IMG/VR virus record: IMGVR_UViG_3300036819_000331
Coordinates: 26,588 to 90,587 of that record
Origin: a virus
Length of the DNA: 64,000 bases
Reading direction: 5' to 3' (one strand)
The notes under the pieces are model-generated. The model did no database searches and had not been told where the DNA came from. It saw only the letters and a list, made by a program, of their open reading frames with translations. The position numbers were made by a program, and so were the translations under genes. This document shows positions 1 to 64,000 of the stretch, piece after piece (within the stretch, counting starts at the first letter, position 1; each line of letters starts with the position of its first letter).

Positions 1-35
1 TCCTCCGCGCTGTAGTGTATGACCTTGCGCATCAT
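1..35 (-). CDS. 5' end of a phage gene running off the window (MMRKVIHYSAE...)
   Basis: ATG at 35 overlaps the stop of the upstream ORF (ATGA); truncated by the window edge. Confidence 0.5.
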   Translation of the reverse strand, partial: MMRKVIHYSAE

Positions 36-385
36 TTCTTCTCCCCCGTCGTCCCGACGACGGCCATGGGCGGCGCGGGTTTCTTCTTCGGGACAGCCTC
101 GATGCGGGGTTCGTTCCTGGGCTGGGCATCCGGGATAGGTTCCATGGCGGCCGATTTGTTTTCGATGAGCGGAAGCATCTTCTCGTAGTTGCCGCCGTAC
201 TCCGCTGTAAGCTTCGCGGCATTCAGCGCGACGGTGGCGTTGTCGATGATTTGCTCGCTGACTTTCACGATGGCATTGGTGCGGGCGGTCTCTCGCTCCA
301 TCTGCTCGTCGGTCAGATCCTCCTCGCCCAACCGCTCCAATTGAGCAAATAGGTGGTTGTTTAAATCAAGCAGCTTGTTTTTCAT
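32..385 (-). CDS. conserved phage hypothetical protein (MKNKLLDLNNHLFAQLERL family)
   Basis: Recognisable N-terminal motif of a common prophage family; start re-assigned to ATG 385. Confidence 0.75.
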   Translation of the reverse strand: MKNKLLDLNNHLFAQLERLGEEDLTDEQMERETARTNAIVKVSEQIIDNATVALNAAKLTAEYGGNYEKMLPLIENKSAAMEPIPDAQPRNEPRIEAVPKKKPAPPMAVVGTTGEKK

Positions 386-447
386 AAACACTCTCGTCGT
401 TGGTTGGCCCGTGGGCCGCCCCCGCGTGAGAGCGGCCCGGTTGATGA

Positions 448-2361
448 TTAAGCAGCTTTCTTCTTCGCCTTCGCGGGCTTCTTTTCCGGTGCCGTGAACG
501 CCATGCCGTCCGGTAGCCAAGTACGGAGCTTCTGCTCGGTCTCCTTGTTTCCGGAGAATTTCTTCGGGTCGGCGAATGCCCGATCCAGCTCCTTCACGAT
601 GTCCCCCTTCTTGGCGCTGGCCCATTTTTCAGCCCAGGCCTTCGAGAAGATGGTCTTTCCGATATCGAGCAACTGGTCCTTGGTAATGCGCCCGAGATAG
701 TTTTCAGCGGTGGGCCGCCAGAATTCCGTCACTTGTGCCTCCGTAGCCCCGAGGGCCGATTCGAGCGCGTTTTTCTGCGCCAGCTGCGATTGAAGCGTGC
801 CCGCCACGCAATAGGCGAGGATCGCGAGCTTCTGCGCCTGCGTCAGCTCGCGGAATTCCTCAAACTTCGCGGATTCGGTCTTTTCCTTGAGCCAATCCAG
901 CGCCAGCTGCTCGTGGCAATGGAGCAACATCTTCCCGGCGGCAGTATTCTTGGCGTCCGCCACCATGTCGGTCCTGAAGTGATTCCGCGAGAAACTGACG
1001 TCCGGCCCGGTATGGATGTGGCTGCTGGTGAACTTGTCGATGGCAGCCTTGAATGCCAACAGGTCGAAGGTGACTTCGGGATCTGAGGCAAGCACAGCCT
1101 GCACAATCTGTAGGCGGTGCTGCTTCAGGGAGTCGATGATGGACTGCGAGAAACCCTTTTCCTTCGGCTTGGCGCCCTTACCGGCGTCGTCTTCCAACTC
1201 ATCGCCATCGACGCCCGAAATATGCGCCGCGTCCTGCTTGCGCACCAACCCCAGCGTCACCGCGAAGTCGCCACCATGATCGATGGCGATGTACGCCCCG
1301 GCATGTTTTTTCTCTTCCGGGTCGAAAATGACGTATTTCTTTATCTCCTCGTCCGCCTCATTTACCTGCTCCTGAAGCTCGTCCCGCTTCGTGCAGGTGT
1401 CCTCGTAGGCTGGATCTTCGTCGTCGATGTCCATCCATTTCTCGTCAATGGCCTCGTATTCCGCGCTGAGTTTCGCATATTTTTCCGCCAGTTTCTTCGG
1501 GGCGTTGATCGGCTTTGGCTCGATGCGGCCCATCTTTCCGGTATATTGCCAGTCGCGCTCAAGTGCCGTCTCCGCCCATGCCCAGCCGTCGGCCTTGAGC
1601 TTTTCGGCTTCGGCGGCGAGCTTGTCCTGAGCCAGTTGCTGCAGCAACGCGCCGTCGTCGAAGAACTTCTCCTTACCGAAGAGGTCGGCGGTTACTGTCC
1701 CGCCAGCTTTCTGGTAGGCGGCGATTCCCACGAACTTGCCGAGCTTGCTTTCAGTGCCGGGCTTTTCCTGGGTGATGAGGCTGCGAATATGATGCGTATT
1801 CATATACCGGCCCTCCGCCTTGAAGATCTTGCGCTGCAGCTCATGGTCATCAGTGATGGTGAAGGCCTGGGCACAGTCGAGGGACATCTTGTCCTCGCGG
1901 TAGGCCTGAAACACCTCCGGTGCCAGCCGCGCCAGTTTCATGCGCTGCTGGACGCGCTTCTCGGTTACGCCGAACCGCTTGGCGATCGCCGCGGGCTTCA
2001 TCCCGGCATCCGCTAAGGCGGCGAAGGCCTCGAATTCGTCGGCGGGGTGCATGGCATCCCTCACGATGTTTGCGGCGAGGCTTAATTCCGATGCGTTCGC
2101 ATCGCCCGCCAGCTCGCAGGATATCTTGTGGTCCTTGGGCAGTTTCCCGTCTTTCTGCAATCCTTGCAGTGCCGTGAGGCGACGGCCGCCGTCCACTACG
2201 TCGTAACTGCCGTCTTCGGCCTTCGTCACGAGGGGCGGTTGCAGAAGCCCGTGGCTGAGGATGGATGCCTTCAGCTCCTCCAGGGAGCTTTTGTCGTGGG
2301 ACTTGCGGACGTTGTGGGGAGACACTTTCAGTTGGTCGAGGGAGATGTAAACAGCAGACAT
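448..2361 (-). CDS. ParB/RepB/Spo0J-family protein, long plasmid/ICE type
   Basis: ParB N-domain (NVRK..LKASILSHGLLQP..VVDGGRRLTAL), HTH (IAKRFGVTEKRVQQRMKLA), C-terminal FWRPTAENYLGR..WLP motif. Confidence 0.9.
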   Translation of the reverse strand: MSAVYISLDQLKVSPHNVRKSHDKSSLEELKASILSHGLLQPPLVTKAEDGSYDVVDGGRRLTALQGLQKDGKLPKDHKISCELAGDANASELSLAANIVRDAMHPADEFEAFAALADAGMKPAAIAKRFGVTEKRVQQRMKLARLAPEVFQAYREDKMSLDCAQAFTITDDHELQRKIFKAEGRYMNTHHIRSLITQEKPGTESKLGKFVGIAAYQKAGGTVTADLFGKEKFFDDGALLQQLAQDKLAAEAEKLKADGWAWAETALERDWQYTGKMGRIEPKPINAPKKLAEKYAKLSAEYEAIDEKWMDIDDEDPAYEDTCTKRDELQEQVNEADEEIKKYVIFDPEEKKHAGAYIAIDHGGDFAVTLGLVRKQDAAHISGVDGDELEDDAGKGAKPKEKGFSQSIIDSLKQHRLQIVQAVLASDPEVTFDLLAFKAAIDKFTSSHIHTGPDVSFSRNHFRTDMVADAKNTAAGKMLLHCHEQLALDWLKEKTESAKFEEFRELTQAQKLAILAYCVAGTLQSQLAQKNALESALGATEAQVTEFWRPTAENYLGRITKDQLLDIGKTIFSKAWAEKWASAKKGDIVKELDRAFADPKKFSGNKETEQKLRTWLPDGMAFTAPEKKPAKAKKKAA

Positions 2362-2415
2362 GGACGGCTCCTATTGTGAAGGTTTACGGGTGAAGGGGTT
2401 TTCTAGGTGTCAAAC

Positions 2416-2973
2416 TCACGACGCGCCTGCCAAGGCGAGAATTGCCGATACGGAATTATCGCGATGATCATCGAGCGAGTGCGGATAAGGGCTGTCGTCC
2501 TCATGTCGCCACCGGCAGTCAAAGGTGAGTTTCGGGAACATCTCGACCATCTTGTGCAGCAGGGGTATCGGGGCGTCCCAGGCAGTGTTGAAGGTGATTT
2601 CGGTATATCCATACTCAACCGACGCGTCGTCGATATCGACGCTGCAGGCATTCCACTTCGTGCCCCAATTCTGGATAGACCAGCTATACCAGTCGCGGTG
2701 GCCAATGGCCGCCAGTTCGGCTTCTTCCTCGGCCGTGAAAAGCCGAGTCTGTTCGGGCGAATCCTTTTCCCACTCCTTGACGACGTACCAGGATTTAACC
2801 GCCACGCCGTTGATGGTGGTGTGGCCGGAAGCGGTGTGTTTCAGGATCTCGGGCATCGGCGCGATGCGGTTGAAATCGAAGAGTTCGTCTTCCCACTTCA
2901 CGGCTTTCAAGAAAGCCCTAATGTCGGCCCGCTCGCCTTCGATGTAGATGCGGTTTGATGTCCAGTTCGGCAT
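2416..2973 (-). CDS. DUF1281/YubB-like ferredoxin-fold protein
   Basis: MPNW.SN start, WYSWSIQNWGTKWNA and F.TAW.P motifs; AAGGAG RBS upstream of ATG 2973. Confidence 0.8.
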   Translation of the reverse strand: MPNWTSNRIYIEGERADIRAFLKAVKWEDELFDFNRIAPMPEILKHTASGHTTINGVAVKSWYVVKEWEKDSPEQTRLFTAEEEAELAAIGHRDWYSWSIQNWGTKWNACSVDIDDASVEYGYTEITFNTAWDAPIPLLHKMVEMFPKLTFDCRWRHEDDSPYPHSLDDHRDNSVSAILALAGAS

Positions 2974-2995
2974 ATGCACGCTCCTTCAGTTAGAG

Positions 2996-3143
2996 GTTGT
3001 TGGCGAGTGACAAAGGGCAGGGCGGCGCGCTGCCGCAACATGAGTTCGCGGGGACCCGGCTGCAGGAGCGAAGCGACGAAGCTGGGCGGAACGAATTTGC
3101 GGCGAGGGTGCGGCGTCCCTGCCAGTCACGGAGAGCCAACAAC
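2996..3143. promoter_or_regulatory. 148-nt imperfect inverted repeat, candidate single-strand (Frpo/ssi-like) promoter
   Basis: Nested arms GTTGTTGGC/GCCAACAAC, GTGAC/GTCAC, GGCAGGG/CCCTGCC, GCCGCAA/TTGCGGC directly upstream of DUF1281-parB. Confidence 0.6.
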
Positions 3144-3174
3144 GGAAGGGGGTTACGGAAAATGCGTGACTCGG

Positions 3175-3453
3175 CTAAATGCCGGGCTCCTGCCCATACT
3201 CCCGCTCGTACCACTCCTCGAACTGGTCCGGCTTCTGTGCCTGATAACGACACACAGTCCAAAAGAGATATAGCCCCAAACCGGACAGGAATACCGAGCT
3301 TGGCCAGTTGCCTCCCCCGGAGACGAAGGATACGAAATCGAAGGACAAATCGATGACGGCCACAATCATGATGGCGAACCACAGGAATATGGCGACGTAA
3401 ACCAGAGAATGCGTAAATCTGCGCTTCATCATCTCGGCTCGGCTCGGGTACAT
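3175..3453 (-). CDS. small two-TM membrane protein
   Basis: Two hydrophobic segments; start uncertain. Confidence 0.5.
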   Translation of the reverse strand: MYPSRAEMMKRRFTHSLVYVAIFLWFAIMIVAVIDLSFDFVSFVSGGGNWPSSVFLSGLGLYLFWTVCRYQAQKPDQFEEWYEREYGQEPGI

Positions 3454-3523
3454 TTCCGATCATTCTACGTCCAGTCGCTGGGAGATTTCCATCCACCCCT
3501 GCCGATAGGTATGCTGGGATACA

Positions 3524-4036
3524 GTGAGCCTGCTGGAAATAATCGTGGCGATTGCGACGAGCGTTGCTGGAACGATCATTTACGCTACGGTCGGTGGCGG
3601 ATACCGGCGCTTGTTTGGCCAGCAAATCTACATTACTGAGCCGCAGGAAAACGGGTTTCTCGCCCCTGCCGAGTCCCGTCGGGGCACGTCTGCTCATGCG
3701 GTTTCCGGAACCCTGAAACATCTCCCCAAGGGCCACGCCGTATGGCTTATCGTCATCGACGAGAAAAAGGGAAAGCATTGGCCACAGGGGTTCGAGCGCG
3801 TGGAATATCACGAGGCGACAGGAACATGGAGTGGGTACATAACGGCGGACGGGTGGCACCAGGTGACCGTCACGGCGGTCGTGGCTCCTCCGACCACGCA
3901 GGAGTATTTCAACTATTTTCAGCGCGTCGGGGGAATGACCAAGCACGAGCCGCTGCTGAGCATTCCGTCCGAATGCAAACGACGGCATAGCATTCATGTC
4001 AAGGTTCCTCCGACTCAGCCGAAGCAGGGTTCCTAG
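3524..4036 (+). CDS. membrane-anchored hypothetical protein (moron)
   Basis: N-terminal hydrophobic helix then beta-rich domain; opposite strand to the phage operon. Confidence 0.6.
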   Translation: MSLLEIIVAIATSVAGTIIYATVGGGYRRLFGQQIYITEPQENGFLAPAESRRGTSAHAVSGTLKHLPKGHAVWLIVIDEKKGKHWPQGFERVEYHEATGTWSGYITADGWHQVTVTAVVAPPTTQEYFNYFQRVGGMTKHEPLLSIPSECKRRHSIHVKVPPTQPKQGS

Positions 4037-4038
4037 CG

Positions 4039-4221
4039 TCATATAAGACCCCGTTCCTGCGCCAGCCATTCCGGCATCTGCATCACCTTCTCGCTCGCGC
4101 ACCACTCCGCCTGCGACTTGGGAAGCCATGTGCTCTTGCTGCCATCGAAGAATTGGTATGCCTTCTCCGTTTCGTGGCGAAGTTCCCCGGCGATTTCGAT
4201 GATGTCGTGATTCTTTTTCAT
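4039..4221 (-). CDS. conserved small phage protein
   Basis: ETEKA...WLPKSQ...MPEWLAQERGL family motif. Confidence 0.75.
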   Translation of the reverse strand: MKKNHDIIEIAGELRHETEKAYQFFDGSKSTWLPKSQAEWCASEKVMQMPEWLAQERGLI

Positions 4222-4274
4222 AGGTGAGCCTCAGATAGCGTAGTCGTGAAGTGCCCTGATAACCTTGAAGCCAT

Positions 4275-4805
4275 ATGGCAAGAATGAAGGTGACGGCCGT
4301 TACCGATGCGCACGCATGCGCGTTTCTCGGATTCGCAAAGCAATATCAAAAGGCCGGTAACCTTTTGTTTGATCGGCACGACCAAATGCTGGGCAATCCG
4401 GCATACTTCCTGTATGCGCATACGATTGAGCTCGCCTTGAAGGCTTTTCTCCGAGCCGCGGGCCTTCCCATTGTCACGGATAAGAAGAGGAAGAGTCATC
4501 ATATAACGGGGTTGTATGAAGAATGCCATGCTCTCGGACTTAGAATTGGCCCCCAAGACCGTTTCGATATTCGCAACGTTATCGTATTGCTCGAAGGCGC
4601 AAATCAAGATCAGGGCCTTCGATACGCGCGGGGGAAAAGCGCCAGTTTTCCTGATCTGTCGTGGACTCGGGAGGCAGTCGAGAGTCTGCTGGGTGCGGTT
4701 GAGCCGAGCGTGAAGAAGAAGATGGAAAGTGATGGCATTGTCCCAGCCACCCCGGCGAGGTTCGATTTCGTCTTCAGTACGCCGACGAGGAAGACCAAAG
4801 CTTAA
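4275..4805 (+). CDS. HEPN-like domain protein (moron)
   Basis: AYFLYAHTIELALKAFL...HHITGLYEEC...LRY pattern of the HEPN superfamily. Confidence 0.6.
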   Translation: MARMKVTAVTDAHACAFLGFAKQYQKAGNLLFDRHDQMLGNPAYFLYAHTIELALKAFLRAAGLPIVTDKKRKSHHITGLYEECHALGLRIGPQDRFDIRNVIVLLEGANQDQGLRYARGKSASFPDLSWTREAVESLLGAVEPSVKKKMESDGIVPATPARFDFVFSTPTRKTKA

Positions 4806-4825
4806 GTGCGATGTCGCGAGGTTGC

Positions 4826-5020
4826 TCATGCCGTCAACTCCTTTCGCATTTGGCCCATGACTGTAGGGTGGCATGCAATATACGGTCTGCGCGTTAGCGG
4901 GTCAGTGATCATCAGCATCTCCCTCCATACCGGTCGGGCGCAGTCTCGCACTCTTTTCATAAGCTTCTTGATAAGCCGCTTTGAGCGATTGCGAGAAAGG
5001 GGAGGAAGCTCGATGGCCAT
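4826..5020 (-). CDS. small basic phage protein
   Basis: In operon; true start uncertain. Confidence 0.45.
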   Translation of the reverse strand: MAIELPPLSRNRSKRLIKKLMKRVRDCARPVWREMLMITDPLTRRPYIACHPTVMGQMRKELTA

Positions 5021-5120
5021 ATAGTTCGGCTCCAAGTAAGGACTCGGATAAACCGGGATTCCGTTCGCTGGAGCGCGCCGGGAGTGATTCCGGGGCCGAA
5101 GGGCAGAGGATCGAGGAAGT

Positions 5121-5501
5121 TCATTCAGCAAGCCCTTTCCATTTGCGCCAGCGGTCAAGGAAATAAGCCTTCGCGCTCGCGGTGGGTATCTTCTCAAGGC
5201 AGGCTGTCGAGCGCAATTCGCGAAAAGCCTGAGTGATGTCATCCCAGAGTTGGCCGAACGGCGGCCATTGGCCGTCACAGGAGAGCCCGCGACGAATGTT
5301 ATTGCAATCTAGGCATGTGTGGTACGAGTCCATCTCGCCTTCCCATTTTCCGGAGAAATAATGGTATTGCTGTCCTGGCAAAATGGGCCGGTGGCACTCA
5401 TAGCATTTATGCTGCTTCCGTGCGCGGCGGATGGCCTCCGACTGAAATTCGTAGGCTCCGTCATAGTCCCCGCCACCTATGCAGACTCCGCACCCGGTCA
5501 T
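5121..5501 (-). CDS. conserved phage Zn-binding protein
   Basis: ARKQHKCYEC..I.PG..Y...G.WEG....TCLDC; ATGA coupling. Confidence 0.75.
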   Translation of the reverse strand: MTGCGVCIGGGDYDGAYEFQSEAIRRARKQHKCYECHRPILPGQQYHYFSGKWEGEMDSYHTCLDCNNIRRGLSCDGQWPPFGQLWDDITQAFRELRSTACLEKIPTASAKAYFLDRWRKWKGLAE

Positions 5502-6172
5502 GCCGCTTCCCCACGCAACGCCTTCACCAGATACGGGTCCAACTCCGGCTGCCCCAACAGCCACCGCTTGTAATCGGCGGGAATATCCTTGATGGTCGCG
5601 CCCTTGTGCTTGCCGAACGTCATCACCGTGGGAATGCGCGCCAGCTCGCTCCGCATCCATATGCGCTCCCAGGTGAGCGGCCCGGCGGAATCCACCATCC
5701 GAGGAATCAGGTGGGACAGGATGATGTGGCAGTTGTAAACGTCCACATCGGCAGAATGCGCCCCTTTAAGCAATTCGCGGGCTTGCTGGCGGGCGACATG
5801 ATAGAGAACCGCCGATTGCGAATAGCTGTCAAGCCCCGGAAAGAAATGCCGAGAGAGCGCCAGCACGCATATGCGCCGGATCTCCGGCTGGCCGATTACC
5901 TTCCAGTCGTAATCGACGTTGTAGCCGACCAGATACTCTGTGCCCGGCGGTAACGCGAACTCGGTGTATGGCGGGCAGTCCGACAAGTCCTCGTCCATGA
6001 TGTGATGGGTAGCCAGCGCCCCGAGGGATATCGGCTTACCAGGGTTATAGCGCTGGAGGAACGAGCCCTCCGGCCTCAGGGTATTCGGATCAGGGACCTT
6101 GATCCATGCGGCCTCGATGAGTCTCGGTTCGACTAATGAAGTTGCCTCCGTATCGAATAAAACTGCGGTCAT
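5498..6172 (-). CDS. exoX: exodeoxyribonuclease X-like DEDDh 3'-5' exonuclease with DUF3820 tail
   Basis: FDTEATS, YNVDYD, AHSADVD, MTFGKHKG..IP.DY..WLL motifs. Confidence 0.85.
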   Translation of the reverse strand: MTAVLFDTEATSLVEPRLIEAAWIKVPDPNTLRPEGSFLQRYNPGKPISLGALATHHIMDEDLSDCPPYTEFALPPGTEYLVGYNVDYDWKVIGQPEIRRICVLALSRHFFPGLDSYSQSAVLYHVARQQARELLKGAHSADVDVYNCHIILSHLIPRMVDSAGPLTWERIWMRSELARIPTVMTFGKHKGATIKDIPADYKRWLLGQPELDPYLVKALRGEAA

Positions 6173-6216
6173 GTGCTGCTCTGCTGCTGGGGGTTTAAAT
6201 TAGGGGGTTGGCGGGA

Positions 6217-6630
6217 TTACTGTGAAGGAGTATCCTCCAGTTTGGTCATCGGAGGCAATGGGGCTGGATACCACTTAACCGGCTTGAGAATGGCCGGTAT
6301 CATCTTCCGGTAGTTCAAAATCATGTGCGCCGGTATGCCGCTGGCATCGTTGTTTCTATTGTCGAGGTCGGGCTCTACCCAGAAAATCGCGTAATCAGGT
6401 GCGTTTTCCATGCCCTGCCATTCCACCGTCTTTTCGCCAGCTTCCAACGCCACCTCAAGCATTAAAGCAATGCGACCACCGACCATCTCCAGCACCGGAT
6501 GGAGGGCGATGATCGCCATTTCCGCAGCTGGTAGAAAGTAGCGCGCCTTTTTCTTCCTCGCAAAGCCAGCATCATTTAAATCCTTGATGGCGTCCATCAC
6601 ATTACGACGCTTGTCAGAACTCTCCGTCAT
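6217..6630 (-). CDS. hypothetical protein
   Basis: ATGA-coupled in operon. Confidence 0.55.
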   Translation of the reverse strand: MTESSDKRRNVMDAIKDLNDAGFARKKKARYFLPAAEMAIIALHPVLEMVGGRIALMLEVALEAGEKTVEWQGMENAPDYAIFWVEPDLDNRNNDASGIPAHMILNYRKMIPAILKPVKWYPAPLPPMTKLEDTPSQ

Positions 6631-6902
6631 GCCGCCGTCTCCGGCTTCAGATCCTTCTTGTGAACCAGCATGTCCAGCCGTAGACGTTCCGGGTTCTTGA
6701 AGTCTGCCGGAATATGGCATGGCAACCGGGTTGTTACCCCGTCCCTATTGACGCAACGCTTGTGGAGAGCGAACAGAAACACCTCCTTGCCGGGACTTTT
6801 CTCGGCGAGTTGCTTCATATTCCACAATGCCGCATCAAACGTCGCGTGAATAACATCGGGCGTGCCGCCGCCTTCCACGAAAATCATGTAACCCTTGGCC
6901 AT
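6627..6902 (-). CDS. hypothetical phage protein
   Basis: AAGGAG RBS, in operon. Confidence 0.65.
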   Translation of the reverse strand: MAKGYMIFVEGGGTPDVIHATFDAALWNMKQLAEKSPGKEVFLFALHKRCVNRDGVTTRLPCHIPADFKNPERLRLDMLVHKKDLKPETAA

Positions 6903-6936
6903 AAATACTCCTTCGATGGTGGTTGATGGATTTCGA

Positions 6937-8016
6937 TTAAGCTGCCGCCCCGTCTTTCGAACCGCTAAAGAGCTTCTTGCCGGACGGCTTCTGCTCTTCA
7001 GGTGCCGGAAGTGAAATCCCCAGCGCCTCGATCTTCGTCACCTCCAGTGCCATTCCTTTCTCCCTCATGGCCTCGACCACCATGACCCCGGAAGAACCGA
7101 GGAACACGGCGGGGCGCTCCTCCGCCGGATACGCAGTGAGGACGGCGATCAGTTCCGCGGCTGCGGCCTTCACGCCAGCAGCGGTGGTGATGGTGTGTTT
7201 GGAGATATCGAAGGTGGGGAGCGGGGCGGGTTTCGGGTCGGTGGGCTTCACCTCGGGTGGGGAGGTGTCGCCGGCGGCCTGGTCGATGACCTCGCCGGTT
7301 TCGGCATCGAAGGTTTCATTGGGCGCCGCTTTCGGCTGCGGCTTCGACGCCCTGATCTGGTTGTTGATGTCGTCCAGCGCCGAGGCGGCCGAGGAATTCG
7401 TTACGTCCACGGCATTGTCGGGTCCAATGCCGAAAGAGCGGTCCTCCATTTCCTCCTTCGTATAAACGCCCATCAGTATGTCCGGGCAGTAGAGCCGGGC
7501 CCATGCGCGCGTGGCGAAATACCCGAGCTGCTGCTTCGGCTGCTGCTTCCACAGCGGGGAATTGCGAGTGATGATAGGTTTTAACTCAGCTTCGAACACC
7601 GCAGGCTCGTCCTCGCCCACGAAGGTTGCGCTCACCTTGCATTTGAGGTTTTCGCCCTCGCCGCTCCATTCCAGCTTCGGCCGGGCCTTGAGCGGCGCGC
7701 GCGAAAGGATGATGGCGTTCACCAGTTGCGCCTCATAAGCCATCCCGTCATTGACGAAATAGGTCTTCTGCGCCACTGAGAACGGATCCATCTCCCAGCG
7801 CATCGACTGCAGTAGGACCGCGAGGCAATCGGCCTGCTTCTGGCGGAGGTGCTTCGGGACGAAATTGGACAGCGCCATGAAGTGCGAGAACTTCTCGAGT
7901 TCCGCGAAATTGTTGAACGCTAGCTTCATCCCGCCAACATGCTCCACGGCGGCGAGCTGGACCTGCTGGAATTCCTTCTTGGGCATGGTTTCGTCGGTAA
8001 CGGTGGGCGTATTCAT
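6937..8016 (-). CDS. recT: RecT-family single-strand annealing protein
   Basis: VPKHLR..ADCLAV..W.MDPFSVAQKT..YEAQL..RNSPLWK.QPKQQL.Y..RAWARLYCPD; adjacent to RecE-like gene. Confidence 0.85.
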   Translation of the reverse strand: MNTPTVTDETMPKKEFQQVQLAAVEHVGGMKLAFNNFAELEKFSHFMALSNFVPKHLRQKQADCLAVLLQSMRWEMDPFSVAQKTYFVNDGMAYEAQLVNAIILSRAPLKARPKLEWSGEGENLKCKVSATFVGEDEPAVFEAELKPIITRNSPLWKQQPKQQLGYFATRAWARLYCPDILMGVYTKEEMEDRSFGIGPDNAVDVTNSSAASALDDINNQIRASKPQPKAAPNETFDAETGEVIDQAAGDTSPPEVKPTDPKPAPLPTFDISKHTITTAAGVKAAAAELIAVLTAYPAEERPAVFLGSSGVMVVEAMREKGMALEVTKIEALGISLPAPEEQKPSGKKLFSGSKDGAAA

Positions 8017-8038
8017 GGCATTTCTCCTTTGTTGTTGG

Positions 8039-8890
8039 TTAAGAGGCGTTTAGCTGGCGCTGCGCCCAGACGGGCAGATTCAGCGGGACGAGCGAAATAT
8101 CCGGATAGCCGGGATATTCGTTGCTCTTCCTGCATTCGGCGTAGGTGGTAAGGTTCTTCAGGTATTCGATGCGACCCAGCTTGAGGAAGTCCGGCTGGGA
8201 GACATACACGCAGGCGCAGTACGGCGGTTCCTTCTCGACGGCGACGAAAGCGAAGCCCACGGGCTCGCGTCCGAACACCTGCCGATACGCCTCCATGTAG
8301 AAGGCGGCCTGCACGTGATACCGGTGGTCGATGGCGAGCTTCTCGAAGATCTCGGGCTTGGCGCAGCGGGTCGATTTTAGATCCACAATCAGGCCGTCCT
8401 CGCGCAGCCAATCGAAGCGCGCGCGGCAGTCCATGCCGGTTTCGACATCGTTCCAAAGCGCCGTGACTTCTGCCCGTCCCTTATCCCGCTGCAGGATGAA
8501 CCGCGCGGCCGCGTGGTCCTCGACGGATTTGGCCATCGCATTCGCCATTTCCATCTGATCTGCGCTGAGTATGGCCTTTCCGCGGTGGATGATGCGGAAC
8601 TCCTCTTTCTGATCCTCGATCGAGCGACCACACTCCTTTTTGGTCGGCCAGGAGTCGGGCAGTTTGACGATCTCCGTCTCGACCTTTTCCGGCTCCAGAA
8701 TCATCGTATGAAACGCGCTGCCGAACACGAGCGCAGGCGTTTCATCGGTCGGATTCTCCATGAACCATTTGAAATGTGCCGGGCTTTGGGCAATTCTGTC
8801 CAAGCCGCTCTTGCTGACAAACTGCTGTTTCATCTCCGTGGAGTGATACAGCTCGTTGGGCATGTCGTAGATAAGACGGGGGAGAATCAT
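8039..8890 (-). CDS. recE: RecE/exonuclease VIII-like PD-(D/E)XK nuclease (DUF3799-like)
   Basis: SKSGLD..SPAHF, FGSAFH..LEP, CRARFDW..IVDLKST, YHVQAAFY. Confidence 0.85.
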   Translation of the reverse strand: MILPRLIYDMPNELYHSTEMKQQFVSKSGLDRIAQSPAHFKWFMENPTDETPALVFGSAFHTMILEPEKVETEIVKLPDSWPTKKECGRSIEDQKEEFRIIHRGKAILSADQMEMANAMAKSVEDHAAARFILQRDKGRAEVTALWNDVETGMDCRARFDWLREDGLIVDLKSTRCAKPEIFEKLAIDHRYHVQAAFYMEAYRQVFGREPVGFAFVAVEKEPPYCACVYVSQPDFLKLGRIEYLKNLTTYAECRKSNEYPGYPDISLVPLNLPVWAQRQLNAS

Positions 8891-9096
8891 AGCAGGGGTT
8901 CCTGAGGGATGAGGGTGTTGTTTCCGCCTTCGTAGATTACTTTAAACATGGCCACGCGAATTACATTGGAACGGCCAGCGAGATCCCCCATGCGCGCGCG
9001 TGCGGCATCCAGAGTAAGAAGCGGGCCTTCCATGACAAGCGGCCCTTCTTCCTTCCACTCGGCCATGACGCCGTATTTTTTGGGTTCGTCGTTCAT
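8887..9096 (-). CDS. hypothetical protein
   Basis: ATGA coupling on both sides. Confidence 0.6.
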   Translation of the reverse strand: MNDEPKKYGVMAEWKEEGPLVMEGPLLTLDAARARMGDLAGRSNVIRVAMFKVIYEGGNNTLIPQEPLL

Positions 9097-9407
9097 GGCG
9101 CTCTCCGACCAAAGATCCCGGTCAAATGCACAAGCCCCAGCCTCATCCGCAGGGCAAACCGCCTGCGCGCTAGCTTCGCGTCTATCGCGTCGAGCCGTTC
9201 CATCAGATCCGCATCCGCGATGTCATCCCCGAGGATTTCGAGCTGCATCACCGCGCGTTCGAGCGATTGCAGAGCAATGGTCTTGCGCTGCTCCACCGTC
9301 ACGTCATGACGCAGTGACACGACGCGCTCATGCCTGATCCGCTCGGCGCGCACCTCAGCGGCGCACTCGTCGAAGCCGGTCCAGAAATCGCTTAGCAAGT
9401 CCTTCAT
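9093..9407 (-). CDS. hypothetical protein
   Basis: ATGA coupling on both sides. Confidence 0.6.
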   Translation of the reverse strand: MKDLLSDFWTGFDECAAEVRAERIRHERVVSLRHDVTVEQRKTIALQSLERAVMQLEILGDDIADADLMERLDAIDAKLARRRFALRMRLGLVHLTGIFGRRAP

Positions 9408-9790
9408 ACCCCCTCCTCGCCCGCGAGGGCCTTGGCAAGATTACGGATTGCGCCGCGCATTGCAGGGGAAAGCCTTGCCAGAATACGGACGGTCTCAAGG
9501 CGCATGCGCTCGCTCATGTCGGTGGCGGGTTTTTCCGGCGCAGGAGCATCATCGGCGCAGGCTTCGTTAATGAGTTGCTGGCACGTCGTACCGAGTTCCG
9601 AAGCAATCTTTACGAGGGTTTCCACGGATATCCTGTTGATTCCCCTTTCGTATTTCTGCTGTTGCTGAAATGTCACACCCAGCTTGTCGCCAACGGCCTG
9701 CTGCGAGAGGCCAGCCGCGACACGTCGCGCGCGCACGGCAGCACCGAGCCGTTTATTGAAGGGGGTGGGGTCGGAAGTGGTCATAGTCAT
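9404..9790 (-). CDS. XRE-family HTH regulator
   Basis: LGAAVRARR..GLSQ..LGVTFQQQQKYERGINRIS. Confidence 0.9.
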   Translation of the reverse strand: MTMTTSDPTPFNKRLGAAVRARRVAAGLSQQAVGDKLGVTFQQQQKYERGINRISVETLVKIASELGTTCQQLINEACADDAPAPEKPATDMSERMRLETVRILARLSPAMRGAIRNLAKALAGEEGV

Positions 9791-10026
9791 TCTCCATGGC
9801 TGTCGGGTTGGCGGGATTCGTAGTCGATGGGCTTTATGCAATCGTCGAGCTTTGCGCCTTCTACGAGCGGGGCCACGATCTTCATGCGCCTAGGCTTGCT
9901 CGCCATGTAGCGTTCACCGGTGCTGACGATCTCGCGCTGCTCCCACTCGCGCCAGCAATCGGGGCAACGACCGTTCTCATCGAGCGGAGCATGGGGGCAC
10001 ATCGGGCATGTGGCGGGTTCCGTCAT
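9787..10026 (-). CDS. small Zn-finger-like protein
   Basis: CPMC...CPDC; ATGA coupling. Confidence 0.55.
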   Translation of the reverse strand: MTEPATCPMCPHAPLDENGRCPDCWREWEQREIVSTGERYMASKPRRMKIVAPLVEGAKLDDCIKPIDYESRQPDSHGE

Positions 10027-10157
10027 ATGCTCTTCCCTCCAGACTTGACCACCAGCACCGCAACCGCTGGCATAGCCACGAGGAAGCTGATGGTTGCTCC
10101 CGCGAGGAATGCAATGGCGTGGTCGGCGCGGGCGGGATCTTTGTGGTCGGGCATCAT
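10023..10157 (-). CDS. small membrane protein
   Basis: Single TM; ATGA coupling. Confidence 0.5.
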   Translation of the reverse strand: MMPDHKDPARADHAIAFLAGATISFLVAMPAVAVLVVKSGGKSI

Positions 10158-10339
10158 GGCTTGCGCCTCCGTAATCCCAGAATTCGTAGAATCCATCCCG
10201 CATAGACCAGTGGCCAAAGGAACAGGATTCCGATCAACGTTTCTGCATCCTCTATCTGGGCCGGGACTGCGCGTGCAGCCGCCGACATAGTAGCCAGAGA
10301 GCCGCAGGCCCACAGCAGAATAATCAGTGAAATGCTCAT
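10154..10339 (-). CDS. small membrane protein
   Basis: Hydrophobic, LWP motif; ATGA coupling. Confidence 0.55.
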   Translation of the reverse strand: MSISLIILLWACGSLATMSAAARAVPAQIEDAETLIGILFLWPLVYAGWILRILGLRRRKP

Positions 10340-10524
10340 ACCCGCTGCGCCCCCTTACACTGATTTCTCCACCAGGCCGCGAACCCCCCGACATAAACCA
10401 CCGCGGTCCACCATGGCGATATGCCGATCTGATTGCAGAGCTTCGTCATCTCAATGAAGATGGCGAACGCGAGGGCGATGGAGCCGTTCACGAGGGCGAG
10501 GATTTTCATTGCATCGCGGATCAT
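10336..10524 (-). CDS. small membrane protein
   Basis: Two hydrophobic stretches; ATGA coupling. Confidence 0.5.
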   Translation of the reverse strand: MIRDAMKILALVNGSIALAFAIFIEMTKLCNQIGISPWWTAVVYVGGFAAWWRNQCKGAQRV

Positions 10525-10670
10525 GATTGCCCCCAACCCAAAGCCAAGCCAATAAACACGAACGCGGCGATGCCCGTGAAGAGAGCCGCGGTCCCGAGAA
10601 GGCCCTGCGCCAGCTCGCGCCACGAAGGCGGCTCGGATAGGTCGAGTAAATATTGGATGGCGTTACGCAT
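10521..10670 (-). CDS. small membrane protein
   Basis: C-terminal TM; GAGGAG RBS. Confidence 0.55.
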   Translation of the reverse strand: MRNAIQYLLDLSEPPSWRELAQGLLGTAALFTGIAAFVFIGLALGWGQS

Positions 10671-10836
10671 AAGGCTTCTCCTCTTCAAAGTCGGTGTGCT
10701 CCAAGTCATCGAAGGGCATAAGCGCCCGTTCCCCGTTACCGCACCAGTTGCACGGTCCTGAGCAGGTGCCGGTGACGTTCCCGGGCCACGGCGTCCCGGC
10801 GTCGGCGCTGCATTCGCGGCAAATATCAGCCAGCAT
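10663..10836 (-). CDS. small Cys-rich protein
   Basis: CREC...CNWC; AAGGAGG RBS. Confidence 0.55.
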   Translation of the reverse strand: MLADICRECSADAGTPWPGNVTGTCSGPCNWCGNGERALMPFDDLEHTDFEEEKPYA

Positions 10837-11113
10837 GGGCGGCCTCCTTCTCGGCAATTTGAAACGTCATCCCGATCCGGTTGATGTGGGCAACGATGCG
10901 CTGAGCGCCTTCACCGGAAAGCACCGACGGCATTCCTTCGGTCCGCAGCGCGCGCTCCAGGCCGGTGAGGAATCCCCGCTGGAACTTCGGGTCTTTGAAA
11001 TCCTCGGTCATCTGCCCAATCAGCCGCGTCATGTCGCCGCCGACCTGGATCTCCAGCAGCGCGTCATGCAGGGCCTCGACGATGCGCAGCAGTTTTGCGG
11101 TTTCGAGGCTCAT
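10826..11113 (-). CDS. hypothetical protein
   Basis: In operon, ATGA coupling. Confidence 0.55.
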   Translation of the reverse strand: MSLETAKLLRIVEALHDALLEIQVGGDMTRLIGQMTEDFKDPKFQRGFLTGLERALRTEGMPSVLSGEGAQRIVAHINRIGMTFQIAEKEAAHAG

Positions 11114-11346
11114 GCGGCGGCTCCCCTGATGAAGGTTGCGGCGATTCGGCGGATTTCGCACCAGTCGTGGCCGGGGTCGGTCTTTTCGCCGAGCTTGATG
11201 TAAGGTTCGAGACCCGCAGGCTCGACGCCTTTATCGGACATGACCATGAAAAAACAGGACACGTCATGGGACGCGGTGGTGGCGCCGCTCGTGAATTCCG
11301 CGCGGTACGTTTCTTTGGTGGACCGGATGCGTTTGAGGTATTTCAT
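11110..11346 (-). CDS. hypothetical protein
   Basis: In operon, RBS. Confidence 0.55.
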   Translation of the reverse strand: MKYLKRIRSTKETYRAEFTSGATTASHDVSCFFMVMSDKGVEPAGLEPYIKLGEKTDPGHDWCEIRRIAATFIRGAAA

Positions 11347-11349
11347 GCG

Positions 11350-11556
11350 TCAGGCCCTCCCTTCCGGTGGGGTGAAGCTGCTCCATTCGCGATGCCCGGC
11401 GATGGCCTTGCCGTCCACTCCCGCGCGCGCAGCTACGCGGGCGAGGCTTTCCATGATTTCCGGGGTTTCATCGGCGAGGCTGTGCGTGTGCTCCTGCAGG
11501 GCGTGATGCGAGGGGCGGTTTAGCCAGGCGTGGAGGAGATGGGTGAGGGACTGCAT
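11350..11556 (-). CDS. hypothetical protein
   Basis: AGGAG RBS, in operon. Confidence 0.55.
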   Translation of the reverse strand: MQSLTHLLHAWLNRPSHHALQEHTHSLADETPEIMESLARVAARAGVDGKAIAGHREWSSFTPPEGRA

Positions 11557-11574
11557 GGGAACTGCTCCTGCGGG

Positions 11575-12924
11575 TTAATACTGGATGCGGATGTGGGGGA
11601 TCTCGCCTTTGGCGATGGCCTCGACAATACGTCGGGCGAGCGCCTCTTCGGCAACTTCGGCAAACTCATCTTCGCCGCTGACGATTACGGCTCTCAGGAG
11701 GCCGTCAACGACCTCTCCGTTGATCTTTGCGCGGTGTTTCTCGTTAGCCTCGCGTTTGGCTGCGGCTTCAGCCTCCGCCCGCTTTTCAGCCGCAATCCGG
11801 TCGCGTTCGCGCTTCGCCGCGGCTTCCTCGGCTGCTTTCTGGGCAGTTGCCGCCTTCTCCGCCGCGATTCGCGCGTTCTCTTTGGCCTCTGCCTGCGCCG
11901 CAACCCGGTCTTTCTCTGCCTGCGCAGCCCGTGCTTCAGCCTCTTCCTTCTCACGCTTCGCCTTGGCCTCGCGCGCCGCGCCTTCATCGGCCTCGCGTTT
12001 TGCCTTGGCTTCGGCGGCATCCTTCTCGCGCTGAAGGCGCTGACGTTCTGCTTCAGCCTTGGCCTTTTCCGCGGCCACGCGGGCGGCTTCGTTTTCTGCG
12101 GCCTTTCGCGCTTCTTCCTCAGCCAGGAAGCGAGCCTGTTCCGCGGCAGCCCGGGCAATCTTTTCCTCGTGCTCGCGCTGCTTGCGTTCCTCTTCCTCTT
12201 TCCGGAGGCGGGCAAGCTCGGCCTGCTCGGCATCGTCCTTCTGGCGTTTGACGACGGCTGCGGCTATGCTGTCGGTGGCCTGCTCAAGCACCAGCTTTGC
12301 TTTGGCGGAAAACTCTTGCCAGTCAGTCTTGTCCTCCAACATCTCCCGGAGCCGCCGGTTTATCTGCTCGATGGGAGCAGTCTGCCAGTGGACGGCTACA
12401 TCCGCGACATATTGGGCAATCTGAGCGAGGCGAGCCTCATGGGCCGCGACGCGGTCCTTTTCCCGGTTTTCCCAGTCGGTCAGGGGTTGCCGGATTTCCT
12501 TCTGCAGGGCCTCCAGCCGCTCCCATGCGCGGGCACGCTCAAGGTCAACCTTCTTCGCCTGGTCTTTCCAACCGGCAACGAGGTCCTTCCCTGCCTTGTC
12601 GAGGGCGGTCTTGGATTTCGCGATCTTATAGGCAAGCGAGGCAAGATCATCGCGGCCCTTGGCCGTGGAAATATCGACGGCGATGGAGCGGGTTTCCTTC
12701 TCTATGCGGTCGAGAATGGGGTCGAGGCCGTTGGCCGTGAAGATCTGTACGGGGTTGATGGCCTTCGATACGACCAGTTCGAGGCCGCTCAGGGCGTGAG
12801 CCCGCGCTTCGGACCTGTCCTCGGCTTCTGCCATGGCGCGAGACTCTGCGCCCTCGCGTGAGCGGCCTGCGCTTTCGATTGCGTCCATCGTGGCATCGTC
12901 GGAAGAGTGAGCAAGCTTAGACAT
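11575..12924 (-). CDS. conserved phage coiled-coil protein (often labelled TolA-like)
   Basis: D.ST.KGR..IASLAYKIAKSKTALD..GK..VD.ER..L....RQPLTDWE; Ala/Glu/Lys coiled coil; IA.G.IPHI.I.Y end. Confidence 0.85.
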   Translation of the reverse strand: MSKLAHSSDDATMDAIESAGRSREGAESRAMAEAEDRSEARAHALSGLELVVSKAINPVQIFTANGLDPILDRIEKETRSIAVDISTAKGRDDLASLAYKIAKSKTALDKAGKDLVAGWKDQAKKVDLERARAWERLEALQKEIRQPLTDWENREKDRVAAHEARLAQIAQYVADVAVHWQTAPIEQINRRLREMLEDKTDWQEFSAKAKLVLEQATDSIAAAVVKRQKDDAEQAELARLRKEEEERKQREHEEKIARAAAEQARFLAEEEARKAAENEAARVAAEKAKAEAERQRLQREKDAAEAKAKREADEGAAREAKAKREKEEAEARAAQAEKDRVAAQAEAKENARIAAEKAATAQKAAEEAAAKRERDRIAAEKRAEAEAAAKREANEKHRAKINGEVVDGLLRAVIVSGEDEFAEVAEEALARRIVEAIAKGEIPHIRIQY

Positions 12925-13183
12925 AGGCGAGCCTTTCTGATTTAAGTTCGTCAATCTTGGCGTCCGTCGCCTCATCACTGGCCACATTCTCGTGGTACTC
13001 CTCGGAGAATTCCGCAGTGAGGTCGATCTTGTTGGCATCCGTGACGGCAACCGTGAATGCGTAGGTGCTCGCATACTGTTCCGCCGCATCCGCAGCCTCC
13101 GCACGGTCGGTATGCACCCTGTCGTGGGCTTCGGGGCCGAAGAACCCGTTGTGGATGTTGATATAGAGGGTGGTATTTTTCAT
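12917..13183 (-). CDS. hypothetical protein
   Basis: In operon, RBS. Confidence 0.6.
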   Translation of the reverse strand: MKNTTLYINIHNGFFGPEAHDRVHTDRAEAADAAEQYASTYAFTVAVTDANKIDLTAEFSEEYHENVASDEATDAKIDELKSERLAYV

Positions 13184-13193
13184 GATGTTCCCC

Positions 13194-13445
13194 CTACTTC
13201 CCGCGAGAGTCTAAAGCGTCCCAGACAGAATGGGACTTCGCCTGCGCCAGCTGCGTCTCCGCCTCCCTGCGGCGGGTGCGGTGCAGCTCGGGGTGCATCT
13301 GCTTGGCGAAGTGCGTGTAGGCGTTGAAGGCCTCCTCGTCAACGCTGGCGATGCCGTCATCGATGCCTTTCAGATAGAGAGAACTGCCGCCTACTGCCAT
13401 GAGGCAGAGGGCGATTAGGGAGAGTTTGGCTTTGAGATAGTTCAT
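13194..13445 (-). CDS. hypothetical protein, first gene of the leftward early operon
   Basis: Downstream of the OL operators; N-terminal hydrophobic segment. Confidence 0.6.
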   Translation of the reverse strand: MNYLKAKLSLIALCLMAVGGSSLYLKGIDDGIASVDEEAFNAYTHFAKQMHPELHRTRRREAETQLAQAKSHSVWDALDSRGK

Positions 13446-13478
13446 GGTGGGCCTCACTGGTAAGTTGTGAGGCACAAT

Positions 13479-13528
13479 GTTGCACATTCTGAAACATCGC
13501 GCAATCAGAAAGTTTCATAAAATGAAAC
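13479..13528. promoter_or_regulatory. OL: two 17-bp operators GTTKCA-N5-TGAAAC
   Basis: GTTGCAcattcTGAAAC 13479-13495 and GTTTCAtaaaaTGAAAC 13512-13528. Confidence 0.8.
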
Positions 13529-13630
13529 ATCCAAGTAACCCAAAGACTTACTCGGGTGGTCTTGTTGGCAGGCAATGAGATTGAGGGCGAATAAGTGCCG
13601 ATCAGAAGGGCAAGGAGCGCATGGAGGGCG

Positions 13631-13780
13631 CTATGCGTCGTTGTCGTCGGAGGGCACCATGTTGGCCTGCCGATTCCACTCGATCAGAATCGTGAGCATA
13701 GTGACGAACAGAAGGTAAAGTACAAACGCGCCCAGGAGGCTGGCGGCGGCGAACTTCACGATTGCGGCAAGGAACGCCAT
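13631..13780 (-). CDS. 49-aa single-TM protein downstream of cI
   Basis: MAFLAAIVKFAAASLLGAFVLYLLFVTML...; ATG just after the cI stop; below the ORF-track cutoff. Confidence 0.5.
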   Translation of the reverse strand: MAFLAAIVKFAAASLLGAFVLYLLFVTMLTILIEWNRQANMVPSDDNDA

Positions 13781-13782
13781 GA

Positions 13783-14430
13783 CTATGACCGACTTCTTAC
13801 AAATGGCTTAATAAAGATCACTGGAGCACACCACGCCAGCTCGACGTCGGTTATAGTGTCCATGTTATAGCTCTGCAAGTCGAATCTGCCGTGGGTCTGC
13901 CCCTTGCGGACCATCTTCAGAAGCGTGCGGCCGTCCCTCATCTGCACAACGCAAAGGCTGGCCAAGCAGTGGTCCGGCGCTCCGCCGTCATATCGCTGCG
14001 CATAGTAGACGACGGTCCCCTCGGGCATGAACGGGAGCATCGAATTGCCTTTCACCCGGAGGGCCACGATGCCGGTTGAAAAGATGCCGGGCGGCGCTTC
14101 CACCCACTCGCAGTTGATGTATTCCTCATCGGCGGGATCAATCACCTTCGGCATAAGGGGCAGATCGTCCAGCGGGTAAACCTCGCCGCCAGCGCCGACC
14201 TCCCCGACGATTGGGATTCGCAAATCGTTCAGCAGCTCCGAAGGAGTCCAGCCGAATTTTCCGCCAAGCTTGCGCATCCATTCCTCATTCATTCCAATCT
14301 TGCCCGCTTCGAGTTTGGAAATATGCCCACGGTTCGTATTGGTTGCGTCGGCAATATCCTGCTGGGTCAAGCCCAGCGCAGTTCTCAGATGCAGCAAGTT
14401 GTTTGTATAAGGCCCTCTTGTCTTTGCCAT
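13783..14430 (-). CDS. cI: CI-like repressor (XRE HTH + S24 peptidase)
   Basis: HTH LTQQDIA..ISKLEAG; IVGEVGAG cleavage region; VKGNSMLP and LLK catalytic motifs. Confidence 0.9.
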   Translation of the reverse strand: MAKTRGPYTNNLLHLRTALGLTQQDIADATNTNRGHISKLEAGKIGMNEEWMRKLGGKFGWTPSELLNDLRIPIVGEVGAGGEVYPLDDLPLMPKVIDPADEEYINCEWVEAPPGIFSTGIVALRVKGNSMLPFMPEGTVVYYAQRYDGGAPDHCLASLCVVQMRDGRTLLKMVRKGQTHGRFDLQSYNMDTITDVELAWCAPVIFIKPFVRSRS

Positions 14431-14440
14431 GCGCGGCAAG

Positions 14441-14514
14441 GTTTCACTTTCCGCAACATTATTACAGTGCATAGATTGAAACATTTTCTTGACTGAGGTT
14501 GCAAATTATGAAAC
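14441..14514. promoter_or_regulatory. OR: three 17-bp operators and rightward -35 (TTGACT 14489-14494)
   Basis: 14441-14457, 14466-14482 and 14498-14514 match the OL consensus. Confidence 0.8.
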
Positions 14515-14524
14515 ATCAATACCC

Positions 14525-14755
14525 ATGAAGCTGAGAACTTGGATGGACGAGCGAAAGAAGACGCAGGCGGACCTTGCGGAAGCCATCGGCCGCAACAAAA
14601 CGCGTGCAAATCGAATCTACAATGGCGCCATACCGAATGAACAGGAAATGCCCATGATCGAAGCTTGGACGCAAGGGCTCGTCCAGCCGAATGATTTCTT
14701 TGCGCGCGTCGTTCCAGAAAGTGCTGTCGGCGGGGTGGGTCATTGCAATGCCTAA
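14525..14755 (+). CDS. cro: Cro-like HTH protein
   Basis: Divergent from cI; MKL..W...TQADLA..P....I...T.G.V.PNDF. Confidence 0.85.
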   Translation: MKLRTWMDERKKTQADLAEAIGRNKTRANRIYNGAIPNEQEMPMIEAWTQGLVQPNDFFARVVPESAVGGVGHCNA

Positions 14756-14830
14756 TAAATGGTTAAGTAGAGGGTTTGTCTCTTAACGAACGTCCCAAAA
14801 TGGTGCAACAAAAAAAAGTGTGAAGGTTTT

Positions 14831-15421
14831 ATGACGGGCGGCTTAGAAGAATTCCAAACGAGAGCGACAATTCGACGCCATAAGAAGCCGCCCTTGGTTA
14901 TCCGGCAAGTGACACAATGGAACCAGCGCTTCGGAGTCGTATATTTCCTGCGCGAATCCTCAATCGGTCTGATAAAGATCGGCTTCACCAGCGGTGATCC
15001 ACAAAAGAGGCTGGTGAACGTCGCCAACGCTCTGAAGGCAACGGTTAAATGGGTAGGCTATTTCCGCGCGCAGGCCGTCGAAGAGATCGCCGCGCATCAG
15101 CGGTTTCGCCATCTTCATGTTCGCAACGAGTGGTTTCGTCCCGAGGCAGAATTGCTGAAGTGGATGGAAGAAATGAGCCCGATATTTGATGAGGCGTCCG
15201 CGCTGGATGAGCTTTTTGATCTCGCTCTGATTGCCCGTGTGAAAGCCATCACGGCGCGTCAACATCAAGGCAGAATCGATTTTCACGGCCTCATGCGGAA
15301 CGTCGATTACCTCGACTTTATTTTCTGGCTGTGTCGGCGACGAATACCCTCTGCGGAACTTCTGAATGAGGTGCGCGCGACACTTCGGAAACTGGACTCC
15401 CAGGAAAGGGCCGCCGCATGA
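14831..15421 (+). CDS. GIY-YIG (T5orf172/MUG113-like) nuclease family protein
   Basis: VYF..IKIGFT..P.KRL..E..H.RF..V.NEWF. Confidence 0.8.
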   Translation: MTGGLEEFQTRATIRRHKKPPLVIRQVTQWNQRFGVVYFLRESSIGLIKIGFTSGDPQKRLVNVANALKATVKWVGYFRAQAVEEIAAHQRFRHLHVRNEWFRPEAELLKWMEEMSPIFDEASALDELFDLALIARVKAITARQHQGRIDFHGLMRNVDYLDFIFWLCRRRIPSAELLNEVRATLRKLDSQERAAA

Positions 15422-15915
15422 CCCAAACCCCTCCCTCTCCCCAAACCCCTCCCGCTACTGCCCCCCACCGTGCTTCCTCTGATGCTGCTGATAAGCTGCG
15501 GGCAATGGCGGAAGAGGACGGTGCAAAATGCACCATCAGAATCGGCGACGGCCCGGAGATTCCGTTCGATCAAGCTGGTGAGCAGAAGCTGAAGGATCAT
15601 TTCGAGAAAGCTCTGGGTGCCCAAAGCCGCGCTTCCACGCCGCGTACCGGCGGCATCGCAGCCGACCAGCTCCGGTCTGTAATCGAGCGCCTTGAGCGGC
15701 TCCATGAGGAAAAAGCCGGTATCGCCAGCGATATCAAAGACCTCTTTGCGGAAGCAAAAGGTAATGGTCTGGATGTCCCGACGCTGAGGAAGATTCTCAA
15801 GCTCCGCGCGATGGACGCCGCGGAGCGGGATGAGGCGGAGCATTTGCTGCATACCTACTGCGTTGCTTTAGGCCTGCAGCCAGATTTATTCGAAACACAC
15901 GCAGAGGGGGATTAA
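15418..15915 (+). CDS. gapR: GapR (DUF2312) nucleoid-associated protein with N-terminal extension
   Basis: AADQLRSVIERLERLHEEK..I..DIKD.FAEAKGNG.D...R..L.LR..D..ER.E...L.TY..ALG. Confidence 0.9.
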   Translation: MTQTPPSPQTPPATAPHRASSDAADKLRAMAEEDGAKCTIRIGDGPEIPFDQAGEQKLKDHFEKALGAQSRASTPRTGGIAADQLRSVIERLERLHEEKAGIASDIKDLFAEAKGNGLDVPTLRKILKLRAMDAAERDEAEHLLHTYCVALGLQPDLFETHAEGD

Positions 15916-16129
15916 CCGCGATGTAAGCGCGGGCGCAAGTCATGGCGATGTGGGCCTTCACCTGGGCGGCACATCGGAACCGACAAGAGTAGGGCTAGAC
16001 AGCGGCGTAATGGATACAGCGGGTCGGGCTTGCAGGTGGGCGCATTCCCCATAGATGTTCGTGCCGTGCCTACCCACCTCAACCGGGATTGTCCCAATGA
16101 AACGTCACCATTCAAATTTGGAGAAAGCC

Positions 16130-16396
16130 ATGTCCGCACTCGTAGACGCCCTTACCGCCCTCGGCCAGCAGATCGCTGCCCTCAACCCCACCGCCAACGC
16201 CGCCCATCTCGCCACCATCGATGCCCACCTGACGAAGCTCGACACGGAGGAAGGTGCCGACGAAGCCACCATCGCCGATACAACGGCGGCGCTGAATGCA
16301 TTCGTGACCGCCGCCAAGGGCACGTCCTCGGCGTCGGGCGCGAGTTCCGCGAGCGGCACTTCCTCCGCGTCCGGTGCGGCTGCGGCGAAGAGCTGA
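16130..16396 (+). CDS. Ala-rich hypothetical protein with SSASG repeat tail
   Basis: GGAG RBS; typical codon usage. Confidence 0.65.
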   Translation: MSALVDALTALGQQIAALNPTANAAHLATIDAHLTKLDTEEGADEATIADTTAALNAFVTAAKGTSSASGASSASGTSSASGAAAAKS

Positions 16397-16400
16397 TGAA

Positions 16401-16667
16401 TTCCCGAAAGGGAAACGTGCCTATGGCGCTTCTGGGGATACGGCTACCGCTGACAGCCTAAACAGCATCGCTGAGTCGGCGGAGTGAGTCGGATAGAACG
16501 AAGAAGGCTCCCACAGAAGCGCCGCCAAGATAGCAGATAGGCCCCAGGCCATTTAGTCCTGCTATGCCCGCGTCGAGGCCAGAGACGCCGGAGACCAAGC
16601 GCCGTAATGCTGGCCGGTAGCCTCGCCGGTAAAGGGAAGGGCGGTCCTGCTAGCGGGCCGCTCTTCC
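16401..16667 (+). ncRNA. candidate structured non-coding RNA
   Basis: Consecutive hairpins including a 10-bp GGCGCTTCTG/CAGAAGCGCC closing stem; family not recognised. Confidence 0.4.
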
Positions 16668-16709
16668 GGGCCGCGTGCCTACCAACCCCAAACCGAAAGG
16701 AGTCTGCCC

Positions 16710-17024
16710 ATGGATTTCGGAGAAGCAATTAGAACGTTGAAGGCTGGGAAGCGTGTCGCGCGTGCTGGCTGGAACGGCAAAGGCATGTTCTTGTATTACG
16801 TGCCGGCAGCCAGCTATCCGGCTCAGACGGATGTGGCGAAGGAATACTGGAAAGACAAGGCCACGTCTTTCACCGAAACCAACGTCCCCAAGGTTCCCTA
16901 CGTGGCCTATATCGCCATGAAAACCGCACAGGAAAATGTGGTGCCTTGGCTTGCCAGCCAGACTGACGTCCTCGCAGAAGATTGGGAAACCGTGGAGGGC
17001 GCGGCGGCGATGAAAGCCGCATAA
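16710..17024 (+). CDS. DUF2829 / Tad2-like protein
   Basis: M.FG.A...LK.G.RVAR.GWNGKGMF...YI.MKT....VPWLASQTD.LAEDW. Confidence 0.85.
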   Translation: MDFGEAIRTLKAGKRVARAGWNGKGMFLYYVPAASYPAQTDVAKEYWKDKATSFTETNVPKVPYVAYIAMKTAQENVVPWLASQTDVLAEDWETVEGAAAMKAA

Positions 17025-17038
17025 CGAATACCCCCAGA

Positions 17039-17210
17039 GGGAGGTCTGGTACGGCTCGCAAGGCCCCCAGCACCTTTTAGGAACGGTTCTACCGTAGGTC
17101 TTCAGGACGCCTCCCGCACTACACGTGCCCACCCAAGAGACGCCTTCAACAGTCTCGCCCAGAACGAAGACAACGGGCCCACGCCATCCCGGCGATAGAT
17201 CGGGAGGCGC
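17039..17210 (+). ncRNA. candidate structured non-coding RNA
   Basis: Multibranch GGGAGG/CCTCCC element plus three hairpins. Confidence 0.35.
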
Positions 17211-17240
17211 GGGAAGTGACAACCAACAGGGAGCGTGCCC

Positions 17241-17498
17241 ATGGAAATGACCATGTATGAGGAGGCGATCTTCGGCAGAGCCGCGGCTGCGCGCCCTCCA
17301 CAACCGAACGTAATCAAGCTGGCGGTCGATGCGATAGGCCGAGAACACTACCGGCACGATTGGCGCGGCCATTGGATATGGGAAATGGGCCGCTGGACCG
17401 GCCCGCTCAGGCTCGAAGGGCTGATGCGCGCGGCGAATGCGCGCCTGAAGGAGCGGGGAGAGCCGCAGATCACCACCAACCCGATTTGGGAGGTGTAG
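17241..17498 (+). CDS. hypothetical protein
   Basis: AGGGAG RBS. Confidence 0.6.
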   Translation: MEMTMYEEAIFGRAAAARPPQPNVIKLAVDAIGREHYRHDWRGHWIWEMGRWTGPLRLEGLMRAANARLKERGEPQITTNPIWEV

Positions 17499-17500
17499 CC

Positions 17501-17773
17501 ATGTCATTTAAAAGTGAAAATCACGCCCTTAAGCGCCTCTCATCAATCACGTGGAAACCCGACAACGACGGCTTCCTCACGATGGACGGATACTTTACGC
17601 CCGCCGGTGCCCGCACATTGCTGAGCCAGCTTGGAGAGGAAGGCCGCGATGCCCTCGGGCTGGTGTTCATAGCCCACCACAGCAAGGCGATGATGCGGCG
17701 GAGCCAGGCGGAGCGGATTTTTGAGATCGAGGGCCTGCCGCTGAATATTCAGGAACGGGTGAGGGCTCTATGA
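17501..17773 (+). CDS. hypothetical protein
   Basis: GGAGG RBS; ATGA coupling downstream. Confidence 0.6.
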   Translation: MSFKSENHALKRLSSITWKPDNDGFLTMDGYFTPAGARTLLSQLGEEGRDALGLVFIAHHSKAMMRRSQAERIFEIEGLPLNIQERVRAL

Positions 17774-18126
17774 ATCAGTACGTCATCGAAATCCCAGACT
17801 GGCTCCCCACTCCACTGAATAAGCTGATGGGCAACTGGCGGCAGTCGGCAAAGCTGAAGAAGCAGGACCGCGAAATGATATGGGCGTACAGCAGACTCGC
17901 CAAGGTGCCGTATGAGCGGATCAAGCGCAGCGTCGAGTTGATCATCACGCTGGAACCGGCGCAGCGGGCGGTCGATCCGGACAGCTACCAAAAATCGGTA
18001 GGCGACGCCCTGGTGAATAGCTACGCGCTCTGGAATGACAGCCACCTGTGGGTGGAGTGGCTTCCCATAAAGTTTGAGCGCGGCGCGCGAAGGAACACCC
18101 GGATTCTGCTGAGGGATATCGCATGA
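17770..18126 (+). CDS. RusA-like Holliday junction resolvase
   Basis: P.PLN...DPDS..K...DAL....ND pattern. Confidence 0.6.
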   Translation: MNQYVIEIPDWLPTPLNKLMGNWRQSAKLKKQDREMIWAYSRLAKVPYERIKRSVELIITLEPAQRAVDPDSYQKSVGDALVNSYALWNDSHLWVEWLPIKFERGARRNTRILLRDIA

Positions 18127-18521
18127 TCACCCCAGTCCGCATCCAGCGCAAGCGCACCCGCGGCTTCAACCTTCAGGCCGAGAGCCACGCCGTCAACGGA
18201 TTGCCTTGTGTCAGCGTGACTCGCCCCAGCCGGTGGGGCAATCCTTTCGATTTCCGCCGGTTTGGCCGCGAACTCTCGCTCGCGCTTTTCCGAAACACGC
18301 TCCGGGGCTTCTGGAGTCCCGGCCTGGTCGTCGATGTCTCCGATGAGATATGCGATCTCTGCTACACAGCCCATCACAGGTTCCTGAAGGGCCTCGGCGC
18401 GCATCCGCTGGAGATTATAGGCACGGAGTTGGGCGGCAGGAACCTGGGCTGCTTTTGCCCGATGGACGTTTCTTGCCACGCGGATATCGAACTCGAGTTC
18501 GCGAACAGGTGGGCAGCATGA
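18123..18521 (+). CDS. DUF4326 protein
   Basis: P.RIQRKRT.G..V.RPSRWGNPF..L.GRNL.CFCP...CHAD. Confidence 0.85.
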   Translation: MITPVRIQRKRTRGFNLQAESHAVNGLPCVSVTRPSRWGNPFDFRRFGRELSLALFRNTLRGFWSPGLVVDVSDEICDLCYTAHHRFLKGLGAHPLEIIGTELGGRNLGCFCPMDVSCHADIELEFANRWAA

Positions 18522-18721
18522 AACACAAAGTCCTCCCATTCGCCACGTCCCTTGAAAGCACGCAGTTCGCGCTGGAGCAGCTTCTGAAGCGGTTCTGCAA
18601 ATTGGAGACCGCGCATAACGCCAACGGCAAGGAACTGAAGGAGGCCAGGATTCAGCTGAACCTTCAGGGCATGGAAATAAAACGCCTGCGCGAGCGGGTG
18701 GAACGGAGGGACGCGGAATGA
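18518..18721 (+). CDS. small coiled-coil protein
   Basis: ATGA coupling on both sides. Confidence 0.55.
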   Translation: MKHKVLPFATSLESTQFALEQLLKRFCKLETAHNANGKELKEARIQLNLQGMEIKRLRERVERRDAE

Positions 18722-19569
18722 AACCAACCAAGGAGGAACTTATGGGTGCAAAACACGCGGGGGGGGGCGACATGGTTAGCCAGCTTGGCCCGAAACCGGA
18801 ATTGAAGTGGCTCGCGCTCGAAAAGCTTTACGTGGACAGCCGCTACCAGCGGAACACGAAGTCGCGCGCCAGCGAGAAGAACCTCGACTATCTGAAATCC
18901 AGTTTCTCCTGGTCGCACTGCGGCGCTCTTATAGTCTGCTATGTGCCGGCGGAGAAGAAGTTCGCGGTCATCGACGGACAGCATCGCCTGCAGGCCGCGA
19001 TGGCGCGAAAGGACATCGAAGCGCTTCCGTGCCTTGTGGTCAGCGGGCTGGACTTCGAGAAGCAGGCGAAGAGTTTTGTCGCCATCAATACCAAGCGCGT
19101 ACAGCTGAACTCCCTCGCCGCGTTTCATGCGGCAGTGGCATCCGGCGACAAAACAGCCGCCACGCTGAAAGACATTCTCGACGAGTGTGACATTGAAATC
19201 CCGCTTTCGCCGGTGATGAGGGGAGAAACGGGTCCCCGGCAGATGCAGTCGCCTGGAACGTTGGCGGCTCTCGTCGGGAAATATACCGGCAAACAAATCT
19301 GTTGGACACTCAAGATCATTCCCGAGGCATACGGCGAACAGAAGGGCCGTATGCGGGCGCTCCTCATCAAGGCATTGGTAACCTTCGCGAAATACACACC
19401 AGACATCGATCAGAAGCGCATGGTGAAAGTGCTTTCGGCGATCGATCCGTTGCAACTCGAAATCGATGCGCGAGCCTATGTGAGCATTTCCGGCGGGACA
19501 ACGGTCGCCGCGGCCGTGCAAGCAATTGATCGGCTCTACCGTAACGCTGGGAGGAAAAACGCAGCATGA
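18718..19569 (+). CDS. ParB-like N-terminal domain protein (DUF6551-like)
   Basis: L.VD..YQR...F.W..CG.L...VIDGQHRL.AA..A..F..IN. Confidence 0.75.
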   Translation: MKPTKEELMGAKHAGGGDMVSQLGPKPELKWLALEKLYVDSRYQRNTKSRASEKNLDYLKSSFSWSHCGALIVCYVPAEKKFAVIDGQHRLQAAMARKDIEALPCLVVSGLDFEKQAKSFVAINTKRVQLNSLAAFHAAVASGDKTAATLKDILDECDIEIPLSPVMRGETGPRQMQSPGTLAALVGKYTGKQICWTLKIIPEAYGEQKGRMRALLIKALVTFAKYTPDIDQKRMVKVLSAIDPLQLEIDARAYVSISGGTTVAAAVQAIDRLYRNAGRKNAA

Positions 19570-20081
19570 GCGATGTGGAGGGTCTGATAACGGCACTTGG
19601 CAATGAAGGCGCCAGCGCGGCGACAATCACCGATGAGCTGAACCGCCGGGGCTTCTGCGACCGCCGGAAGATGCCATTCACGCGGGAGACCGTTGAGAGC
19701 TATCTGCGGATGCTCGGTATCGGCCCATCCCTCCCTTTTCCCGCTCTCGAACTCTCGACCCCGGAACCTTCTTCCCCAACTGAAGCGCCCCCCGCGGTGT
19801 TTCACGATCCACTGAAGAAGCTGCAAGCCGAGGCCTATCAGGCTGGCGAAGACCTACCTCCTGCCGAGCCACTTTCCATCAACAGCAAAGAAGGGGCACC
19901 GCTGGGCGAGCCGCGCTATCACCCCGGCGTTCTTGGGCAGTGGCCTACGGGCATAAATTACGGCGGCGATAATTGCTACCCCGACGCGCCTCCTTACAAC
20001 TACACCCATCCCGGCCGGTACTGCGGCAGCGATCTGCGCGGTGGAAGCAGCGCCTCTCAAGCTCTCATGGGAGGACACTGA
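19566..20081 (+). CDS. hypothetical protein with recombinase-type HTH N-terminus
   Basis: I.DELNRRG.....F...TV; Pro-rich C-terminus. Confidence 0.55.
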   Translation: MSDVEGLITALGNEGASAATITDELNRRGFCDRRKMPFTRETVESYLRMLGIGPSLPFPALELSTPEPSSPTEAPPAVFHDPLKKLQAEAYQAGEDLPPAEPLSINSKEGAPLGEPRYHPGVLGQWPTGINYGGDNCYPDAPPYNYTHPGRYCGSDLRGGSSASQALMGGH

Positions 20082-20374
20082 TGCCCCCCACCGTGTTTCC
20101 CGCAACGCGATCAGCCGACTGGTACCGGACCCACCTCTTCGTGGCACAGGCCTCTCCCACGGTATGGAGCGCCGAGAAAGCCCGCATCCGCACCCTCGAA
20201 TGGAAACGGCCCGCGAAGATTCGCATCACCGCCTGCATGCTGTGCTGCACCCGCCCGATTGACGCCATAACCATCCCGCAGGGCGATACCTACCTGCTGG
20301 AACGCCTCGGCCTCACCCACCTGGGCGACACAAAGAACCGGAAGCTGGCGCAGCAACTTCGGGAGTTCCCATGA
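20081..20374 (+). CDS. hypothetical protein
   Basis: GGAGG RBS; TGATG/ATGA coupling. Confidence 0.5.
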   Translation: MPPTVFPATRSADWYRTHLFVAQASPTVWSAEKARIRTLEWKRPAKIRITACMLCCTRPIDAITIPQGDTYLLERLGLTHLGDTKNRKLAQQLREFP

Positions 20375-20604
20375 CCGCGAAAATTCTGTCCATAAGCTCC
20401 GTCCCCCGCAGCGCCGCCCACCAATGGAAGGAAGAGGCTGTGCTCGAAGGCTTCCTGAAGGCCCTGAAAGCCCTCACCGCACTCAAGCCATGCAGCACGC
20501 GCGAGACCATATCCGCACTGGAGAACTGGGCCGCGAGCGGGATGCTGAGCGAGGCGGAGGTTGCGGCGTTGATGGAATTTCACGGTTGGGAGCGCGGGTC
20601 ATGA
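20371..20604 (+). CDS. hypothetical protein
   Basis: ATGA coupling on both sides. Confidence 0.55.
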   Translation: MTAKILSISSVPRSAAHQWKEEAVLEGFLKALKALTALKPCSTRETISALENWAASGMLSEAEVAALMEFHGWERGS

Positions 20605-21083
20605 AAGCACTCAGCATCGGCCAGAAGCATGGCAACGATCAAGACCGCAACGGAGTACCATCAGCGAATGGAGACGACAAGCCAGTGAGAGTATCGAGGC
20701 ACGCACAAGAGATCATCAACATGAAAATCGAGCCGGACGAGATAGTCTCGCTGGTGCAGGAGATGGCCAAGCGCCACGACGAAGGTAAACCCACAGGCTG
20801 GGAAGCCGGCGCAATCATCCTTGCCCGCCTATATCCCGGACGCCCCGCAAGGGCGCATTGCATCTCGGAGCGCATGCAATGCCTTGCTGAGATGGCAAAA
20901 GATGTGCGTATGCGCGGTTGGAGCTTTGAGGGCCCGGAGGATGGCTGCCTGATCACGAATGAGGCGGTATTCCGCGGTGCGGCCTTGTGCCCGATGCGCG
21001 CCGGTCAGAATCGGGTGCGCTTCGATCCGGATGAGTTTTTCGCCATTGTCCTTGCAGAGACGCCGTCGGAGGGAAAAGCATGA
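20601..21083 (+). CDS. hypothetical protein
   Basis: ATGA coupling; start uncertain. Confidence 0.5.
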   Translation: MKALSIGQKHGNDQDRNGVPSANGDDKPVRVSRHAQEIINMKIEPDEIVSLVQEMAKRHDEGKPTGWEAGAIILARLYPGRPARAHCISERMQCLAEMAKDVRMRGWSFEGPEDGCLITNEAVFRGAALCPMRAGQNRVRFDPDEFFAIVLAETPSEGKA

Positions 21084-21138
21084 GGTTGCCCGCAATGCAT
21101 ATTTGCACCACACGGTATGGCGTTGGAGGCGCAGCGCC

Positions 21139-21981
21139 ATGAGCAAAATATTCCGGTTCGATTGCTATCCCCACGACTGGCTGCTCGATACCTCCCGCCT
21201 GACTCCTGAAGATCGCGGCATCTATGTCCAGATCGTCATGCTTATTTACGCGCGCGGCGGCCACATCGACAATGACCCGAAGTGGATTTCCGGCTCCTGC
21301 AATTGCTCGTCCCGGTTGGTGTCAGCGTCCATTTCGCGGCTTGTTGAGATGGACTTCATCCAACTTTCAGCCGGCAAAATCACCCAGAAACGTGTCCAAC
21401 GTGAGCTGAACACCAAGCGAGCGCAGATTGAAAGCGGTGCGAACGGTGGCCGGAAGACAGCCGAAAATAAGCCAGAAACCAGTAAAGACAATGGCATAAC
21501 ACCAAGGATCGAGACCTCCGACCCACCCAGCTCTAACCCTACCCCTAATCCTATCCCTAACCCTATAAGTAATCCCCCTGTGTCCCCCACAGAATCGGGA
21601 TTCAGTTTTCTCGACCGCTCGCGACTCGACCCTGTAATTCCCGCGGAGTGGCTGGCAGTGTGCCGGGGCGAGATGGGCTGGCCGGAAAACATCGCCATGG
21701 ACATCTGGACGAAATTCAGCGGCCACCAGGGGCGGAAGGTCGGGCATGCCGCGCTGAAGACCAGCGAGGAATGGGGCGCGGAGTGGCGGACGTGGTACCG
21801 GAAGGAAAACATCCCCGCGCAGAGGCTTAAGGCTGCTGCGGCGGTTGAGACTGCGGTGCCGCGCACGCCGGAGGAACAGGCCAAATACGACGCCGAGCAA
21901 CGCTCCTGGCATCTCAAGATGGGAAAGCAGCACCCGGTCTACAACCCTGAAGGCAAGACCGTCCTGGAGGCCAACACATGA
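21139..21981 (+). CDS. DUF1376/YdaU-family phage replication initiator
   Basis: F..YP.DWL.DT..LT.E.RGIY..I...Y; GANGG; PNPIPNP linker; position after early genes. Confidence 0.8.
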   Translation: MSKIFRFDCYPHDWLLDTSRLTPEDRGIYVQIVMLIYARGGHIDNDPKWISGSCNCSSRLVSASISRLVEMDFIQLSAGKITQKRVQRELNTKRAQIESGANGGRKTAENKPETSKDNGITPRIETSDPPSSNPTPNPIPNPISNPPVSPTESGFSFLDRSRLDPVIPAEWLAVCRGEMGWPENIAMDIWTKFSGHQGRKVGHAALKTSEEWGAEWRTWYRKENIPAQRLKAAAAVETAVPRTPEEQAKYDAEQRSWHLKMGKQHPVYNPEGKTVLEANT

Positions 21982-22099
21982 CAGCCCAGCTCGCAGGTGG
22001 CGTGAAAAATAACAGCGGGCAGCACGGGCGGTGGGGTTCTTTTCGCACTTACCTTCCCTGCCGTGACCGTGCATTTAACCCTCAACGAATGGTAGTTGT

Positions 22100-22339
22100 A
22101 TGTCTGTCTTGCAGCTTTTGAGAATCTTGTGGTGGGGGCTGGACACCACCCTAAGTTTTGGAGCGGTGCCATTGTGGCTGCTGACCGGGCGAGAAGTTTA
22201 CAACGGCCTGATTGCGACTGGGTACTCGTTAGCGGTATGCGGCGGTTTTGCATGCTTCGTGACGGCATGGTTCGTGCTTATCGGGATTTGCAAGAGGACC
22301 GCCGAGCGGAGTGAATTATGGAGCGCTGGGAATGTCTGA
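22100..22339 (+). CDS. possible small two-TM membrane protein
   Basis: Hydrophobic ORF; competing frames. Confidence 0.35.
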   Translation: MSVLQLLRILWWGLDTTLSFGAVPLWLLTGREVYNGLIATGYSLAVCGGFACFVTAWFVLIGICKRTAERSELWSAGNV

Positions 22340-22727
22340 TGCGCTCTTCCGCCAATGGGTCCAAACCCTCCCATCCTGCCTCGACGGAAAGTCATTTTCC
22401 GAATGGATCCCCACCATCGGGGAGTGGCGAAACCTCGCGTGCCATATCCGCCGCGCCGGGCGTTCGGGAATTGGCTTCAAGGAGGCCTACGCCGTCGTCC
22501 CGATGACTGACGGGCAGCATCGATATCAACATCAGCACGGCGAACTCGCCTGCCTCCGCAAATTCACTCGCGATCCCCAGCTCATCTGCACGCTCGACAA
22601 TGCCTCGCCGTTTGAGGCGGAGCGTCTGGCGGGTGAGTGGTTCGATGCGCAGGTGGAGAAGTACCGGGCGATGTGGCGGCGCATGGTTCAAAACGGGGAA
22701 TTACCTTTAACCGCAGGGAAATGCTAA
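22311..22727 (+). CDS. DUF968/HNH-like protein
   Basis: ACHIRR...G.G.K....VP....H..QH.HGE. Confidence 0.6.
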   Translation: MNYGALGMSDALFRQWVQTLPSCLDGKSFSEWIPTIGEWRNLACHIRRAGRSGIGFKEAYAVVPMTDGQHRYQHQHGELACLRKFTRDPQLICTLDNASPFEAERLAGEWFDAQVEKYRAMWRRMVQNGELPLTAGKC

Positions 22728-23302
22728 TGAACAACAAAAAAGGAGACACCACCATGCAGGCAGCGCCAGTCGAGGATACCGGATTCATCGACATGAGGGA
22801 GCAGCTGGCACCCAAGCAGGTGAAGGCGTATGTCGAGCACCAGCGGGAGCGGGGCCATGTCGAATTCAATAACGGCTCCATCCTCGTGAAGAGCCGTCAC
22901 CCGCTCGACCAGTGCCTGCGGCGGGGCATCATCGAGGCCCACCACCATGACAGCGGCAAGCGCATCATGACGATCCGGGACTGCGCGTTCTCCCGCACGT
23001 CCGGCCGCATCTACAATGACCTCGGGCAGGGCGATAGTGGCATCGATGCCATGACGCTGTTCACGGAGGCCAGCCGGGCGATGATGAAGCTCGGCAACCC
23101 GAAGTTCGGCGGCCTCTGGGGTCTCATCAAAATCGTGTGCTTCAGCGAGCCGGATATCGATGGGAACTTCTTCAGCGAGGCGGAATACTCAGCGCTCTAC
23201 GGGCTCGGGCCGAATATTCAGAACGCGTTTGAGGAGTTGGATAAGGCGTTGGGGGAGGCGAGGGAGGCGATAAAAACGCGTCTCACGAATTCGCAGCGGT
23301 AG
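22727..23302 (+). CDS. putative late-gene regulator (DUF6456-like)
   Basis: PLD..L.RG.I...H...G.R motif; last early gene before the late leader. Confidence 0.5.
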   Translation: MNNKKGDTTMQAAPVEDTGFIDMREQLAPKQVKAYVEHQRERGHVEFNNGSILVKSRHPLDQCLRRGIIEAHHHDSGKRIMTIRDCAFSRTSGRIYNDLGQGDSGIDAMTLFTEASRAMMKLGNPKFGGLWGLIKIVCFSEPDIDGNFFSEAEYSALYGLGPNIQNAFEELDKALGEAREAIKTRLTNSQR

Positions 23303-24536
23303 TATTTTTCGGGGGACGTGGCATGCCGCATTGTTCGCACACCTTGGCGAAAAAGGGTTCCATGGCGGCGAGTGGGTCTTCGCCGACGCGATAATCCCCC
23401 TCGACCTCGATGAGATCGCTGGCACACGGACCAACCGGGCGCGCGAAGTTGGAGAAGCCCATTGAGCGACCTCGCACACCCTCAAATCCGGCAATCCAAT
23501 GAAAAGGCCCTGGAATACCAAAGCGATCACGCAGGAACTCGGCACCTCGCAACAGACTGTTCGAAAAACCAGACTCATCAAGCAGGATAAGCTTTGGTAG
23601 GTTCTGCAAGGGAAAGGTGTCTATCAGCCACAATTCGCCATCAATAAACATAAAGACAACCGCAGGCGCGAGATTAGAGTCCAGAACGGGTGCTAGGCCC
23701 GCGCCATCCGCGCCTCGCAAGTCAAAACTGCTTGTGTAGCCGTTATACAGCGGCAGCGTGGATAAATCTTTAACCTGTTTCCTGATAGCAATGACATTAA
23801 ACGGCTCCGTTGGGGGCGTTTGAGGAATAACCCTGAGCCAGAAGGCGGCTCCGTCAGACAGTAATGCCTCAGATTCAGGCCTCCCGTTCAGACTGGCGAT
23901 GGGATGCTTATAAAATCCGATTGGCTCCCCCTTGGCACGGAACCTCGCCCTACCATCTAGCGGGCGTCGGTACTCCCGTGGTTTAACTGGCGCGAGGCTT
24001 GACTTGTAGGTCTCGGCTGCGAGGATTTGTCTAATCTCGATTTCGAGAACTTTCGAGAGGTGCTCGCGCTGGGCTTTTCGTTCGTCGTCGGACGCTCCAT
24101 CTGGTACGTCGTATGGAGACGGGAATGCGTGATGCGCAAGGTCGAACGGCATCGTTGCCCTGTTGGGTTTTCCGTACGCCGTATTCATCACGGGGACAAT
24201 CCTGCTGTGCCCCAAACTCTTAAGGGCATACCCGTATTCGATCAGCACATTAGGGTTCGGAGTCGGCTCGCCATTCTTGCGTTCAGCGACGAACGTCAAG
24301 TCAGGAACGAAAATGGCGGCTCGATCGATCTTGCCAAGGATCGTATCGAATATGGGCGGAGATCCGGGAACCCCCTTAATGTCCTTATCAAGAACCAGTT
24401 CGTGAGGGCGCTCATCGATAGTAAGTTCCTTCGAAATTCGTTCCAGAGCGGACTTGAGCGCTCGTTCTATGAGGTTGCGCCCTTCCTTCGTCGGCCTATC
24501 CGATTGCCACGAGAAGAAAACCGTTGCGGTGCTCAT
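23283..24536 (-). CDS. TIR-like/nucleoside-deoxyribosyltransferase-like domain protein (moron)
   Basis: VFFSWQSD..D.D..GVPGSP.I..TI..KI....IFV.DLT..PNPNVLIEYGYA. Confidence 0.75.
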   Translation of the reverse strand: MSTATVFFSWQSDRPTKEGRNLIERALKSALERISKELTIDERPHELVLDKDIKGVPGSPPIFDTILGKIDRAAIFVPDLTFVAERKNGEPTPNPNVLIEYGYALKSLGHSRIVPVMNTAYGKPNRATMPFDLAHHAFPSPYDVPDGASDDERKAQREHLSKVLEIEIRQILAAETYKSSLAPVKPREYRRPLDGRARFRAKGEPIGFYKHPIASLNGRPESEALLSDGAAFWLRVIPQTPPTEPFNVIAIRKQVKDLSTLPLYNGYTSSFDLRGADGAGLAPVLDSNLAPAVVFMFIDGELWLIDTFPLQNLPKLILLDESGFSNSLLRGAEFLRDRFGIPGPFHWIAGFEGVRGRSMGFSNFARPVGPCASDLIEVEGDYRVGEDPLAAMEPFFAKVCEQCGMPRPPKNTTAANS

Positions 24537-24543
24537 TAGTTCG

Positions 24544-24825
24544 TCAATCAGTAGTTATGGTATCGCGATATACAGTGAAGGCCAGGTCAAAGATTTCCTC
24601 GGCAATCGCAGTCAATTCCGGTCGCCGAACTCCGTCGAGATTCTCCAAGGCTTTGTTGATCCGCACAAGTCGCTCGCGGTATTGCGGCGGCGATGTTTCG
24701 CCAAGCGGAAGAAGGGTGATTTTCGCTCCGAGGAGCCGCGACTTGAGCTTTTCATCAATCGTGGCGAGGAGTTTGCATGCGCTGTAACAACGCTCCGCTA
24801 CCGACAGATCTGCATTTCTGGCCAT
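24544..24825 (-). CDS. small helical protein upstream of the TIR-like gene
   Basis: 7-nt gap to the next ORF, same strand. Confidence 0.45.
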   Translation of the reverse strand: MARNADLSVAERCYSACKLLATIDEKLKSRLLGAKITLLPLGETSPPQYRERLVRINKALENLDGVRRPELTAIAEEIFDLAFTVYRDTITTD

Positions 24826-25261
24826 GGTCGAATTCTACCCCAGAGTAGGAAGAATAAGGAGGCCACGCTTTTGGGCTTGCGTTTTTCTAATATTCGTGTA
24901 AATTGCAAATCGTTGACACGCCCTTTTTGTCTCTAGCGTTTGGAGCGCATGAATTCGCAGAAACGCTTGGCCTTCCGATCTTCAACCGTATCTTTTCCCA
25001 CCGAAATCGACGCCGGTTCGTGCCAGGCGGCCCGTATTGAGGCCGCGATGTCGAAGCCTGTCCTCCGTGTTGCCGTAACGCCGGAATGGCTGGCGGAGAA
25101 TGCGGTGAAGCAGCTGGCGTATGAGGAGAAGTTCCGCGCGTGGCGTAAGCTGCATCCGTCGCGTAATACGACTCAATAGCAATTTTCACGGGGACGGCAC
25201 AATCCGCAAGGACGCGTGCGCGGGGTGAGAAAACCCTGAGTAATCGTCCCCACTAAACATG

Positions 25262-25290
25262 CCCCGCGGGTGAGCGGGGATTTTCATTTT
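25262..25290 (+). terminator. terminator-like hairpin in the late leader
   Basis: CCCCGC-gggtga-GCGGGG followed by ATTTTCATTTT. Confidence 0.5.
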
Positions 25291-25308
25291 CAACTGACGT
25301 TCGAGTTT

Positions 25309-25809
25309 ATGGGTAGGAAAGCGCCGAAGAAGCTGGTGAAGTTCAGCTCCGAACTCGGCGAGTTGATCTGTTCGCTGCTGGCCGAAGGACAGAGTCTGCG
25401 GAAGATTTGCTCAATCGATAGCATGCCGCGAGTATCGACGGTGATGTATTGGTTGGCGAAAGGCGCGGCGAAGACAAAGCCATTCGACGCATTCCTTGAG
25501 CAATACGCGATCGCGCGCGAGGCTCAGGCTCAGGTTTACGTCGATCAGATCATCGATATTGCCGATGATGACGAGGGTGATTTCGGCTTCAAGTCGGAAG
25601 ATACCGAAGAGGGCGCGAGCGGCAAGCCCGTCGTCCTAATTGACAACGTTCATCGGGCGAAACTGCGGGTTGACGCCCGCAAATGGATTGCCTCGAAGCT
25701 TCTTCCGAAGAAGTACGGCGAGAAGATTCAGCAGGAACACAGCACCAAAGACGATAAGCCCATACCGATATTCACGCTCAACATCGGCCAGAAGACGCCC
25801 GATGCATGA
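25309..25809 (+). CDS. terS: terminase small subunit (Sf6 gp1-like)
   Basis: IC..LAEG.SLR.IC...MP..STV..WL..F..QY..ARE..IAD..A.LRVDARKW.ASKL.PKKYG. Confidence 0.9.
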   Translation: MGRKAPKKLVKFSSELGELICSLLAEGQSLRKICSIDSMPRVSTVMYWLAKGAAKTKPFDAFLEQYAIAREAQAQVYVDQIIDIADDDEGDFGFKSEDTEEGASGKPVVLIDNVHRAKLRVDARKWIASKLLPKKYGEKIQQEHSTKDDKPIPIFTLNIGQKTPDA

Positions 25810-27053
25810 ACATCCAGTACCAACGGCCGCCGCTGTATCCCAAGCAACTCGCCGCCATCTTCCATGACAAGCGATACGGTTTCATAGAAGCGAGTACCAA
25901 GGCCGGCAAGACCGTCGGAAACATGGCGTGGATTCTGGAAAAGACCCTTATCGGATCCAAGCCGAATCAGAACCGCTGGTGGGTCGCTCCTGTATACGGT
26001 CAGGCGGAAATTGCCTACACGCGCATGAAGCATGGCCTTCCGAAGGGCATATTTGATGCGCACGATACGAAGCTTCGCCTCTCGTTCATCAACGGCGCAA
26101 ATATCTGGTTCAAGTCCGGCGAAAAGCCCGACAACCTCTACGGCGACGACGTTTACGATGTCGTCATCGACGAAGCGAGCAGGCTGCGCGAGGAAGCTTA
26201 TACTGCGATCCGAAGCACGCTTACCGCGACGCGCGGTGCGCTCAGGGCCATAGGCAACGTCAAGGGACGTAAGAACTGGTTCTACCGCCTCTGCCGAAAA
26301 GCCCAGGCGGGCGATCCGACAATGGAGTACCACAAACTCACCGCATATGACGCGGTCGAGGGTGGCGTCCTGGCGGCGGAGGAAATCGAATCCGCGAAGC
26401 GGGAGTTGCCGGAGAATGTCTTCCGGGAGCTTTACCTTGCCGAGCCTTCAGATGATGGCGGCAACCCGTTCGGCATCGCAGCGATTCAGGCGTGCGTTAA
26501 GCCGCTTTCGACCTTACCCGCAGTCTCCTGGGGCTGGGATTTAGCAAAATCCTACGACTGGTGCGTCGGAATCGGCCTCGACAGGAACAGCGACACTTGC
26601 CGGTTCGAACGTTTCCAAAAGCCTTGGCAGGACACGATTTCCTACATAAGGAATGTTACCGGCAATGTCCCGGCGCTTGTGGACAGTACCGGAGTCGGTG
26701 ACCCGGTGCTTGAGGCTCTCCAGGCAAACGGCGGCAACAATTTCGAAGGCTTCAAGTTCTCGCAGCTGAGCAAACAGCAGCTCATGGAAGGGCTGGCGGT
26801 CGCGATACAGCAAAAGCACGTCGGCTACCCGGCTGGCGTCATTGTCTCCGAGCTTGAACAGTTCGAATACGAATATACGCGCACCGGAGTACGTTATAGC
26901 GCCCCGGAAGGATTTCACGATGACTGCGTATGCGGTCTCGCCCTCGCGGTGCGCAGAAAGACAATTCCGCTGCCCGGCGCTGGCTGGCTCGCCTACGCCG
27001 AGTCGCAGGCCGTCGAAGCGCAGAAAGCCGCAGAGAAAGCCAAACACCCTTAA
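25806..27053 (+). CDS. terL: terminase large subunit
   Basis: STKAGKT Walker A, VVIDEA Walker B, GWDLA, DSTGVGDP, HDDCV nuclease motifs. Confidence 0.9.
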   Translation: MNIQYQRPPLYPKQLAAIFHDKRYGFIEASTKAGKTVGNMAWILEKTLIGSKPNQNRWWVAPVYGQAEIAYTRMKHGLPKGIFDAHDTKLRLSFINGANIWFKSGEKPDNLYGDDVYDVVIDEASRLREEAYTAIRSTLTATRGALRAIGNVKGRKNWFYRLCRKAQAGDPTMEYHKLTAYDAVEGGVLAAEEIESAKRELPENVFRELYLAEPSDDGGNPFGIAAIQACVKPLSTLPAVSWGWDLAKSYDWCVGIGLDRNSDTCRFERFQKPWQDTISYIRNVTGNVPALVDSTGVGDPVLEALQANGGNNFEGFKFSQLSKQQLMEGLAVAIQQKHVGYPAGVIVSELEQFEYEYTRTGVRYSAPEGFHDDCVCGLALAVRRKTIPLPGAGWLAYAESQAVEAQKAAEKAKHP

Positions 27054-27071
27054 CCCATCACAGGAGTTCTT

Positions 27072-27773
27072 ATGACCACCTATTCGATGCTCGCCCCCGC
27101 GGCCAAGGCCGGATTTACCCAGCAATGCGCGTCCAGTACCACGTATACCGCCGATGCTTATGGCTTCATCACTGGAATCGCCCTGGCCGATGTCGGCGAC
27201 CTCTATAAAGGAGGCTGCATCCCGCTGGGCCAGTCCGGCGTGCGCAGCACGTTCAGCCAGACCGTCGATCCCAGTATCAGCAACGACAACACCCAGGACT
27301 TCGGCATCGGTTCGGAATGGTTCAACACCACGACCGGCCTGATGTGGCGCTGCCAGTCCGCTGCGACCGGAGCGGCGGTGTGGTTGCCGCAGGTTTCGTC
27401 CGGCGTGCTCGTGGGTCGCCTTATCGGCGCGAACATGAACGTCACGACCGACCAGGCCATCAACATGACGGGCTGGACGGCGCTCAACAAATTCCGTCTG
27501 ACCAAGGTAACGGTGAAAAACGCCAGCGTCTCGCTCACGACGGCAGCGGGCGGCATCTACACCGCTGTAAGCAAGGGCGGTACGGCCTATGTGGCATCGG
27601 GTCAGGCCTATAGCGCGCTGACCGGCGCAACGCTGGCGCTCGACCTTACCATCGCCACAACTCCCGGCGTCACGCCTCTTGCGGCGGCCAGCCAGCTTTA
27701 TCTGGCGCTGAGCACCGCGCAGGGCAGCGCAGCAACGGCAGACGTATATTTGTTCGGCGACGCCTACGTGTAA
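27072..27773 (+). CDS. putative virion decoration/structural protein
   Basis: Beta-rich, Thr/Ala/Gly-rich; between terL and portal. Confidence 0.65.
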   Translation: MTTYSMLAPAAKAGFTQQCASSTTYTADAYGFITGIALADVGDLYKGGCIPLGQSGVRSTFSQTVDPSISNDNTQDFGIGSEWFNTTTGLMWRCQSAATGAAVWLPQVSSGVLVGRLIGANMNVTTDQAINMTGWTALNKFRLTKVTVKNASVSLTTAAGGIYTAVSKGGTAYVASGQAYSALTGATLALDLTIATTPGVTPLAAASQLYLALSTAQGSAATADVYLFGDAYV

Positions 27774-27800
27774 AACTGAGGCCAGTAGCGAGAGTTTGCA

Positions 27801-29369
27801 ATGCCGGAGGGAGGAAAGGTTACGCCGATCTCCCCCGGCGTCGTTGCGCGCGTGACGCGTGCGGCACGATACGTCATCACTGGAAACGCCGACGGATGGT
27901 TCCCCGCAGGCCAGCCGCTCACTCCCCAGGCTCCTCCGGAAGTCCGGGGCCGCCAGTTCGACTACCCGACCTACGTCAATACGACCTATACGCCGCGCGC
28001 GGGCGAGCCGATATCCTTCCAGGATTTGCGCGGCCTCGCCGATAACTGCGACATCCTCAGCTCTGCCATCGAAACCCGCAAGGACCAGATGGAAGCGCTG
28101 GAATGGAATATCCGCATCAAGGCGGACGACAACAACAAGCGTACGACCGCAACGGCAGAGCAGCAGAAGCGCATCGACGCCATCACCGATTTCCTCCAGT
28201 ACCCCGACAAGATCAACAGCTGGGAGCAGTGGCAGCGCCAGCTCCTCGACGACATGTTCGTCATCGATGCGCCGTGCCTCTACAAGCGCAAGGACCGCAA
28301 GGGGCGTCTCTACGGACTCGAAATCATCGACGGCGCGAGCATCAAGATTCTGATTGACGACTCCGGCCGCAGGCCGCTTCCGCCCGATCCGGCCTACCAG
28401 CAAATCATCAAGGGCATGCCGGCGACCAACTACACCAGCGACGAGCTGCTGTATTGGATGCACAATCCCCGCAGCCATAAGGTCTATGGCCGCTCGCACG
28501 TCGAGCAGGTCATCCTGACTGTGAATACGCTGATCCGCCGGGCGCTGTTCCAACTTGAATATTACAAGGAAGGCAGCCAGCCCGACGCATTCTTGGGACT
28601 GCCGAAGGAATGGAATAGCGAGCAGATCATCGCCTTCCAGAAGAATTTCGACGCCATGATGGCGGGCAACCTCGCCATGCGGCGCCGCCTGAAGTTCATG
28701 CCCGGTGAGTTCAAGTACCAGGAGACGAAAGCCCCGCAGCTCAAAGACGAATACGACGAGTGGCTGGCGCGCATCATCTGCTACGTGTTTTCCCTTGCGC
28801 CGACGCCGTTCATCAAGCAGATGAACAGGGCGACGGCGGAATCATCGCATGATGCCGCGCTGGAAGAGGGCTTGGCACCGCTCCAGAAATGGATGCGCAA
28901 GAACGTAAACCGCGTAATCGCCGTAGATTTTGATTCCTCCGATCTCGAGTTCGCTTACGTTGATGACCGAGAACAGGACCCGCTGCAGGCGGCCCAGATC
29001 AACCAGATCTACGTCCAGGCCGGAATAATGTCGGTCGATGAGACGCGTGAGAATATCGGCTTAGTGCCGCTCGGTGGCGCTGCCGCTGTGGCAATGCCGC
29101 TCACAGCGACCGGGTTCGTCGCACCGAAAACTCCCGAAGAGCAGCAGGCAGATGCCGACGCTCAGACGCAAGCAATGCAGGCAGCTGCGGAGGCGCGCGC
29201 CAAAGCTGGGCAGAACGGAGCGCAGTCGAACGGTAATCAAAACGACCCGAAACACGGTGGGGGCGATGCGCCTCCTAGTAAGGATACGGACGACGCGAAG
29301 AAAGCAGCTCCTGCCAACTTAAAAAAAAAGCCCAACCCATATCTCCTCATGACCGGGCGCAGGCATTAA
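27801..29369 (+). CDS. portal protein
   Basis: LRGLAD..I.TRKDQ..F...PD..D..VIDA..IDG..I..DPAYQQI..G.S.VEQ..NRATAE. Confidence 0.9.
   Translation: MPEGGKVTPISPGVVARVTRAARYVITGNADGWFPAGQPLTPQAPPEVRGRQFDYPTYVNTTYTPRAGEPISFQDLRGLADNCDILSSAIETRKDQMEALEWNIRIKADDNNKRTTATAEQQKRIDAITDFLQYPDKINSWEQWQRQLLDDMFVIDAPCLYKRKDRKGRLYGLEIIDGASIKILIDDSGRRPLPPDPAYQQIIKGMPATNYTSDELLYWMHNPRSHKVYGRSHVEQVILTVNTLIRRALFQLEYYKEGSQPDAFLGLPKEWNSEQIIAFQKNFDAMMAGNLAMRRRLKFMPGEFKYQETKAPQLKDEYDEWLARIICYVFSLAPTPFIKQMNRATAESSHDAALEEGLAPLQKWMRKNVNRVIAVDFDSSDLEFAYVDDREQDPLQAAQINQIYVQAGIMSVDETRENIGLVPLGGAAAVAMPLTATGFVAPKTPEEQQADADAQTQAMQAAAEARAKAGQNGAQSNGNQNDPKHGGGDAPPSKDTDDAKKAAPANLKKKPNPYLLMTGRRH
29324..29330 (+). other. candidate -1 frameshift site A AAA AAG (portal to MuF)
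   Basis: Correct phase in the portal frame; -1 frame open into the MuF ORF. Confidence 0.55.
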
Positions 29370-29407
29370 AGTCCCGCGCGGCCATAAAGAGGCTCGCTGG
29401 GAAGGTT

Positions 29408-30091
29408 TTGGCGAAAACCGCCAGTTCGGTAGCCCGGCAGCTTAATACAGCGCTGGGCAAGCTCGCCAAGGCCGATGATGCCGACGACCAGTCGGATGGA
29501 ATCGTAAGCGAACTCGACCTCAATCTGCTGACGGGCCTCTCGGCAGTGCATCCGTGGCTGGAGGACGTGGCGGCGGATCGAGCCGGTGATGAGTTGCTAT
29601 CGCTTGGGATCTCCGAGGATACAGATTTCTTCAGCCACGCAAATACGCGCGCGGCAGATTACGCCAAAGACCGCAGCGCTGATCTGGTCACCCAGATCGA
29701 CGAATCCACGCGCGACATGCTCCGCCGGAAGATCGCCGACGGTATCGCCGCGGGTGCGATGCGGGAAGACATCATCGATTCCATCATGGACTCGGATATC
29801 TTCAGCGAGTCGCGCGCCACGCTAATCGCTGATACCGAAGTCGCGATGGCGAACGGGCAGGGGGGGCTTGCCGGTTACAAGGAAGCCAAAGCCGCGGGCG
29901 TGAAGTTGAAGAAGGTCTGGGTGTGCGATTCTGATCCGTGTCCTATCTGCGAAGAAAATGAAAACGCGGGCGAAATAGACGTTTCAGATTCCTTCCCAAG
30001 TGGCGATGATGCTGAAATCGCTCACATTAATTGCCTGTGTCACACAGAATCCGTGGTCGAGGATGACAAGGAAGAGGATGACGACGAATGA
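29408..30091 (+). CDS. MuF/SPP1 gp7-like minor head protein
   Basis: RA.LIA.TE...A...G...KKVW....CPIC..N..G.I....FPSG....AH.NC.C; only a TTG start. Confidence 0.85.
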   Translation: MAKTASSVARQLNTALGKLAKADDADDQSDGIVSELDLNLLTGLSAVHPWLEDVAADRAGDELLSLGISEDTDFFSHANTRAADYAKDRSADLVTQIDESTRDMLRRKIADGIAAGAMREDIIDSIMDSDIFSESRATLIADTEVAMANGQGGLAGYKEAKAAGVKLKKVWVCDSDPCPICEENENAGEIDVSDSFPSGDDAEIAHINCLCHTESVVEDDKEEDDDE

Positions 30092-30264
30092 CGATACTCC
30101 AAGCCATCAGCCTCCTCAACGGCACGGTGCCGAATGGCCTCGTGGCTGTGCAGCGCGTCATGCTGATGAACGGCATCGTCGATGCGGCACGCAACGGCGA
30201 TAAGGATGCCCGGCAGTTCATCGACCTTTGCGCCCTGAACGTCGCAACAGCAACAAGACACTAA
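30088..30264 (+). CDS. 58-aa hypothetical protein
   Basis: ATGA-coupled to MuF; below the ORF-track cutoff. Confidence 0.5.
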   Translation: MTILQAISLLNGTVPNGLVAVQRVMLMNGIVDAARNGDKDARQFIDLCALNVATATRH

Positions 30265-30339
30265 CGACCACCCATTGTTTGGTCACTGGCCGCTCTTAAC
30301 CGGACGGCCCATTTTTCACCCCTATCTTGAGCACCACCC

Positions 30340-32649
30340 ATGTCCGAGCTTCGGCTATTCGTTCCCATTGGGAAAGTCGATGCCGCGAAGCGCCTTGTGT
30401 ATGGGACGTTGACGGCGGAGACGCCTGACAAAAGCGGCGAAATTTTTGATTACGCCAGCGGTAAGCCCGCGGTGCAGGCCTGGTCCGATGAGATTAAGGC
30501 GGCCACGAAGGGCAAGTCCCTCGGCAACGTGCGCGCGATGCACGACAAGATCGCTGCTGGTAAGTTCACCGATATTGTCTACGACGACGAGAACAAGCGC
30601 ATTGAGGGCGCGGCGAAGATCATCGACGACGCCGAATGGGAAAAGGTCGTCGAAGGCGTTTACACCGGGTTTTCAATCGGGGGATCGTATACCAAGCGTT
30701 GGCAGGACAAAGACAATCCCAGCCTCTGGCGCTTCACGCCCGAACTGAGCGAAATCTCGCTCGTCGATAACCCCTGCGTCCCCACCGCGACCTTCGAATA
30801 CATCAAAGCCGACGGCTCGCGCGAAATGCGCAAATTCATCACCCATTCACACAAAGAGGATTCTATGGACCCCAAGGCACTCGCTGCCGCCAAAGAGGCG
30901 CTGGCAAAAGGCACCGCGACGGATGAGCAGAAAACGTTGCTGGCAAAAGAAACCGCCGAGCTGCTGAGAGCCGCGCAGGAAGCTGATGCCAAAGGTGAGG
31001 CCACCGATGACCAGAAGGCTCTCGTGAAAGCCGCGGCCGATGAAGCCGCGAAGGTCGTGCTGGTAAAGGACGGCAAGCCGGTGAAGCCCAAGACCGCGCC
31101 TGTGCAGGATAACGCGTGGATCGCCCCGACCGACGGCTCCCGCCACGCCACGAAGCGGGAAGCGGAGATCCACGAATTACACCTCGAAAAACAGGCCGAG
31201 CTCGCGCCTGGCCTCGCCCAGATGGACGCCCTGCTGAAAGGTGCCAAGACGCCCGCCGAGGATGAGGACGAAGACGCCGAAGGCGACGACGAGGACGCCA
31301 AGGCCAAAAAGAAGGAGCGCCGCGAGAAAAAGGCCAAGGAGAAGGCCGAAAAGGACGACGCCGAGATGGCGGCGAAGGCCAAGGAAAAAGAGGAGGCCGA
31401 CAAGGCCGCTGCGGACGAACTGGCGAAGAAGGCCAAAGAGCAAGCTGATGCGGCTGCCACGCTCGGCAAAAAGGATTACTCCGATAAGGAGCGCAAGGAA
31501 ATGGCCGACAAAGGTGAGGCCATGGCCGGCGGCGAGTTCCCAATCAAAACGAAGAAGGATGTCGAGGACGCCGTCAAAGATTGGGGCCGCGCAGGATCGA
31601 AACCGGACGTAAAAGCCCATATCATCGCCCGGGCAAAGGCTATCGGCGCTGAGGACGCGCTGCCTGACGGCTGGATAAAGAAGGATAAGAAGGAAAAAGC
31701 GACACCGACCGGCAAGCTCGAAAAGGGCCTGCATCAGGTGGGCTGGCTCGCGCGCATGCTCGATGAGTTGAACCAGTTCAAGGGCTGCGTGGCAATGGAG
31801 CAGTATTTCGAGGGCGACACCGATAGCGAGTTGCCCGCGAAGCTCAAGTCGCTCGTCTCCGAAATGTGCGAGTTGCTGGTGACCCTCGTGCAGGAAGAGA
31901 CCGAGGAATTGACCGAAGGTGACGACGACGATGTCGAGATCCTCGAAATGGCCGCCGGTCTTCCCGCCGGTCATCCCGAAGCGATCGCGAAGGCCGCGCG
32001 CGCCAAGGCCGAGCCGCTGGTGAAGTCGGACAGCAAGAAGGATTCCGAGTTCGGTGCTCAGCTGGTCAAATTCGCCGAAGCGCTTGAAAAAGCCGGTGCT
32101 CGTCATAGCAAGGCCGATGCGGAGCGCGTGCAGGCGCTGCATGACCATGCGGCTGATGTCGTGAAATGCTTCGGAGCAATGGCCGAGAAATGCACCGACA
32201 TGCACAAGGCGTCAGGAGAGGCGAAGAATACCGCCATCGATCTCGGTGCCAAAGGCGACCGCTACGAAGGCGAAGACGACACCGCAAACAAGAGCGCCGC
32301 GAAAATGAGCAAGCTGCTCGATGCGCTTCAGGCTGAGCGGGATAACGGCGCTGCGACAGCGAAGGTCCTGACCAGCACCTATGAACGACTTGAGAAGGCC
32401 ATCCCCCTGATTGAAGGCCTTCAGAAGCAGAATGCGGAATTCGTTTCGAGAATTGAACACCTGGAATCGCAGCCTGCTGCGCCCAAGGGCAATGTGAGGA
32501 CGATTTCCAAAGCTCAGGATAACGGTGATGCCGGTGGCGAAACCGAGGCTGAGTATCAGGCGAAGCTGGCGAAAATGAGTCCTGTGGAGAAGTCGCGCGA
32601 ACTGATGAAGCTCGCGATGGCCAACCCTCAGGAATTGCAGCGCCTGTAG
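30340..32649 (+). CDS. prohead protease (XkdF-like) fused to scaffold
   Basis: KVD..RLVYG..NVRAMH..AGK..W.KV..GVYTGFSIGG..EISLVDNP; charged coiled-coil remainder. Confidence 0.85.
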   Translation: MSELRLFVPIGKVDAAKRLVYGTLTAETPDKSGEIFDYASGKPAVQAWSDEIKAATKGKSLGNVRAMHDKIAAGKFTDIVYDDENKRIEGAAKIIDDAEWEKVVEGVYTGFSIGGSYTKRWQDKDNPSLWRFTPELSEISLVDNPCVPTATFEYIKADGSREMRKFITHSHKEDSMDPKALAAAKEALAKGTATDEQKTLLAKETAELLRAAQEADAKGEATDDQKALVKAAADEAAKVVLVKDGKPVKPKTAPVQDNAWIAPTDGSRHATKREAEIHELHLEKQAELAPGLAQMDALLKGAKTPAEDEDEDAEGDDEDAKAKKKERREKKAKEKAEKDDAEMAAKAKEKEEADKAAADELAKKAKEQADAAATLGKKDYSDKERKEMADKGEAMAGGEFPIKTKKDVEDAVKDWGRAGSKPDVKAHIIARAKAIGAEDALPDGWIKKDKKEKATPTGKLEKGLHQVGWLARMLDELNQFKGCVAMEQYFEGDTDSELPAKLKSLVSEMCELLVTLVQEETEELTEGDDDDVEILEMAAGLPAGHPEAIAKAARAKAEPLVKSDSKKDSEFGAQLVKFAEALEKAGARHSKADAERVQALHDHAADVVKCFGAMAEKCTDMHKASGEAKNTAIDLGAKGDRYEGEDDTANKSAAKMSKLLDALQAERDNGAATAKVLTSTYERLEKAIPLIEGLQKQNAEFVSRIEHLESQPAAPKGNVRTISKAQDNGDAGGETEAEYQAKLAKMSPVEKSRELMKLAMANPQELQRL

Positions 32650-32696
32650 CTATCCCTCCCTATTCCCATTAACCAATTCAATTTTTGAGGCTTTTT

Positions 32697-34226
32697 ATGC
32701 TCAGTCCCACGGCGGAAACCCTCGCGCTTACGCGCCAGGCACTCGCCAACAAAATGACGAAAGAGGAGGCCCTTGCAAAGGGCGTCACCGTCAGTACCGG
32801 CTTGGTCTATTACGACCTGCAGGCTCCCGCAAAGAACCTGTACCCGGTAATCACTCCCCTGCGCAACGCCATTCCGCGCGTCGGCCGCCCGATCGGGTAC
32901 GGCGACTCCGCGAAGTGGAAGCAGATCGCGGCAATCACTGGCTCCGGTTACGACGCGATGGGCTGGGTCCCGGAGGGCCAGCGCTCGGGCACGATGTCCT
33001 ACAGCGCAACGCTCAAGTCTTCCACCTACATGACGCTGGGTGAAGAAGACTACGCGACCTACGAGGCCATCTCTGCCGGCGAAGGCTTCGAGAACGTCGA
33101 GTCCACCGACAGCTTGCGCACGCTGCAGAAAATGATGCTCAAGGAAGAGTCCGCTCTTCTGGGTGGCAACGGCGGCGGTGTCCAGCTCGGCACTCCCACG
33201 GCTCCTACCCTCGCTGCTGCGGGTTCTGGCGCAACGCTTCCTGCCCTGACGTACTCCGTAATCGCAGTGGCACTGACCTATGAGGGCTGGCGCAATGCGA
33301 CTCTGGCGGCTGGCGTTGCAACCACCAAGACCATCACCGGTGCTGACGGCGGAACCTTCGTGCTGAACGGCGGCTCTTCCAATAAATCCGCCAGCACCAC
33401 TCAGGCCATAACCCTCGGCCAGACGCTTTCCGCTACCGTTCCCGCAATCCAGGGCGCGGTTGCTTATGCGTGGTTCGTTGGTGCGGTCGGCAGCGAGACG
33501 CTGCAGGCGATCACCAACATCAACAGCACGACCTTCGCGGCTCCGCTTACCGCTGGCCGTCAGGCTGCTACCGCCGTAACCGCCGACAGCTCGTCCAACC
33601 CCGGCCTGGCCTACGACGGCCTGATGACACAGGCGTTCAATACGAACAACCTCGCCTACGTCAACATCATGGCCACCGGCACTGCCGGCACGGGCACGCC
33701 GCTTACTGCGTCGGGCCGCGGCTCGGTGGTTGAGATCGACAACATGCTTCGCAGCATGTGGGACAACTACCGCCTCAGTCCCTCGGTTCTCTACGTCAAC
33801 AGCCAGGAGCTCATCAACATCACCAATAAGGTGCTGGGAACTGGTACGAGCTCGCTGCTGCGCTACGACGCCCCGGCAAACGGCGGCATGGCATCTCCCA
33901 TCGCAAGCGGTGTCATCGAATGGTACTTCAATCCCTTCGGCGGCGCCAATGCGGACGACGGCAGCACTGGCGGCGTAAAGATGCCGATCCGGGTGCATCC
34001 GAACGTTCCGCCCGGCACCATCGTTGCCTGGACCAAGGAGCTGCCCGCCTGGTATCAGAACAATGAGGTCCCGAACGTCGCGGAGGTCATCGCGCGCAAG
34101 GATTACTACCGCATTGACTGGCCGCCCCGCACCCGCAAGCGCGAGTACGGCGTGTATGCCGAGACGACACTCGCGGTCTATGCAACTTTCGGCCTCGGGA
34201 TCATTACGAACATCGCCAATGGTTAA
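32697..34226 (+). CDS. major capsid protein with inserted beta-sandwich domain
   Basis: Follows protease; YDL.APAK.LYP..TPLRN.IPRV start; central Thr/Ala-rich insertion; G.I.NI end. Confidence 0.85.
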   Translation: MLSPTAETLALTRQALANKMTKEEALAKGVTVSTGLVYYDLQAPAKNLYPVITPLRNAIPRVGRPIGYGDSAKWKQIAAITGSGYDAMGWVPEGQRSGTMSYSATLKSSTYMTLGEEDYATYEAISAGEGFENVESTDSLRTLQKMMLKEESALLGGNGGGVQLGTPTAPTLAAAGSGATLPALTYSVIAVALTYEGWRNATLAAGVATTKTITGADGGTFVLNGGSSNKSASTTQAITLGQTLSATVPAIQGAVAYAWFVGAVGSETLQAITNINSTTFAAPLTAGRQAATAVTADSSSNPGLAYDGLMTQAFNTNNLAYVNIMATGTAGTGTPLTASGRGSVVEIDNMLRSMWDNYRLSPSVLYVNSQELINITNKVLGTGTSSLLRYDAPANGGMASPIASGVIEWYFNPFGGANADDGSTGGVKMPIRVHPNVPPGTIVAWTKELPAWYQNNEVPNVAEVIARKDYYRIDWPPRTRKREYGVYAETTLAVYATFGLGIITNIANG

Positions 34227-34309
34227 CAAGTAGTTAACGACGTGCCTGTCAGTGCCCATCTCTTCGGGGGTGGGCACGCACAGATTCATCGCTGACCCAA
34301 GGAGTTCCT

Positions 34310-34582
34310 ATGGCTGAAAACCTGATTACCATGCAGCACGTCTCGAAAGGACCCGCTGCCTTCACCCACGCCCATGTGGCCGTCGAATCCGATGAGGACG
34401 GCATCATCGCCATCCCGGCTGAATTCACGACACAGGCGAAGGCGCATGGCTTCACGGCCATTGCCTCGAAACCCGCTCCCAAGCCGCTGGCCAAGGACGC
34501 GGGTGGCGCGAAGGGCGGTGACAAGAAGAAACCCGGCGACGCAGAGGACGCGGGTGGCGCGAAGGGCGGTGACGGCAAGTAA
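34310..34582 (+). CDS. small head-associated protein
   Basis: AAGGAG RBS; after capsid. Confidence 0.7.
   Translation: MAENLITMQHVSKGPAAFTHAHVAVESDEDGIIAIPAEFTTQAKAHGFTAIASKPAPKPLAKDAGGAKGGDKKKPGDAEDAGGAKGGDGK
34494..34573 (+). repeat. 29-bp direct repeat x2 inside CDS
   Basis: AGGACGCGGGTGGCGCGAAGGGCGGTGAC at 34494 and 34545. Confidence 0.9.
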
Positions 34583-35396
34583 TCAGCTCACTACGCTGGC
34601 GAACGTCAAAGCGTGGGCGGGTGTCACCACCTCCAGCGATGACACGCTGCTGAACCGCCTGATCGCATCTGCAAGCCGCTTCATCCTCTCCTACCTCCAG
34701 CGGCCGACGCTCTTCGAGTACGTCTTCACCGACGTCTATGACGGCGTCGGCCAGCGGCAGCAAATTCTGCGGCACTGGCCGGTGCTTTCTATCGCGACGC
34801 TGCTCATTGGGAACCAGACGATCCCAGCCGCACCATCGCCTTTCACCGGCTACGGCTGTGGATACGTCCTCGACCCGTGGGACGGCTTTCCTCCCGGCAG
34901 GCCGCAGGCGCTCTCACTGCGCGGCCATGAATTCTGGCGCGGATACAGCAATGTCGAGGTGACCTACACAGCCGGTTTCGTCGTGCAGAACGAGGCGCAG
35001 ACCGTTCCAACCACGCCGTATCAGGTGACAGTAAACGCTCCGAACGGCAACTGGGCTGTCGATCAGGGTGTTACCTATGCGAATGGCACGCCATTGACGC
35101 CTGTGGCGAGCGCTCCTTCGGTCGGCCAATATATCGCGCCGACGTCGACGAACGCCTTCTACCAATTCGCCGCGGCCGACGCGAACGCCTCGGTGCTCAT
35201 CTCCTACAGCTACATCCCCGCCGACATCGAGCAGGCCTGTATCGAGATGGTCAGTGAGCGCTACAAGTACAAAGACCGCATTGGCCAGGTGAGTAAGAGC
35301 CTCGGCGGGCAGGAGACAGTATCGTTCAGCCAGAAGAACATGCCGGATTTCATTACGACGCTGTTGCAGCCGTACCGGCGCGTCATCCTCGTCTAA
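34569..35396 (+). CDS. head-tail connector (gp6-like) with inserted domain
   Basis: LTTL..VKAW..DD.LL.RLI.SAS; V.YTAG; P.DIEQACIE..L.PYR; GTG start 34569. Confidence 0.8.
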   Translation: MTASNQLTTLANVKAWAGVTTSSDDTLLNRLIASASRFILSYLQRPTLFEYVFTDVYDGVGQRQQILRHWPVLSIATLLIGNQTIPAAPSPFTGYGCGYVLDPWDGFPPGRPQALSLRGHEFWRGYSNVEVTYTAGFVVQNEAQTVPTTPYQVTVNAPNGNWAVDQGVTYANGTPLTPVASAPSVGQYIAPTSTNAFYQFAAADANASVLISYSYIPADIEQACIEMVSERYKYKDRIGQVSKSLGGQETVSFSQKNMPDFITTLLQPYRRVILV

Positions 35397-35408
35397 CGGA
35401 GAGTTCCG

Positions 35409-35882
35409 GTGATCTCAATCGCAGTTGATGACCGTGTCATCATGGCGCGGCTTGCGGCGATGCCGGATAAGCTCCGCGCGCGATTGCTGAAGACCACCTA
35501 TGCCCTCGCCGAAAAGCTTAAGAGTAAGGTCCAGCAAAACCTGACGAACCGGCTGCTGAAGATTCAGACCGGTAAGTTGGTGCGCAGCATCTTCGAGCAG
35601 GTCACGAACGGGACAAACGAAGTTGCCGGGCGCGTGTTTTCGAGCGGGCTGCCCTATGCGGCCATCCAGGAGTTCGGCGGTCAAACGAAAGCCCATATCA
35701 TCGAAGCGAAGAACGGCAAGGCCCTCATGTTCAACATGGGTGGAAAGGCTGTCTTCTTCAAACGGGTGCATCATCCCGGCTCGAACATCAAGGGCGCACA
35801 TTACATGGGCGAGGCCTTCAAGGAAATGACGCCGGAAATTCAGGCGAGCTATGAACAGGCGGTGAGCCAGGGGACGAAATAG
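35409..35882 (+). CDS. neck protein (HK97 gp10 / virion morphogenesis-like)
   Basis: TG.L.RSI..YA.IQEFGG...H.I..K..KAL.F..V.HPG. Confidence 0.75.
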   Translation: MISIAVDDRVIMARLAAMPDKLRARLLKTTYALAEKLKSKVQQNLTNRLLKIQTGKLVRSIFEQVTNGTNEVAGRVFSSGLPYAAIQEFGGQTKAHIIEAKNGKALMFNMGGKAVFFKRVHHPGSNIKGAHYMGEAFKEMTPEIQASYEQAVSQGTK

Positions 35883-36317
35883 ATGGCGGCCACACGCGAG
35901 CAAATAATGCAGGCGCTGTTTGCGCTCGTGTCCGGGTCCGCGTCCTTCATCACGGCATCGCGCCGCCTCCGGCTCTGGACGGATGTTCCCGCTTCGGAGC
36001 GCCCGGCCATCTTCCAGTATGAGCGGGATGACACCTACACGCTGGGCCAGCAGTACACGCAACGCGTCGAAATGAACGTCGATCTGTACATCTACACAGC
36101 ACCCGGCAATGACAGCGGCGTGATACCAATCTCGATCCTCAACCCGCTGGTCGACGCGGTAGACGCAGCCCTTAAGCCCAGCATCGTGACGCGCAGGCAG
36201 ACGCTTGGCGGCCTGGTGTCGCATTGCTACATCGACGGCAAAATTATGAAAGACCCCGGCGACATCGACGGCGACGGAATCGCGGTCATTCCGGTGAAAA
36301 TCCTCGCGACGGTTTAA
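35883..36317 (+). CDS. tail terminator-like protein
   Basis: REQI..AL; QTLGGLV; position before tail tube. Confidence 0.7.
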   Translation: MAATREQIMQALFALVSGSASFITASRRLRLWTDVPASERPAIFQYERDDTYTLGQQYTQRVEMNVDLYIYTAPGNDSGVIPISILNPLVDAVDAALKPSIVTRRQTLGGLVSHCYIDGKIMKDPGDIDGDGIAVIPVKILATV

Positions 36318-36346
36318 CCCTTCTTCCTTTTTAAGGAGTATCCCTC

Positions 36347-37111
36347 ATGACGGCTAATAATCCTCCCGGCCTTGGCTTTAACTCTGGCTGGGCGTTCCAG
36401 ATCGACGGCGACACTGTGCCGACTCCCACGCAATTCAAGATTCTCCAGAGCGCTTCGCTAGATTTCAAGAGCACGACGAAAGATCTCTTTGGACAAAACA
36501 TTTTTCCCGTTGCGGTTGGGCGGTCACAGATAAAGACCGAGGGCAAGCTCAAGTTCGCCGATTATCAGGGCCGATATATCAGGGATTTCGTTGGGGCTCC
36601 CAATAACTCGCTAATGGTCGCAGGCCAGACGCTTGTGGCCCTCAACGAGGCGGGCACTGTCGGCACCAGCCCATTCACGTATCAGACAACGAACCATACG
36701 ACTCAGGTTCTCGACCTCGGCGTGGTGTATGCGACCACGGGCATTCCGCTCACCCTAGTCGCTTCTTCGCCGACACAGGGCCAGTATTCGGTTTCCGCTG
36801 GCACCTACACCTTCAACTCCGCAGATTCCGGCGTGTCTGTCTATGTGTCCTACACCTACACGGTATCGACCGCGGGCGACAGCGTGACCATCAGCAATAC
36901 GCAGGCGGGCGCGGCAAACTCGTTCCAGACCGTATTTGGCGCGGGTTACAACGGGCTCCAGACCAACTTCATCCTCAACGCCTGCATCCCCACGGACCTT
37001 AAGATCGCCGACTTCAAGATAGGCGATTTCTCCATGCCCGAATTGGGATTCAGCGCGGTCTGCAATGCGGCCGGGGTGCTCGGAACGATCAGCGTGCCCG
37101 TCACCAGCTAA
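36347..37111 (+). CDS. major tail tube protein
   Basis: Position; LQ..SLDF...K.LFGQ..FPVAV; DF.MPE..F. Confidence 0.75.
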   Translation: MTANNPPGLGFNSGWAFQIDGDTVPTPTQFKILQSASLDFKSTTKDLFGQNIFPVAVGRSQIKTEGKLKFADYQGRYIRDFVGAPNNSLMVAGQTLVALNEAGTVGTSPFTYQTTNHTTQVLDLGVVYATTGIPLTLVASSPTQGQYSVSAGTYTFNSADSGVSVYVSYTYTVSTAGDSVTISNTQAGAANSFQTVFGAGYNGLQTNFILNACIPTDLKIADFKIGDFSMPELGFSAVCNAAGVLGTISVPVTS

Positions 37112-37115
37112 GGTT

Positions 37116-37538
37116 ATGCCTGATATTTCTCCCGAGGAGCTGGCGCGCCAGAAAGCGATTATCGAGGCCCGCCTCAGGGATGAGCGCGTCCTGATCTTCA
37201 CAAACCTGATGAACGGCGTTCCGGACTGGAAGGTGGCGGAGCAGTTTCATAAAAGCGTGCCGGACATCATGCAGATATTCCGGTTCATCCTGCGTAAAAT
37301 CAGGAGCCGCAGGCTTGAGCGGATGGAACCACCTATCATCGGCGATTCCATCGCGGAGATACGCAGGCAGCGCATCACCGTGCTGTCGATACTGCCGAAG
37401 CTGAATCTGGACAGAGATCCGCGGTATAAGGATGTCCTGCACGAATCGCTGGATATCAAGAACGACGGAACCGTGAGGAATTCGGATTACCTCTATGCCA
37501 TGAAGCCGTTGCCGAGCTACAAACCCTCTGTCGGGTAA
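37116..37538 (+). CDS. hypothetical protein
   Basis: In tail operon, TAATG-coupled to the glycosyltransferase. Confidence 0.6.
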   Translation: MPDISPEELARQKAIIEARLRDERVLIFTNLMNGVPDWKVAEQFHKSVPDIMQIFRFILRKIRSRRLERMEPPIIGDSIAEIRRQRITVLSILPKLNLDRDPRYKDVLHESLDIKNDGTVRNSDYLYAMKPLPSYKPSVG

Positions 37539-38170
37539 TGCTGCTCCTGCCTACGATGGGGCGGCCGGAGAAGGCGCGGCGCTTCATCGAGGCATATCGT
37601 GCAACCGGCGGCACACTTCCGTGCTGGATTGTTTTGGATGGCGCGGATGCTCATCGCTACGATGGGTTGGAATTGCCTGGCAGATGGAGGCGGATTGTCG
37701 TCGCAGCCGGAACGAAGCCGGGTGAGATTCTCAACCAGCTCTTCGCTGAGCATCCAAATGACCCCTACTATGCCGCGACGGCGGATGACGTGGTTCCCGA
37801 GACGCCCGGTTGGGACGTAAAGCTGCGGGATGCCTGCCTGCCGGACAAGGTGGCATGGGGTTATGACGGCATCGAGAATATGGGCTCGCATCCTTTTATA
37901 GGGGGCGATCTTCTGCGCAAGCTCGGGTGGTGGGTTGCACCAGGCCTGAAGCGGTCCTGTATCGACGGCGTGTGGAACATCATCGCCGCGAAGCTCGGGC
38001 GCGGAGTCTACCTGCCGGACGTTAGAACTATTCATCATCACCATACGAATCAGAAGGCCGCCTTCGACGCCACATACGCCGCACGGGCCGACTCGCCCGA
38101 TGATGTTGCGGTCTTTCGTGCCTTTCTCGCCAATGGCCTGCCCGCCGCCTTAGAGCGGGCGAAACCTTAA
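37538..38170 (+). CDS. GT-A (family 2-like) glycosyltransferase
   Basis: LPT.GRP..VLD.D..LN..ADD.VP.TPGWD..D..W..HHH. Confidence 0.75.
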   Translation: MLLLPTMGRPEKARRFIEAYRATGGTLPCWIVLDGADAHRYDGLELPGRWRRIVVAAGTKPGEILNQLFAEHPNDPYYAATADDVVPETPGWDVKLRDACLPDKVAWGYDGIENMGSHPFIGGDLLRKLGWWVAPGLKRSCIDGVWNIIAAKLGRGVYLPDVRTIHHHHTNQKAAFDATYAARADSPDDVAVFRAFLANGLPAALERAKP

Positions 38171-38190
38171 TCCTGGAACGGAGATTCCGC

Positions 38191-38592
38191 ATGACCGACT
38201 TCGAAGACGCGCCCAAAGTGAGCCTTGGCGGTAAAGACTGGCCCATACCCCTCATGGCTGCGCGCCAGAACCGCGTCATCGACCCGCTCATCCTGAACCT
38301 GCTGCCTCTGTTCGCCGAATTGCAGGTCAATAAGGCTGCGGGCATGGCGAAGCTCGGGACCAAAGAATATGACGCCCTGCAGGACATTGCACTGCATGCC
38401 ATCCGCCGCGCGCGGCCGGAGACGACGAAAGACCAGTTCCTTGACCTCCCCATTACCCTTCCCGAGCTTGTGGCGGCATTCCCGATAATCGCTCAGCAAA
38501 CCGGCATCTTCAAGCGAGGTGAGCCGGGGGAAGCGACGGGGGCGGTGAGCCCCCAGACTGGGACAGAATCATTGCAAACGTCTGCCACCTGA
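38191..38592 (+). CDS. tail assembly chaperone (G-like)
   Basis: Between tube and tape measure; slippery G GGG GAA at 38526-38532. Confidence 0.8.
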   Translation: MTDFEDAPKVSLGGKDWPIPLMAARQNRVIDPLILNLLPLFAELQVNKAAGMAKLGTKEYDALQDIALHAIRRARPETTKDQFLDLPITLPELVAAFPIIAQQTGIFKRGEPGEATGAVSPQTGTESLQTSAT

Positions 38593-38786
38593 CGGGCTGG
38601 ACGTGGGACTACGTCGACGAGACGCTGACCGTTCCCCGCCTTGAGGCCATGTATGCGGAGTGGAAACGCAATCCGCCCCTGCCGCTGATGGTCAAGGCCT
38701 ATCTGGGGATAAAGGATACGCCTGACGTGCCACCCGGCCCCGCTCAGCTGCCGGGATTCGCAACCATGCCAGATATTGAGGAATAG
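38529..38786 (+). CDS. tail assembly chaperone T segment expressed by -1 frameshift
   Basis: -1 frame reads DWDRIIANVCHLTGWTWDYVDETLTVPRL..W..NPP to TAG 38786. Confidence 0.8.
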   Translation, partial: GSDGGGEPPDWDRIIANVCHLTGWTWDYVDETLTVPRLEAMYAEWKRNPPLPLMVKAYLGIKDTPDVPPGPAQLPGFATMPDIEE

Positions 38787-38789
38787 GAA

Positions 38790-41156
38790 ATGGCGGACGA
38801 CGTCCAAGTTCGCTTCGGCGCACAAATTGAAGGCCTCATTGCCGGGGTAGAGGCAGTCAAAGCCCAGATCAGCACCATTTCGGCCCCGATAAATTCCGTC
38901 GTCTCGTCGTTCGGGGAGATGAAAGAAGCGTTGCTCGCGGCCTTCGCCATCGATAAGGGCGCTGAGTTTGTCGATCACATCACCGGCATTGGAGAACAGA
39001 TTCTCCGCGCTACGGAGATGACCGGGCTGAGCGCCGAGGAATTTCAGACGCTTCAATATGCGATGAAGGTGACCGGAACGGAAACCGGCAACCTCGGCAT
39101 CGTCATCGACAGGCTGGAGCGCAACATTGCGCTTGCGCGCGGCGGCAGCGGGCAGGCGGTGCAGGCGTTTCAGACGCTCGGCGTCACGATGGCGGACCTG
39201 AAGGAAAAATCGCCTTACGAAATCATCCAGAAAATCGCCGACGGTTTTCACAACCTGAAAGACCCGATTCTTGCGGCAGGCGCCGCGACCGAGGTCGGAT
39301 CGCGGGGATTCGCGCAGATGCTGCCCGCCCTGAAGTCGGGCAGTGACGGGTTGAAAGAGTTCGGGGAGGCTTTCAAGCAGACTGGTTCATACCTCAATGA
39401 CGCACAGGCCGGCGCCTTCGCTAAAACCCACGAAAGCCTGATTGAACTCGAAACTGCGCTGCAAGGCACTGGTGTGCAATTGGTAAGAACGTTGAAGCCT
39501 GCTATCGATTTGGTCGTGACCGCATTGACCGGCTTGATCGAAGCGATTAACTGGGTGATAGGAAAGTTTGCTGACCTCGTCAGCATTATTGAAGGCAGCG
39601 TTCTTGTCGTAATAGCGAAGGTTATAGAGCAGATAGAAGACTTTGGCGCTGAATCTGTCGCCAATTTGGAAAAGGTGAAGATTGCCTGGCAGGCGCTCGG
39701 GCGCACGATCGAGGATGTTCGCGACGGCCAACTATCCGAAGTTTCATCGGAGTGGAACATCGCCAACGCCCAGATGGAGGTGGCGAGTAAAAAAGCCGGT
39801 GTCGCGATTCAGGAGTACGGCAGACAATATCAGGATCTGGTCGGCCAGATTGCGAAGGCGACCGGCGCGCTCACGAATTTCTGGGGCAACCTCGGTGAGA
39901 AGCCAGGCGAGAGGGGCGGCGGTGGCGCGCTGGGGACGAACAAGGAAGACGGTAGCGCAGAGAAAAATGAAATCGCTATCGAAAAAAGCGATCTGCAGAG
40001 AAACCTTGAGCTCTACCGGCTCGACGTAGCCGCGAAAAAAGATGCCGATGATGCAAAGGTCGCTTCGGGGCAAATGACGAAGCAGGCCGAGCTTGCCGAC
40101 CTGATGAATCTGGTGGGGCAAGAACGGGACGTGGTTCTGGGTGAGATCACTGAGGAACGCGATCTCTATGACCGTGATTCGGCCGACTGGGAGGAGTTGA
40201 ATAATAAAAAGCTCATCGTGGCCAAGCAATACGCCAATGAACTCGCACGGCTTAACGCGCAGAGCGCCCAAGCACAGGCAGCAGATCTGAAGAAGCTGGA
40301 AGAGTCGTACAAGTCGATGTTTTCATCGATTGATCGTGCGATGGACGGCGCATTACAAGGTGTTTTACAAGGAATCCAGACGTTTAGCCAAGCCACTGCG
40401 CGCCTCTTTGGCGACATGGTGACCTCCATGCTGGAGGATATCGCAAAACTCACGCTTCGCTGGTCGGCCTTCGAGGCGTCGAAGGGCCTATTCGGGGCTG
40501 GAGATACCGTTACGAAGGCTATTGGAGAGCAGGTCCCCACCGCTCTCGGCGGAACGCAGCAAAATAGCGTACTGAATGCGGCGATGACGAAGCTCGCCGC
40601 AGTCATGGGCATAAACACGGCGGCGCATACCGCTGGCACCGTGGCGACCACAGGCAATACCGTGGCCACAGCCAGCGATACGGTAGCGACTGGAAGTTCC
40701 ACGGTTGCGACTACTGCCGGAACACTGGCGACATCCGTCAACACGACAACGACGGCTTCCAGTGGCTTTCTCCACATCGCGGCGCTGGCGGAAAACACCC
40801 TTGCAACCGCAGCCAATACTATTGCGACGGACCTCCTGAAGATAGCGATGTTCATCAAGAGCATTCTGCCAAGCTTCGCCGTCGGCAATTGGAACGTCCA
40901 AAGTGATATGGTCGCGCAAATTCACGCTGGAGAGATGATCGTTCCAGCGGCGCAAGCCGCCCAGATTCGCAATGGCGCTGGGTTTGGCGGGAGCGCCAGT
41001 TATGGGGGCGGAAGTGGCGGCGGCAACTATACGATCAATATAAATGCGATTGATACGCAGACTGGCGCGCAGTTCCTCAAAGCGAATGCATCCGTAATCG
41101 CTCAGACCTTGTCCGGGCAGGTGCGTAATTTTAATCCCGCGCTGCGGGCGAATTAA
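38790..41156 (+). CDS. tape measure protein
   Basis: Long helical ORF after chaperones; C-terminal FAVG.W.V..DM.A.IH.GEMIVP; TVAT heptad-like repeats. Confidence 0.85.
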   Translation: MADDVQVRFGAQIEGLIAGVEAVKAQISTISAPINSVVSSFGEMKEALLAAFAIDKGAEFVDHITGIGEQILRATEMTGLSAEEFQTLQYAMKVTGTETGNLGIVIDRLERNIALARGGSGQAVQAFQTLGVTMADLKEKSPYEIIQKIADGFHNLKDPILAAGAATEVGSRGFAQMLPALKSGSDGLKEFGEAFKQTGSYLNDAQAGAFAKTHESLIELETALQGTGVQLVRTLKPAIDLVVTALTGLIEAINWVIGKFADLVSIIEGSVLVVIAKVIEQIEDFGAESVANLEKVKIAWQALGRTIEDVRDGQLSEVSSEWNIANAQMEVASKKAGVAIQEYGRQYQDLVGQIAKATGALTNFWGNLGEKPGERGGGGALGTNKEDGSAEKNEIAIEKSDLQRNLELYRLDVAAKKDADDAKVASGQMTKQAELADLMNLVGQERDVVLGEITEERDLYDRDSADWEELNNKKLIVAKQYANELARLNAQSAQAQAADLKKLEESYKSMFSSIDRAMDGALQGVLQGIQTFSQATARLFGDMVTSMLEDIAKLTLRWSAFEASKGLFGAGDTVTKAIGEQVPTALGGTQQNSVLNAAMTKLAAVMGINTAAHTAGTVATTGNTVATASDTVATGSSTVATTAGTLATSVNTTTTASSGFLHIAALAENTLATAANTIATDLLKIAMFIKSILPSFAVGNWNVQSDMVAQIHAGEMIVPAAQAAQIRNGAGFGGSASYGGGSGGGNYTININAIDTQTGAQFLKANASVIAQTLSGQVRNFNPALRAN

Positions 41157-41389
41157 TCCTCTCTGCCCGCAACGCGCTGGTAGCCCTTCTCATGCAGCAT
41201 GCACTGCTCCTCGACATTGAACCGGTCTATGTCCGTTCCACCGCTTGCAGTAGCCAGTGTTGCCTTATACCGGCAATAACCTTGATCGGCCTGCTTCTGG
41301 GCCGTCGTCACTCCCGGCTTATCGAGATGATCTGCCAAAGAGTTGCACGCGGCAAGTATAAGCAGCAGAAGAACAGGCGTGAAGCGCAT
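41153..41389 (-). CDS. small lipoprotein (moron)
   Basis: Lipobox LAAC; D..YC...CM..KGY motif; antisense to tail operon. Confidence 0.7.
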   Translation of the reverse strand: MRFTPVLLLLILAACNSLADHLDKPGVTTAQKQADQGYCRYKATLATASGGTDIDRFNVEEQCMLHEKGYQRVAGRED

Positions 41390-41552
41390 GGATTCCTCGT
41401 TGAGAAGTTACTAAATGATTAACACTTCGGTTGAATTGGGTCAATGACACTTCGATATTGACTGAAGAGTCATTTGCCCGTCTAAATGACGGAACCCTGC
41501 CGGTGTATCAGCACCAACAGGGCTCCTGGCCAACAACAAGTGGTAGCTTGCC

Positions 41553-42509
41553 GTGGTTGATGTGGAAAATAGCACGATTGCTTCCCCTGGCAACATCGAA
41601 GTTGCGGACAGGTCGCCACCGAAAGCAGAGAAGATTTACGGCGTTTACACGCATGCAAGGCCTGATGGCAGGGTGTTTTATGTTGGGAAGGGGACGGAGC
41701 GGCGAGCTAATCACCTTGGTCCATCACAGAGGACCATTTGGCATGCGAGAGCGGTAAAGAAGTATGGCAGAGCAAACATCAAGATTAGATTTATGCCGTG
41801 TGCCTCTGAGGCCGAAGCCCTGATGGAAGAGATTCGATTGATTGCAGAGTACCGTGCAAAAGGGACCAAGCTAATCAACATAACTGATGGGGGTGATGGG
41901 GTATCAGGCCTAAAACATACGGATTCTGCGCGTGAGAAGGTTCGGCAAGCGAACCTCGGCCGAAAACATGGGCCGCTTCCTGCAAGTGCGAAGGCCAAGA
42001 TCAGTGCCGTACATAAAGGCAAGAAAAAGTCAGCGGCACATATAGAGAAAATGAGGATAGCTTTTTCCGGAAGGAAGGCATCGGCAGAAACTCGGGCGAA
42101 GATGAGCGCGAGCCAGATGGGTAAGGTGCTTTCAGAAGAGGCGAAGACCCGATTAAGCATCTTAAAGAAAGGCAAGCCCCTATCAGCGGAACACCTGAGA
42201 CAACTGCGCGAATCTCGGGCGCGTCCTGAAGTGCGGGCGAGAATGAGCGCCGCGCAGAAGGGACGTACATTTTCAGAGGCGACGCGAGCCAAAATGCGGG
42301 CGGCTAGACTCGGTAAGAAATACGGGCCTCGTCCACTTGACGTTAGGCTCAAGATAGGCGTCTCACGGAAAGGTCAGCCTGGGCGTCCTCAGGCCACAGG
42401 CACTAGCGCAAAGATTGGAGCGGCTAATATAATACGCCTCGAACAGCGCGGCAATCTCTGGTCCCTCCTCATCGGCTACCTTCTCGCAATGCAACCCACT
42501 TTAATGTGA
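41553..42509 (+). mobile_element. free-standing GIY-YIG homing endonuclease with NUMOD3 repeats
   Basis: VY.H.RPDG.VFYVGKG; L.N.TDGG.G; repeated S.ETRAKMS..GK units. Confidence 0.85.
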
Positions 42510-42516
42510 TGACCGC

Positions 42517-43128
42517 ATGTCAACCGCTGTCCTTCCGACCATGCTGGGTGTCGCTTGGCCCGTCAGCCGCACCATGATGGACGATGTCACCATCCAGACG
42601 GCGATATCAGGAAAAGAGACGAGAATAAACAATCAGACCTACCCGCGCTACCAGTGGGATCTGGTCTACAACATCTTGCGCAGCGCACCGGCGTTCACAG
42701 AATATCAACAGCTTCTGGGTTTCATAAACGCCCGCTACGGGCGGTGGGATACATTCCTTTACACTGCCGATGATGACAACGCCGTTGTCGGGCAGTCGAT
42801 TGGAACTGGTGACGGCGCGACCACGCAGTTTCAGCTCCTTCGTACCCTCAGCGGTTTTATTGAGCCGGTGCTCGCGCCCAATAACGTAAGCGCGGTAAAG
42901 CTCAACGGCACCACGCAGAGCGGCGGCTCTTACTCGATATCGAACTGGGGCTCCTCAGCGCCCGGCATTCTGACATTCAACAGCGCGCCTGGAAGTGGCG
43001 TGGCTATCACCGCAGATTTCACGTACTACTGGCCCTGCCGGTTCAACATGGACAAATATGCGTTCAGCGAATTCCTGGGGGGAATGTACGAACTGAAAAA
43101 GCTCTCGATCATCTCAGTGAAGAATTAG
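42517..43128 (+). CDS. DUF2460 distal tail protein
   Basis: SG.E.R..P..W.L.Y..L.GF..R.G..D.FLY..GDG..T.FQL.R..TADF.YY..CRF. Confidence 0.85.
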   Translation: MSTAVLPTMLGVAWPVSRTMMDDVTIQTAISGKETRINNQTYPRYQWDLVYNILRSAPAFTEYQQLLGFINARYGRWDTFLYTADDDNAVVGQSIGTGDGATTQFQLLRTLSGFIEPVLAPNNVSAVKLNGTTQSGGSYSISNWGSSAPGILTFNSAPGSGVAITADFTYYWPCRFNMDKYAFSEFLGGMYELKKLSIISVKN

Positions 43129-43143
43129 AAGAATCAAAGGGTT

Positions 43144-44043
43144 ATGAAGCCAGCAAGCCCAGCATTGATAGCGCTGCTGGCAACGCGGCAATTTTATAGC
43201 GCCGATCTTTATCAGTTCGATATCTTCAATGGCTCCGTAGCCGAAACCAACCTTTACTATTGCGGTGGCGACAAGGACATCATCTGGAACGGCATCACCT
43301 GGTCCTCGGGTCACACCGGCTCAAACTCGGGCCCTTTCTTCGACCGCAAGGACAACAAGGCAAAATGCCACTGGAAGATCGGCGTCGAGGTCGATAGCCT
43401 CGTATTCGATTGCATTCCCGGTGGCGCGACTATCGGCGGCGAACCGTTCCTGTCCTTTTGTCGCCAAGGCGGCTTCGACGGCGCTGAACTCACGCTTTAC
43501 CGCGCATTCATGCCCACCTACGGCAACACGGCGGCGGGCACGGTGATCATGTTCGTGGGCCGCGTGGCCGAGATCGACGCGAGCCGCTCACTGGCGACAT
43601 TCACGGTAAACAGCCATCTCGAGTTGCTCAACCAGAACATGCCCCGCAACCTCTATCAGTCGGCGTGCTCGAACACGCTTTACGATGCGAACTGCACGCT
43701 GAATCAGACGAGCTTCGGGGTATCGGGAACCGTGGCTTCCGGCTCGACGGCCAGCGTCATCAACGCGAATCTCTCGCAGCCTGCGGGGTATTTCAGCCTC
43801 GGGCAGCTGACGTTCACCAGCGGAGCGAATCAGGGCTTCTCGGGTTCGGTGCAAAGCTACACGCCCGGGGCTCCGGGGATGGCGAGCGTGATTTCTCCAT
43901 TTCCAAGCGCGCCAGCGCCGGGTGATACGTTCACGATTTATCCGGGCTGCAACAAGCTCTTAAGTACCTGTAGTTCCAAGTTTTCAAACGCCGTGAACTA
44001 CAGAGGCGAGCCCAACATACCAAATCCTTCAACCGCCGTATGA
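43144..44043 (+). CDS. DUF2163/BR0599 baseplate hub protein
   Basis: G.FDGA..F.GRV..PRN.YQ..C...LYD..C..F.SG.N.G..PGCNK...C..KF.N. Confidence 0.85.
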   Translation: MKPASPALIALLATRQFYSADLYQFDIFNGSVAETNLYYCGGDKDIIWNGITWSSGHTGSNSGPFFDRKDNKAKCHWKIGVEVDSLVFDCIPGGATIGGEPFLSFCRQGGFDGAELTLYRAFMPTYGNTAAGTVIMFVGRVAEIDASRSLATFTVNSHLELLNQNMPRNLYQSACSNTLYDANCTLNQTSFGVSGTVASGSTASVINANLSQPAGYFSLGQLTFTSGANQGFSGSVQSYTPGAPGMASVISPFPSAPAPGDTFTIYPGCNKLLSTCSSKFSNAVNYRGEPNIPNPSTAV

Positions 44044-44492
44044 GCGACATAGAGCGCCAGCGCGCCATCCGCATCGCGCGTTCATGGATCGGCACACCCT
44101 ATCACACCGGTGCGCGAGTCAAAGGGCAGGGCGCAGATTGTATAACTCTGCTCGCCGGAATCTTCGAGGAAGCCGCGCTCGTGCCGCGCATCGAAATCCC
44201 AACCTACAGTCCGCAATGGCACCTCCATCATAGTGCCGAGCGCTACCTCGAAGGCCTGCTCAAATACACGAAGGAAATTCCCGGCCCTCCTAAGCCCGGC
44301 GATATTGCGCTCTGGAAGTTCGGCCGATGTTTCAGCCACGGCGCTATCGTGATCGCGTGGCCGCAGGTCATGCATGCTTATGTCGGATCATCCTGCCGAT
44401 ATGAGAATGCCGAGACGGCGCAATGGCTTAAGTTCATGGGTGAGGAAAGGGGCAAGCTGCGCCCGGTGAGGTTTTTTTCAATTTGGGGCTAG
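44040..44492 (+). CDS. NlpC/P60 tail peptidase
   Basis: ARSWIGTPYH..G.DC..HGAI..H. Confidence 0.9.
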   Translation: MSDIERQRAIRIARSWIGTPYHTGARVKGQGADCITLLAGIFEEAALVPRIEIPTYSPQWHLHHSAERYLEGLLKYTKEIPGPPKPGDIALWKFGRCFSHGAIVIAWPQVMHAYVGSSCRYENAETAQWLKFMGEERGKLRPVRFFSIWG

Positions 44493-44495
44493 GCA

Positions 44496-47400
44496 ATGTC
44501 GTTTCTTCGCGGTCTGATCGGTGGCGGAAAATCGACGGCCACCCAGCAGACCGCAGCCGCGGGCCTGCAGGTCCAGACCTCCGTGCAGGGAAAGCCCCTC
44601 GCGCTCATCTATGGCATGACGCGCGTCGCGCCGAACTTGATTTGGTACGGCGATTTCACCGCGACTCAGCAGTCCTCGGGCGCTGGCGGCAAGGGCGGCC
44701 TCACCGGTGCCGGTGGAAAAAGCGGCGGCTCGGCGGGGTACACCTACACGGCGTCCTTCCAGCTCGCGCTCGGCGAAGGCGTTCTCAATTCCATCTGGGA
44801 TGTATGGGCAGATAAGAATCAAAGCGATCTGCCGGACCTCGGCATGTCGTTCTTCCGGGGAGACTACCAGCAAGCCCCATGGTCGTACCTTCTTCAAGGG
44901 CAGGATGCTCAGATCGATTCGGAGCCGTACGTGGTTCCGGGTTCTCCTTACCAGGTGTCGGTCAGCAATCCGCTGCTCTACGACCAGGGCGTCATTGTCA
45001 CATCTTCGTCGTCTCTGACGTATTTTCCGACCGTCTTCCAGCCCGATCTGGCGTCGAACCAATACAGCTACATCGTCAGCGCCTCCAGCGTCACCTATAT
45101 CTTCAACTCCGCGCTTGATGGCGAGTCCGTCCAGATCAGCTACAGCGTCAACGCCCAGCCCTTCACGATTTCCGCGACGGTCGCCAGCGGCCAGGTCGAA
45201 ATCGATAACGTTTTTGGGCAGGGATTCGCCGACGCCGGAGTGACCTTCATCGTCGGGTCGCCGCTCACGAAGGCTACGGGCAGTCCCTCTGCCGGGGAGT
45301 ATACCCAGGTCGGAGGCACCTACACCTTCAATAGCGCGCAGTCGGGCGCGAACGTCATCATCAGCTACGTCCCGAACAACGGGCAGTCAATCGCGCTGGG
45401 GTACAGCGGCATCGCCTACATCGCCGCGGCGAACTTCTCGCTCGGCAACAACCCATCGCTGCCGAACTTCAATTTCGAGGTATCAGGGCTCTTTTCGCAA
45501 ACCGTCCAGCAGTCGGTGCAGGGGGAGCAATATACCCTTCCGACGGCAAACGCCCTGACGATAACCGTCCGCTTCTCTCCGGAGTTCATCTCGGACGTCG
45601 GGGTCACGGATCAGGACGGCAACGTCTATACGAAGGTCAGCGCCAGCCCCGGCACCAATCAATATGTGGTGAGCGCTGGAACCTATTCCTTCTCCAGCGG
45701 CAACGCCGGAGCGGTGGTGAATATCAGCTACAACGCGAGCATCGGGCCGGATGCCCCGCCCGCGAAAGTCGTGGCCGACCTGCTTTCAAACGCGCATTAC
45801 GGCATCGGCTTCCCCTCCGACCGGGTCGATGCCCTTACGACGTATAACGCATACACGCTTGCGACGGGCCTCGTGATATCGCCGTGCTATGACACCCAGC
45901 AGCAGGCATCCTCGATGCTGGACGACATTGCCAAGGCGACGAACAGCGCCTTTGTCTGGTCTTCTGGCGTCCTCACGCTGGTCCCGTATGGCGATGAGGC
46001 GGTCACGGCGAACGGTTTCACTTACACGCCGCCCGCATCCCCGTTGTACAGCCTGACAGACGACGATTTCCTGCCCAACAAGAACCTCACAGCGTCGGCG
46101 AGCGCGTCATTCAATGACGATCCCGTGCTTATGACCCGGCTTCGCCCGGCCGATGCGTTCAACTCGATAAAGCTGGAGTGGCTCGACCGGGGCAATGCCT
46201 ACAGCCCTGCCATCATCCAGGCGGACAATCTCGCGGCGATCAATTCCTTCGGGCTGCGGCAGGACTCGGTGCGCTCCTTCCATATGTTCTGCAACGGCAA
46301 CGCCGCGCAGATATCGGTGCAGCTCCAGCTGCAGCGGCAGTCGATCCGCAATATCTACCAGTTCACGCTCGACCAGCGGTATGTGCTGCTCGACCCGATG
46401 GACATTGTTGCGATCACCGATGTGAACCTCGGCTTGAATGAGCAGTGGGTGCGTATCAACGAGATCACCGAGAATGACGACGGCTCGCTGTCGATAGTTG
46501 CTGAAGAATATCTCCAGGGCACCGGTACGGCTCCGCAATACAGCTTCCAGCAGGGGCAGGGATTCAATGCCAACTACAACGCCGATCCCGGTGCGGTTAA
46601 CGTCCCGGTGATGTTCGAGCCTCCCGCGGAGCTTACGGAGGATCTCGAAGTCTGGCTTGGGGTGAGCGGAGGCACCTTCTGGGGCGGCTGCGAGATCTGG
46701 ATTTCGACGGACAACGATAGCTACCAGTTCGCCGGGAAAACCACGGGCCCGACGCGGCAGGGTTATGTCGATGCGGCTTTGCCCGCGGTTACGCTGGCAT
46801 CGAGCGGTCTCACTATCGACCAGGCCAACACGCTGTCGGCTGACATTTCGCTCAGCGGCGGCCAGCTTTTAAATGCCTCACAGGCCGATGCCCAGAACCT
46901 CGCGACGCTCTGCTATCTGGGCTCCGGCAATACCTACGAGCTGCTCAGCTATCAGAATGCCGCGCTGCTCACCAAGAACTTCTACGCGCTCAGCTACCTC
47001 ATACGCGGCGCTTACGATAGCCCGATTCTGGCGCACCAGGCGGGAGAGCAGTTCGCGCGCATCGACTCCAGCGTCTTCAAGTATCCCTACACGCAGGACA
47101 GGATTGGGACGACGCTCTACATCAAGTTCCTGTCGTTTAACATCTATGGCGGCGGGCAGGAGCTGCTTGAGGATGTCGAGCCGTACAGTTTCACCCTGCA
47201 GGGCCTCGCGCTTTCATCTCCCCTGCCCAATATCACGAACCTGCGCAGCAGCTACGTCGCGAACATCACGCAGCTCTCATGGGATGAAGTGTCGGACTTC
47301 CGGCCGGTCCTCTATGAGATCCGCAAGGGCAGTGCATGGACCGGCGGACAGGTGCTGGGCCGCGTGGCGCACCCGCCTTTCAATGTGCAGGGCAACGGCA

Positions 47401-48281
47401 CGTACTGGGTGTCGGCCTACAGCCAGCCCACGGCGGGATTGCAGGTTTACAGCGAAGTGCCGGAGAGCCTTATCATCGCTGGCGCGCAGATCGTCAGCAA
47501 CATCATCGAATCATGGGACGAAGCGGCAACGGGATGGACGGGTTCCCTCGGCGGCGCAGCGGCCCTGTCGGCTGGCAATATCGCGCTGGGCGGCGCTGGC
47601 AATATCCTGACCGACCCGGACTTTCTGAATACGCCGAACGTGCTCTATTACGGCGGCGTCGGTTCTTCGGGGACATACACGATCCCGGACGCGCATATCG
47701 TGAATATCGGCCGCGTCGCGCCCTGCAGCATCATTATTACCAGCCTCGCCACCGGCCAGCACATCGCCGACAACATCCTGACCGTTGCCGACTTCCTGAA
47801 CTTCCAGGACGTACTCGACTCGACGGCGCAAGCGCTGGTCGATGTGTACGCCAATATCGCAACCTCTCAGGACGGCTTAACGTGGGGCGCGTGGCAGAAA
47901 TGGACGCCTGGCTCTTATAACGGGATGGCCTTCAAGGCACAGGCCGTGCTTGAGAGCATCGACGCCACCGTCACCGCGATTCTTGAGGATTTTATTTTCG
48001 AGGTCGATGTCCCTCCAAGGGACGACCACTACACGAACCTCAGCGTGCCTTCCGGCGGTTTAAGTCTCGTCTTCACGCCCGATGGCGCTACGTCTCCGGC
48101 GGCCTTCAACGGCGGCCCGGCGAATGGCGACCTTCCCGCGGTACAGGTGACGATCCTGAACGCGCAGGCGGGTGATCAGCTGGTGCTGAGCAGCCTGTCG
48201 CTCTCGGGATGTCAGCTGCAGGTGACGAACGGCGGCTTTGGCGTCAGCCGCAGTGGCAACGTGCTGGCCGAAGGTTTTTAA
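44496..48281 (+). CDS. tail tip / central fibre protein (J-like)
   Basis: G.P....YG..RV..NLIWY.DF start; PNFNFEV; L.PMDIV..D; L.RG.Y.S..H..G..F.R. Confidence 0.85.
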   Translation: MSFLRGLIGGGKSTATQQTAAAGLQVQTSVQGKPLALIYGMTRVAPNLIWYGDFTATQQSSGAGGKGGLTGAGGKSGGSAGYTYTASFQLALGEGVLNSIWDVWADKNQSDLPDLGMSFFRGDYQQAPWSYLLQGQDAQIDSEPYVVPGSPYQVSVSNPLLYDQGVIVTSSSSLTYFPTVFQPDLASNQYSYIVSASSVTYIFNSALDGESVQISYSVNAQPFTISATVASGQVEIDNVFGQGFADAGVTFIVGSPLTKATGSPSAGEYTQVGGTYTFNSAQSGANVIISYVPNNGQSIALGYSGIAYIAAANFSLGNNPSLPNFNFEVSGLFSQTVQQSVQGEQYTLPTANALTITVRFSPEFISDVGVTDQDGNVYTKVSASPGTNQYVVSAGTYSFSSGNAGAVVNISYNASIGPDAPPAKVVADLLSNAHYGIGFPSDRVDALTTYNAYTLATGLVISPCYDTQQQASSMLDDIAKATNSAFVWSSGVLTLVPYGDEAVTANGFTYTPPASPLYSLTDDDFLPNKNLTASASASFNDDPVLMTRLRPADAFNSIKLEWLDRGNAYSPAIIQADNLAAINSFGLRQDSVRSFHMFCNGNAAQISVQLQLQRQSIRNIYQFTLDQRYVLLDPMDIVAITDVNLGLNEQWVRINEITENDDGSLSIVAEEYLQGTGTAPQYSFQQGQGFNANYNADPGAVNVPVMFEPPAELTEDLEVWLGVSGGTFWGGCEIWISTDNDSYQFAGKTTGPTRQGYVDAALPAVTLASSGLTIDQANTLSADISLSGGQLLNASQADAQNLATLCYLGSGNTYELLSYQNAALLTKNFYALSYLIRGAYDSPILAHQAGEQFARIDSSVFKYPYTQDRIGTTLYIKFLSFNIYGGGQELLEDVEPYSFTLQGLALSSPLPNITNLRSSYVANITQLSWDEVSDFRPVLYEIRKGSAWTGGQVLGRVAHPPFNVQGNGTYWVSAYSQPTAGLQVYSEVPESLIIAGAQIVSNIIESWDEAATGWTGSLGGAAALSAGNIALGGAGNILTDPDFLNTPNVLYYGGVGSSGTYTIPDAHIVNIGRVAPCSIIITSLATGQHIADNILTVADFLNFQDVLDSTAQALVDVYANIATSQDGLTWGAWQKWTPGSYNGMAFKAQAVLESIDATVTAILEDFIFEVDVPPRDDHYTNLSVPSGGLSLVFTPDGATSPAAFNGGPANGDLPAVQVTILNAQAGDQLVLSSLSLSGCQLQVTNGGFGVSRSGNVLAEGF

Positions 48282-48299
48282 CCCTCTTAAGGTTTTGAA

Positions 48300-49616
48300 A
48301 TGTCGCAAAACTCTCTGACCCTGCCGACGAGCGGCACGGTATCCGGCCTGCAAATGGCGCAGGCCACAAACAATGCTCTCGACACACTCAATACACTGGC
48401 CTCTGGCGCATCCGCTCCGGGCAGCCCCGAAGCGGGGCAGCTCTGGCACGACACGACCAACAACCTCCTGAAGATCCGTAGCCTCGACAACACCACGTGG
48501 GTTCCATTTCTCCAACTCAACGAAAGCTCCTACGCTGCCGCGCCTTCCAATTCCGCCACCGGCGCCAATGATCGCCTCAACCGTCTGATCAACGGCGCAA
48601 TGATGATCGACCAGGTGAATGAAGGTGCCAGCTATTCGGTCCCGGTCAACAATACCCTCACCTATGCGGTCGACCAGTGGATCGCGGCATGCCTCAGCAC
48701 CGGTAGTGCCAGCGGAGTCACGGCGCAGCGCGTGGCCGACGCACCGGCGGGATTCGTGAATTCCCTGAAGGTCACCGTCGGGACCGGAGCAGGTTCGGTG
48801 GGTGCCGGGGATTTTCTCCTGCTGTCACAGCCGATTGAAGCTAACAACCTGGGCGACATCAACTTTGGCACCGCGAATGCAGTCCCATTGTCCCTTTCGT
48901 TCTGGGTAAAGTCCTCGGTCGCTGGCACCTTCGCCGCCGCCTTGCAGAATGCGGCTGGCAGCCGCGTCCTGGTCCACAAATTCTCCATAGTGAGCACAGG
49001 GACCTGGACGCAGATCACCATTCCGAACATCGTCGGCGATACCGGCGGCACGTGGGTCACGAGCGGCAACGCCGTTTCGATGACGCTTTTCATTACCGTG
49101 GCCACCGGCAGCACGTACCAGCAGGCAACCCTTGACTCATGGGTGGGCGGCACCGCCTTCGGTTCAACATCGCAGACCAATGGCGTGCTCACCACCACCG
49201 GCGCTACCTTCCAGGTCGCAGGCGTGCAGCTCAATAGCGGATCTTTCTGTATGCCGTTCGAGAAGCGCCAGTTCCAACAGGAACTCTCACTCTGCCAGCG
49301 CTATTTCGAGAAAAGCTATGACTTCGGCACGGCAGTCGGTACCGCGAGTTCGCCGAACGGCTGCGAGTATTTCGTGGCCGCTGCGGCAGTTGATGGCGCG
49401 GGCATTCGCTACAAGGTGACAAAGCGCGCCGACCCGAGCCTCACACTTTACTCGCCTAATTCAGGGACCTCCGGTAAAGCCTACGATTCTAACGGGTCTG
49501 CTGATGTGACCGTGGGTGGTGCCAATATCGGGCAGAACGGAGCGATCGGAGCCGGTAGCGGGTTCACCTCCGGCCATCAGATACAGCAACACTGGACAGC
49601 AAGCGCAAGGATGTAA
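48300..49616 (+). CDS. tail fibre / receptor-binding protein
   Basis: N..L.TL..SG..AP..GQLW.DT; NRLING.M.I.Q..D.W; LSFWVK; FE.R...EL.LCQRYFEK. Confidence 0.8.
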   Translation: MSQNSLTLPTSGTVSGLQMAQATNNALDTLNTLASGASAPGSPEAGQLWHDTTNNLLKIRSLDNTTWVPFLQLNESSYAAAPSNSATGANDRLNRLINGAMMIDQVNEGASYSVPVNNTLTYAVDQWIAACLSTGSASGVTAQRVADAPAGFVNSLKVTVGTGAGSVGAGDFLLLSQPIEANNLGDINFGTANAVPLSLSFWVKSSVAGTFAAALQNAAGSRVLVHKFSIVSTGTWTQITIPNIVGDTGGTWVTSGNAVSMTLFITVATGSTYQQATLDSWVGGTAFGSTSQTNGVLTTTGATFQVAGVQLNSGSFCMPFEKRQFQQELSLCQRYFEKSYDFGTAVGTASSPNGCEYFVAAAAVDGAGIRYKVTKRADPSLTLYSPNSGTSGKAYDSNGSADVTVGGANIGQNGAIGAGSGFTSGHQIQQHWTASARM

Positions 49617-49619
49617 GCC

Positions 49620-49766
49620 ATGGGAATTTCAACGGTCCACGATGCCGGGGGCAGCTATACGGTCACTCTTGCCGACGGTACGGTAATGTCCGTCCCAAAG
49701 GATCCGCTGAACGCCGATTACGTGCGGGTGCAGGTGTGGGTGGCGGCGGGCGGAGTTCTCTCTTAA
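49620..49766 (+). CDS. small tail-fibre-associated protein
   Basis: VP.DP.N.DY..V..W.AAGG motif; below the ORF-track cutoff. Confidence 0.6.
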   Translation: MGISTVHDAGGSYTVTLADGTVMSVPKDPLNADYVRVQVWVAAGGVLS

Positions 49767-49808
49767 CAACAAACGGGATTGTTTCACTTCACAGGGGAGC
49801 GGAAAGAG

Positions 49809-50216
49809 ATGGAGGAGATGGCCAATGACGCTGTTGTTGACCGACGGATCTGGAGCAGCACCAAGAAGTTCATCCACATAAGTGCAATCATTGCTCCCTG
49901 CATTGCCGCCTTCCTGGCCGTGCAGTTCACCGGCAACCAGAACTCCAAAGACATAGAGCAGATAAAGACGATACTTGCGACGCTGGTGTCAGCTCCGCTC
50001 TCGGTGCAGCAAAACACCAAGGATATCGAAGATCTCAAGGCCAGCAGGGCCGCCATCTATTCCAAGATGAACGAGACGTTTGACTCGCTCGATCACAAGA
50101 TTTCAGAGGTAGACCTCAAGCTCAACACTATTTCTGTCAACGAGGCGCAGATCGGCCAAAGCGTGCAGGATATCAAGGACGGTCTCCGCGAAGACAGGAA
50201 CAGGCGGGGCCGATGA
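49809..50216 (+). CDS. single-TM coiled-coil protein, holin candidate
   Basis: One TM near the N-terminus; ATGA-coupled to endolysin. Confidence 0.5.
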   Translation: MEEMANDAVVDRRIWSSTKKFIHISAIIAPCIAAFLAVQFTGNQNSKDIEQIKTILATLVSAPLSVQQNTKDIEDLKASRAAIYSKMNETFDSLDHKISEVDLKLNTISVNEAQIGQSVQDIKDGLREDRNRRGR

Positions 50217-50656
50217 GCGCAGCGGACATCGATACGGTCGCCCGGACTCTCTACGGCGAGGCCCGAGGATCAGGTGCGGACGGAATGAGCGCTGTCGCCT
50301 GCGTCATAATGAACCGCTGCCGTGTTGCCCAACAGTACGTCACCGCCCACGGCAAACCCCATCCCGAATTCGGCGATGGCACACCGCAATCATGCTGCTG
50401 GATGGACGAGCAATTCTCGTGCTGGGATGACGATGATCCGAATCTCGATGTCATCGAGAACGTGACCAGCGCAGATCCGGTATTTCAGGAAGCGATGGAG
50501 ATTGCCGGGGCTGCGGTCGCTGGCACGCTGCCCGACACCACGAGCGGTGCGACATTTTATTACGCCAAGAGCATGCCGCAACCGCCTTATTGGGCAAAGG
50601 GAAAGACACCCTGTGCGGACATAGGCGGGCAACGTTTTTTCAACAACATTCAATAG
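50213..50656 (+). CDS. endolysin, SleB/CwlJ-like cell wall hydrolase
   Basis: ARTLYGEARG..AVA.VI.NR..QFSCW..D.T.GAT.YY..P.WA..IG...F. Confidence 0.9.
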   Translation: MSAADIDTVARTLYGEARGSGADGMSAVACVIMNRCRVAQQYVTAHGKPHPEFGDGTPQSCCWMDEQFSCWDDDDPNLDVIENVTSADPVFQEAMEIAGAAVAGTLPDTTSGATFYYAKSMPQPPYWAKGKTPCADIGGQRFFNNIQ

Positions 50657-50665
50657 GGGTGTTTC

Positions 50666-51040
50666 ATGAAGGTAGCCATCAACGCAAGGCTGGTGCTGCT
50701 CGCGCTCGCCGTCTTGATGCTGAGCATTGGCTCGGTCTGGGCGCAGAGCGTCCCGAAGACCAGCACGAACCTGTCCGGCACCATTACGACCACCGGCACA
50801 TTCCAGCAGATCCAGGGGCAGGCGAACGGCCGGCAGGGCTGCACGATAACGGACAACACCGTCAGCGACAATCAATGGGTTTATTTCGGCACATGCGCGA
50901 ACGCCACGCAGGCCACCGCGGTGCCGCTGTATCCGGGCCAGTCGGTAAACTGCAATCTGCCGGGCGGCAATCTCGTGCTCTCCGATCCGGTGTGCATCAC
51001 CGGAACAACCGGCGACACGTTCTTTGCAAACTTTCAGTAG
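50666..51040 (+). CDS. secreted beta-sandwich protein (4 Cys)
   Basis: Signal peptide MKVAINARLVLLALAVLMLSIGSVWA-Q. Confidence 0.75.
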   Translation: MKVAINARLVLLALAVLMLSIGSVWAQSVPKTSTNLSGTITTTGTFQQIQGQANGRQGCTITDNTVSDNQWVYFGTCANATQATAVPLYPGQSVNCNLPGGNLVLSDPVCITGTTGDTFFANFQ

Positions 51041-51049
51041 GGCTGGTCA

Positions 51050-53344
51050 ATGAGGCTTTTTCTCGCCTTAGCGCTGTCGATTCTGCCGGTTTCACCGGCA
51101 TTCGCCCAGACCGTCGGGCCGCCTCCCGGCTCGGTCTTGCCGAGCGGTGCCGCGCCTGGCGCCGGAATTCCGAACTGCACCGGCATGCGCAACATCGCCA
51201 CTTGCGAAAAGTCATACGGGTATGTGTTTCCCATGCTTCACGGCGCGGGGTGCACGGGATATGGCGACGACGAACCGGGATTCTCGGCGGCGGAGAGCGC
51301 CGGATTCGCCATCAACCCTTCGAGCGGACTGCCTATCCGTTACCCGGCAGGGCTCGTCTGCCAGTTTCAGCAGCCGTGGCTATTTGGGCATGACGGGGTG
51401 ACCCTTGAGTTTCCCACGCAGGTAAGCACTTATGACGGCGGAAGCTATGAAAACAACGCGGGATATATTCGCGAAAACACCGGGTACACCACCCACTTCT
51501 ACGCAGCCGGAAACTGCGCGATGGACCTGAACGGCTATCATGACTTTACGATAAAAGACGGGAATATCCTGGGCGATGGCGCGCAGCAGGGCACAGTCCA
51601 GTTCTGCGACTCCACTACCTACGTGGGAGGACGCCTGCCGACCATAACCCTGATCCACACTTCCGTGCAATTGATGGGCAACGCGGCAGGCGGCCCGATC
51701 AATACGCTCGCTTACACCGGTTCGGCAACTGGTACGTGTACAGGTGCGCTTTGTGGCAATTACATCAAGCTCAACGTCTTTGACAGCGATCTTGGTGAGA
51801 ACGGATGGTCGGAGTTAGGGAATATTACGGATGCATTTAATTACAACAGCACGTTTAATGCAGACTCCTGCGGCATCATCAGCGGTTATTCCACCACCAC
51901 TACTGATATCCTCTCGATCGGTAACCGGTTTGAGGCGGCTGGATACGGCCTGGCTAACACCTGCCCGCCAGGCGGACCGGCATGGTTAGTAACCGGCGTT
52001 GGATGGTCGGACGCCGGTAGCCAGTTTGAAGTAAACAACGGCCCAGATATCGAGCTTACGACGGGCTGGGGCAACTTCCATAAGACAGGCGGTCACTTCC
52101 TTGGCGCGGGTGTACTGGGAGGCAGCGGCGACGAGTCCAGCATCCTGCTGAATGCGGCATCGTCCGCGGGCGGGGCGACGATAGACTCCGACTGGCGTCT
52201 CTTGAACGGGACGCCGAAATACGCCATCGAGGGATTGGACGCGCAGATCAGCGACAATATCACGCTGAGGGGCAATCTCGGCTCTAACGGATACGCGACC
52301 GGGCTTTCCAACTTCACCGCCGGCACGCCGCCGCACTTCAGTGTGTTCGCGAACGGCGAAACCCCGACGATCTACAGCAACCCGATAAAGTTCGGTGGAG
52401 TGGCATCGCTTTCGCCGACGACGGCTTTCGACGGATTAGGCACGCTGCCCGTAACCTCGACGTCCGATCCATTCAACATCAGCACCGGCAATACCAATAC
52501 GATGGTGGTTGCGGGATTCCGCATCAATACCGCGACTCCATCAGCGGGCTCCGGCTATTCCGCGATCAATGCGGCAAACTACCTTCTCACGGAGTATAAG
52601 GTCGTTTCCTCGGTGCAGACCAATCTCTCCGTCACGGTAGGCACGGGCGCGGGCACCACGCAAACGGCGATAGGCGATGCAATCGTCGGCTCAAGCTCGC
52701 TTGCACTGGACGGCAGCGCTGCTTCCAATGTCACGAGCGGCACCTCGGCGACGGAATCCCTGACAACGGCGAACGGCAATGATGAAATCGTGGTCTTCGT
52801 CGAGGCAAACGCTACCGGTTCGAGCTGCACGGGTCCCAATCCGACGATTACGTCCATCACCTCGACCCATATCGGGAACTTCACCAGGCGGAAATCCTTC
52901 AAGACATCTGTCACGTGCAGCGAAATCGAGGAATGGGCGGCGATTGCCCCTTCCGTACTGACGTCGGAAATCATCACTATAAACTTCAGTCAGAGTATTT
53001 CCTTCGCCACGATCAGCGTTTTCGGGGTGAGTCATATCATCCCGACGCTGACCCCCAACTTTCTTTCTGGTGGTAACTTCGATCTCGGCCTCGTCCACAC
53101 CGCCTGCCCCTGCGTAGTGGAGAATCCAACGAACCCCACGCTGGCGTCGGGATCGAACGGCGAAATCGAGATTGACCAGAGCGCGACTGGTTCCGACACG
53201 GTGAGCTGGGGCAGCAACTGGAAATTCGCGGGAGGATCGGCACCGTCGCTCAGCACGGGCGCATCGGATAAGGATTACTTCCCCTTCTACGTCAAGGACG
53301 CCACCGACATCATAGTCTCGGCTGGCACGATTAACGCTCACTGA
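51050..53344 (+). CDS. secreted beta-helix/fibre-like protein (14 Cys)
   Basis: Signal peptide ..SPAFA-Q; pectate-lyase-3-like cap; fibre-type C-terminal NP.N..G..G.I..Q..W.F.GG.APSLST domain. Confidence 0.75.
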   Translation: MRLFLALALSILPVSPAFAQTVGPPPGSVLPSGAAPGAGIPNCTGMRNIATCEKSYGYVFPMLHGAGCTGYGDDEPGFSAAESAGFAINPSSGLPIRYPAGLVCQFQQPWLFGHDGVTLEFPTQVSTYDGGSYENNAGYIRENTGYTTHFYAAGNCAMDLNGYHDFTIKDGNILGDGAQQGTVQFCDSTTYVGGRLPTITLIHTSVQLMGNAAGGPINTLAYTGSATGTCTGALCGNYIKLNVFDSDLGENGWSELGNITDAFNYNSTFNADSCGIISGYSTTTTDILSIGNRFEAAGYGLANTCPPGGPAWLVTGVGWSDAGSQFEVNNGPDIELTTGWGNFHKTGGHFLGAGVLGGSGDESSILLNAASSAGGATIDSDWRLLNGTPKYAIEGLDAQISDNITLRGNLGSNGYATGLSNFTAGTPPHFSVFANGETPTIYSNPIKFGGVASLSPTTAFDGLGTLPVTSTSDPFNISTGNTNTMVVAGFRINTATPSAGSGYSAINAANYLLTEYKVVSSVQTNLSVTVGTGAGTTQTAIGDAIVGSSSLALDGSAASNVTSGTSATESLTTANGNDEIVVFVEANATGSSCTGPNPTITSITSTHIGNFTRRKSFKTSVTCSEIEEWAAIAPSVLTSEIITINFSQSISFATISVFGVSHIIPTLTPNFLSGGNFDLGLVHTACPCVVENPTNPTLASGSNGEIEIDQSATGSDTVSWGSNWKFAGGSAPSLSTGASDKDYFPFYVKDATDIIVSAGTINAH

Positions 53345-53357
53345 CAGGACCCTCCTC

Positions 53358-53612
53358 ATGAAACGATTGACCATTCTTTTTGCCCTTTGCGCTCTCCCCG
53401 CATCCGCGCAGGACAACTGCCAGATCATGACCAAGGCTGAATTCCTGCAATTCCAGCAGCAGCAAAAATCACGAATGGAAGAGAGCTGCGGCCTGTTCTT
53501 CTGTAACCCCGCCAGCCCATCCTGCCCGAAGTCGATCTCGGTATGCTGGACCGATACCGACGAGGGGAATGTCATCCGCCGCGACCTCACCTGCAAGGGA
53601 AATCCGCAATGA
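53358..53612 (+). CDS. small secreted Cys-rich protein
   Basis: Signal peptide ..LPASA-Q; 6 Cys in the mature part. Confidence 0.65.
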   Translation: MKRLTILFALCALPASAQDNCQIMTKAEFLQFQQQQKSRMEESCGLFFCNPASPSCPKSISVCWTDTDEGNVIRRDLTCKGNPQ

Positions 53613-53806
53613 AAAACAAGATTCTGCTGCTGCCCCTTCTGCTGGCTGGATGCTCGCAGCCTCAGCACTTCGCCAAGACCGTTACTGCTTTCCCCGCGCC
53701 TCCGGCCTACGTGCAGGAAGGAACCGGAGAAGTCAAATATCTTAAGGACGGCGATATCATCCACGAGGCCAACGGACTTTGCGGCTACGTCCAGGCCAAG
53801 CAATAG
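53609..53806 (+). CDS. small lipoprotein
   Basis: MKNKILLLPLLLAG-C lipobox; ATGA coupling. Confidence 0.7.
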   Translation: MKNKILLLPLLLAGCSQPQHFAKTVTAFPAPPAYVQEGTGEVKYLKDGDIIHEANGLCGYVQAKQ

Positions 53807-53818
53807 GGCTGCAGGCGC

Positions 53819-54607
53819 ATGAGAATCTTCTATTCTGCCGTAGTTGCCGCCATGCTCGCGCTTGCGGGCAACGCAATGGCGCAGAATGTAGGCGCTGTGC
53901 CCGTCACGAAGCAGATCTCGCAATCCGGCATTCCCATCATCCTGCCGTCTTCTGGCAGCATAGGAAACAACGGCGCGCTCACGGGTCTCACTGCCCTGCC
54001 GCAGACGTTCGCCAACTGCTATATGTACTTCCCGGCAAACGCCATCGCGTCAGGTTCGACTGCGGGTGTCTATTTTGTCCAGATGGGCAGCTCGAGTGCC
54101 GGGACGATTTATAACAATCCGCTGTCCAGCGGAAAGCCCACCATACCCGCCTCACCGACCCCCTTCGTCACCACCGGGCCAGGCGCTTACACGCAGACGA
54201 CGAGCTCGCCCATATCCTTATTGACTATCCCTATCGCTGCAGGTGCACTTGGCAATAGCGGCAATATTTATCTGGAAGCTTCCGCCAACGTTAACAACAA
54301 CTCCGATTCCAAGTTTCTCCTCGGTACTTTCGGCGGAACAACGTTCTTCCAGTATCAGTTGACCTCGCAGATCTGGGGTGGCCTTCTGAGGCGAATCCAG
54401 AATACTGGATCACAATCGACGCAAGTGACGATGAGCGCTGGAAATACGCAATCCGGTACGGACTTCTCGTTGAACGGGAGCGCCAGCAACTACATGACGG
54501 TCAACACGGCCAACGCACAGAATCTGGTTCTCCAGCTGCAGATAAACACCGCGACCGACTTCGCGATCCCCAGTTCGTACTTCGTGCAGATCAGGCCGAG
54601 CAATTAG
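53819..54607 (+). CDS. secreted beta-rich protein
   Basis: Signal peptide ..GNAMA-Q. Confidence 0.7.
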   Translation: MRIFYSAVVAAMLALAGNAMAQNVGAVPVTKQISQSGIPIILPSSGSIGNNGALTGLTALPQTFANCYMYFPANAIASGSTAGVYFVQMGSSSAGTIYNNPLSSGKPTIPASPTPFVTTGPGAYTQTTSSPISLLTIPIAAGALGNSGNIYLEASANVNNNSDSKFLLGTFGGTTFFQYQLTSQIWGGLLRRIQNTGSQSTQVTMSAGNTQSGTDFSLNGSASNYMTVNTANAQNLVLQLQINTATDFAIPSSYFVQIRPSN

Positions 54608-54666
54608 CCATTCGTGCCCAAAGCCGCCATCCCGAACCCATCCCAAACAATTGATCGAGGACGACC

Positions 54667-55101
54667 ATGTATGTCTTGACCGCGCCTCCAAACATCAGTC
54701 AGTTCCAGGCGAGCAGCGGAGCTCAATATACGGTTTCCAGTGGCACCATCACTGTGCCCTTGACCGATTTGCGCGATGCCCTCATTTCAGGTTTCGCCCT
54801 GAGCAGCGCGGGCTCATCGTCTCAGACAATTTCGGGAGCCGCAGGGACGCTGGCTCTCTCAACGATCCATACCTATCTTTTCGTAAATACTCTTTCGGGC
54901 GCTGCGAGTTTTGCGCTTCCGGCGGCGGGCATACTAGGCCGGTCAGTCACGATGATCGATTTCAATGGGAACGCGCCAGCCAACAACATCACAACGGCGA
55001 TCGCGGGCGGGGGAACCATTAACGGCAGCCCAAGCCTGGTGACGGACACAACTTATGCGATCGTGACCTTCATCGATAACGGAACCAACTGGAACATATA
55101 G
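54667..55101 (+). CDS. fibre-repeat protein without signal peptide
   Basis: LPA...G..V...D..G.A..NNIT....G.TING...L...Y..VT....GT.W repeat. Confidence 0.7.
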   Translation: MYVLTAPPNISQFQASSGAQYTVSSGTITVPLTDLRDALISGFALSSAGSSSQTISGAAGTLALSTIHTYLFVNTLSGAASFALPAAGILGRSVTMIDFNGNAPANNITTAIAGGGTINGSPSLVTDTTYAIVTFIDNGTNWNI

Positions 55102-55109
55102 GTAGGACA

Positions 55110-57053
55110 ATGAAGATATTCCGTAAAGCATTGACGTTCCTTGCCGCGCTGGCACTCGGCAGCTTCGCGATTAATGCTGCGGCCCTCGTTCCTCTCGATA
55201 AGGGGGTCACGGGCATTCTTTCTCCTGCGAACGGCGGCAACGGCGGCAATAACGGCGGCCCTCTCAGCGGCCTTGGAGGCCTCGGCTCGATTATTCCGGT
55301 CACCGCACCGACTTCCGCGAAGATTTACACTTCGGATCAGATATCGTCATCGCAGACTTTTTACGGGATGACGGCGGCTTCCACGCCAAATCCCGTGTTT
55401 GGTTTCTGGGGGGCTTACAATATTTATGAGGCCACGGGTGCTGCCCCTGGAACGCATGTCGCAGGTAACGCAAGTTCCCCCGATACTCCCGCTTTCTGGG
55501 AAATGTTTGGGTACAGCGGGAAGGGCTTTGAGCTTAGAGTTTTCAACGGCGTGCCCACTTATCTTTTTGTGGATAATAATTTTTATGATGTGTTTTATTC
55601 CCCATTACTCACTGGCACATCGCCCGGCACCGGCGACACATCGACCGTAATCACCCTGGCTTCGGGGGCCAGCACGACGAACGGCGCTTATAATCAGTAT
55701 TATGTGGCAATCACGGCCGGCACGGACATCGGCGACGTGCAGCCAATATGCAGCTACGTGGGAAGCACGACGCTTCAGGCGACATTGTGCTCCGGCTCTA
55801 CTTTTGCGGTAACACCGGATTCAACCAGCGTGTATGCTATCCAAAGCAGCGCAAGGGGCTGCCCTTCGGGGAATTGCCTACGCGCATCCGGCGGTGGCCA
55901 TGAAGATTTTGTTTATGTGCAGTTTCCGTCTATCGGCTGGCATCATATTAAGGTCTATTCCAGTCAGTTCGAAGGCGTTGCCATTGGCCCGAATGATTCA
56001 CTTGTTCCCGAAGGCCCACAGAATGCCGTTGCGGCTATCGAAGTCGGAGATTCTTTTACGGGCTGCACTTCAGGCCCGAATAGCGGCCCATGCCTTTCGA
56101 CCTATATTGCCACGGCGCTTAACGCCTACGAGATAAACGCAGGCAGCGGCAGCACGGGGTGGGCCAGCCCCGGCACCCCGGCGAAACTCAATTTTATGGA
56201 ACGCATTTGCCCGCCGGATGGCAGCGGTAAGGGGGCATCCGGCGCAAGCTACCTTTACGCTCTGAAATGCACAGGCGGTGGTGGTGGCTGCGGTGGTACT
56301 TATAATTTATCGATCACGTATAACGGCAGCACACAGACGGCTAGTAGTATCGCAGTCGCGGCCAGTAGTTCCACCATTCAGTCCGATCTTGCGGGCCTTT
56401 CCAATGTTCCCCTCTCGTCGGATATTGTCGTCGGCTACAACGGCGGCGTTAATACCCCTATCGCCGTCGAGATGTATAACATGCCAGGCGCAACGCTCAC
56501 GCTGGACACGACCAACGTCACTGCCTACGCCACTTCGTTCATTATTCCCTATATCGGCGAAGTGGCCCCGTTCATTCCTAAAGATTCCGCAGGGCGATCA
56601 TTGCCGGTGAAGCTTTTCGTTGAAGGTTCAGGTAATGACCTTGCGGGTGGCTACACGACAACTCAGATCGGGAACAATGCGACTGCCACGGCGCAGTGCA
56701 TCGCGCAGAGATTCCCGACTGCGCTTGCGATTTATACAGGCGCAGTTACTGTTGGAAGTCCGGCGAGCAGCACCGTCATTGCAAATAATGCCGCGCTTCG
56801 CGCTGCGTCTGGGTATCTGAACCCGATTAACGGAAACTCCAATCCCTATGTCGAGACTTATCCCGGTGGCCTCAACAGCGGGTCTTTTCTCGGAGGCACG
56901 GGTACCGGCAGCGTTGCAAGTCCGACTGCAAACACAAACGACATAGAGGTGAGTTTTACCAACTCAGGCCATCCGACATCGAACGGCCAGATGTACCTGG
57001 GCAATTATCTCGGCTATCTCGGACAGCAAATATATAATGGGAACTCAAGGTAA
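55110..57053 (+). CDS. secreted SGNH/GDSL hydrolase with fibre-like N-terminus (10 Cys)
   Basis: Signal peptide; VTGILSPANGGNG; GDSFT, GSGSTG, GSGND, GHP blocks. Confidence 0.75.
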   Translation: MKIFRKALTFLAALALGSFAINAAALVPLDKGVTGILSPANGGNGGNNGGPLSGLGGLGSIIPVTAPTSAKIYTSDQISSSQTFYGMTAASTPNPVFGFWGAYNIYEATGAAPGTHVAGNASSPDTPAFWEMFGYSGKGFELRVFNGVPTYLFVDNNFYDVFYSPLLTGTSPGTGDTSTVITLASGASTTNGAYNQYYVAITAGTDIGDVQPICSYVGSTTLQATLCSGSTFAVTPDSTSVYAIQSSARGCPSGNCLRASGGGHEDFVYVQFPSIGWHHIKVYSSQFEGVAIGPNDSLVPEGPQNAVAAIEVGDSFTGCTSGPNSGPCLSTYIATALNAYEINAGSGSTGWASPGTPAKLNFMERICPPDGSGKGASGASYLYALKCTGGGGGCGGTYNLSITYNGSTQTASSIAVAASSSTIQSDLAGLSNVPLSSDIVVGYNGGVNTPIAVEMYNMPGATLTLDTTNVTAYATSFIIPYIGEVAPFIPKDSAGRSLPVKLFVEGSGNDLAGGYTTTQIGNNATATAQCIAQRFPTALAIYTGAVTVGSPASSTVIANNAALRAASGYLNPINGNSNPYVETYPGGLNSGSFLGGTGTGSVASPTANTNDIEVSFTNSGHPTSNGQMYLGNYLGYLGQQIYNGNSR

Positions 57054-57205
57054 TGGTTATCAAAAACCAAAGCGAAACCACATTTCCTGAAAACGCCCTG
57101 TACAACAATGAATTACAGCGCTTTTATGACGTGACCAGATTCAAACTGGATGATGTGTCGTTGCGGCCCGAGATTCAGGAACTGTCCGGAGCGCAGTAAG
57201 ACCAA

Positions 57206-57394
57206 ATGTCCAGACAACTCGACTGGCTCATCAGCGCCGTCATCATGGCGGTGGTCATCATGGCGGAGTACCGGCTGGTGTTCTTCGGGGTGTTTGAGCC
57301 ATTGCCGCTTGTTTCCGGCATCGCGCTTCTGCTGCTCATCCGCGTGATCAACCAGCATCTGCCGCGGCTGATTGCCGCGAAGCGCAAGCGGTAA
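57206..57394 (+). CDS. small two-TM membrane protein
   Basis: Hydrophobic with basic C-terminus; holin-like topology possible. Confidence 0.5.
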   Translation: MSRQLDWLISAVIMAVVIMAEYRLVFFGVFEPLPLVSGIALLLLIRVINQHLPRLIAAKRKR

Positions 57395-57482
57395 GCCCCC
57401 CCCACCGTGTTTCCCGCCGATTGTTCAGCTTCTGTGCAGCGGTGCGCGCAGACCCCAACCCTCGTAACGAAGGAGCCTAAAG

Positions 57483-57734
57483 ATGTTTGTGATTTCCAAG
57501 GACATGGGCAAAGGCAACCCGCCCGCCTTCTTTGCCGGGGCCTATACATGGTCCACGCTTGAGCACGCAAAGCAGTACCCGAGCGAGGCCTCCGCACAGG
57601 CCGCCGTCGATTGCAGCGATTTCCTCGCAGGCTGCATCGTCATGCCGAACGATGAAACGGTTTTCGTCGGCAGAAGCCAGAAAAACGTAGAGGTAGTGAA
57701 CGGCATGAAGCCGGACACGGGCCGAAACGATTAA
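57483..57734 (+). CDS. hypothetical protein
   Basis: AAGGAG RBS. Confidence 0.6.
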   Translation: MFVISKDMGKGNPPAFFAGAYTWSTLEHAKQYPSEASAQAAVDCSDFLAGCIVMPNDETVFVGRSQKNVEVVNGMKPDTGRND

Positions 57735-57782
57735 CACCCGCGCATTCCGCGCGGTCATCAACCCCAACTACAGGAGTCCTCT

Positions 57783-58178
57783 ATGAACCTCATCAAAACG
57801 GTCGAAGATTTGGCCGAAACCATCGGCACGGATGTCGAGACCTTCGCCGACACAGAATACCACGCCTTCCTCACGGCGAGCCTGCCCCTCTTCAACGACC
57901 TGAAGGCGTTCGCCCAGACCACCGGAAAGGCCGACTTGGCGACCCTGCTCAACGACCTGAAGGCGGATCTCGTCACGGGCGTCACCACCCTTGCTGCGAC
58001 CGGCGGCAACACGGGCGCCGCCATCGCGGCGGTTTCGACAGAAGCCCTCGGCCAGGTGAAGGATGTCACCGCAGCTGCCAAGAACGCGGTTTATGGCGCG
58101 CTCGCTATCGTGGCGGCCGACGTACCCGCGATTGTCGGTGCTCCGGCAGCAAGCTCCGCTTCCGGCGCGTCCGCGTAA
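57783..58178 (+). CDS. Ala-rich helical protein in lysis region
   Basis: AGGAG RBS; typical codon usage. Confidence 0.7.
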   Translation: MNLIKTVEDLAETIGTDVETFADTEYHAFLTASLPLFNDLKAFAQTTGKADLATLLNDLKADLVTGVTTLAATGGNTGAAIAAVSTEALGQVKDVTAAAKNAVYGALAIVAADVPAIVGAPAASSASGASA

Positions 58179-58288
58179 TGCGCGCCCTTCTGTTAATCGG
58201 GTTGTTGAGCCTATCGGCCTGCAACCCGATCTGCTGGGCGGCTCATCCGAACTGCAATTGGATTGAGAATGGCGGGAGTTGCTGCTGA
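58178..58288 (+). CDS. 36-aa Cys-rich mini-lipoprotein
   Basis: MRALLLIGLLSLSA-CNPICWAAHPNCNWIENGGSCC; TAATG and TGATG coupling. Confidence 0.65.
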   Translation: MRALLLIGLLSLSACNPICWAAHPNCNWIENGGSCC

Positions 58289-58587
58289 TGCCCGGCATTC
58301 AAGAAAAACGGGTTGACTGGCAACCCAACGCCGTTGACTGGCCGTTCCCGGCGCTCAAGCCCGGCGAGTACGGTAAGGACGAGGACGGGCTGTGGTACTG
58401 CATTCCGCCCGTTGAGAGCTGTGGCGAGGGAGGTCAGCGACACGGCGTGCTGGGCAACCTCGGCAACCACAAGGTCATCGAGCATGAGGACGGCACGATC
58501 AGTGTGTCGCCGTCCATCTTGGTCAGCAACGGCCAGGGATGGTCATGGCACGGCTATCTGGAACGTGGCGTCTGGCGGCAGTGTTAA
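58288..58587 (+). CDS. DUF6527-like protein
   Basis: H...DG.ISVSPSIL....WHGYL..G.W. Confidence 0.6.
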   Translation: MPGIQEKRVDWQPNAVDWPFPALKPGEYGKDEDGLWYCIPPVESCGEGGQRHGVLGNLGNHKVIEHEDGTISVSPSILVSNGQGWSWHGYLERGVWRQC

Positions 58588-58606
58588 TGCGCGCGGGAGA
58601 TTGGTG

Positions 58607-58816
58607 ATGCTGGTGGATGTCTTTCTGTATTACGCGATCGGCTTCGTGGTCTGGGGTTGGTGCGTCAACAAGTACGTGGCCTACATGAGCACGCCGGCAT
58701 TTATTAAGGGGCTGTTCTACCGCCCCTTTCTGTGGCCCGTCATGCTCTGGTTTGCCGCCTTCAAATGGCGGGATGTACGGCAACTCTTCCGCCCGGATCG
58801 GAAAGGCGCGTCATGA
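58607..58816 (+). CDS. small membrane protein
   Basis: Two hydrophobic segments, LWP motif. Confidence 0.5.
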   Translation: MLVDVFLYYAIGFVVWGWCVNKYVAYMSTPAFIKGLFYRPFLWPVMLWFAAFKWRDVRQLFRPDRKGAS

Positions 58817-59046
58817 GCTGGATCTGGGCCGCTATCAGCGGCGCATTCTCTGGGCTGGCACAGGGCTTCCTGTCGCTGTTCGGGATGTCCACGGCGCAGA
58901 AGCTGGGCCGGGCGGAAACGAAAGAAGCCACCGACGAAAAACTCCTGCAGGAGGTAAAAGAAGCCAATGATACGGATGCTGATAGCGCTCGCGCTGGTGA
59001 CGACGCTTTGCGGGTGCAGCTCTCTCGGTTCAAGCGCCCCGACTGA
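58813..59046 (+). CDS. i-spanin (Rz-like) candidate
   Basis: N-terminal hydrophobic segment plus short coiled coil; overlapped by a lipoprotein ORF. Confidence 0.65.
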   Translation: MSWIWAAISGAFSGLAQGFLSLFGMSTAQKLGRAETKEATDEKLLQEVKEANDTDADSARAGDDALRVQLSRFKRPD

Positions 59047-59158
59047 TTCGTTTTGCCTTCTGGCGAAGCCGATGACGTGGAGCGATGCTGATACGGCTGA
59101 CACCCAGCATGAAATCCTGCTCTACGACGCCCGCGGGCATACGCTCTGCGGGTGGTAG
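58967..59158 (+). CDS. o-spanin (Rz1-like) lipoprotein
   Basis: Lipobox LCGC; DSFC...P...S..DT..T..I......LC; overlapped arrangement. Confidence 0.75.
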   Translation: MIRMLIALALVTTLCGCSSLGSSAPTDSFCLLAKPMTWSDADTADTQHEILLYDARGHTLCGW

Positions 59159-59192
59159 CCCCGAAACATCAAACAACCAAAGGAGACCGGCA

Positions 59193-59324
59193 ATGCTCGA
59201 CACTATCCTCCTCGTGTTCGCGTTCGTGCTTTTCGTGCTCGCCGCTGTCGGAATTCCTTCAGGCCGCTACAATCTGATCGGTGCCGGGCTGGCGTGTTAC
59301 ATCGCGACAATGCTTTTTCACTGA
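59193..59324 (+). CDS. 43-aa hydrophobic protein
   Basis: AAGGAG RBS; two short TMs. Confidence 0.6.
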   Translation: MLDTILLVFAFVLFVLAAVGIPSGRYNLIGAGLACYIATMLFH

Positions 59325-59376
59325 AGAAACGAACAATCGACCGACGGCAAGGCCCCTTCAACTGAAGGAGGCTCCC

Positions 59377-59454
59377 ATGCTTGACCACCTGCTCCGATAC
59401 CATCCTGGCTACCTGCTGATGCTGCTGATTGCGGCGGCGGTGTGCCACGGATAA
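59377..59454 (+). CDS. 25-aa hydrophobic peptide
   Basis: AAGGAGG RBS; MLDHLLRYHPGYLLMLLIAAAVCHG. Confidence 0.45.
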   Translation: MLDHLLRYHPGYLLMLLIAAAVCHG

Positions 59455-59476
59455 ATGATTGCGTTCTGGCGAAACT

Positions 59477-59512
59477 GGCCCTGCTGCCCTTCGGGGTGGC
59501 AGGGCCTTTTTT
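59477..59512 (+). terminator. rho-independent terminator ending the late operon
   Basis: GGCCCTGCTGCCC-TTCG-GGGTGGCAGGGCC-TTTTTT. Confidence 0.9.
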
Positions 59513-59523
59513 GCGTCGGGGCA

Positions 59524-60762
59524 TTAACTTCTTATTACCCGCCCGCTGATAATACCGACGAGCACCCCAAACATCGCGAGACCAAAGACAATTTCACTGC
59601 AAGCTACCATCTTTCCCCAGTTCCCTGCTGGCAAAATGTCGCCGTACCCTACGGTTGTCATTGTCACGACGCTGAAGTAGAAGGGATCGGTGAAATCACG
59701 CAGTGGCTTAACCAGTTTAAATATGTAGTAAATCCATGCATATGACGAGGCCACCACGATCAAAGATATGAACCACCGCACATAGTCAGTTCCGTACTTG
59801 GATGTGATGCGCCAGAACCCATAAGCTAGTGCGGGCACCCATTTTCTATTTCTAAGGTAACGCCTACGCCGGTGTTCCGCCGCGAGGGCGCCAAATCTGA
59901 TACTCTCATCGCGATTGCCGGCCGCCGCCAGTTCGCGCGAAAACAGCTCAAATGCCGAGATAATGAACTCAGCAGTAGATTCCTCGACGAAATTCACCGG
60001 GAAATGTGGATTTAGCTTTCTGGAACCAATATAGCTTGCGTGAGCCGCAGTTTCCATTGTGTTTAGAACATCGACCTTGTCATCTCGTTCCTGTTGGGTG
60101 AGAGGCAGTATTCTCCTCAATGAATCTTGATCGAGCGTCATAGCTTGCCGAGCGCACATGGAGATGGCTCGCCGGAAGGAAATGGCAGCATGATACCCAT
60201 GGCCCTGCTTGAGATGCATATTTCCGGCCAGCCAAAAATAGAAGGATGCCTGGGACAAGTCACCAGCGTTTAGCGCAGCTTCTGCAGCATGCCTATGACA
60301 CTCCCCGGCGAAAGTGAAAGCGCCGGCCGCAATCGGTAACGGTGGAATTCTGTCCGAGATCACTACTGTCGCTTTTCCGAGTCTTTCGAACGCGTTGGCC
60401 GCTTGGCTAAGATACGAGGCGGTGCCGAAACTGTCGGAAATCTGTCTGTAGCAAAATGAGGCAAGAAGATTAAGTTCCGCTATGACTTGTGGATGCACCG
60501 TCTTCGCCTTGTGGGCATTTGTCACCGCATCCACGTAAGCGAGAGCGGCTTCTCGATAGGTGGCTGCGGCTTCATAGCATCCTGCTGCGCGTGTGAAAAG
60601 CTGTGCTTGCCCCTCGAAGTTGTTCTGCACTGTATTCGCAAATTCAGAGAATAATGTTCCAGCAAGCCACCAATTGCCGTCCTCTTCTGCGCGAAGGGCT
60701 GCGGTGAGCGGTTTTGGGGGCAATGCTGGTAACCGAAGTTGTAAGCCGAACTTATGGCGCAT
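59524..60762 (-). CDS. helical-repeat (TPR/SNAP-like) protein fused to a 2-TM K+ channel pore
   Basis: YFSVVTMTTVGYGD filter flanked by TMs; Ala/Tyr-periodic helical repeats in the N-terminal 300 aa. Confidence 0.8.
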   Translation of the reverse strand: MRHKFGLQLRLPALPPKPLTAALRAEEDGNWWLAGTLFSEFANTVQNNFEGQAQLFTRAAGCYEAAATYREAALAYVDAVTNAHKAKTVHPQVIAELNLLASFCYRQISDSFGTASYLSQAANAFERLGKATVVISDRIPPLPIAAGAFTFAGECHRHAAEAALNAGDLSQASFYFWLAGNMHLKQGHGYHAAISFRRAISMCARQAMTLDQDSLRRILPLTQQERDDKVDVLNTMETAAHASYIGSRKLNPHFPVNFVEESTAEFIISAFELFSRELAAAGNRDESIRFGALAAEHRRRRYLRNRKWVPALAYGFWRITSKYGTDYVRWFISLIVVASSYAWIYYIFKLVKPLRDFTDPFYFSVVTMTTVGYGDILPAGNWGKMVACSEIVFGLAMFGVLVGIISGRVIRS

Positions 60763-60789
60763 CGCATGACAGTATAGCTCCGCTACATA

Positions 60790-61011
60790 TCAGTTAACGG
60801 GCTGGCGCTTCTTCAGCTCTTCAAACGCCTCATACAACACCTCCGTCTGGCTCTTGTCATGCACGACGGCGAAGATGGCGAACTCCCTGTGGAACGCCTT
60901 CGGCACGCGGAAATTGAGGTGGGACATCTCGCCTTTATCCAAATTGCCGACGGTGTCCGTCGGCGGAGGCGGTTCACCCTTGCCCTTCGGTGGCGGGACT
61001 TTCGCCATCAC
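60790..61011 (-). CDS. ribbon-helix-helix partner of ParA (ParG-like)
   Basis: KG.PP..NL....LNFRVP..F.REF...A......L; GTGA-coupled to parA. Confidence 0.75.
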   Translation of the reverse strand: MMAKVPPPKGKGEPPPPTDTVGNLDKGEMSHLNFRVPKAFHREFAIFAVVHDKSQTEVLYEAFEELKKRQPVN

Positions 61012-61658
61012 CGTTTCTCCTTCTGAAGCGCCGCCACCAGATCAACGATGCTCTGCGCCAACTTATCGGCGCGATGGTTGAGCGTGGGGAACCGGGTCTC
61101 CGTGAGAGCCCGGCCCTCGTCGCTGGCTCGGCGGTAGGCGGTCTTCTCTGGAAGATACCCGCCGAGCACCCGATAGCCGGCTTCGGTGATGTAATCCTGC
61201 GATTCCCGGACTTCCATGTGACTGTCTCCGACACGGCAGAGTGCGAACGCGATCTTCGCTTTGCGGATGCCCTTCTTCACCAGCTCATGCGCCAGCAGAA
61301 CAGACGGCTGCATGTCATCGAGACAGAGGCCGGTAGGGAGGATCACCAGATTCGCGGTCTGCGCGATCCGCAGGGTGCTGGCCGTCGAATGCGGCGGCGC
61401 ATCGAAAATCATCAGATCCACGTGGACGGCGCTCTTGACGGCCTGCTTGACGGTCCCGAACCTCTCGACGGCGATGACGGGCTCGATGGCTGATTGCAGG
61501 CGTCGGCCCTGCCAGTTGAAGCTTGTCCCCTGCGATACGTCGAGGTCGGCGATCTTCACCGTCCACGCGGCGTTGGCATACTCGCGCGCGACCAGGCGGG
61601 CGAGGGTGGATTTGCCCACACCGCCTTTTTGGCCGACGATGCCGATGAGAATTGCCAT
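61008..61658 (-). CDS. parA: ParA-family ATPase (short, type Ib-like)
   Basis: QKGGVGKST, ADLD.SQ, IFDAPP, VILPT. Confidence 0.9.
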   Translation of the reverse strand: MAILIGIVGQKGGVGKSTLARLVAREYANAAWTVKIADLDVSQGTSFNWQGRRLQSAIEPVIAVERFGTVKQAVKSAVHVDLMIFDAPPHSTASTLRIAQTANLVILPTGLCLDDMQPSVLLAHELVKKGIRKAKIAFALCRVGDSHMEVRESQDYITEAGYRVLGGYLPEKTAYRRASDEGRALTETRFPTLNHRADKLAQSIVDLVAALQKEKR

Positions 61659-61728
61659 ACCCCCGCCGTGTTTGCGTTCACTGGCTCTATAGCAGATGGG
61701 CGGAAGCGCGCAAAGGAGAAATGGTGGA

Positions 61729-61744
61729 TGCGTCAATTGACGCA
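61729..61744. promoter_or_regulatory. perfect 16-bp palindrome upstream of parA
   Basis: TGCGTCAATTGACGCA in the divergent parA/TIR intergenic region. Confidence 0.55.
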
Positions 61745-61791
61745 ATGGCGCATTACAGAGTGTCGGCTATAATGGTACTTTGACGAACATT

Positions 61792-62658
61792 ATGGCGAGG
61801 AAGCCTCCAAAAACTGAGCCAGAGGCGCGGGCCGAACTGGCAGTAAGCCGAGATGAAGCCGATGCGCAAATTGGCTTAAGAATCGTGTCAGGGGAGGATA
61901 TTGCGGCGAAAACGATCACTTCGCCTGACATCTTGAAGGTCGTTGAGGAAGAGTATTTCCGGTGGGATTCCTATAATGCCGAAATGCTGGACCGCCTGTT
62001 CACGACCGACAAGTTTGCAAGGGAATACAGTTTCTTCGGGATCGCTTTTATAAATACCTACCCCTCATTTCCGAAGGACCTTCAGGACTTCAAAGAGCGC
62101 ATGCAGAGTAAATTGCATCGCTTAGCCTCAATCCGTGGGCGCCTGTCACTGATTCCGCAGGGCATAAAGTTCCTGCCCGTGCCGGGCGCCTCGCCATCAC
62201 AAGAAAGTAACGTCGCCCAAGGCCGGAGGATCTTCATTGTTCATGGACACGACACCGGCACACGTGAGTCGGTCGCTCGGTTTCTGGAGCGGCTGAGTTT
62301 GGAGGTAATCATTCTCCAGGAGCAAGCCGGGAGGAGCCGGACGCTCGTTGAAAAACTTGAAGATCACTCAGACGTGGATTTCGCGATCATACTCCTGACG
62401 GGGGATGATGTGGGCGCGGCAAAGGGCGACCAAGCAAACCTAAAACCACGTGCACGCCAGAACGTAATCCTTGAGCTTGGATACTTTGTCGCCAAGCTGA
62501 GAAGGAACAACGTTTGCGCGCTCTATGCTGAGGGCGTTGAGCTTCCTTCGGATTTCGTAGGCGTCCAGTATGTTCAGATTCGTAGCGGCTGGGAGTTCGA
62601 GGTTGCCAAGGAGTTAAAGGCGGCGGGTTTCGATATCGACACGAATAAGTTGCTCTAA
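61792..62658 (+). CDS. TIR-like domain protein (CAP12/Pycsar-type TIR)
   Basis: IFIVHGHD..FL..L...IL.EQ..G.TL.EKLE..FAI.LLT.DD..RARQNV.LELGYF. Confidence 0.9.
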   Translation: MARKPPKTEPEARAELAVSRDEADAQIGLRIVSGEDIAAKTITSPDILKVVEEEYFRWDSYNAEMLDRLFTTDKFAREYSFFGIAFINTYPSFPKDLQDFKERMQSKLHRLASIRGRLSLIPQGIKFLPVPGASPSQESNVAQGRRIFIVHGHDTGTRESVARFLERLSLEVIILQEQAGRSRTLVEKLEDHSDVDFAIILLTGDDVGAAKGDQANLKPRARQNVILELGYFVAKLRRNNVCALYAEGVELPSDFVGVQYVQIRSGWEFEVAKELKAAGFDIDTNKLL

Positions 62659-62695
62659 CGCACATCCCTGCAAGGGGCGGCACGAGCAACGACCC

Positions 62696-63544
62696 TCAGA
62701 GCATGTAAAACGGTACACCTTCCTTGGCGAGTGATTCGAGCTCTGACCCGATCCACACCGGGCCGCACCAGCCGCCTTGCCATCCCCAGTACTGGTCGAA
62801 TGGCCCCCGAAAGAGGTCCTCTGGGAATTGCAGGCGCGCAAACCGATTCTCGATAACTATGACGCGCGGACTTCTTGCGGGCGGTTGCGTCCTATCGAAC
62901 CCTGGCGCAAGCTCATTGAGCAAATTGAACTGGTCGCCGAATTCAACAACCAAACCGGCCTGCTGCTTTGCATAGAGCCGCCGCCAGACTTCGAGGTGGA
63001 GTGAATCAATGGCGTGGTATCCAAGGAGGATAAGAGCGCTGAAAGTCGTGTTGCTGTTATCTTTCAGTAGTGGTTCAGATAGGTGCTTCAGATCCTCCGG
63101 CAAGTCGGACCATTTCGGAAATCGGTAGAAGACGGGAGATGGGTCGATACTCGTCTGATCGCGCGATGAAATAACGCCAGGTCCGAACGCCGCTGCGAGC
63201 ATAGTGGGTGGGTCAGAGGGTCCGAACATGCTTGCAGAATGTACGGCGAGCGCGCATGGCATTCCCTTGTATTCTCGGAATTGCCTTCGTGCTTTCTTGA
63301 TTTTGAGGCGAACTGGATCATCAGGGCTGATTGGATCGGATGGCCACTGTTCGGGCCAACCCACGGTCTTGATTTCGACGATGCACTGGCCGGCATCGTG
63401 AGTGATAAGGTAGTCGGGCTTGCAGTCGCCTGACACGGCCTCGTATTCCCACTTGATTGCCTGCGCATCGAGATATTTTTCGAACAGGCGCTGCCCCACC
63501 GCGCCGATATCTTCATTGAGGTGGGCGAATGGACAGAGTTCCAT
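62696..63544 (-). CDS. PD-(D/E)XK nuclease-like protein
   Basis: YE....PDY.......VEIK motif. Confidence 0.6.
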   Translation of the reverse strand: MELCPFAHLNEDIGAVGQRLFEKYLDAQAIKWEYEAVSGDCKPDYLITHDAGQCIVEIKTVGWPEQWPSDPISPDDPVRLKIKKARRQFREYKGMPCALAVHSASMFGPSDPPTMLAAAFGPGVISSRDQTSIDPSPVFYRFPKWSDLPEDLKHLSEPLLKDNSNTTFSALILLGYHAIDSLHLEVWRRLYAKQQAGLVVEFGDQFNLLNELAPGFDRTQPPARSPRVIVIENRFARLQFPEDLFRGPFDQYWGWQGGWCGPVWIGSELESLAKEGVPFYML

Positions 63545-63562
63545 TTTCTGTAAACGGTCTCC

Positions 63563-63673
63563 CTAGAAAACGTAAACCCGCAGCATCCACCACACCAGAA
63601 ACAGCGCGATCACCGCCACCACGATGTAGCGGACCCATTGGCCCGGCGTTCTTGGCTCGGTTCGGAGGGGCAC
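63563..63673 (-). CDS. small single-TM protein
   Basis: WVRYIVVAVIALFLVWWML; GTG start uncertain. Confidence 0.4.
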   Translation of the reverse strand: MPLRTEPRTPGQWVRYIVVAVIALFLVWWMLRVYVF

Positions 63674-63802
63674 GGGGTAATGGTAGCAGGTCCGGCGATT
63701 CTTGCCGGTCGGCCTTACCGAGCCTTCTCCTTCGCTTGCGCTCACGGTTGCGCGCTCGCCGGACCGGAAAATGTTACGCTTCATCGGAGAGAGGTATTCA
63801 TC

Positions 63803-64000
63803 ATGTTCGAGGGATCTGCGAATTGGCTCTCCATTCCGCTATGGCTCCCAATTGACGTCGCTTTCGCCATTGTCTGCGGCATCATCGCGAGCTACAACGG
63901 GCGGAAGTTCTGGCCGTGGGTCGGCTGGGGAGTGCTATTCGGCCCTCTGACGCTGGTGTATCTGGTGGTTGTCGTGGTGCGGAGGGGCGGGGAGCGGTAG
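63803..64000 (+). CDS. small membrane protein
   Basis: GAGG RBS; IA..GR.F..W...G.LFGP motif. Confidence 0.6.
   Translation: MFEGSANWLSIPLWLPIDVAFAIVCGIIASYNGRKFWPWVGWGVLFGPLTLVYLVVVVVRRGGER

Follow-up and report, generated by a model that had tools for sequence, protein, structure and literature searches.

Our results suggest that a single stretch of prophage DNA most likely encodes two portal products, one plain and the other longer and carrying MuF. The two forms part at a run of nine A's followed by a G (A9G) at the end of the portal gene, which is most likely a conserved programmed recoding site. That portal and MuF are joined by recoding, through either the ribosome or RNA polymerase, we consider highly probable; that ribosomal −1 slippage is the main route is a claim we hold with moderate confidence. 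An earlier note on this DNA had also read the junction as recoding that yields portal-MuF subunits, and checks of homologues, start codons and assembly were all favourable to that reading.

Under our proposal, most decoding would stay in the 0 frame and end at the stop codon TAA (29367–29369), giving the portal of 522 aa. A fraction would enter the −1 frame on TTA AAA AAA AAG and continue to 30091, giving a portal-MuF fusion of 763 aa. Because MuF lacks a dependable start, all or most of it would be made fused to the C-terminus of a subset of the portal subunits. The fusion would then determine how many MuF copies the portal dodecamer carries on its inner face, where the C-termini lie. The fusion protein, its proportion and its role in setting the MuF copy number are all predicted from sequence.

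The portal-MuF junction

The whole stretch of DNA that we analysed (the window) is 64,000 nucleotides long, and all features described here lie on its forward strand. The portal gene spans 27801–29369. Its product matches the Phage_portal profile (PF04860, E = 1.8e−17) with 64 bits, which passes the curated cut-off of 39.1. Directly 3′ of it, the −1 frame is free of stops from 29282, overlapping the portal 3′ end at 29282–29369, to the TGA that ends at 30091. The part of this frame that forms the MuF extension is 29330–30091 (253 aa and a stop). The Phage_Mu_F domain (PF04233, E = 5.8e−9), with its C-terminal Cys/His motif, lies at 29720–30046, which corresponds to residues 147–255 of the frame starting at 29282; with 37.1 bits it also passes its curated cut-off (29.6). 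The C, H, C and C columns of the Cys/His motif are invariant in the alignment. The closest profile is phrog_2662, a 717-position “portal” profile of a fused portal-MuF protein. It spans both ORFs of the window: positions 32–476 match the portal (E = 6.5e−73) and positions 526–716 match the −1 frame (E = 5.4e−22). Since the same profile matches both, the portal ORF and the −1 ORF are the halves of one ancestral protein.

The slip tract occupies 29321–29330 and contains two overlapping in-phase heptamers, A_AAA_AAA (29321–29327) and A_AAA_AAG (29324–29330). The base calls are T at 29320, A at 29321–29329 and G at 29330, and the 0-frame codons read TTA (29319–29321), AAA, AAA and AAG (29328–29330). 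The second heptamer is in the X_XXY_YYZ phase of the portal frame, with AAA and AAG as 0-frame codons. Between the portal AAG and the TAA there are 12 sense codons, the stop being the 13th codon. No other run of nine or more A's occurs in the window, and the 7.9-Mb genome (62% GC) contains only three A/T runs of length 9 and none longer.

After the shift the first codon would be GCC (29330–29332), and the −1 frame 3′ of the tract reads KKAQPISPHDRAQALKSR.... The N-terminal motif of MuF, P-I-S-P-H-D-R, lies four codons past the tract and matches the P[IV]DRDR of fused relatives. The earlier note had placed A_AAA_AAG in phase near the portal end, within TTA AAA AAA AAG, and had described the −1 frame as open from 29282 into MuF. 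Codon reading proves the first statement correct, and the uninterrupted frame and the Pfam match within it confirm the second. Its estimate of a product of about 760 aa agrees with the 763 aa (510 + 253) that we predict.

The genes of the structural module follow the order terminase, portal, MuF, then protease/scaffold and capsid, and the module is intact. The prophage's own tail chaperone pair is found at 38191–38786.

Conservation among related loci

A blastn search of cultured phages with the portal-MuF region had no hits. In 60 related genomes searched at the DNA level, the sole finds were the window and, on a 1.5-kb contig, part of a second portal. Searching 400 genomes of the phylum at the protein level yielded one fused relative along with two fragments. 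In total we examined about 285 related loci. Where MuF is present in relatives, it either continues the portal frame or overlaps the portal in the −1 frame. About half of the MuF-bearing loci are fused in frame: portal-based scans found 45 distinct in-frame fused junctions, and a MuF-based scan found fusions in 39 of 80 loci.

Permanent portal-MuF fusions, which had been said to exist in some phages, do exist. They are represented by phrog_2662, by Neisseria prophages, by Brevundimonas phage vB_BpoS-Polewnik (774 aa) and by gp3 of Arthrobacter phage Sonali, which is annotated as “portal and MuF-like fusion protein”. As in the window, their portal domain precedes the MuF domain, and the K-rich junction between them is followed by a P[IV]DRDR-like motif. 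However, they are encoded in a single open frame, which places MuF on every portal subunit, whereas in the window the frame is broken at the junction and two products are expected.

In other loci MuF lies in the −1 frame. We count 31 distinct loci of this kind, which group into 18 clusters at 70% MuF identity and 11 at 50%, and each of the 31 loci has an in-phase X_XXY_YYZ heptamer. Hence the motif and the −1 phase, whose conservation the earlier note had proposed to check in homologues, are kept throughout. The heptamer is AAAAAAG in 22 loci, AAAAAAC in three, AAAAAAA in two, CCCTTT[T/A/C] in three and GGGAAAA in one. This is well above background: 90-nt windows taken from portal cores contain an in-phase heptamer in only 3.6% of cases, and where the ORF that follows the portal and overlaps it in −1 is not MuF, 2 of 25 portals have one. 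In all split loci the −1 frame bears the conserved MuF N-terminal motif 3–6 codons past the tract. On the portal tree, the −1 state requires at least four changes that are forced by well-supported branches.

Within the clade of the window (the window and the loci L048, L049, L208 and L209; 62–77% identity) the sequence xTA AAA AAA AAG is found in 5/5 members. The linker 5′ of the tract is unalignable in this clade, and nucleotides are strongly conserved from the tract onward. In another clade, that of L207, a tract of ten A's occurs in the −1 arrangement in all ten members.

The 0-frame tail 3′ of the tract appears to be constrained as well. Differences between the window and L049, and between L004 and L034, are synonymous in the 0 frame and not in the −1 frame. 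In the L207 clade the 0 frame ends in Tyr-TGA in 10/10 members, built from the rare Ile codon ATA of the −1 frame. This pattern suggests that the 0-frame tail is under selection. We rejected it as decisive proof because the same nucleotides are strongly constrained by the −1 frame.

Ribosome or RNA polymerase

In the ribosomal route, the Lys tRNAs in the P and A sites would re-pair one base back on A_AAA_AAG. Ribosomal −1 slippage accounts for every heptamer type in our collection and would be the route common to the family. Alternatively, as the earlier note had allowed, RNA polymerase could slip on the nine A's while the RNA is being made, which would add an extra A to some transcripts and allow normal translation from portal into MuF. 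As an explanation of the recoding this is possible, if on the doubtful side, and for tracts of 9–10 A's it competes seriously. A corollary is that transcripts losing one A would give a third, short product.

Several observations agree with polymerase slippage. First, among 27 distinct loci with an A tract, 26 have 9–10 A's, one has eight and none has 6–7. Nine to ten is the length at which bacterial polymerase slippage turns productive, as in the A9 of Thermus dnaX and the T9 of Shigella mxiE. The A9 at 29321–29329 is also what one would look for in such a case, a run of about nine or more A's or T's on the coding strand at a frame junction. Second, the ninth A is supplied by rare codons in these GC-rich phages (TTA, CTA, GTA, or CAA/GAA instead of CAG/GAG). 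A9G does consist of two tandem in-phase heptamers, which would explain the ninth A under the ribosomal model too. Judged from the sequences, however, long tracts whose extra A comes from a rare codon are explained by polymerase slippage no less well than by a second tandem heptamer. Third, in-frame tracts of 9–10 A's are retained at this site in fused relatives, whose alternative frames run into a stop within 4–38 codons.

The lack of conserved stimulatory elements points in the same direction. Ribosomal −1 sites usually, though not always, have such an element, either a hairpin or pseudoknot 5–9 nt 3′ of the heptamer or a Shine-Dalgarno-like sequence 5′ of it. The 70 nt 3′ of the tract in the window show no significant fold (z = −1.06), and the consensus fold of the five-sequence clade reaches −8 kcal/mol with no compensatory pair. 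Across 20 loci and the five-sequence alignment we found no conserved 3′ structure, and most sequences fold like their shuffles. Of the loci folded, only L039 and L034 have a significant 3′ hairpin; the one in L039, of 13 bp and starting 7 nt past CCCTTTA (z = −2.3), speaks for the ribosome. No conserved Shine-Dalgarno-like element was found 5′ of the tract in the clade alignment.

The tRNAs of the host also favour the polymerase. Work on E. coli dnaX has established that the CUU tRNA lowers slippage on AAG. The host of the window has both tRNA-Lys(UUU) and tRNA-Lys(CUU), unlike E. coli, which to our knowledge lacks the latter. Hence, the efficiency of A_AAA_AAG in E. coli may not transfer to this host.

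What speaks against the polymerase as a general explanation is that four lineages reach the same −1 junction through CCCTTTN or GGGAAAA, with no start codon for 16–82 codons. The polymerase route fails for the family as a whole because such short runs do not lead to slipping. Hence we keep ribosomal slippage as the route shared by the family, and polymerase slippage on the nine A's probably contributes at the window locus.

Two further features were considered as discriminators and rejected. The position of the final AAG codon is no proof of the ribosomal route, because the loss of one A from an in-frame (AAA)n gives the same phase. An in-frame (AAA)n form is found at this site in 4/7 of the fused relatives with a tract, and the AAG phase could simply be inherited if split forms arose in this way. 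The junction peptide does not discriminate either, since both routes give ...L-K-K-K-A-Q-P....

One could also argue that the frame break is a true but functionless one-base deletion, either in a decaying prophage gene or in a phase-variable tract that switches MuF on and off at the DNA level. The element is a prophage, homopolymer tracts mutate fast, and both in-frame and out-of-frame tracts occur among the relatives. Nevertheless, we consider this explanation improbable for the following reasons. First, the −1 state has lasted over path lengths of 0.6–1.1 changes per site, during which MuF stayed open and kept its invariant residues. Second, tract length is fixed within clades (A9 in 5/5 and A10 in 10/10 members). 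Third, every split locus with a tract requires a −1 shift, and the +1 arrangements among the relatives have no tract and have starts of their own. Finally, the surrounding structural module is intact, and no variant of the tract length was seen in the contig assembled from the probable source run. This is the one DNA run listed as containing the stretch, and no RNA run is listed for it.

That MuF is translated alone from TTG 29408 (29408–29410), with the A tract merely coding for a Lys-rich portal tail, is very improbable. This TTG is the sole candidate for an independent start, as the earlier note had stated, and the next start codon in the −1 frame is a GTG 46 codons further on. It is preceded by GGGAAGG, a context also found in L048 and L208, and genuinely separate portal and MuF genes do exist among the relatives: L068 and L074 have a ATGCTTGA overlap, and in L239, L251 and L287 MuF starts just past the portal stop. 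However, the purine-rich stretch is only 2 nt away from the TTG, and the TTG itself is not conserved, its counterpart being TTA in L049 and CTG in L209. MuF has no conserved start of its own in the homologues: there is no ATG, GTG or TTG for 60–82 codons in L049, L006, L207 and L279. Homology to the fused proteins, and the P-x-x-x-x-D-R motif, begin at the tract, 5′ of TTG 29408. The relatives with separate genes start MuF at this N-terminal motif and not 25 codons past it. Finally, with a background of 3.6%, an incidental tract would not be expected to turn up in phase in 18 clusters.

That an error of assembly or sequencing hides an A10 and a plain in-frame fusion is scarcely credible. Homopolymers do invite errors, the genome was recovered from a soil metagenome, and some fused relatives have in-frame tracts of 9–10 A's. 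However, an independent Logan assembly of the probable source run gives A9 and not A10 (depth 11.5, no indel), and the other four clade members, which come from different samples, share both the A9 and the −1 arrangement. The L207 clade has A10 and is nevertheless in −1 in 10/10 members, the same frame break occurs at heptamers that are not homopolymers, and the 0-frame tails show conservation of their own.

Other recoding systems and implications

A close parallel is dnaX, which encodes tau and gamma. In E. coli the −1 shift is ribosomal and takes place on A_AAA_AAG with the help of a Shine-Dalgarno element and a stem-loop, and in Thermus thermophilus the polymerase slips on A9. The window has the same slip sequence and the same ambiguity between ribosome and polymerase for A9. 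The fused relatives, with their in-frame tract and fast-closing alternative frames, resemble dnaX too, where the shift gives the short form. The differences are that the shift lengthens the protein in the window and truncates it in dnaX, and that no conserved Shine-Dalgarno-like element or stem-loop is found at the portal-MuF site.

Another parallel is the −1 shift of the G/GT tail chaperones, found in lambda and in most long-tailed phages (Levin, Hendrix and Casjens 1993; Xu, Hendrix and Duda 2004; as cited in PMC3556154 and PMC7911831). Both have a conserved in-phase X_XXY_YYZ near the end of a phage structural gene and a downstream ORF without its own start, and both are arranged for a short product and a C-terminally extended one. 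In both, the heptamer varies by lineage while position and phase are kept, and some relatives have permanent fusions. However, G and GT are tail chaperones, whereas portal and MuF belong to the head vertex, and the portal-MuF tract nearly always consists of 9–10 A's. The portal-MuF site would work like G/GT but is not a member of the G/GT family: the G/GT pair lies upstream of the tape measure gene, whereas this site is in the head module between portal and MuF.

Frameshifts are also described for capsid genes, namely gene 10A/10B of T7 and the major head protein of Lactobacillus phage A2 (Garcia et al. 2004, as cited in PMC10885494). There, too, a shift to −1 shortly before a head gene ends leads to an extended protein that is a minor component of the virion. 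What is added in T7 and A2 is a short tail or a decoration part of the capsid protein, whereas MuF is a conserved head-morphogenesis domain in its own right, with its own gene in other phages. In SPP1, for example, the portal gp6 and gp7, a member of the MuF family, are encoded by separate genes and associate non-covalently (PMC5576092). A sub-stoichiometric portal-MuF fusion would hard-wire this association.

No description of a portal-MuF frameshift turned up in our literature search, which covered frameshifting, recoding and transcriptional slippage, and in PRFect only pairs of MuF and ADP-ribosyltransferase are mentioned. There is an even chance, in our judgement, that portal-MuF recoding joins G/GT as a second programmed frameshift that is widespread and conserved in tailed phages, unannotated so far, and that it comes in two mirror layouts. 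With split genes, slipping would give the fusion; with fused genes that have the same A tract, it would give the plain portal. Either layout would fix how many MuF domains sit on the inner side of the portal dodecamer.

Should the fusion be made, the error rate of decoding, and not binding or separate gene expression, would set how many copies of a head-internal protein are placed at the unique portal vertex. This would be a direct answer to the question of how proteins of the MuF/gp7 type reach few copies per capsid. A conserved recoding gene pair of phage head modules would also join the short list led by G/GT. With A9–10 tracts and classical heptamers at one homologous junction, these loci provide a natural system to compare ribosomal with polymerase slippage. 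For annotation, the consequences are practical: gene callers assign arbitrary internal starts to such MuF ORFs, as with TTG 29408, or may flag a broken gene.

The portal–MuF junction

The portal ORF extends from 27801 to 29369 (PF04860, 64 bits; phrog_2662, E = 6.5e-73). Close to its end, a T at 29320 is followed by nine As (29321–29329) and a G at 29330, which the portal frame reads as TTA AAA AAA AAG. This places A_AAA_AAG (29324–29330) in the X_XXY_YYZ phase of the portal frame, which runs for 12 more sense codons after AAG and then ends at TAA. The −1 frame, open from 29282 up to a stop that ends at 30091, encodes the minor head protein MuF (Phage_Mu_F, PF04233, 37 bits); its earliest possible start is TTG 29408. 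The earlier note had described A9, the in-phase heptamer, the open −1 frame into MuF and the TTG start in the same way, and the window sequence and ORFs agree. The tract is the only run of nine or more As in the window, and the 7.9-Mb genome (62% GC) has only three A/T runs of length 9, this one included, and none longer. The large terminase and the portal are separated by a 233-aa ORF (27072–27773) with no Pfam match and a weak PHROG hit to a function-unknown family.

The best phage family, the fused portal–MuF profile phrog_2662 (717 positions), matches the portal ORF over positions 32–476 and the −1 ORF over positions 526–716. Judging from this alignment, each ORF is half of a single protein. 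A single open frame of about 715–790 aa is found in Neisseria prophages, an acidobacterial MAG and many viral contigs. Among cultured phages, the Brevundimonas phages Polewnik and Strzyga come closest, at 44% identity, and their portal is 774 aa long; Arthrobacter phage Sonali is annotated with a “portal and MuF-like fusion protein.” Permanent fusions, as stated in the earlier note, do therefore exist. The 7.9-Mb genome also contains a partial second portal homologue (G000:C37:4–972; 46% identity) on a 1.5-kb contig, which could come from another related prophage or be contamination of the bin.

Arrangements among relatives

About 285 related loci, gathered by portal-based and MuF-based scans, show four arrangements at one shared domain boundary. 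The portal scans gave 45 distinct in-frame fusion junctions, and the MuF scan had fusions at 39 of its 80 loci. MuF lies in the −1 frame and overlaps the portal end in 31 distinct members (18 clusters at 70% and 11 at 50% MuF identity). Separate genes, in which MuF has its own start immediately ahead of its conserved N-terminal motif, occur for example in L068 and L074 (with ATGCTTGA) and in L239, L251 and L287. The remaining arrangement, a portal without MuF of this type nearby, comprises 84 distinct loci.

All 31 members of the −1 class, and hence all 18 clusters, carry a canonical in-phase heptamer: AAAAAAG in 22, AAAAAAC in three, AAAAAAA in two, CCCTTT[T/A/C] in three and GGGAAAA in one. 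Conservation of motif and phase in homologues was a check proposed in the earlier note. The background is 3.6% of 90-nt windows within portal cores, and among control portals overlapped by a non-MuF ORF in −1 the heptamer occurs in 2 of 25. In L286, a further −1 locus outside the 31, we found no canonical in-phase heptamer. One of the two heptamer-bearing controls, L129 (3835–4617; 63% portal identity), looks like a real slip site. Its portal ends in GTA AAA AAA ACT, with A8 and an in-phase A_AAA_AAA, and the overlapping 260-aa −1 ORF is not MuF: it has an acidic Gly/Ser-rich stretch and then a C-terminal domain without a Pfam match. Such a site may bring other cargo domains onto the portal.

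Within the window's clade (the window, L048, L049, L208 and L209; 62–77% identity), xTA AAA AAA AAG with A9 is present in five of five. The linker 5′ of the tract is unalignable at the nucleotide level, and from the tract onwards the sequence is highly conserved. The position of TTG 29408 reads TTA in L049 and CTG in L209, and L049 has no ATG, GTG or TTG within 74 codons past the tract. In every split locus a conserved −1-frame motif (P-I-S-P-H-D-R in the window, P[IV]DRDR-like elsewhere) starts 3–6 codons past the tract; in fused proteins it comes after the K-rich junction. Hence, the frame change must occur at the tract.

Proposed routes between the frames

Recoding at the portal–MuF junction, by whichever route, is very probable. 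The recoding interpretation of the earlier note is supported by the heptamers in 31 loci, the motif 3–6 codons past the tract and A9 in an independent assembly. Ribosomal −1 slippage could well be the dominant route. It is the only one that accounts for all 31 junctions, including the CCCTTTN and GGGAAAA loci, which are start-codon-free for 16–82 codons. In one of these loci, L039, a 13-bp hairpin follows the heptamer with the classical spacing of 7 nt. For a ribosome, A9G is two tandem in-phase heptamers.

That RNA-polymerase slippage dominates instead is a serious possibility but less likely, given the CCCTTTN and GGGAAAA junctions; the junction peptide would be identical. Several observations favor it. 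A tracts are 10 long in 17 loci, 9 in nine and 8 in one, and 6–7 in none, and the extra A comes from rare codons. Searches of downstream folds and upstream sequence found no conserved 3′ structure and no conserved SD-like element. The host genome encodes tRNA-Lys with CUU as well as UUU anticodons (aragorn), and in dnaX a CUU tRNA reduces slippage on AAG. Aragorn also called one tRNA-Pyl(CTA) and one tRNA-SeC in that genome, and no tRNA in the window. Finally, seven fused relatives (L033, L062, L077, L124, L170, L184 and L193) have an in-frame A7–A10 tract at the homologous K-rich junction, and their −1 and +1 frames shut after 4–38 codons. In this mirror layout, which resembles dnaX, slippage would yield the plain portal.

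A decaying gene or a DNA-level variable tract does not match the history of the locus. On the portal tree, well-supported branches force no fewer than four changes of the A-tract −1 state, which is maintained over path lengths of 0.6–1.1 changes per site. Over those paths MuF is still open and retains its invariant Cys/His and other residues, and tract length is constant within clades (A9 in 5/5 in the window's, A10 in 10/10 in the L207 clade). An assembly error is very unlikely, because the −1 arrangement recurs in many samples, non-homopolymer heptamers break the frame alike, and a Logan contig, independently assembled from the only public run in which this stretch occurs, a soil metagenome that is probably the source, is identical over 28900–29800 with A9 at depth 11.5.

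Both frames and the place of MuF

Both frames appear to be used past the tract. Directly past it, the differences between the window and L049, and between L004 and L034, change the protein read in the MuF frame but not that in the portal frame, where N-P-Y-L and T-Y-P-V are retained; farther downstream it is the MuF frame that is conserved. The portal frame ends in Tyr-TGA in 10/10 members of the L207 clade, which the MuF frame reads as the rare Ile codon ATA, then NTG, then A. A C-terminal Tyr-stop of the unshifted frame occurs in eight clusters (the L207 clade, L006, L202, L039, L279, L271, L262 and L252), built from rare xTA codons (ATA, CTA, GTA) plus CTG-A in the MuF frame. Such a pattern hints at selection on the plain portal's C-terminal Tyr. 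The dual-frame evidence is suggestive rather than decisive, since MuF coding also constrains these nucleotides.

The portal C-terminus lies in the crown, which faces into the capsid, so a MuF domain attached there would be located within the head at the portal, and a low-frequency shift would hard-wire a sub-stoichiometric MuF load there. The mechanism class is well known from G/GT, dnaX, T7 10A/10B and phage A2. A full-text literature search found no report of a portal–MuF frameshift, and PRFect mentions MuF only together with ADP-ribosyltransferase genes. The use of the portal–MuF pair as a recoding site appears to be new, as does the mirror layout.

The window also contains a tail chaperone pair (38191–38786), with a 133-aa ORF at 38191–38592 and a −1 ORF open over 38523–38786. 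Their overlap has no canonical in-phase X_XXY_YYZ, only G-rich or C-rich runs such as CCG GGG GAA and AGC CCC CAG. The −1 ORF ends just before a 788-aa ORF starting at 38790.

Follow-up and report, generated by a model that had tools for sequence, protein, structure and literature searches.

Predicted export of tailspike-, esterase- and fibre-tip-like proteins encoded in the late operon of a soil prophage

Tailed-phage particles are built in the cytoplasm and their receptor-binding proteins are leaderless. Virion-bound tailspikes with a beta-helix include Kp9 gp42, CBA120 TSP2-4 and Acinetobacter tailspikes, and phage tailspikes and fibres that are SGNH esterases exist as well, for example G7C gp63.1. 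Exported proteins encoded beside fibre or lysis genes are the classic moron pattern, as with lambda Lom and Bor, T5 Llp, and Cor from phi80 and N15. Such proteins work in the envelope of the cell that makes them, with Llp protecting the progeny from receptor in debris. Phage endolysins are known to be exported by Sec and SAR signals (PMC6116005). In Bdellovibrio bacteriovorus, tail-fibre-like MAT fibres are displayed on the cell surface and carry interchangeable tips, including TNF-like tips with disulfides (PMC10769870). An earlier interpretation of the DNA described here, made from the letters alone (the sequence-only reading), had named no described system of exported fibre-like proteins that fold oxidatively in the periplasm and then dock on virions or remodel capsule/EPS. 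Our literature searches likewise turned up no paper describing tail fibres or tailspikes exported by Sec, and no published account of a run of exported tailspike, esterase and fibre-tip proteins; cellular analogues do exist.

Such a run is encoded in a prophage from a soil metagenome. We analyzed a window of 64,000 nucleotides, the whole stretch of DNA available to us, in which all features given below are on the + strand unless stated otherwise. Seven co-oriented, tightly packed genes, g1 to g7, lie directly 3' of a gene for a SleB-type endolysin without a signal (50213..50656; PF07486 Hydrolase_2, E 2.7e-13; phrog_15649 endolysin, E 9e-16). The gaps, in order from endolysin-g1 through g6-g7, are 9, 9, 13, -4, 12, 59 and 8 nt. 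Overlapping the endolysin start by 4 nt is the gene for a single-TM coiled-coil protein (49779..50216), a candidate holin or lysis accessory whose family matches are weak. The block thus has the cell-wall-cutting enzyme on one side and the remaining lysis genes on the other, namely an i-spanin (Rz-like; 58732..59046; phrog_1026, E 3.9e-5) and an o-spanin (Rz1-like lipoprotein; 58967..59158; phrog_1275, E 6.8e-11) whose gene overlaps the 3' end of the i-spanin gene. The presence of an o-spanin shows that the host has an outer membrane. The sole strong terminator of the region is intrinsic, lies past the block (59477..59506; a 13-bp stem with 10 GC pairs, then a T run) and closes the late operon. 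No terminator-like site was found on the + strand within g1-g7 or its flanks, and the folded intergenic gaps of the block had no excess structure. With the genuine spanin pair and the one strong terminator both located downstream, we place g1-g7 within the late/lysis operon. The ORFs, gaps and terminator scan agree here with the sequence-only reading, in which the block followed the endolysin with short gaps and without an evident terminator.

The phage also encodes leaderless adsorption proteins of its own. One is a gpJ-like central tail fibre or host specificity protein of 1261 aa (44496..48281), which has no signal-like N-terminus and is 28-36% identical to J-like ORFs in three viral contigs (L032, L034 and L072). 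The other is a tail fibre of 438 aa, also with no signal (48300..49616; phrog_4492 tail fiber protein, E 3.7e-39).

To judge export signals we used inspection and a crude hydropathy and charge rule, looking for a positive n-region, an h-region of 7-15 hydrophobic residues and small neutral residues at -3 and -1. Secretion signals were found on the products of six of the seven genes, g6 being the one without. Those of g1, g2, g3, g5 and g7 are of the Sec/SPase I type, with K/R in the n-region, a hydrophobic core of at least 10 residues and small residues at -3/-1. Cleavage is predicted between A and Q in four of them (g1 VWA↓Q, g2 AFA↓Q, g3 ASA↓Q and g5 AMA↓Q), which would make Q27, Q20, Q18 and Q22 the respective first mature residues, and the g7 signal is longer than the others. 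In the sixth, g4, residues 11-15 form the lipobox LLAG↓C, which matches the lipoprotein pattern [LVI][ASTVI][GAS]C, with Ser at +2. The earlier count of five SPase I signals, four of them cleaving at A-Q, and one lipobox was confirmed in this way. By the same crude rule, there were 0 signal-like matches among the approximately 25 + strand ORFs from the small terminase to the endolysin (25270-50656), and the background among the 1187 ORFs of three large contigs was about 12.6%. Given this background, the crude rule yields a probability of 2.4e-5 for at least six of seven. The signals also recur in independent homologues of three families. We infer that the six proteins cross the inner membrane, and consider this export well supported. 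As tailed-phage particles assemble in the cytoplasm, fibre and tailspike modules with export signals are unexpected.

The cysteine content of the predicted mature proteins is consistent with a periplasmic location. The mature parts have 4 (g1), 14 (g2), 6 (g3) and 10 (g7) cysteines, while g6 has none and the 513-aa capsid protein has 0; these even counts, and the contrast with the capsid, were correct in the sequence-only reading when recounted. Even counts occur in 89% of signal-bearing relatives versus 58% of others. The g2 cysteines are conserved among its signal-bearing relatives. A CxC in the C-terminal domain of g2 is found in all signal-bearing members of that domain family and is missing from the leaderless member in the cultured cyanophage S-B68. 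The g7 protein has its 10 cysteines against 1-5 in its homologues. Oxidative folding of g1, g2, g3 and g7 in the periplasm is thus predicted, and well supported, from cysteines that are even in number and conserved. Export followed by periplasmic oxidative folding had been proposed before; from the canonical, recurring signals, the conserved even cysteine counts and the CxC we infer the same.

The g2 gene (51050..53344) encodes a predicted exported tailspike-like protein. Its signal is followed by a beta-helix (residues ~42-443), two middle repeats of about 100 aa and a C-terminal fibre-type domain (664-764) with the CxC. The start of g2 is confirmed by the homologue P0002, which aligns from residue 1. 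The fold was predicted with alignment A5, the large mixed alignment A4 being too poor, and the model is confident solely for residues 42-443 and 665-760, with a pLDDT of 50-90 in the helix region. Its match to Klebsiella phage Kp9 gp42 (7xy1_A) has a Z of 27.4 and an rmsd of 2.8 A over 319 residues (VIA). About 145 chains matched at Z>=8, nearly all of them beta-helix proteins, as expected for a right-handed parallel beta-helix; they include CBA120 TSP2, AlgE4, RbmB, WceF and AlgG. Overall, the virion-bound tailspikes share the g2 beta-helix at Z 20-27 over about 300 residues, and the cellular EPS enzymes Pantoea WceF (6tgf), Vibrio RbmB (9ozd) and AlgG (4nk8) share the fold at Z 19-23. An Atlas feature score of 0.84 for the beta-helix serves as a lead only. 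Neither g2 nor any of eight beta-helix homologues matched Pfam (Beta_helix, Pect-lyase_RHGA_epim and similar), and the catalytic residues of g2 were not identified. Modular homologues were found for g2, and fold and homology together substantiate the beta-helix and fibre-type C-terminal domain that had been read from the sequence.

Like virion-bound tailspikes, g2 adjoins tail-fibre genes and has a C-terminal fibre-type domain. Unlike them, it has a cleavable Sec signal, 14 cysteines, no Pfam beta-helix match and a position after the endolysin, and it does not have an N-terminal particle-binding domain. The helix aligns from residue 42-58 of the g2 model, while Kp9 gp42 and CBA120 TSP2 align from their residues 270-299. 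Structural alignment revealed no particle-binding or adaptor domain ahead of the g2 helix; only ~25 mature residues separate the signal from the helix, leaving no room for a virion anchor. The cellular enzymes WceF, RbmB and AlgG are encoded in EPS/biofilm clusters instead of a prophage lysis cassette and, unlike g2, are without a fibre-type C-terminal domain. All seven of seven beta-helix homologues of g2 bear signals and have cysteines in common with it. For the C-terminal domain, about 80% of the relatives are signal-bearing, as are 21 of its 26 carriers in IMG/VR, which usually have signal-bearing neighbours. In many uncultured phage contigs these relatives of the C-terminal domain make up runs of signal-bearing genes. 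The cultured-phage match to g2 is that of S-B68, to the C-terminal domain only.

The product of g5 (53819..54607) is predicted to be an exported jelly-roll protein with a TNF/C1q/lectin-like domain of the receptor-binding type. Its AF2 model has a pLDDT of 90, matches uncultured Caudovirales proteins in BFVD with a TMq of 0.81, and aligns to fibre tips and lectins of the PDB at Z 8-10; Foldseek against the PDB gave nothing at E<=1e-3. The alignment to the MAT fibre tip Bd2734 has a Z of 8.4, in a range common for jelly-rolls. Unlike g5, the MAT fibres are about 1000 aa long and encoded on the chromosome of a predator, outside any phage operon, and the two have no sequence relationship. More than 410 g5 homologues were found, about 95% of them leaderless. 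The domain forms the C-terminal end of long leaderless fibre ORFs of up to 2838 aa (61 IMG/VR loci), one of which has collagen-like repeats, and the copies in L032 and L034 directly follow the J homologue. The family therefore has the features of a distal receptor-binding fibre domain. It has no match in PHROGs, and cultured-phage records gave one partial match to g5. Because leaderless stand-alone homologues of g5 also lack a large N-terminal anchor, its absence from g5 carries little information. Both g5 and g7 retain a fibre-start motif (ILxxxxGxxGNNGxLxGL-like) directly after the signal.

By its signal and the catalytic motifs in the alignment, g7 (55110..57053) encodes a putative exported SGNH-type esterase. 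The fibre-start motif VTGILSPANGGNG, which the sequence-only reading had pointed out behind the signal, is present at residues 33-45. It is followed by a beta-sandwich, a 'TAQAG' module (166-248), of which repeats were found, and a split catalytic domain with the blocks GDS (314-315), GSGND (505-509) and H621 and a decoration-type insert (~395-440). In the family alignment D314, S315, G506, S507, N509, H621 and P622 are invariant, in agreement with blocks I, III and V. At the DxxH block g7 reads N-S-G-H, with Asn replacing the Asp; in the family, D-G-x-H is seen only in P0009 and P0010. This Asp is dispensable in some SGNH enzymes. PF13472 matches three of the seven family members (best E 2e-5), PF00657 matches one, and g7 itself had no Pfam match. 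An Atlas model of g7 (pLDDT 0.61) resembles GDSL_3/GxDLY clusters with a TM of 0.59-0.63 by target. The GDS, GxND and His blocks of g7 are shared with the SGNH esterase tailspikes and fibres and with cellular GDSL/CE2-type esterases, and its N-terminal beta-sandwich occurs also in GxDLY/CE2_N proteins; g7 differs from SGNH esterases in its Sec signal, split catalytic domain, extra 'TAQAG' module and Asn for the DxxH Asp. No match to g7 was found in cultured-phage records. The insert matches chains of PDB 9d93 titled 'Tail tip cage, gp23' and 'Tail tube, gp19'; it showed no similarity to a module decorating the J protein, tube or connector of this phage. These results support a fibre or spike nature for g2, g5 and g7.

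The other members of the block are small. The predicted exported protein g1 (50666..51040; 98-aa mature part) has no family match and none in cultured phages. The product of g3 (53358..53612), also predicted to be exported, packs its six cysteines into 67 mature residues and has no family match. The start of g4 (53609..53806), which encodes the small lipoprotein, overlaps the g3 stop, and g4 matches Rz-like PHROGs weakly, over the signal region alone. We rejected g3 and g4 as spanins, g3 being a Cys-rich protein with a cleaved signal and without a coiled coil, and the real pair being at 58732-59158. The signal-less g6 protein (54667..55101; 144 aa) gave no cultured-phage match and a weak one to the baseplate family phrog_20556 (E 0.003); the fibre repeat attributed to it earlier was not confirmed, the PHROG matches being weak. 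A resemblance of g6 to the C-terminal part of P0002 (BLASTP E 0.42) was also discarded.

What the block does is best explained, with a probability of about 0.42, by soluble glycan-cutting, glycan-deacetylating and glycan-binding factors that are released at lysis. Modules of tail-fibre and tailspike origin would here be addressed to the cell envelope instead of to cytoplasmic virion assembly. Judging from the gap sizes, from the failure to find a promoter or terminator, and from the lone terminator at 59477, g1-g7 would share a late transcript with the endolysin and spanins. Six products would then cross the inner membrane by Sec, their canonical and recurrent signals being cut by signal peptidase I, or by signal peptidase II with lipidation for g4, and the even, conserved cysteines of g1, g2, g3 and g7 would form disulfides in the periplasm. 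The fold of g2 suggests that it cleaves or modifies a surface polysaccharide; the folds and catalytic motifs of the others suggest that g7 removes O-acyl groups and g5 binds glycan. More speculatively, the proteins may stay soluble or envelope-bound until lysis frees them, and might then remove or cover the polysaccharide that serves the phage as receptor on the dying cell and its debris. The surrounding EPS might be loosened as well, with progeny escaping trapping and spreading. T5 Llp and free depolymerases follow the same logic, and the structural matches WceF, RbmB and AlgG are, by their entry titles and what is known of their export, exported cellular enzymes acting on the cell's own EPS. 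Sec- or SAR-exported endolysins are also phage-encoded and exported like these proteins but are muralytic. The block would be dispensable for the basic adsorption apparatus, which would consist of the leaderless J protein and fibre. Release as free factors is supported in that g2 has no anchor and the leaderless J protein and fibre of this phage are complete. Against it are the modules themselves, which are those of virion receptor-binding proteins, and the lack in g7 of the Asp of the DxxH block.

The textbook view is that assembly is wholly cytoplasmic. Here the destination of tailspike, esterase and fibre-tip modules appears to be the periplasm, their cysteines bearing the signature of oxidative folding, and this signature is found again in many contigs of uncultured soil phages. 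If they act as free factors, they would represent a secreted class of phage glycan-remodelling proteins, which would matter for spread in EPS-rich soil biofilms and bear on receptor destruction and halo-type enzymes. Pipelines that mine for depolymerases on the assumption that these fold in the cytoplasm would misexpress such enzymes, for which periplasmic or oxidising expression is probably needed.

It is possible, if rather doubtful, that the proteins are instead virion accessories matured in the periplasm, disulfide-bonded after export and docking on particles once holin, endolysin and spanins have breached the envelope. They might then, with similar reserve, be extra receptor-binding fibres or spikes, that is, a branched multi-RBP set. 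The modules are typical of virion RBPs, the combination of depolymerase, SGNH esterase and lectin tips resembles multi-tailspike phages, and g5 and g7 have the fibre-start motif directly after the signal. The many signal-bearing IMG/VR carriers of the g2 C-terminal domain, with their signal-bearing neighbours, also fit. In uncultured podovirus-like contigs, signal-bearing proteins are encoded in the normal fibre slot, which has the internal virion protein on one side and the endolysin on the other; in L074 a signal-bearing Phage Tail Collar protein (PF07484 Collar, E 7.7e-18) directly follows a gp16-like internal virion protein. Given this location, such proteins may end up on virions. It is established for T4 and lambda that fibreless particles in lysates take up free fibres. 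However, no docking partner was identified, the block follows the endolysin rather than occupying the fibre slot, one member (g4) is a lipoprotein, and the small, Cys-rich g1 and g3 do not resemble virion parts. Docking is weaker for this phage in particular because g2 is without an N-terminal anchor domain and a leaderless J protein and fibre are already present. If docking did occur, it would be a new assembly route for the host-recognition gear of virions; we put forward only tentatively that in some soil tailed phages fibres or spikes pass through Sec, are disulfide-bonded in the periplasm and join the particle at lysis, in a two-compartment assembly of which we know no description for Caudoviricetes.

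Less probable than docking, and in our view unlikely, is lysogenic conversion or superinfection exclusion by morons, with the block expressed in the lysogen and remodelling or masking host polysaccharide. It is equally unlikely, then, that this and related phages no longer adsorb to the lysogen or that the host gains a new surface or EPS phenotype. Like Lom, Bor, Llp and Cor, the proteins are phage-encoded, have a signal or lipobox, and are encoded beside fibre and lysis genes. About 8 kb separate the two parts of the lysis cassette, as an insertion would produce, and the GC3 of the block genes varies (0.59-0.83), a heterogeneity suggestive of a mosaic origin. Elsewhere, the members of the block do not occur as a set. 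No close relatives of g7 or gpJ appeared in scans of genome contigs or viral contigs, and 300 genomes of the same order, with 0 matches to g7, 0 to gpJ and one weak match to the g2 C-terminal domain, were without relatives. However, Lom, Bor, Llp and Cor are small outer-membrane proteins or lipoproteins, usually encoded by single genes and often with their own promoter, unlike a seven-gene run with large disulfide-rich fibre and tailspike proteins. The orientation is that of the late operon, and a terminator around the block is absent. No sigma-70-like promoter was found on the + strand at 44000-59500, for a consensus that may not suit the host, and most gaps are 8-13 nt, the first following the endolysin stop by 9 nt, too little space for a separate promoter. 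With no promoter or terminator found and gaps too short to hold one, we favour lysogenic conversion less. The classic reverse-strand moron layout is seen in this phage at another site, a small lipoprotein ORF at 41153-41389.

That the hydrophobic N-termini are membrane anchors or mis-called starts of ordinary cytoplasmic virion fibres is very improbable: the public gene call for g2 does start 116 codons downstream, but conservation with P0002 extends over the segment upstream of that start, from residue 1 and including the signal, the signals, with A-x-A↓Q sites and canonical n, h and c regions, are found again in independent homologues of three families, and they co-occur with even cysteine counts and the CxC, leaderless members being found without the CxC. 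Automated gene calls can clip signals, as the public call for g2 illustrates.

The window belongs to a prophage on a 556-kb contig within a 7.9-Mb soil-metagenome genome. On its + strand, genes for a leaderless J-like protein (44496-48281), a leaderless tail fibre (48300-49616; phrog_4492, E 3.7e-39), an unlisted 48-codon ORF (49620-49766), a single-TM coiled-coil protein (49779-50216) and a SleB-type endolysin (50213-50656; PF07486, E 2.7e-13) are followed by the block of seven genes, g1 to g7 (50666-57053). The 48-codon ORF fills an apparent 162-nt gap between the fibre and TM protein genes, so the late operon is continuous there. Consistent with the sequence-only reading, which had placed the block directly after the endolysin with short gaps and no terminator, the gaps are 9, 9, 13, -4, 12, 59 and 8 nt. 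The + strand in and around the block showed no terminator-like site and no match to a sigma-70-like promoter consensus, which may not suit the host, and the intergenic gaps had no unusual folding. The block is therefore predicted from sequence to be within the late/lysis transcription unit. The lysis cassette is split by about 8 kb, with the endolysin upstream and a spanin pair at 58732-59158 (i-spanin, 58732-59046, +, phrog_1026; o-spanin, 58967-59158, +, phrog_1275, E 6.8e-11). The interval holds the exported block and small membrane ORFs, the latter lying before or around the spanins (57206-57394, about 58600-58816 and 59085-59324). The presence of spanins indicates a host with an outer membrane and hence a periplasm. 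The sole strong terminator in the region is at 59477-59506 (+). Just beyond it, an ORF on the - strand (59524-60762) codes for a protein in which a K+ channel pore (PF07885, E 2.8e-17) is fused to a TPR/SNAP-like N-terminal part.

Six of the seven block genes had been read as carrying export signals, and inspection bears this out. Five open with an SPase I signal of textbook form, which in four has an A|Q site, while g4 (53609-53806) has the lipobox LLAG|C; g6 (54667-55101) has no signal. Signals were scored everywhere with the same single crude hydropathy/charge rule. It was positive for none of roughly 25 other + strand ORFs at 25270-50656 and for about 12.6% of 1187 ORFs from three large contigs, a background at which the probability of at least six in seven is 2.4e-5. 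A recount of Cys in the mature proteins agrees with the earlier one: 4 in g1 (50666-51040), 14 in g2 (51050-53344), 6 in g3 (53358-53612) and 10 in g7 (55110-57053), with none in the major capsid protein. No paralogue of any block gene was found in the rest of the genome. As called publicly, g2 (P0001, 648 aa) begins 116 codons past the conserved start, omitting 51050-51397 and with it the signal peptide. The upstream region is retained from residue 1 in the sole close homologue (P0002, 49% identity), which is also signal-bearing. Automated annotation may thus under-report such signals.

The g2 protein is modular, with a helix part, two repeats of about 100 aa and a 100-aa C-terminal domain, as found with HMMER against 1.8 billion representatives. 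All seven homologues of the helix part are signal-bearing, and the C-terminal domain is common to hundreds of proteins. The crude rule detected signals in 56 of 88 carriers of this domain, and inspection adds about 16 (~80%). Among IMG/VR carriers, 21 of 26 have signals and usually adjoin further signal-bearing, Cys-rich ORFs. A CxC motif is invariant in all signal-bearing members; five members lack it, none of them signal-bearing (Fisher p = 0.005). One of these, from cyanophage S-B68, is the family's sole member from a cultured phage and adjoins a giant tail-fibre gene. Cys counts are even in 89% of signal-bearing hits versus 58% of the rest, and the Cys of the g2 helix are kept in seven to eight of nine homologues. 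Together, the recurring signals, the association of CxC with signals, and the even and conserved Cys provide strong indirect evidence that the signals function and that folding occurs in an oxidising compartment. We infer export and periplasmic disulfide formation with a probability of roughly 0.85-0.9.

An AlphaFold model of g2, built from nine signal-bearing homologues, has an overall pLDDT of 54 and is usable only at residues 42-443 and 665-760. Residues 42-443 form a right-handed β-helix, best matched by Klebsiella phage Kp9 gp42 (Z 27.4, rmsd 2.8 Å over 319 residues), then by the CBA120 tailspikes, AlgE4, RbmB, WceF and AlgG (Z 19-26). The helix family matches no Pfam model. An Atlas structural search linked the C-terminal domain to clusters labelled "phage tail fibre C-terminal domain", so both the β-helix and the fibre-type C-terminus proposed from sequence hold up. 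The alignment starts at about residue 42 of g2 but at residues 270-299 of the matched structures, so g2 lacks an N-terminal particle-binding domain.

The g7 protein looks like a putative SGNH-type esterase, because it and six homologues, aligned across nearly its whole length, share invariant GDS, GSxN and HP motifs; Pfam Lipase_GDSL_2 matches three of the seven (best E 2e-5) and Lipase_GDSL one; and the g7 Atlas model matches GDSL_3/GxDLY clusters. Beyond the SGNH fold it has an N-terminal β-sandwich, a "TAQAG" module and an inserted domain. The widespread module of about 70 aa (residues 166-248, 55605-55853; TAQAG...ITLASGAS...GTGAGQ...YVGSTKVAT...PDxTSxY) occurs in up to six tandem copies in the database protein P0008 and singly in P0016, a Pectate_lyase_3 protein. 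The insert (residues about 395-440, 56290-56430) matches a PDB 9d93 domain that has three copies in the chain "Tail tip cage, gp23" and one in "Tail tube, gp19". The family has both signal-bearing and leaderless members, and g7 has 10 Cys versus 1-5 in its homologues.

For g5 (53819-54607), a confident model (pLDDT 90) gives a jelly-roll similar to uncharacterised proteins of uncultured Caudovirales (TMq 0.81) and to TNF/C1q-like lectins and phage or Bdellovibrio fibre tips (Z 8-10). Its family is mostly leaderless (signals in about 5 of 119 homologues), the reverse of the g2 C-terminal domain family. In 61 IMG/VR loci the domain is usually the C-terminal end of a leaderless fibre of up to 2838 aa, one with collagen-like repeats; it is in a signal-bearing protein in four to six, and in two (L032 and L034) the fibre gene directly follows a J homologue. 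Family and cultured-phage searches returned no informative relatives of g1, g3, g4 or g6.

As for fate after export, we tentatively favor factors that modify or bind glycans, are soluble or act in the envelope, and are set free at lysis, because the phage's adsorption apparatus of J protein and fibre is complete and leaderless, the block follows the endolysin, g2 has no anchor and g4 is a lipoprotein. These same features argue against exported proteins docking on virions after lysis, a serious but less probable rival for this phage, although in other uncultured contigs runs of three to five consecutive signal-bearing, Cys-rich, fibre-like ORFs fill the tail-fibre slot (L074, 6056-11668; L084, 5522-8971; L075, 7059-10274; L024, 3914-8699). 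Their domains include Tail Collar, ArabFuran-catal-like and SPRY. The L074 and L084 runs are preceded by a gp16-like internal virion protein, which has a cell-wall hydrolase domain, and followed by a GH108 endolysin; in one signal-bearing protein there, PF07484 (Phage Tail Collar) is matched at E 7.7e-18. Four signal-bearing ORFs in L024 sit between the major head protein and podovirus tail proteins, and in the contig L072 two are flanked by the endolysin on one side and by a J homologue and its fibre on the other. Because such runs occupy the fibre slot, virion association is favored for at least some phages. Lysogenic conversion by the block, the main alternative in the sequence-only reading, is a further rival of still lower probability. 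Block members were not found together elsewhere in the IMG/VR loci compared, suggesting a mosaic cassette rather than a conserved machine.

The literature search, like the sequence-only reading, found no described case of tailed-phage fibres or tailspikes routed through Sec. Close analogues include small exported proteins encoded in late regions, such as Lom, Bor, Llp and Cor. Exported endolysins (PMC6116005) and the Bdellovibrio MAT fibres (PMC10769870) are the other nearest analogues in the literature.

Elsewhere in the window, a lipoprotein signal with the lipobox LAAC opens a 78-aa - strand ORF (41153-41389) flanked by the tape-measure gene and the distal tail genes. Its classic reverse-strand moron layout makes this ORf product a candidate exclusion lipoprotein of the Llp/Cor type.
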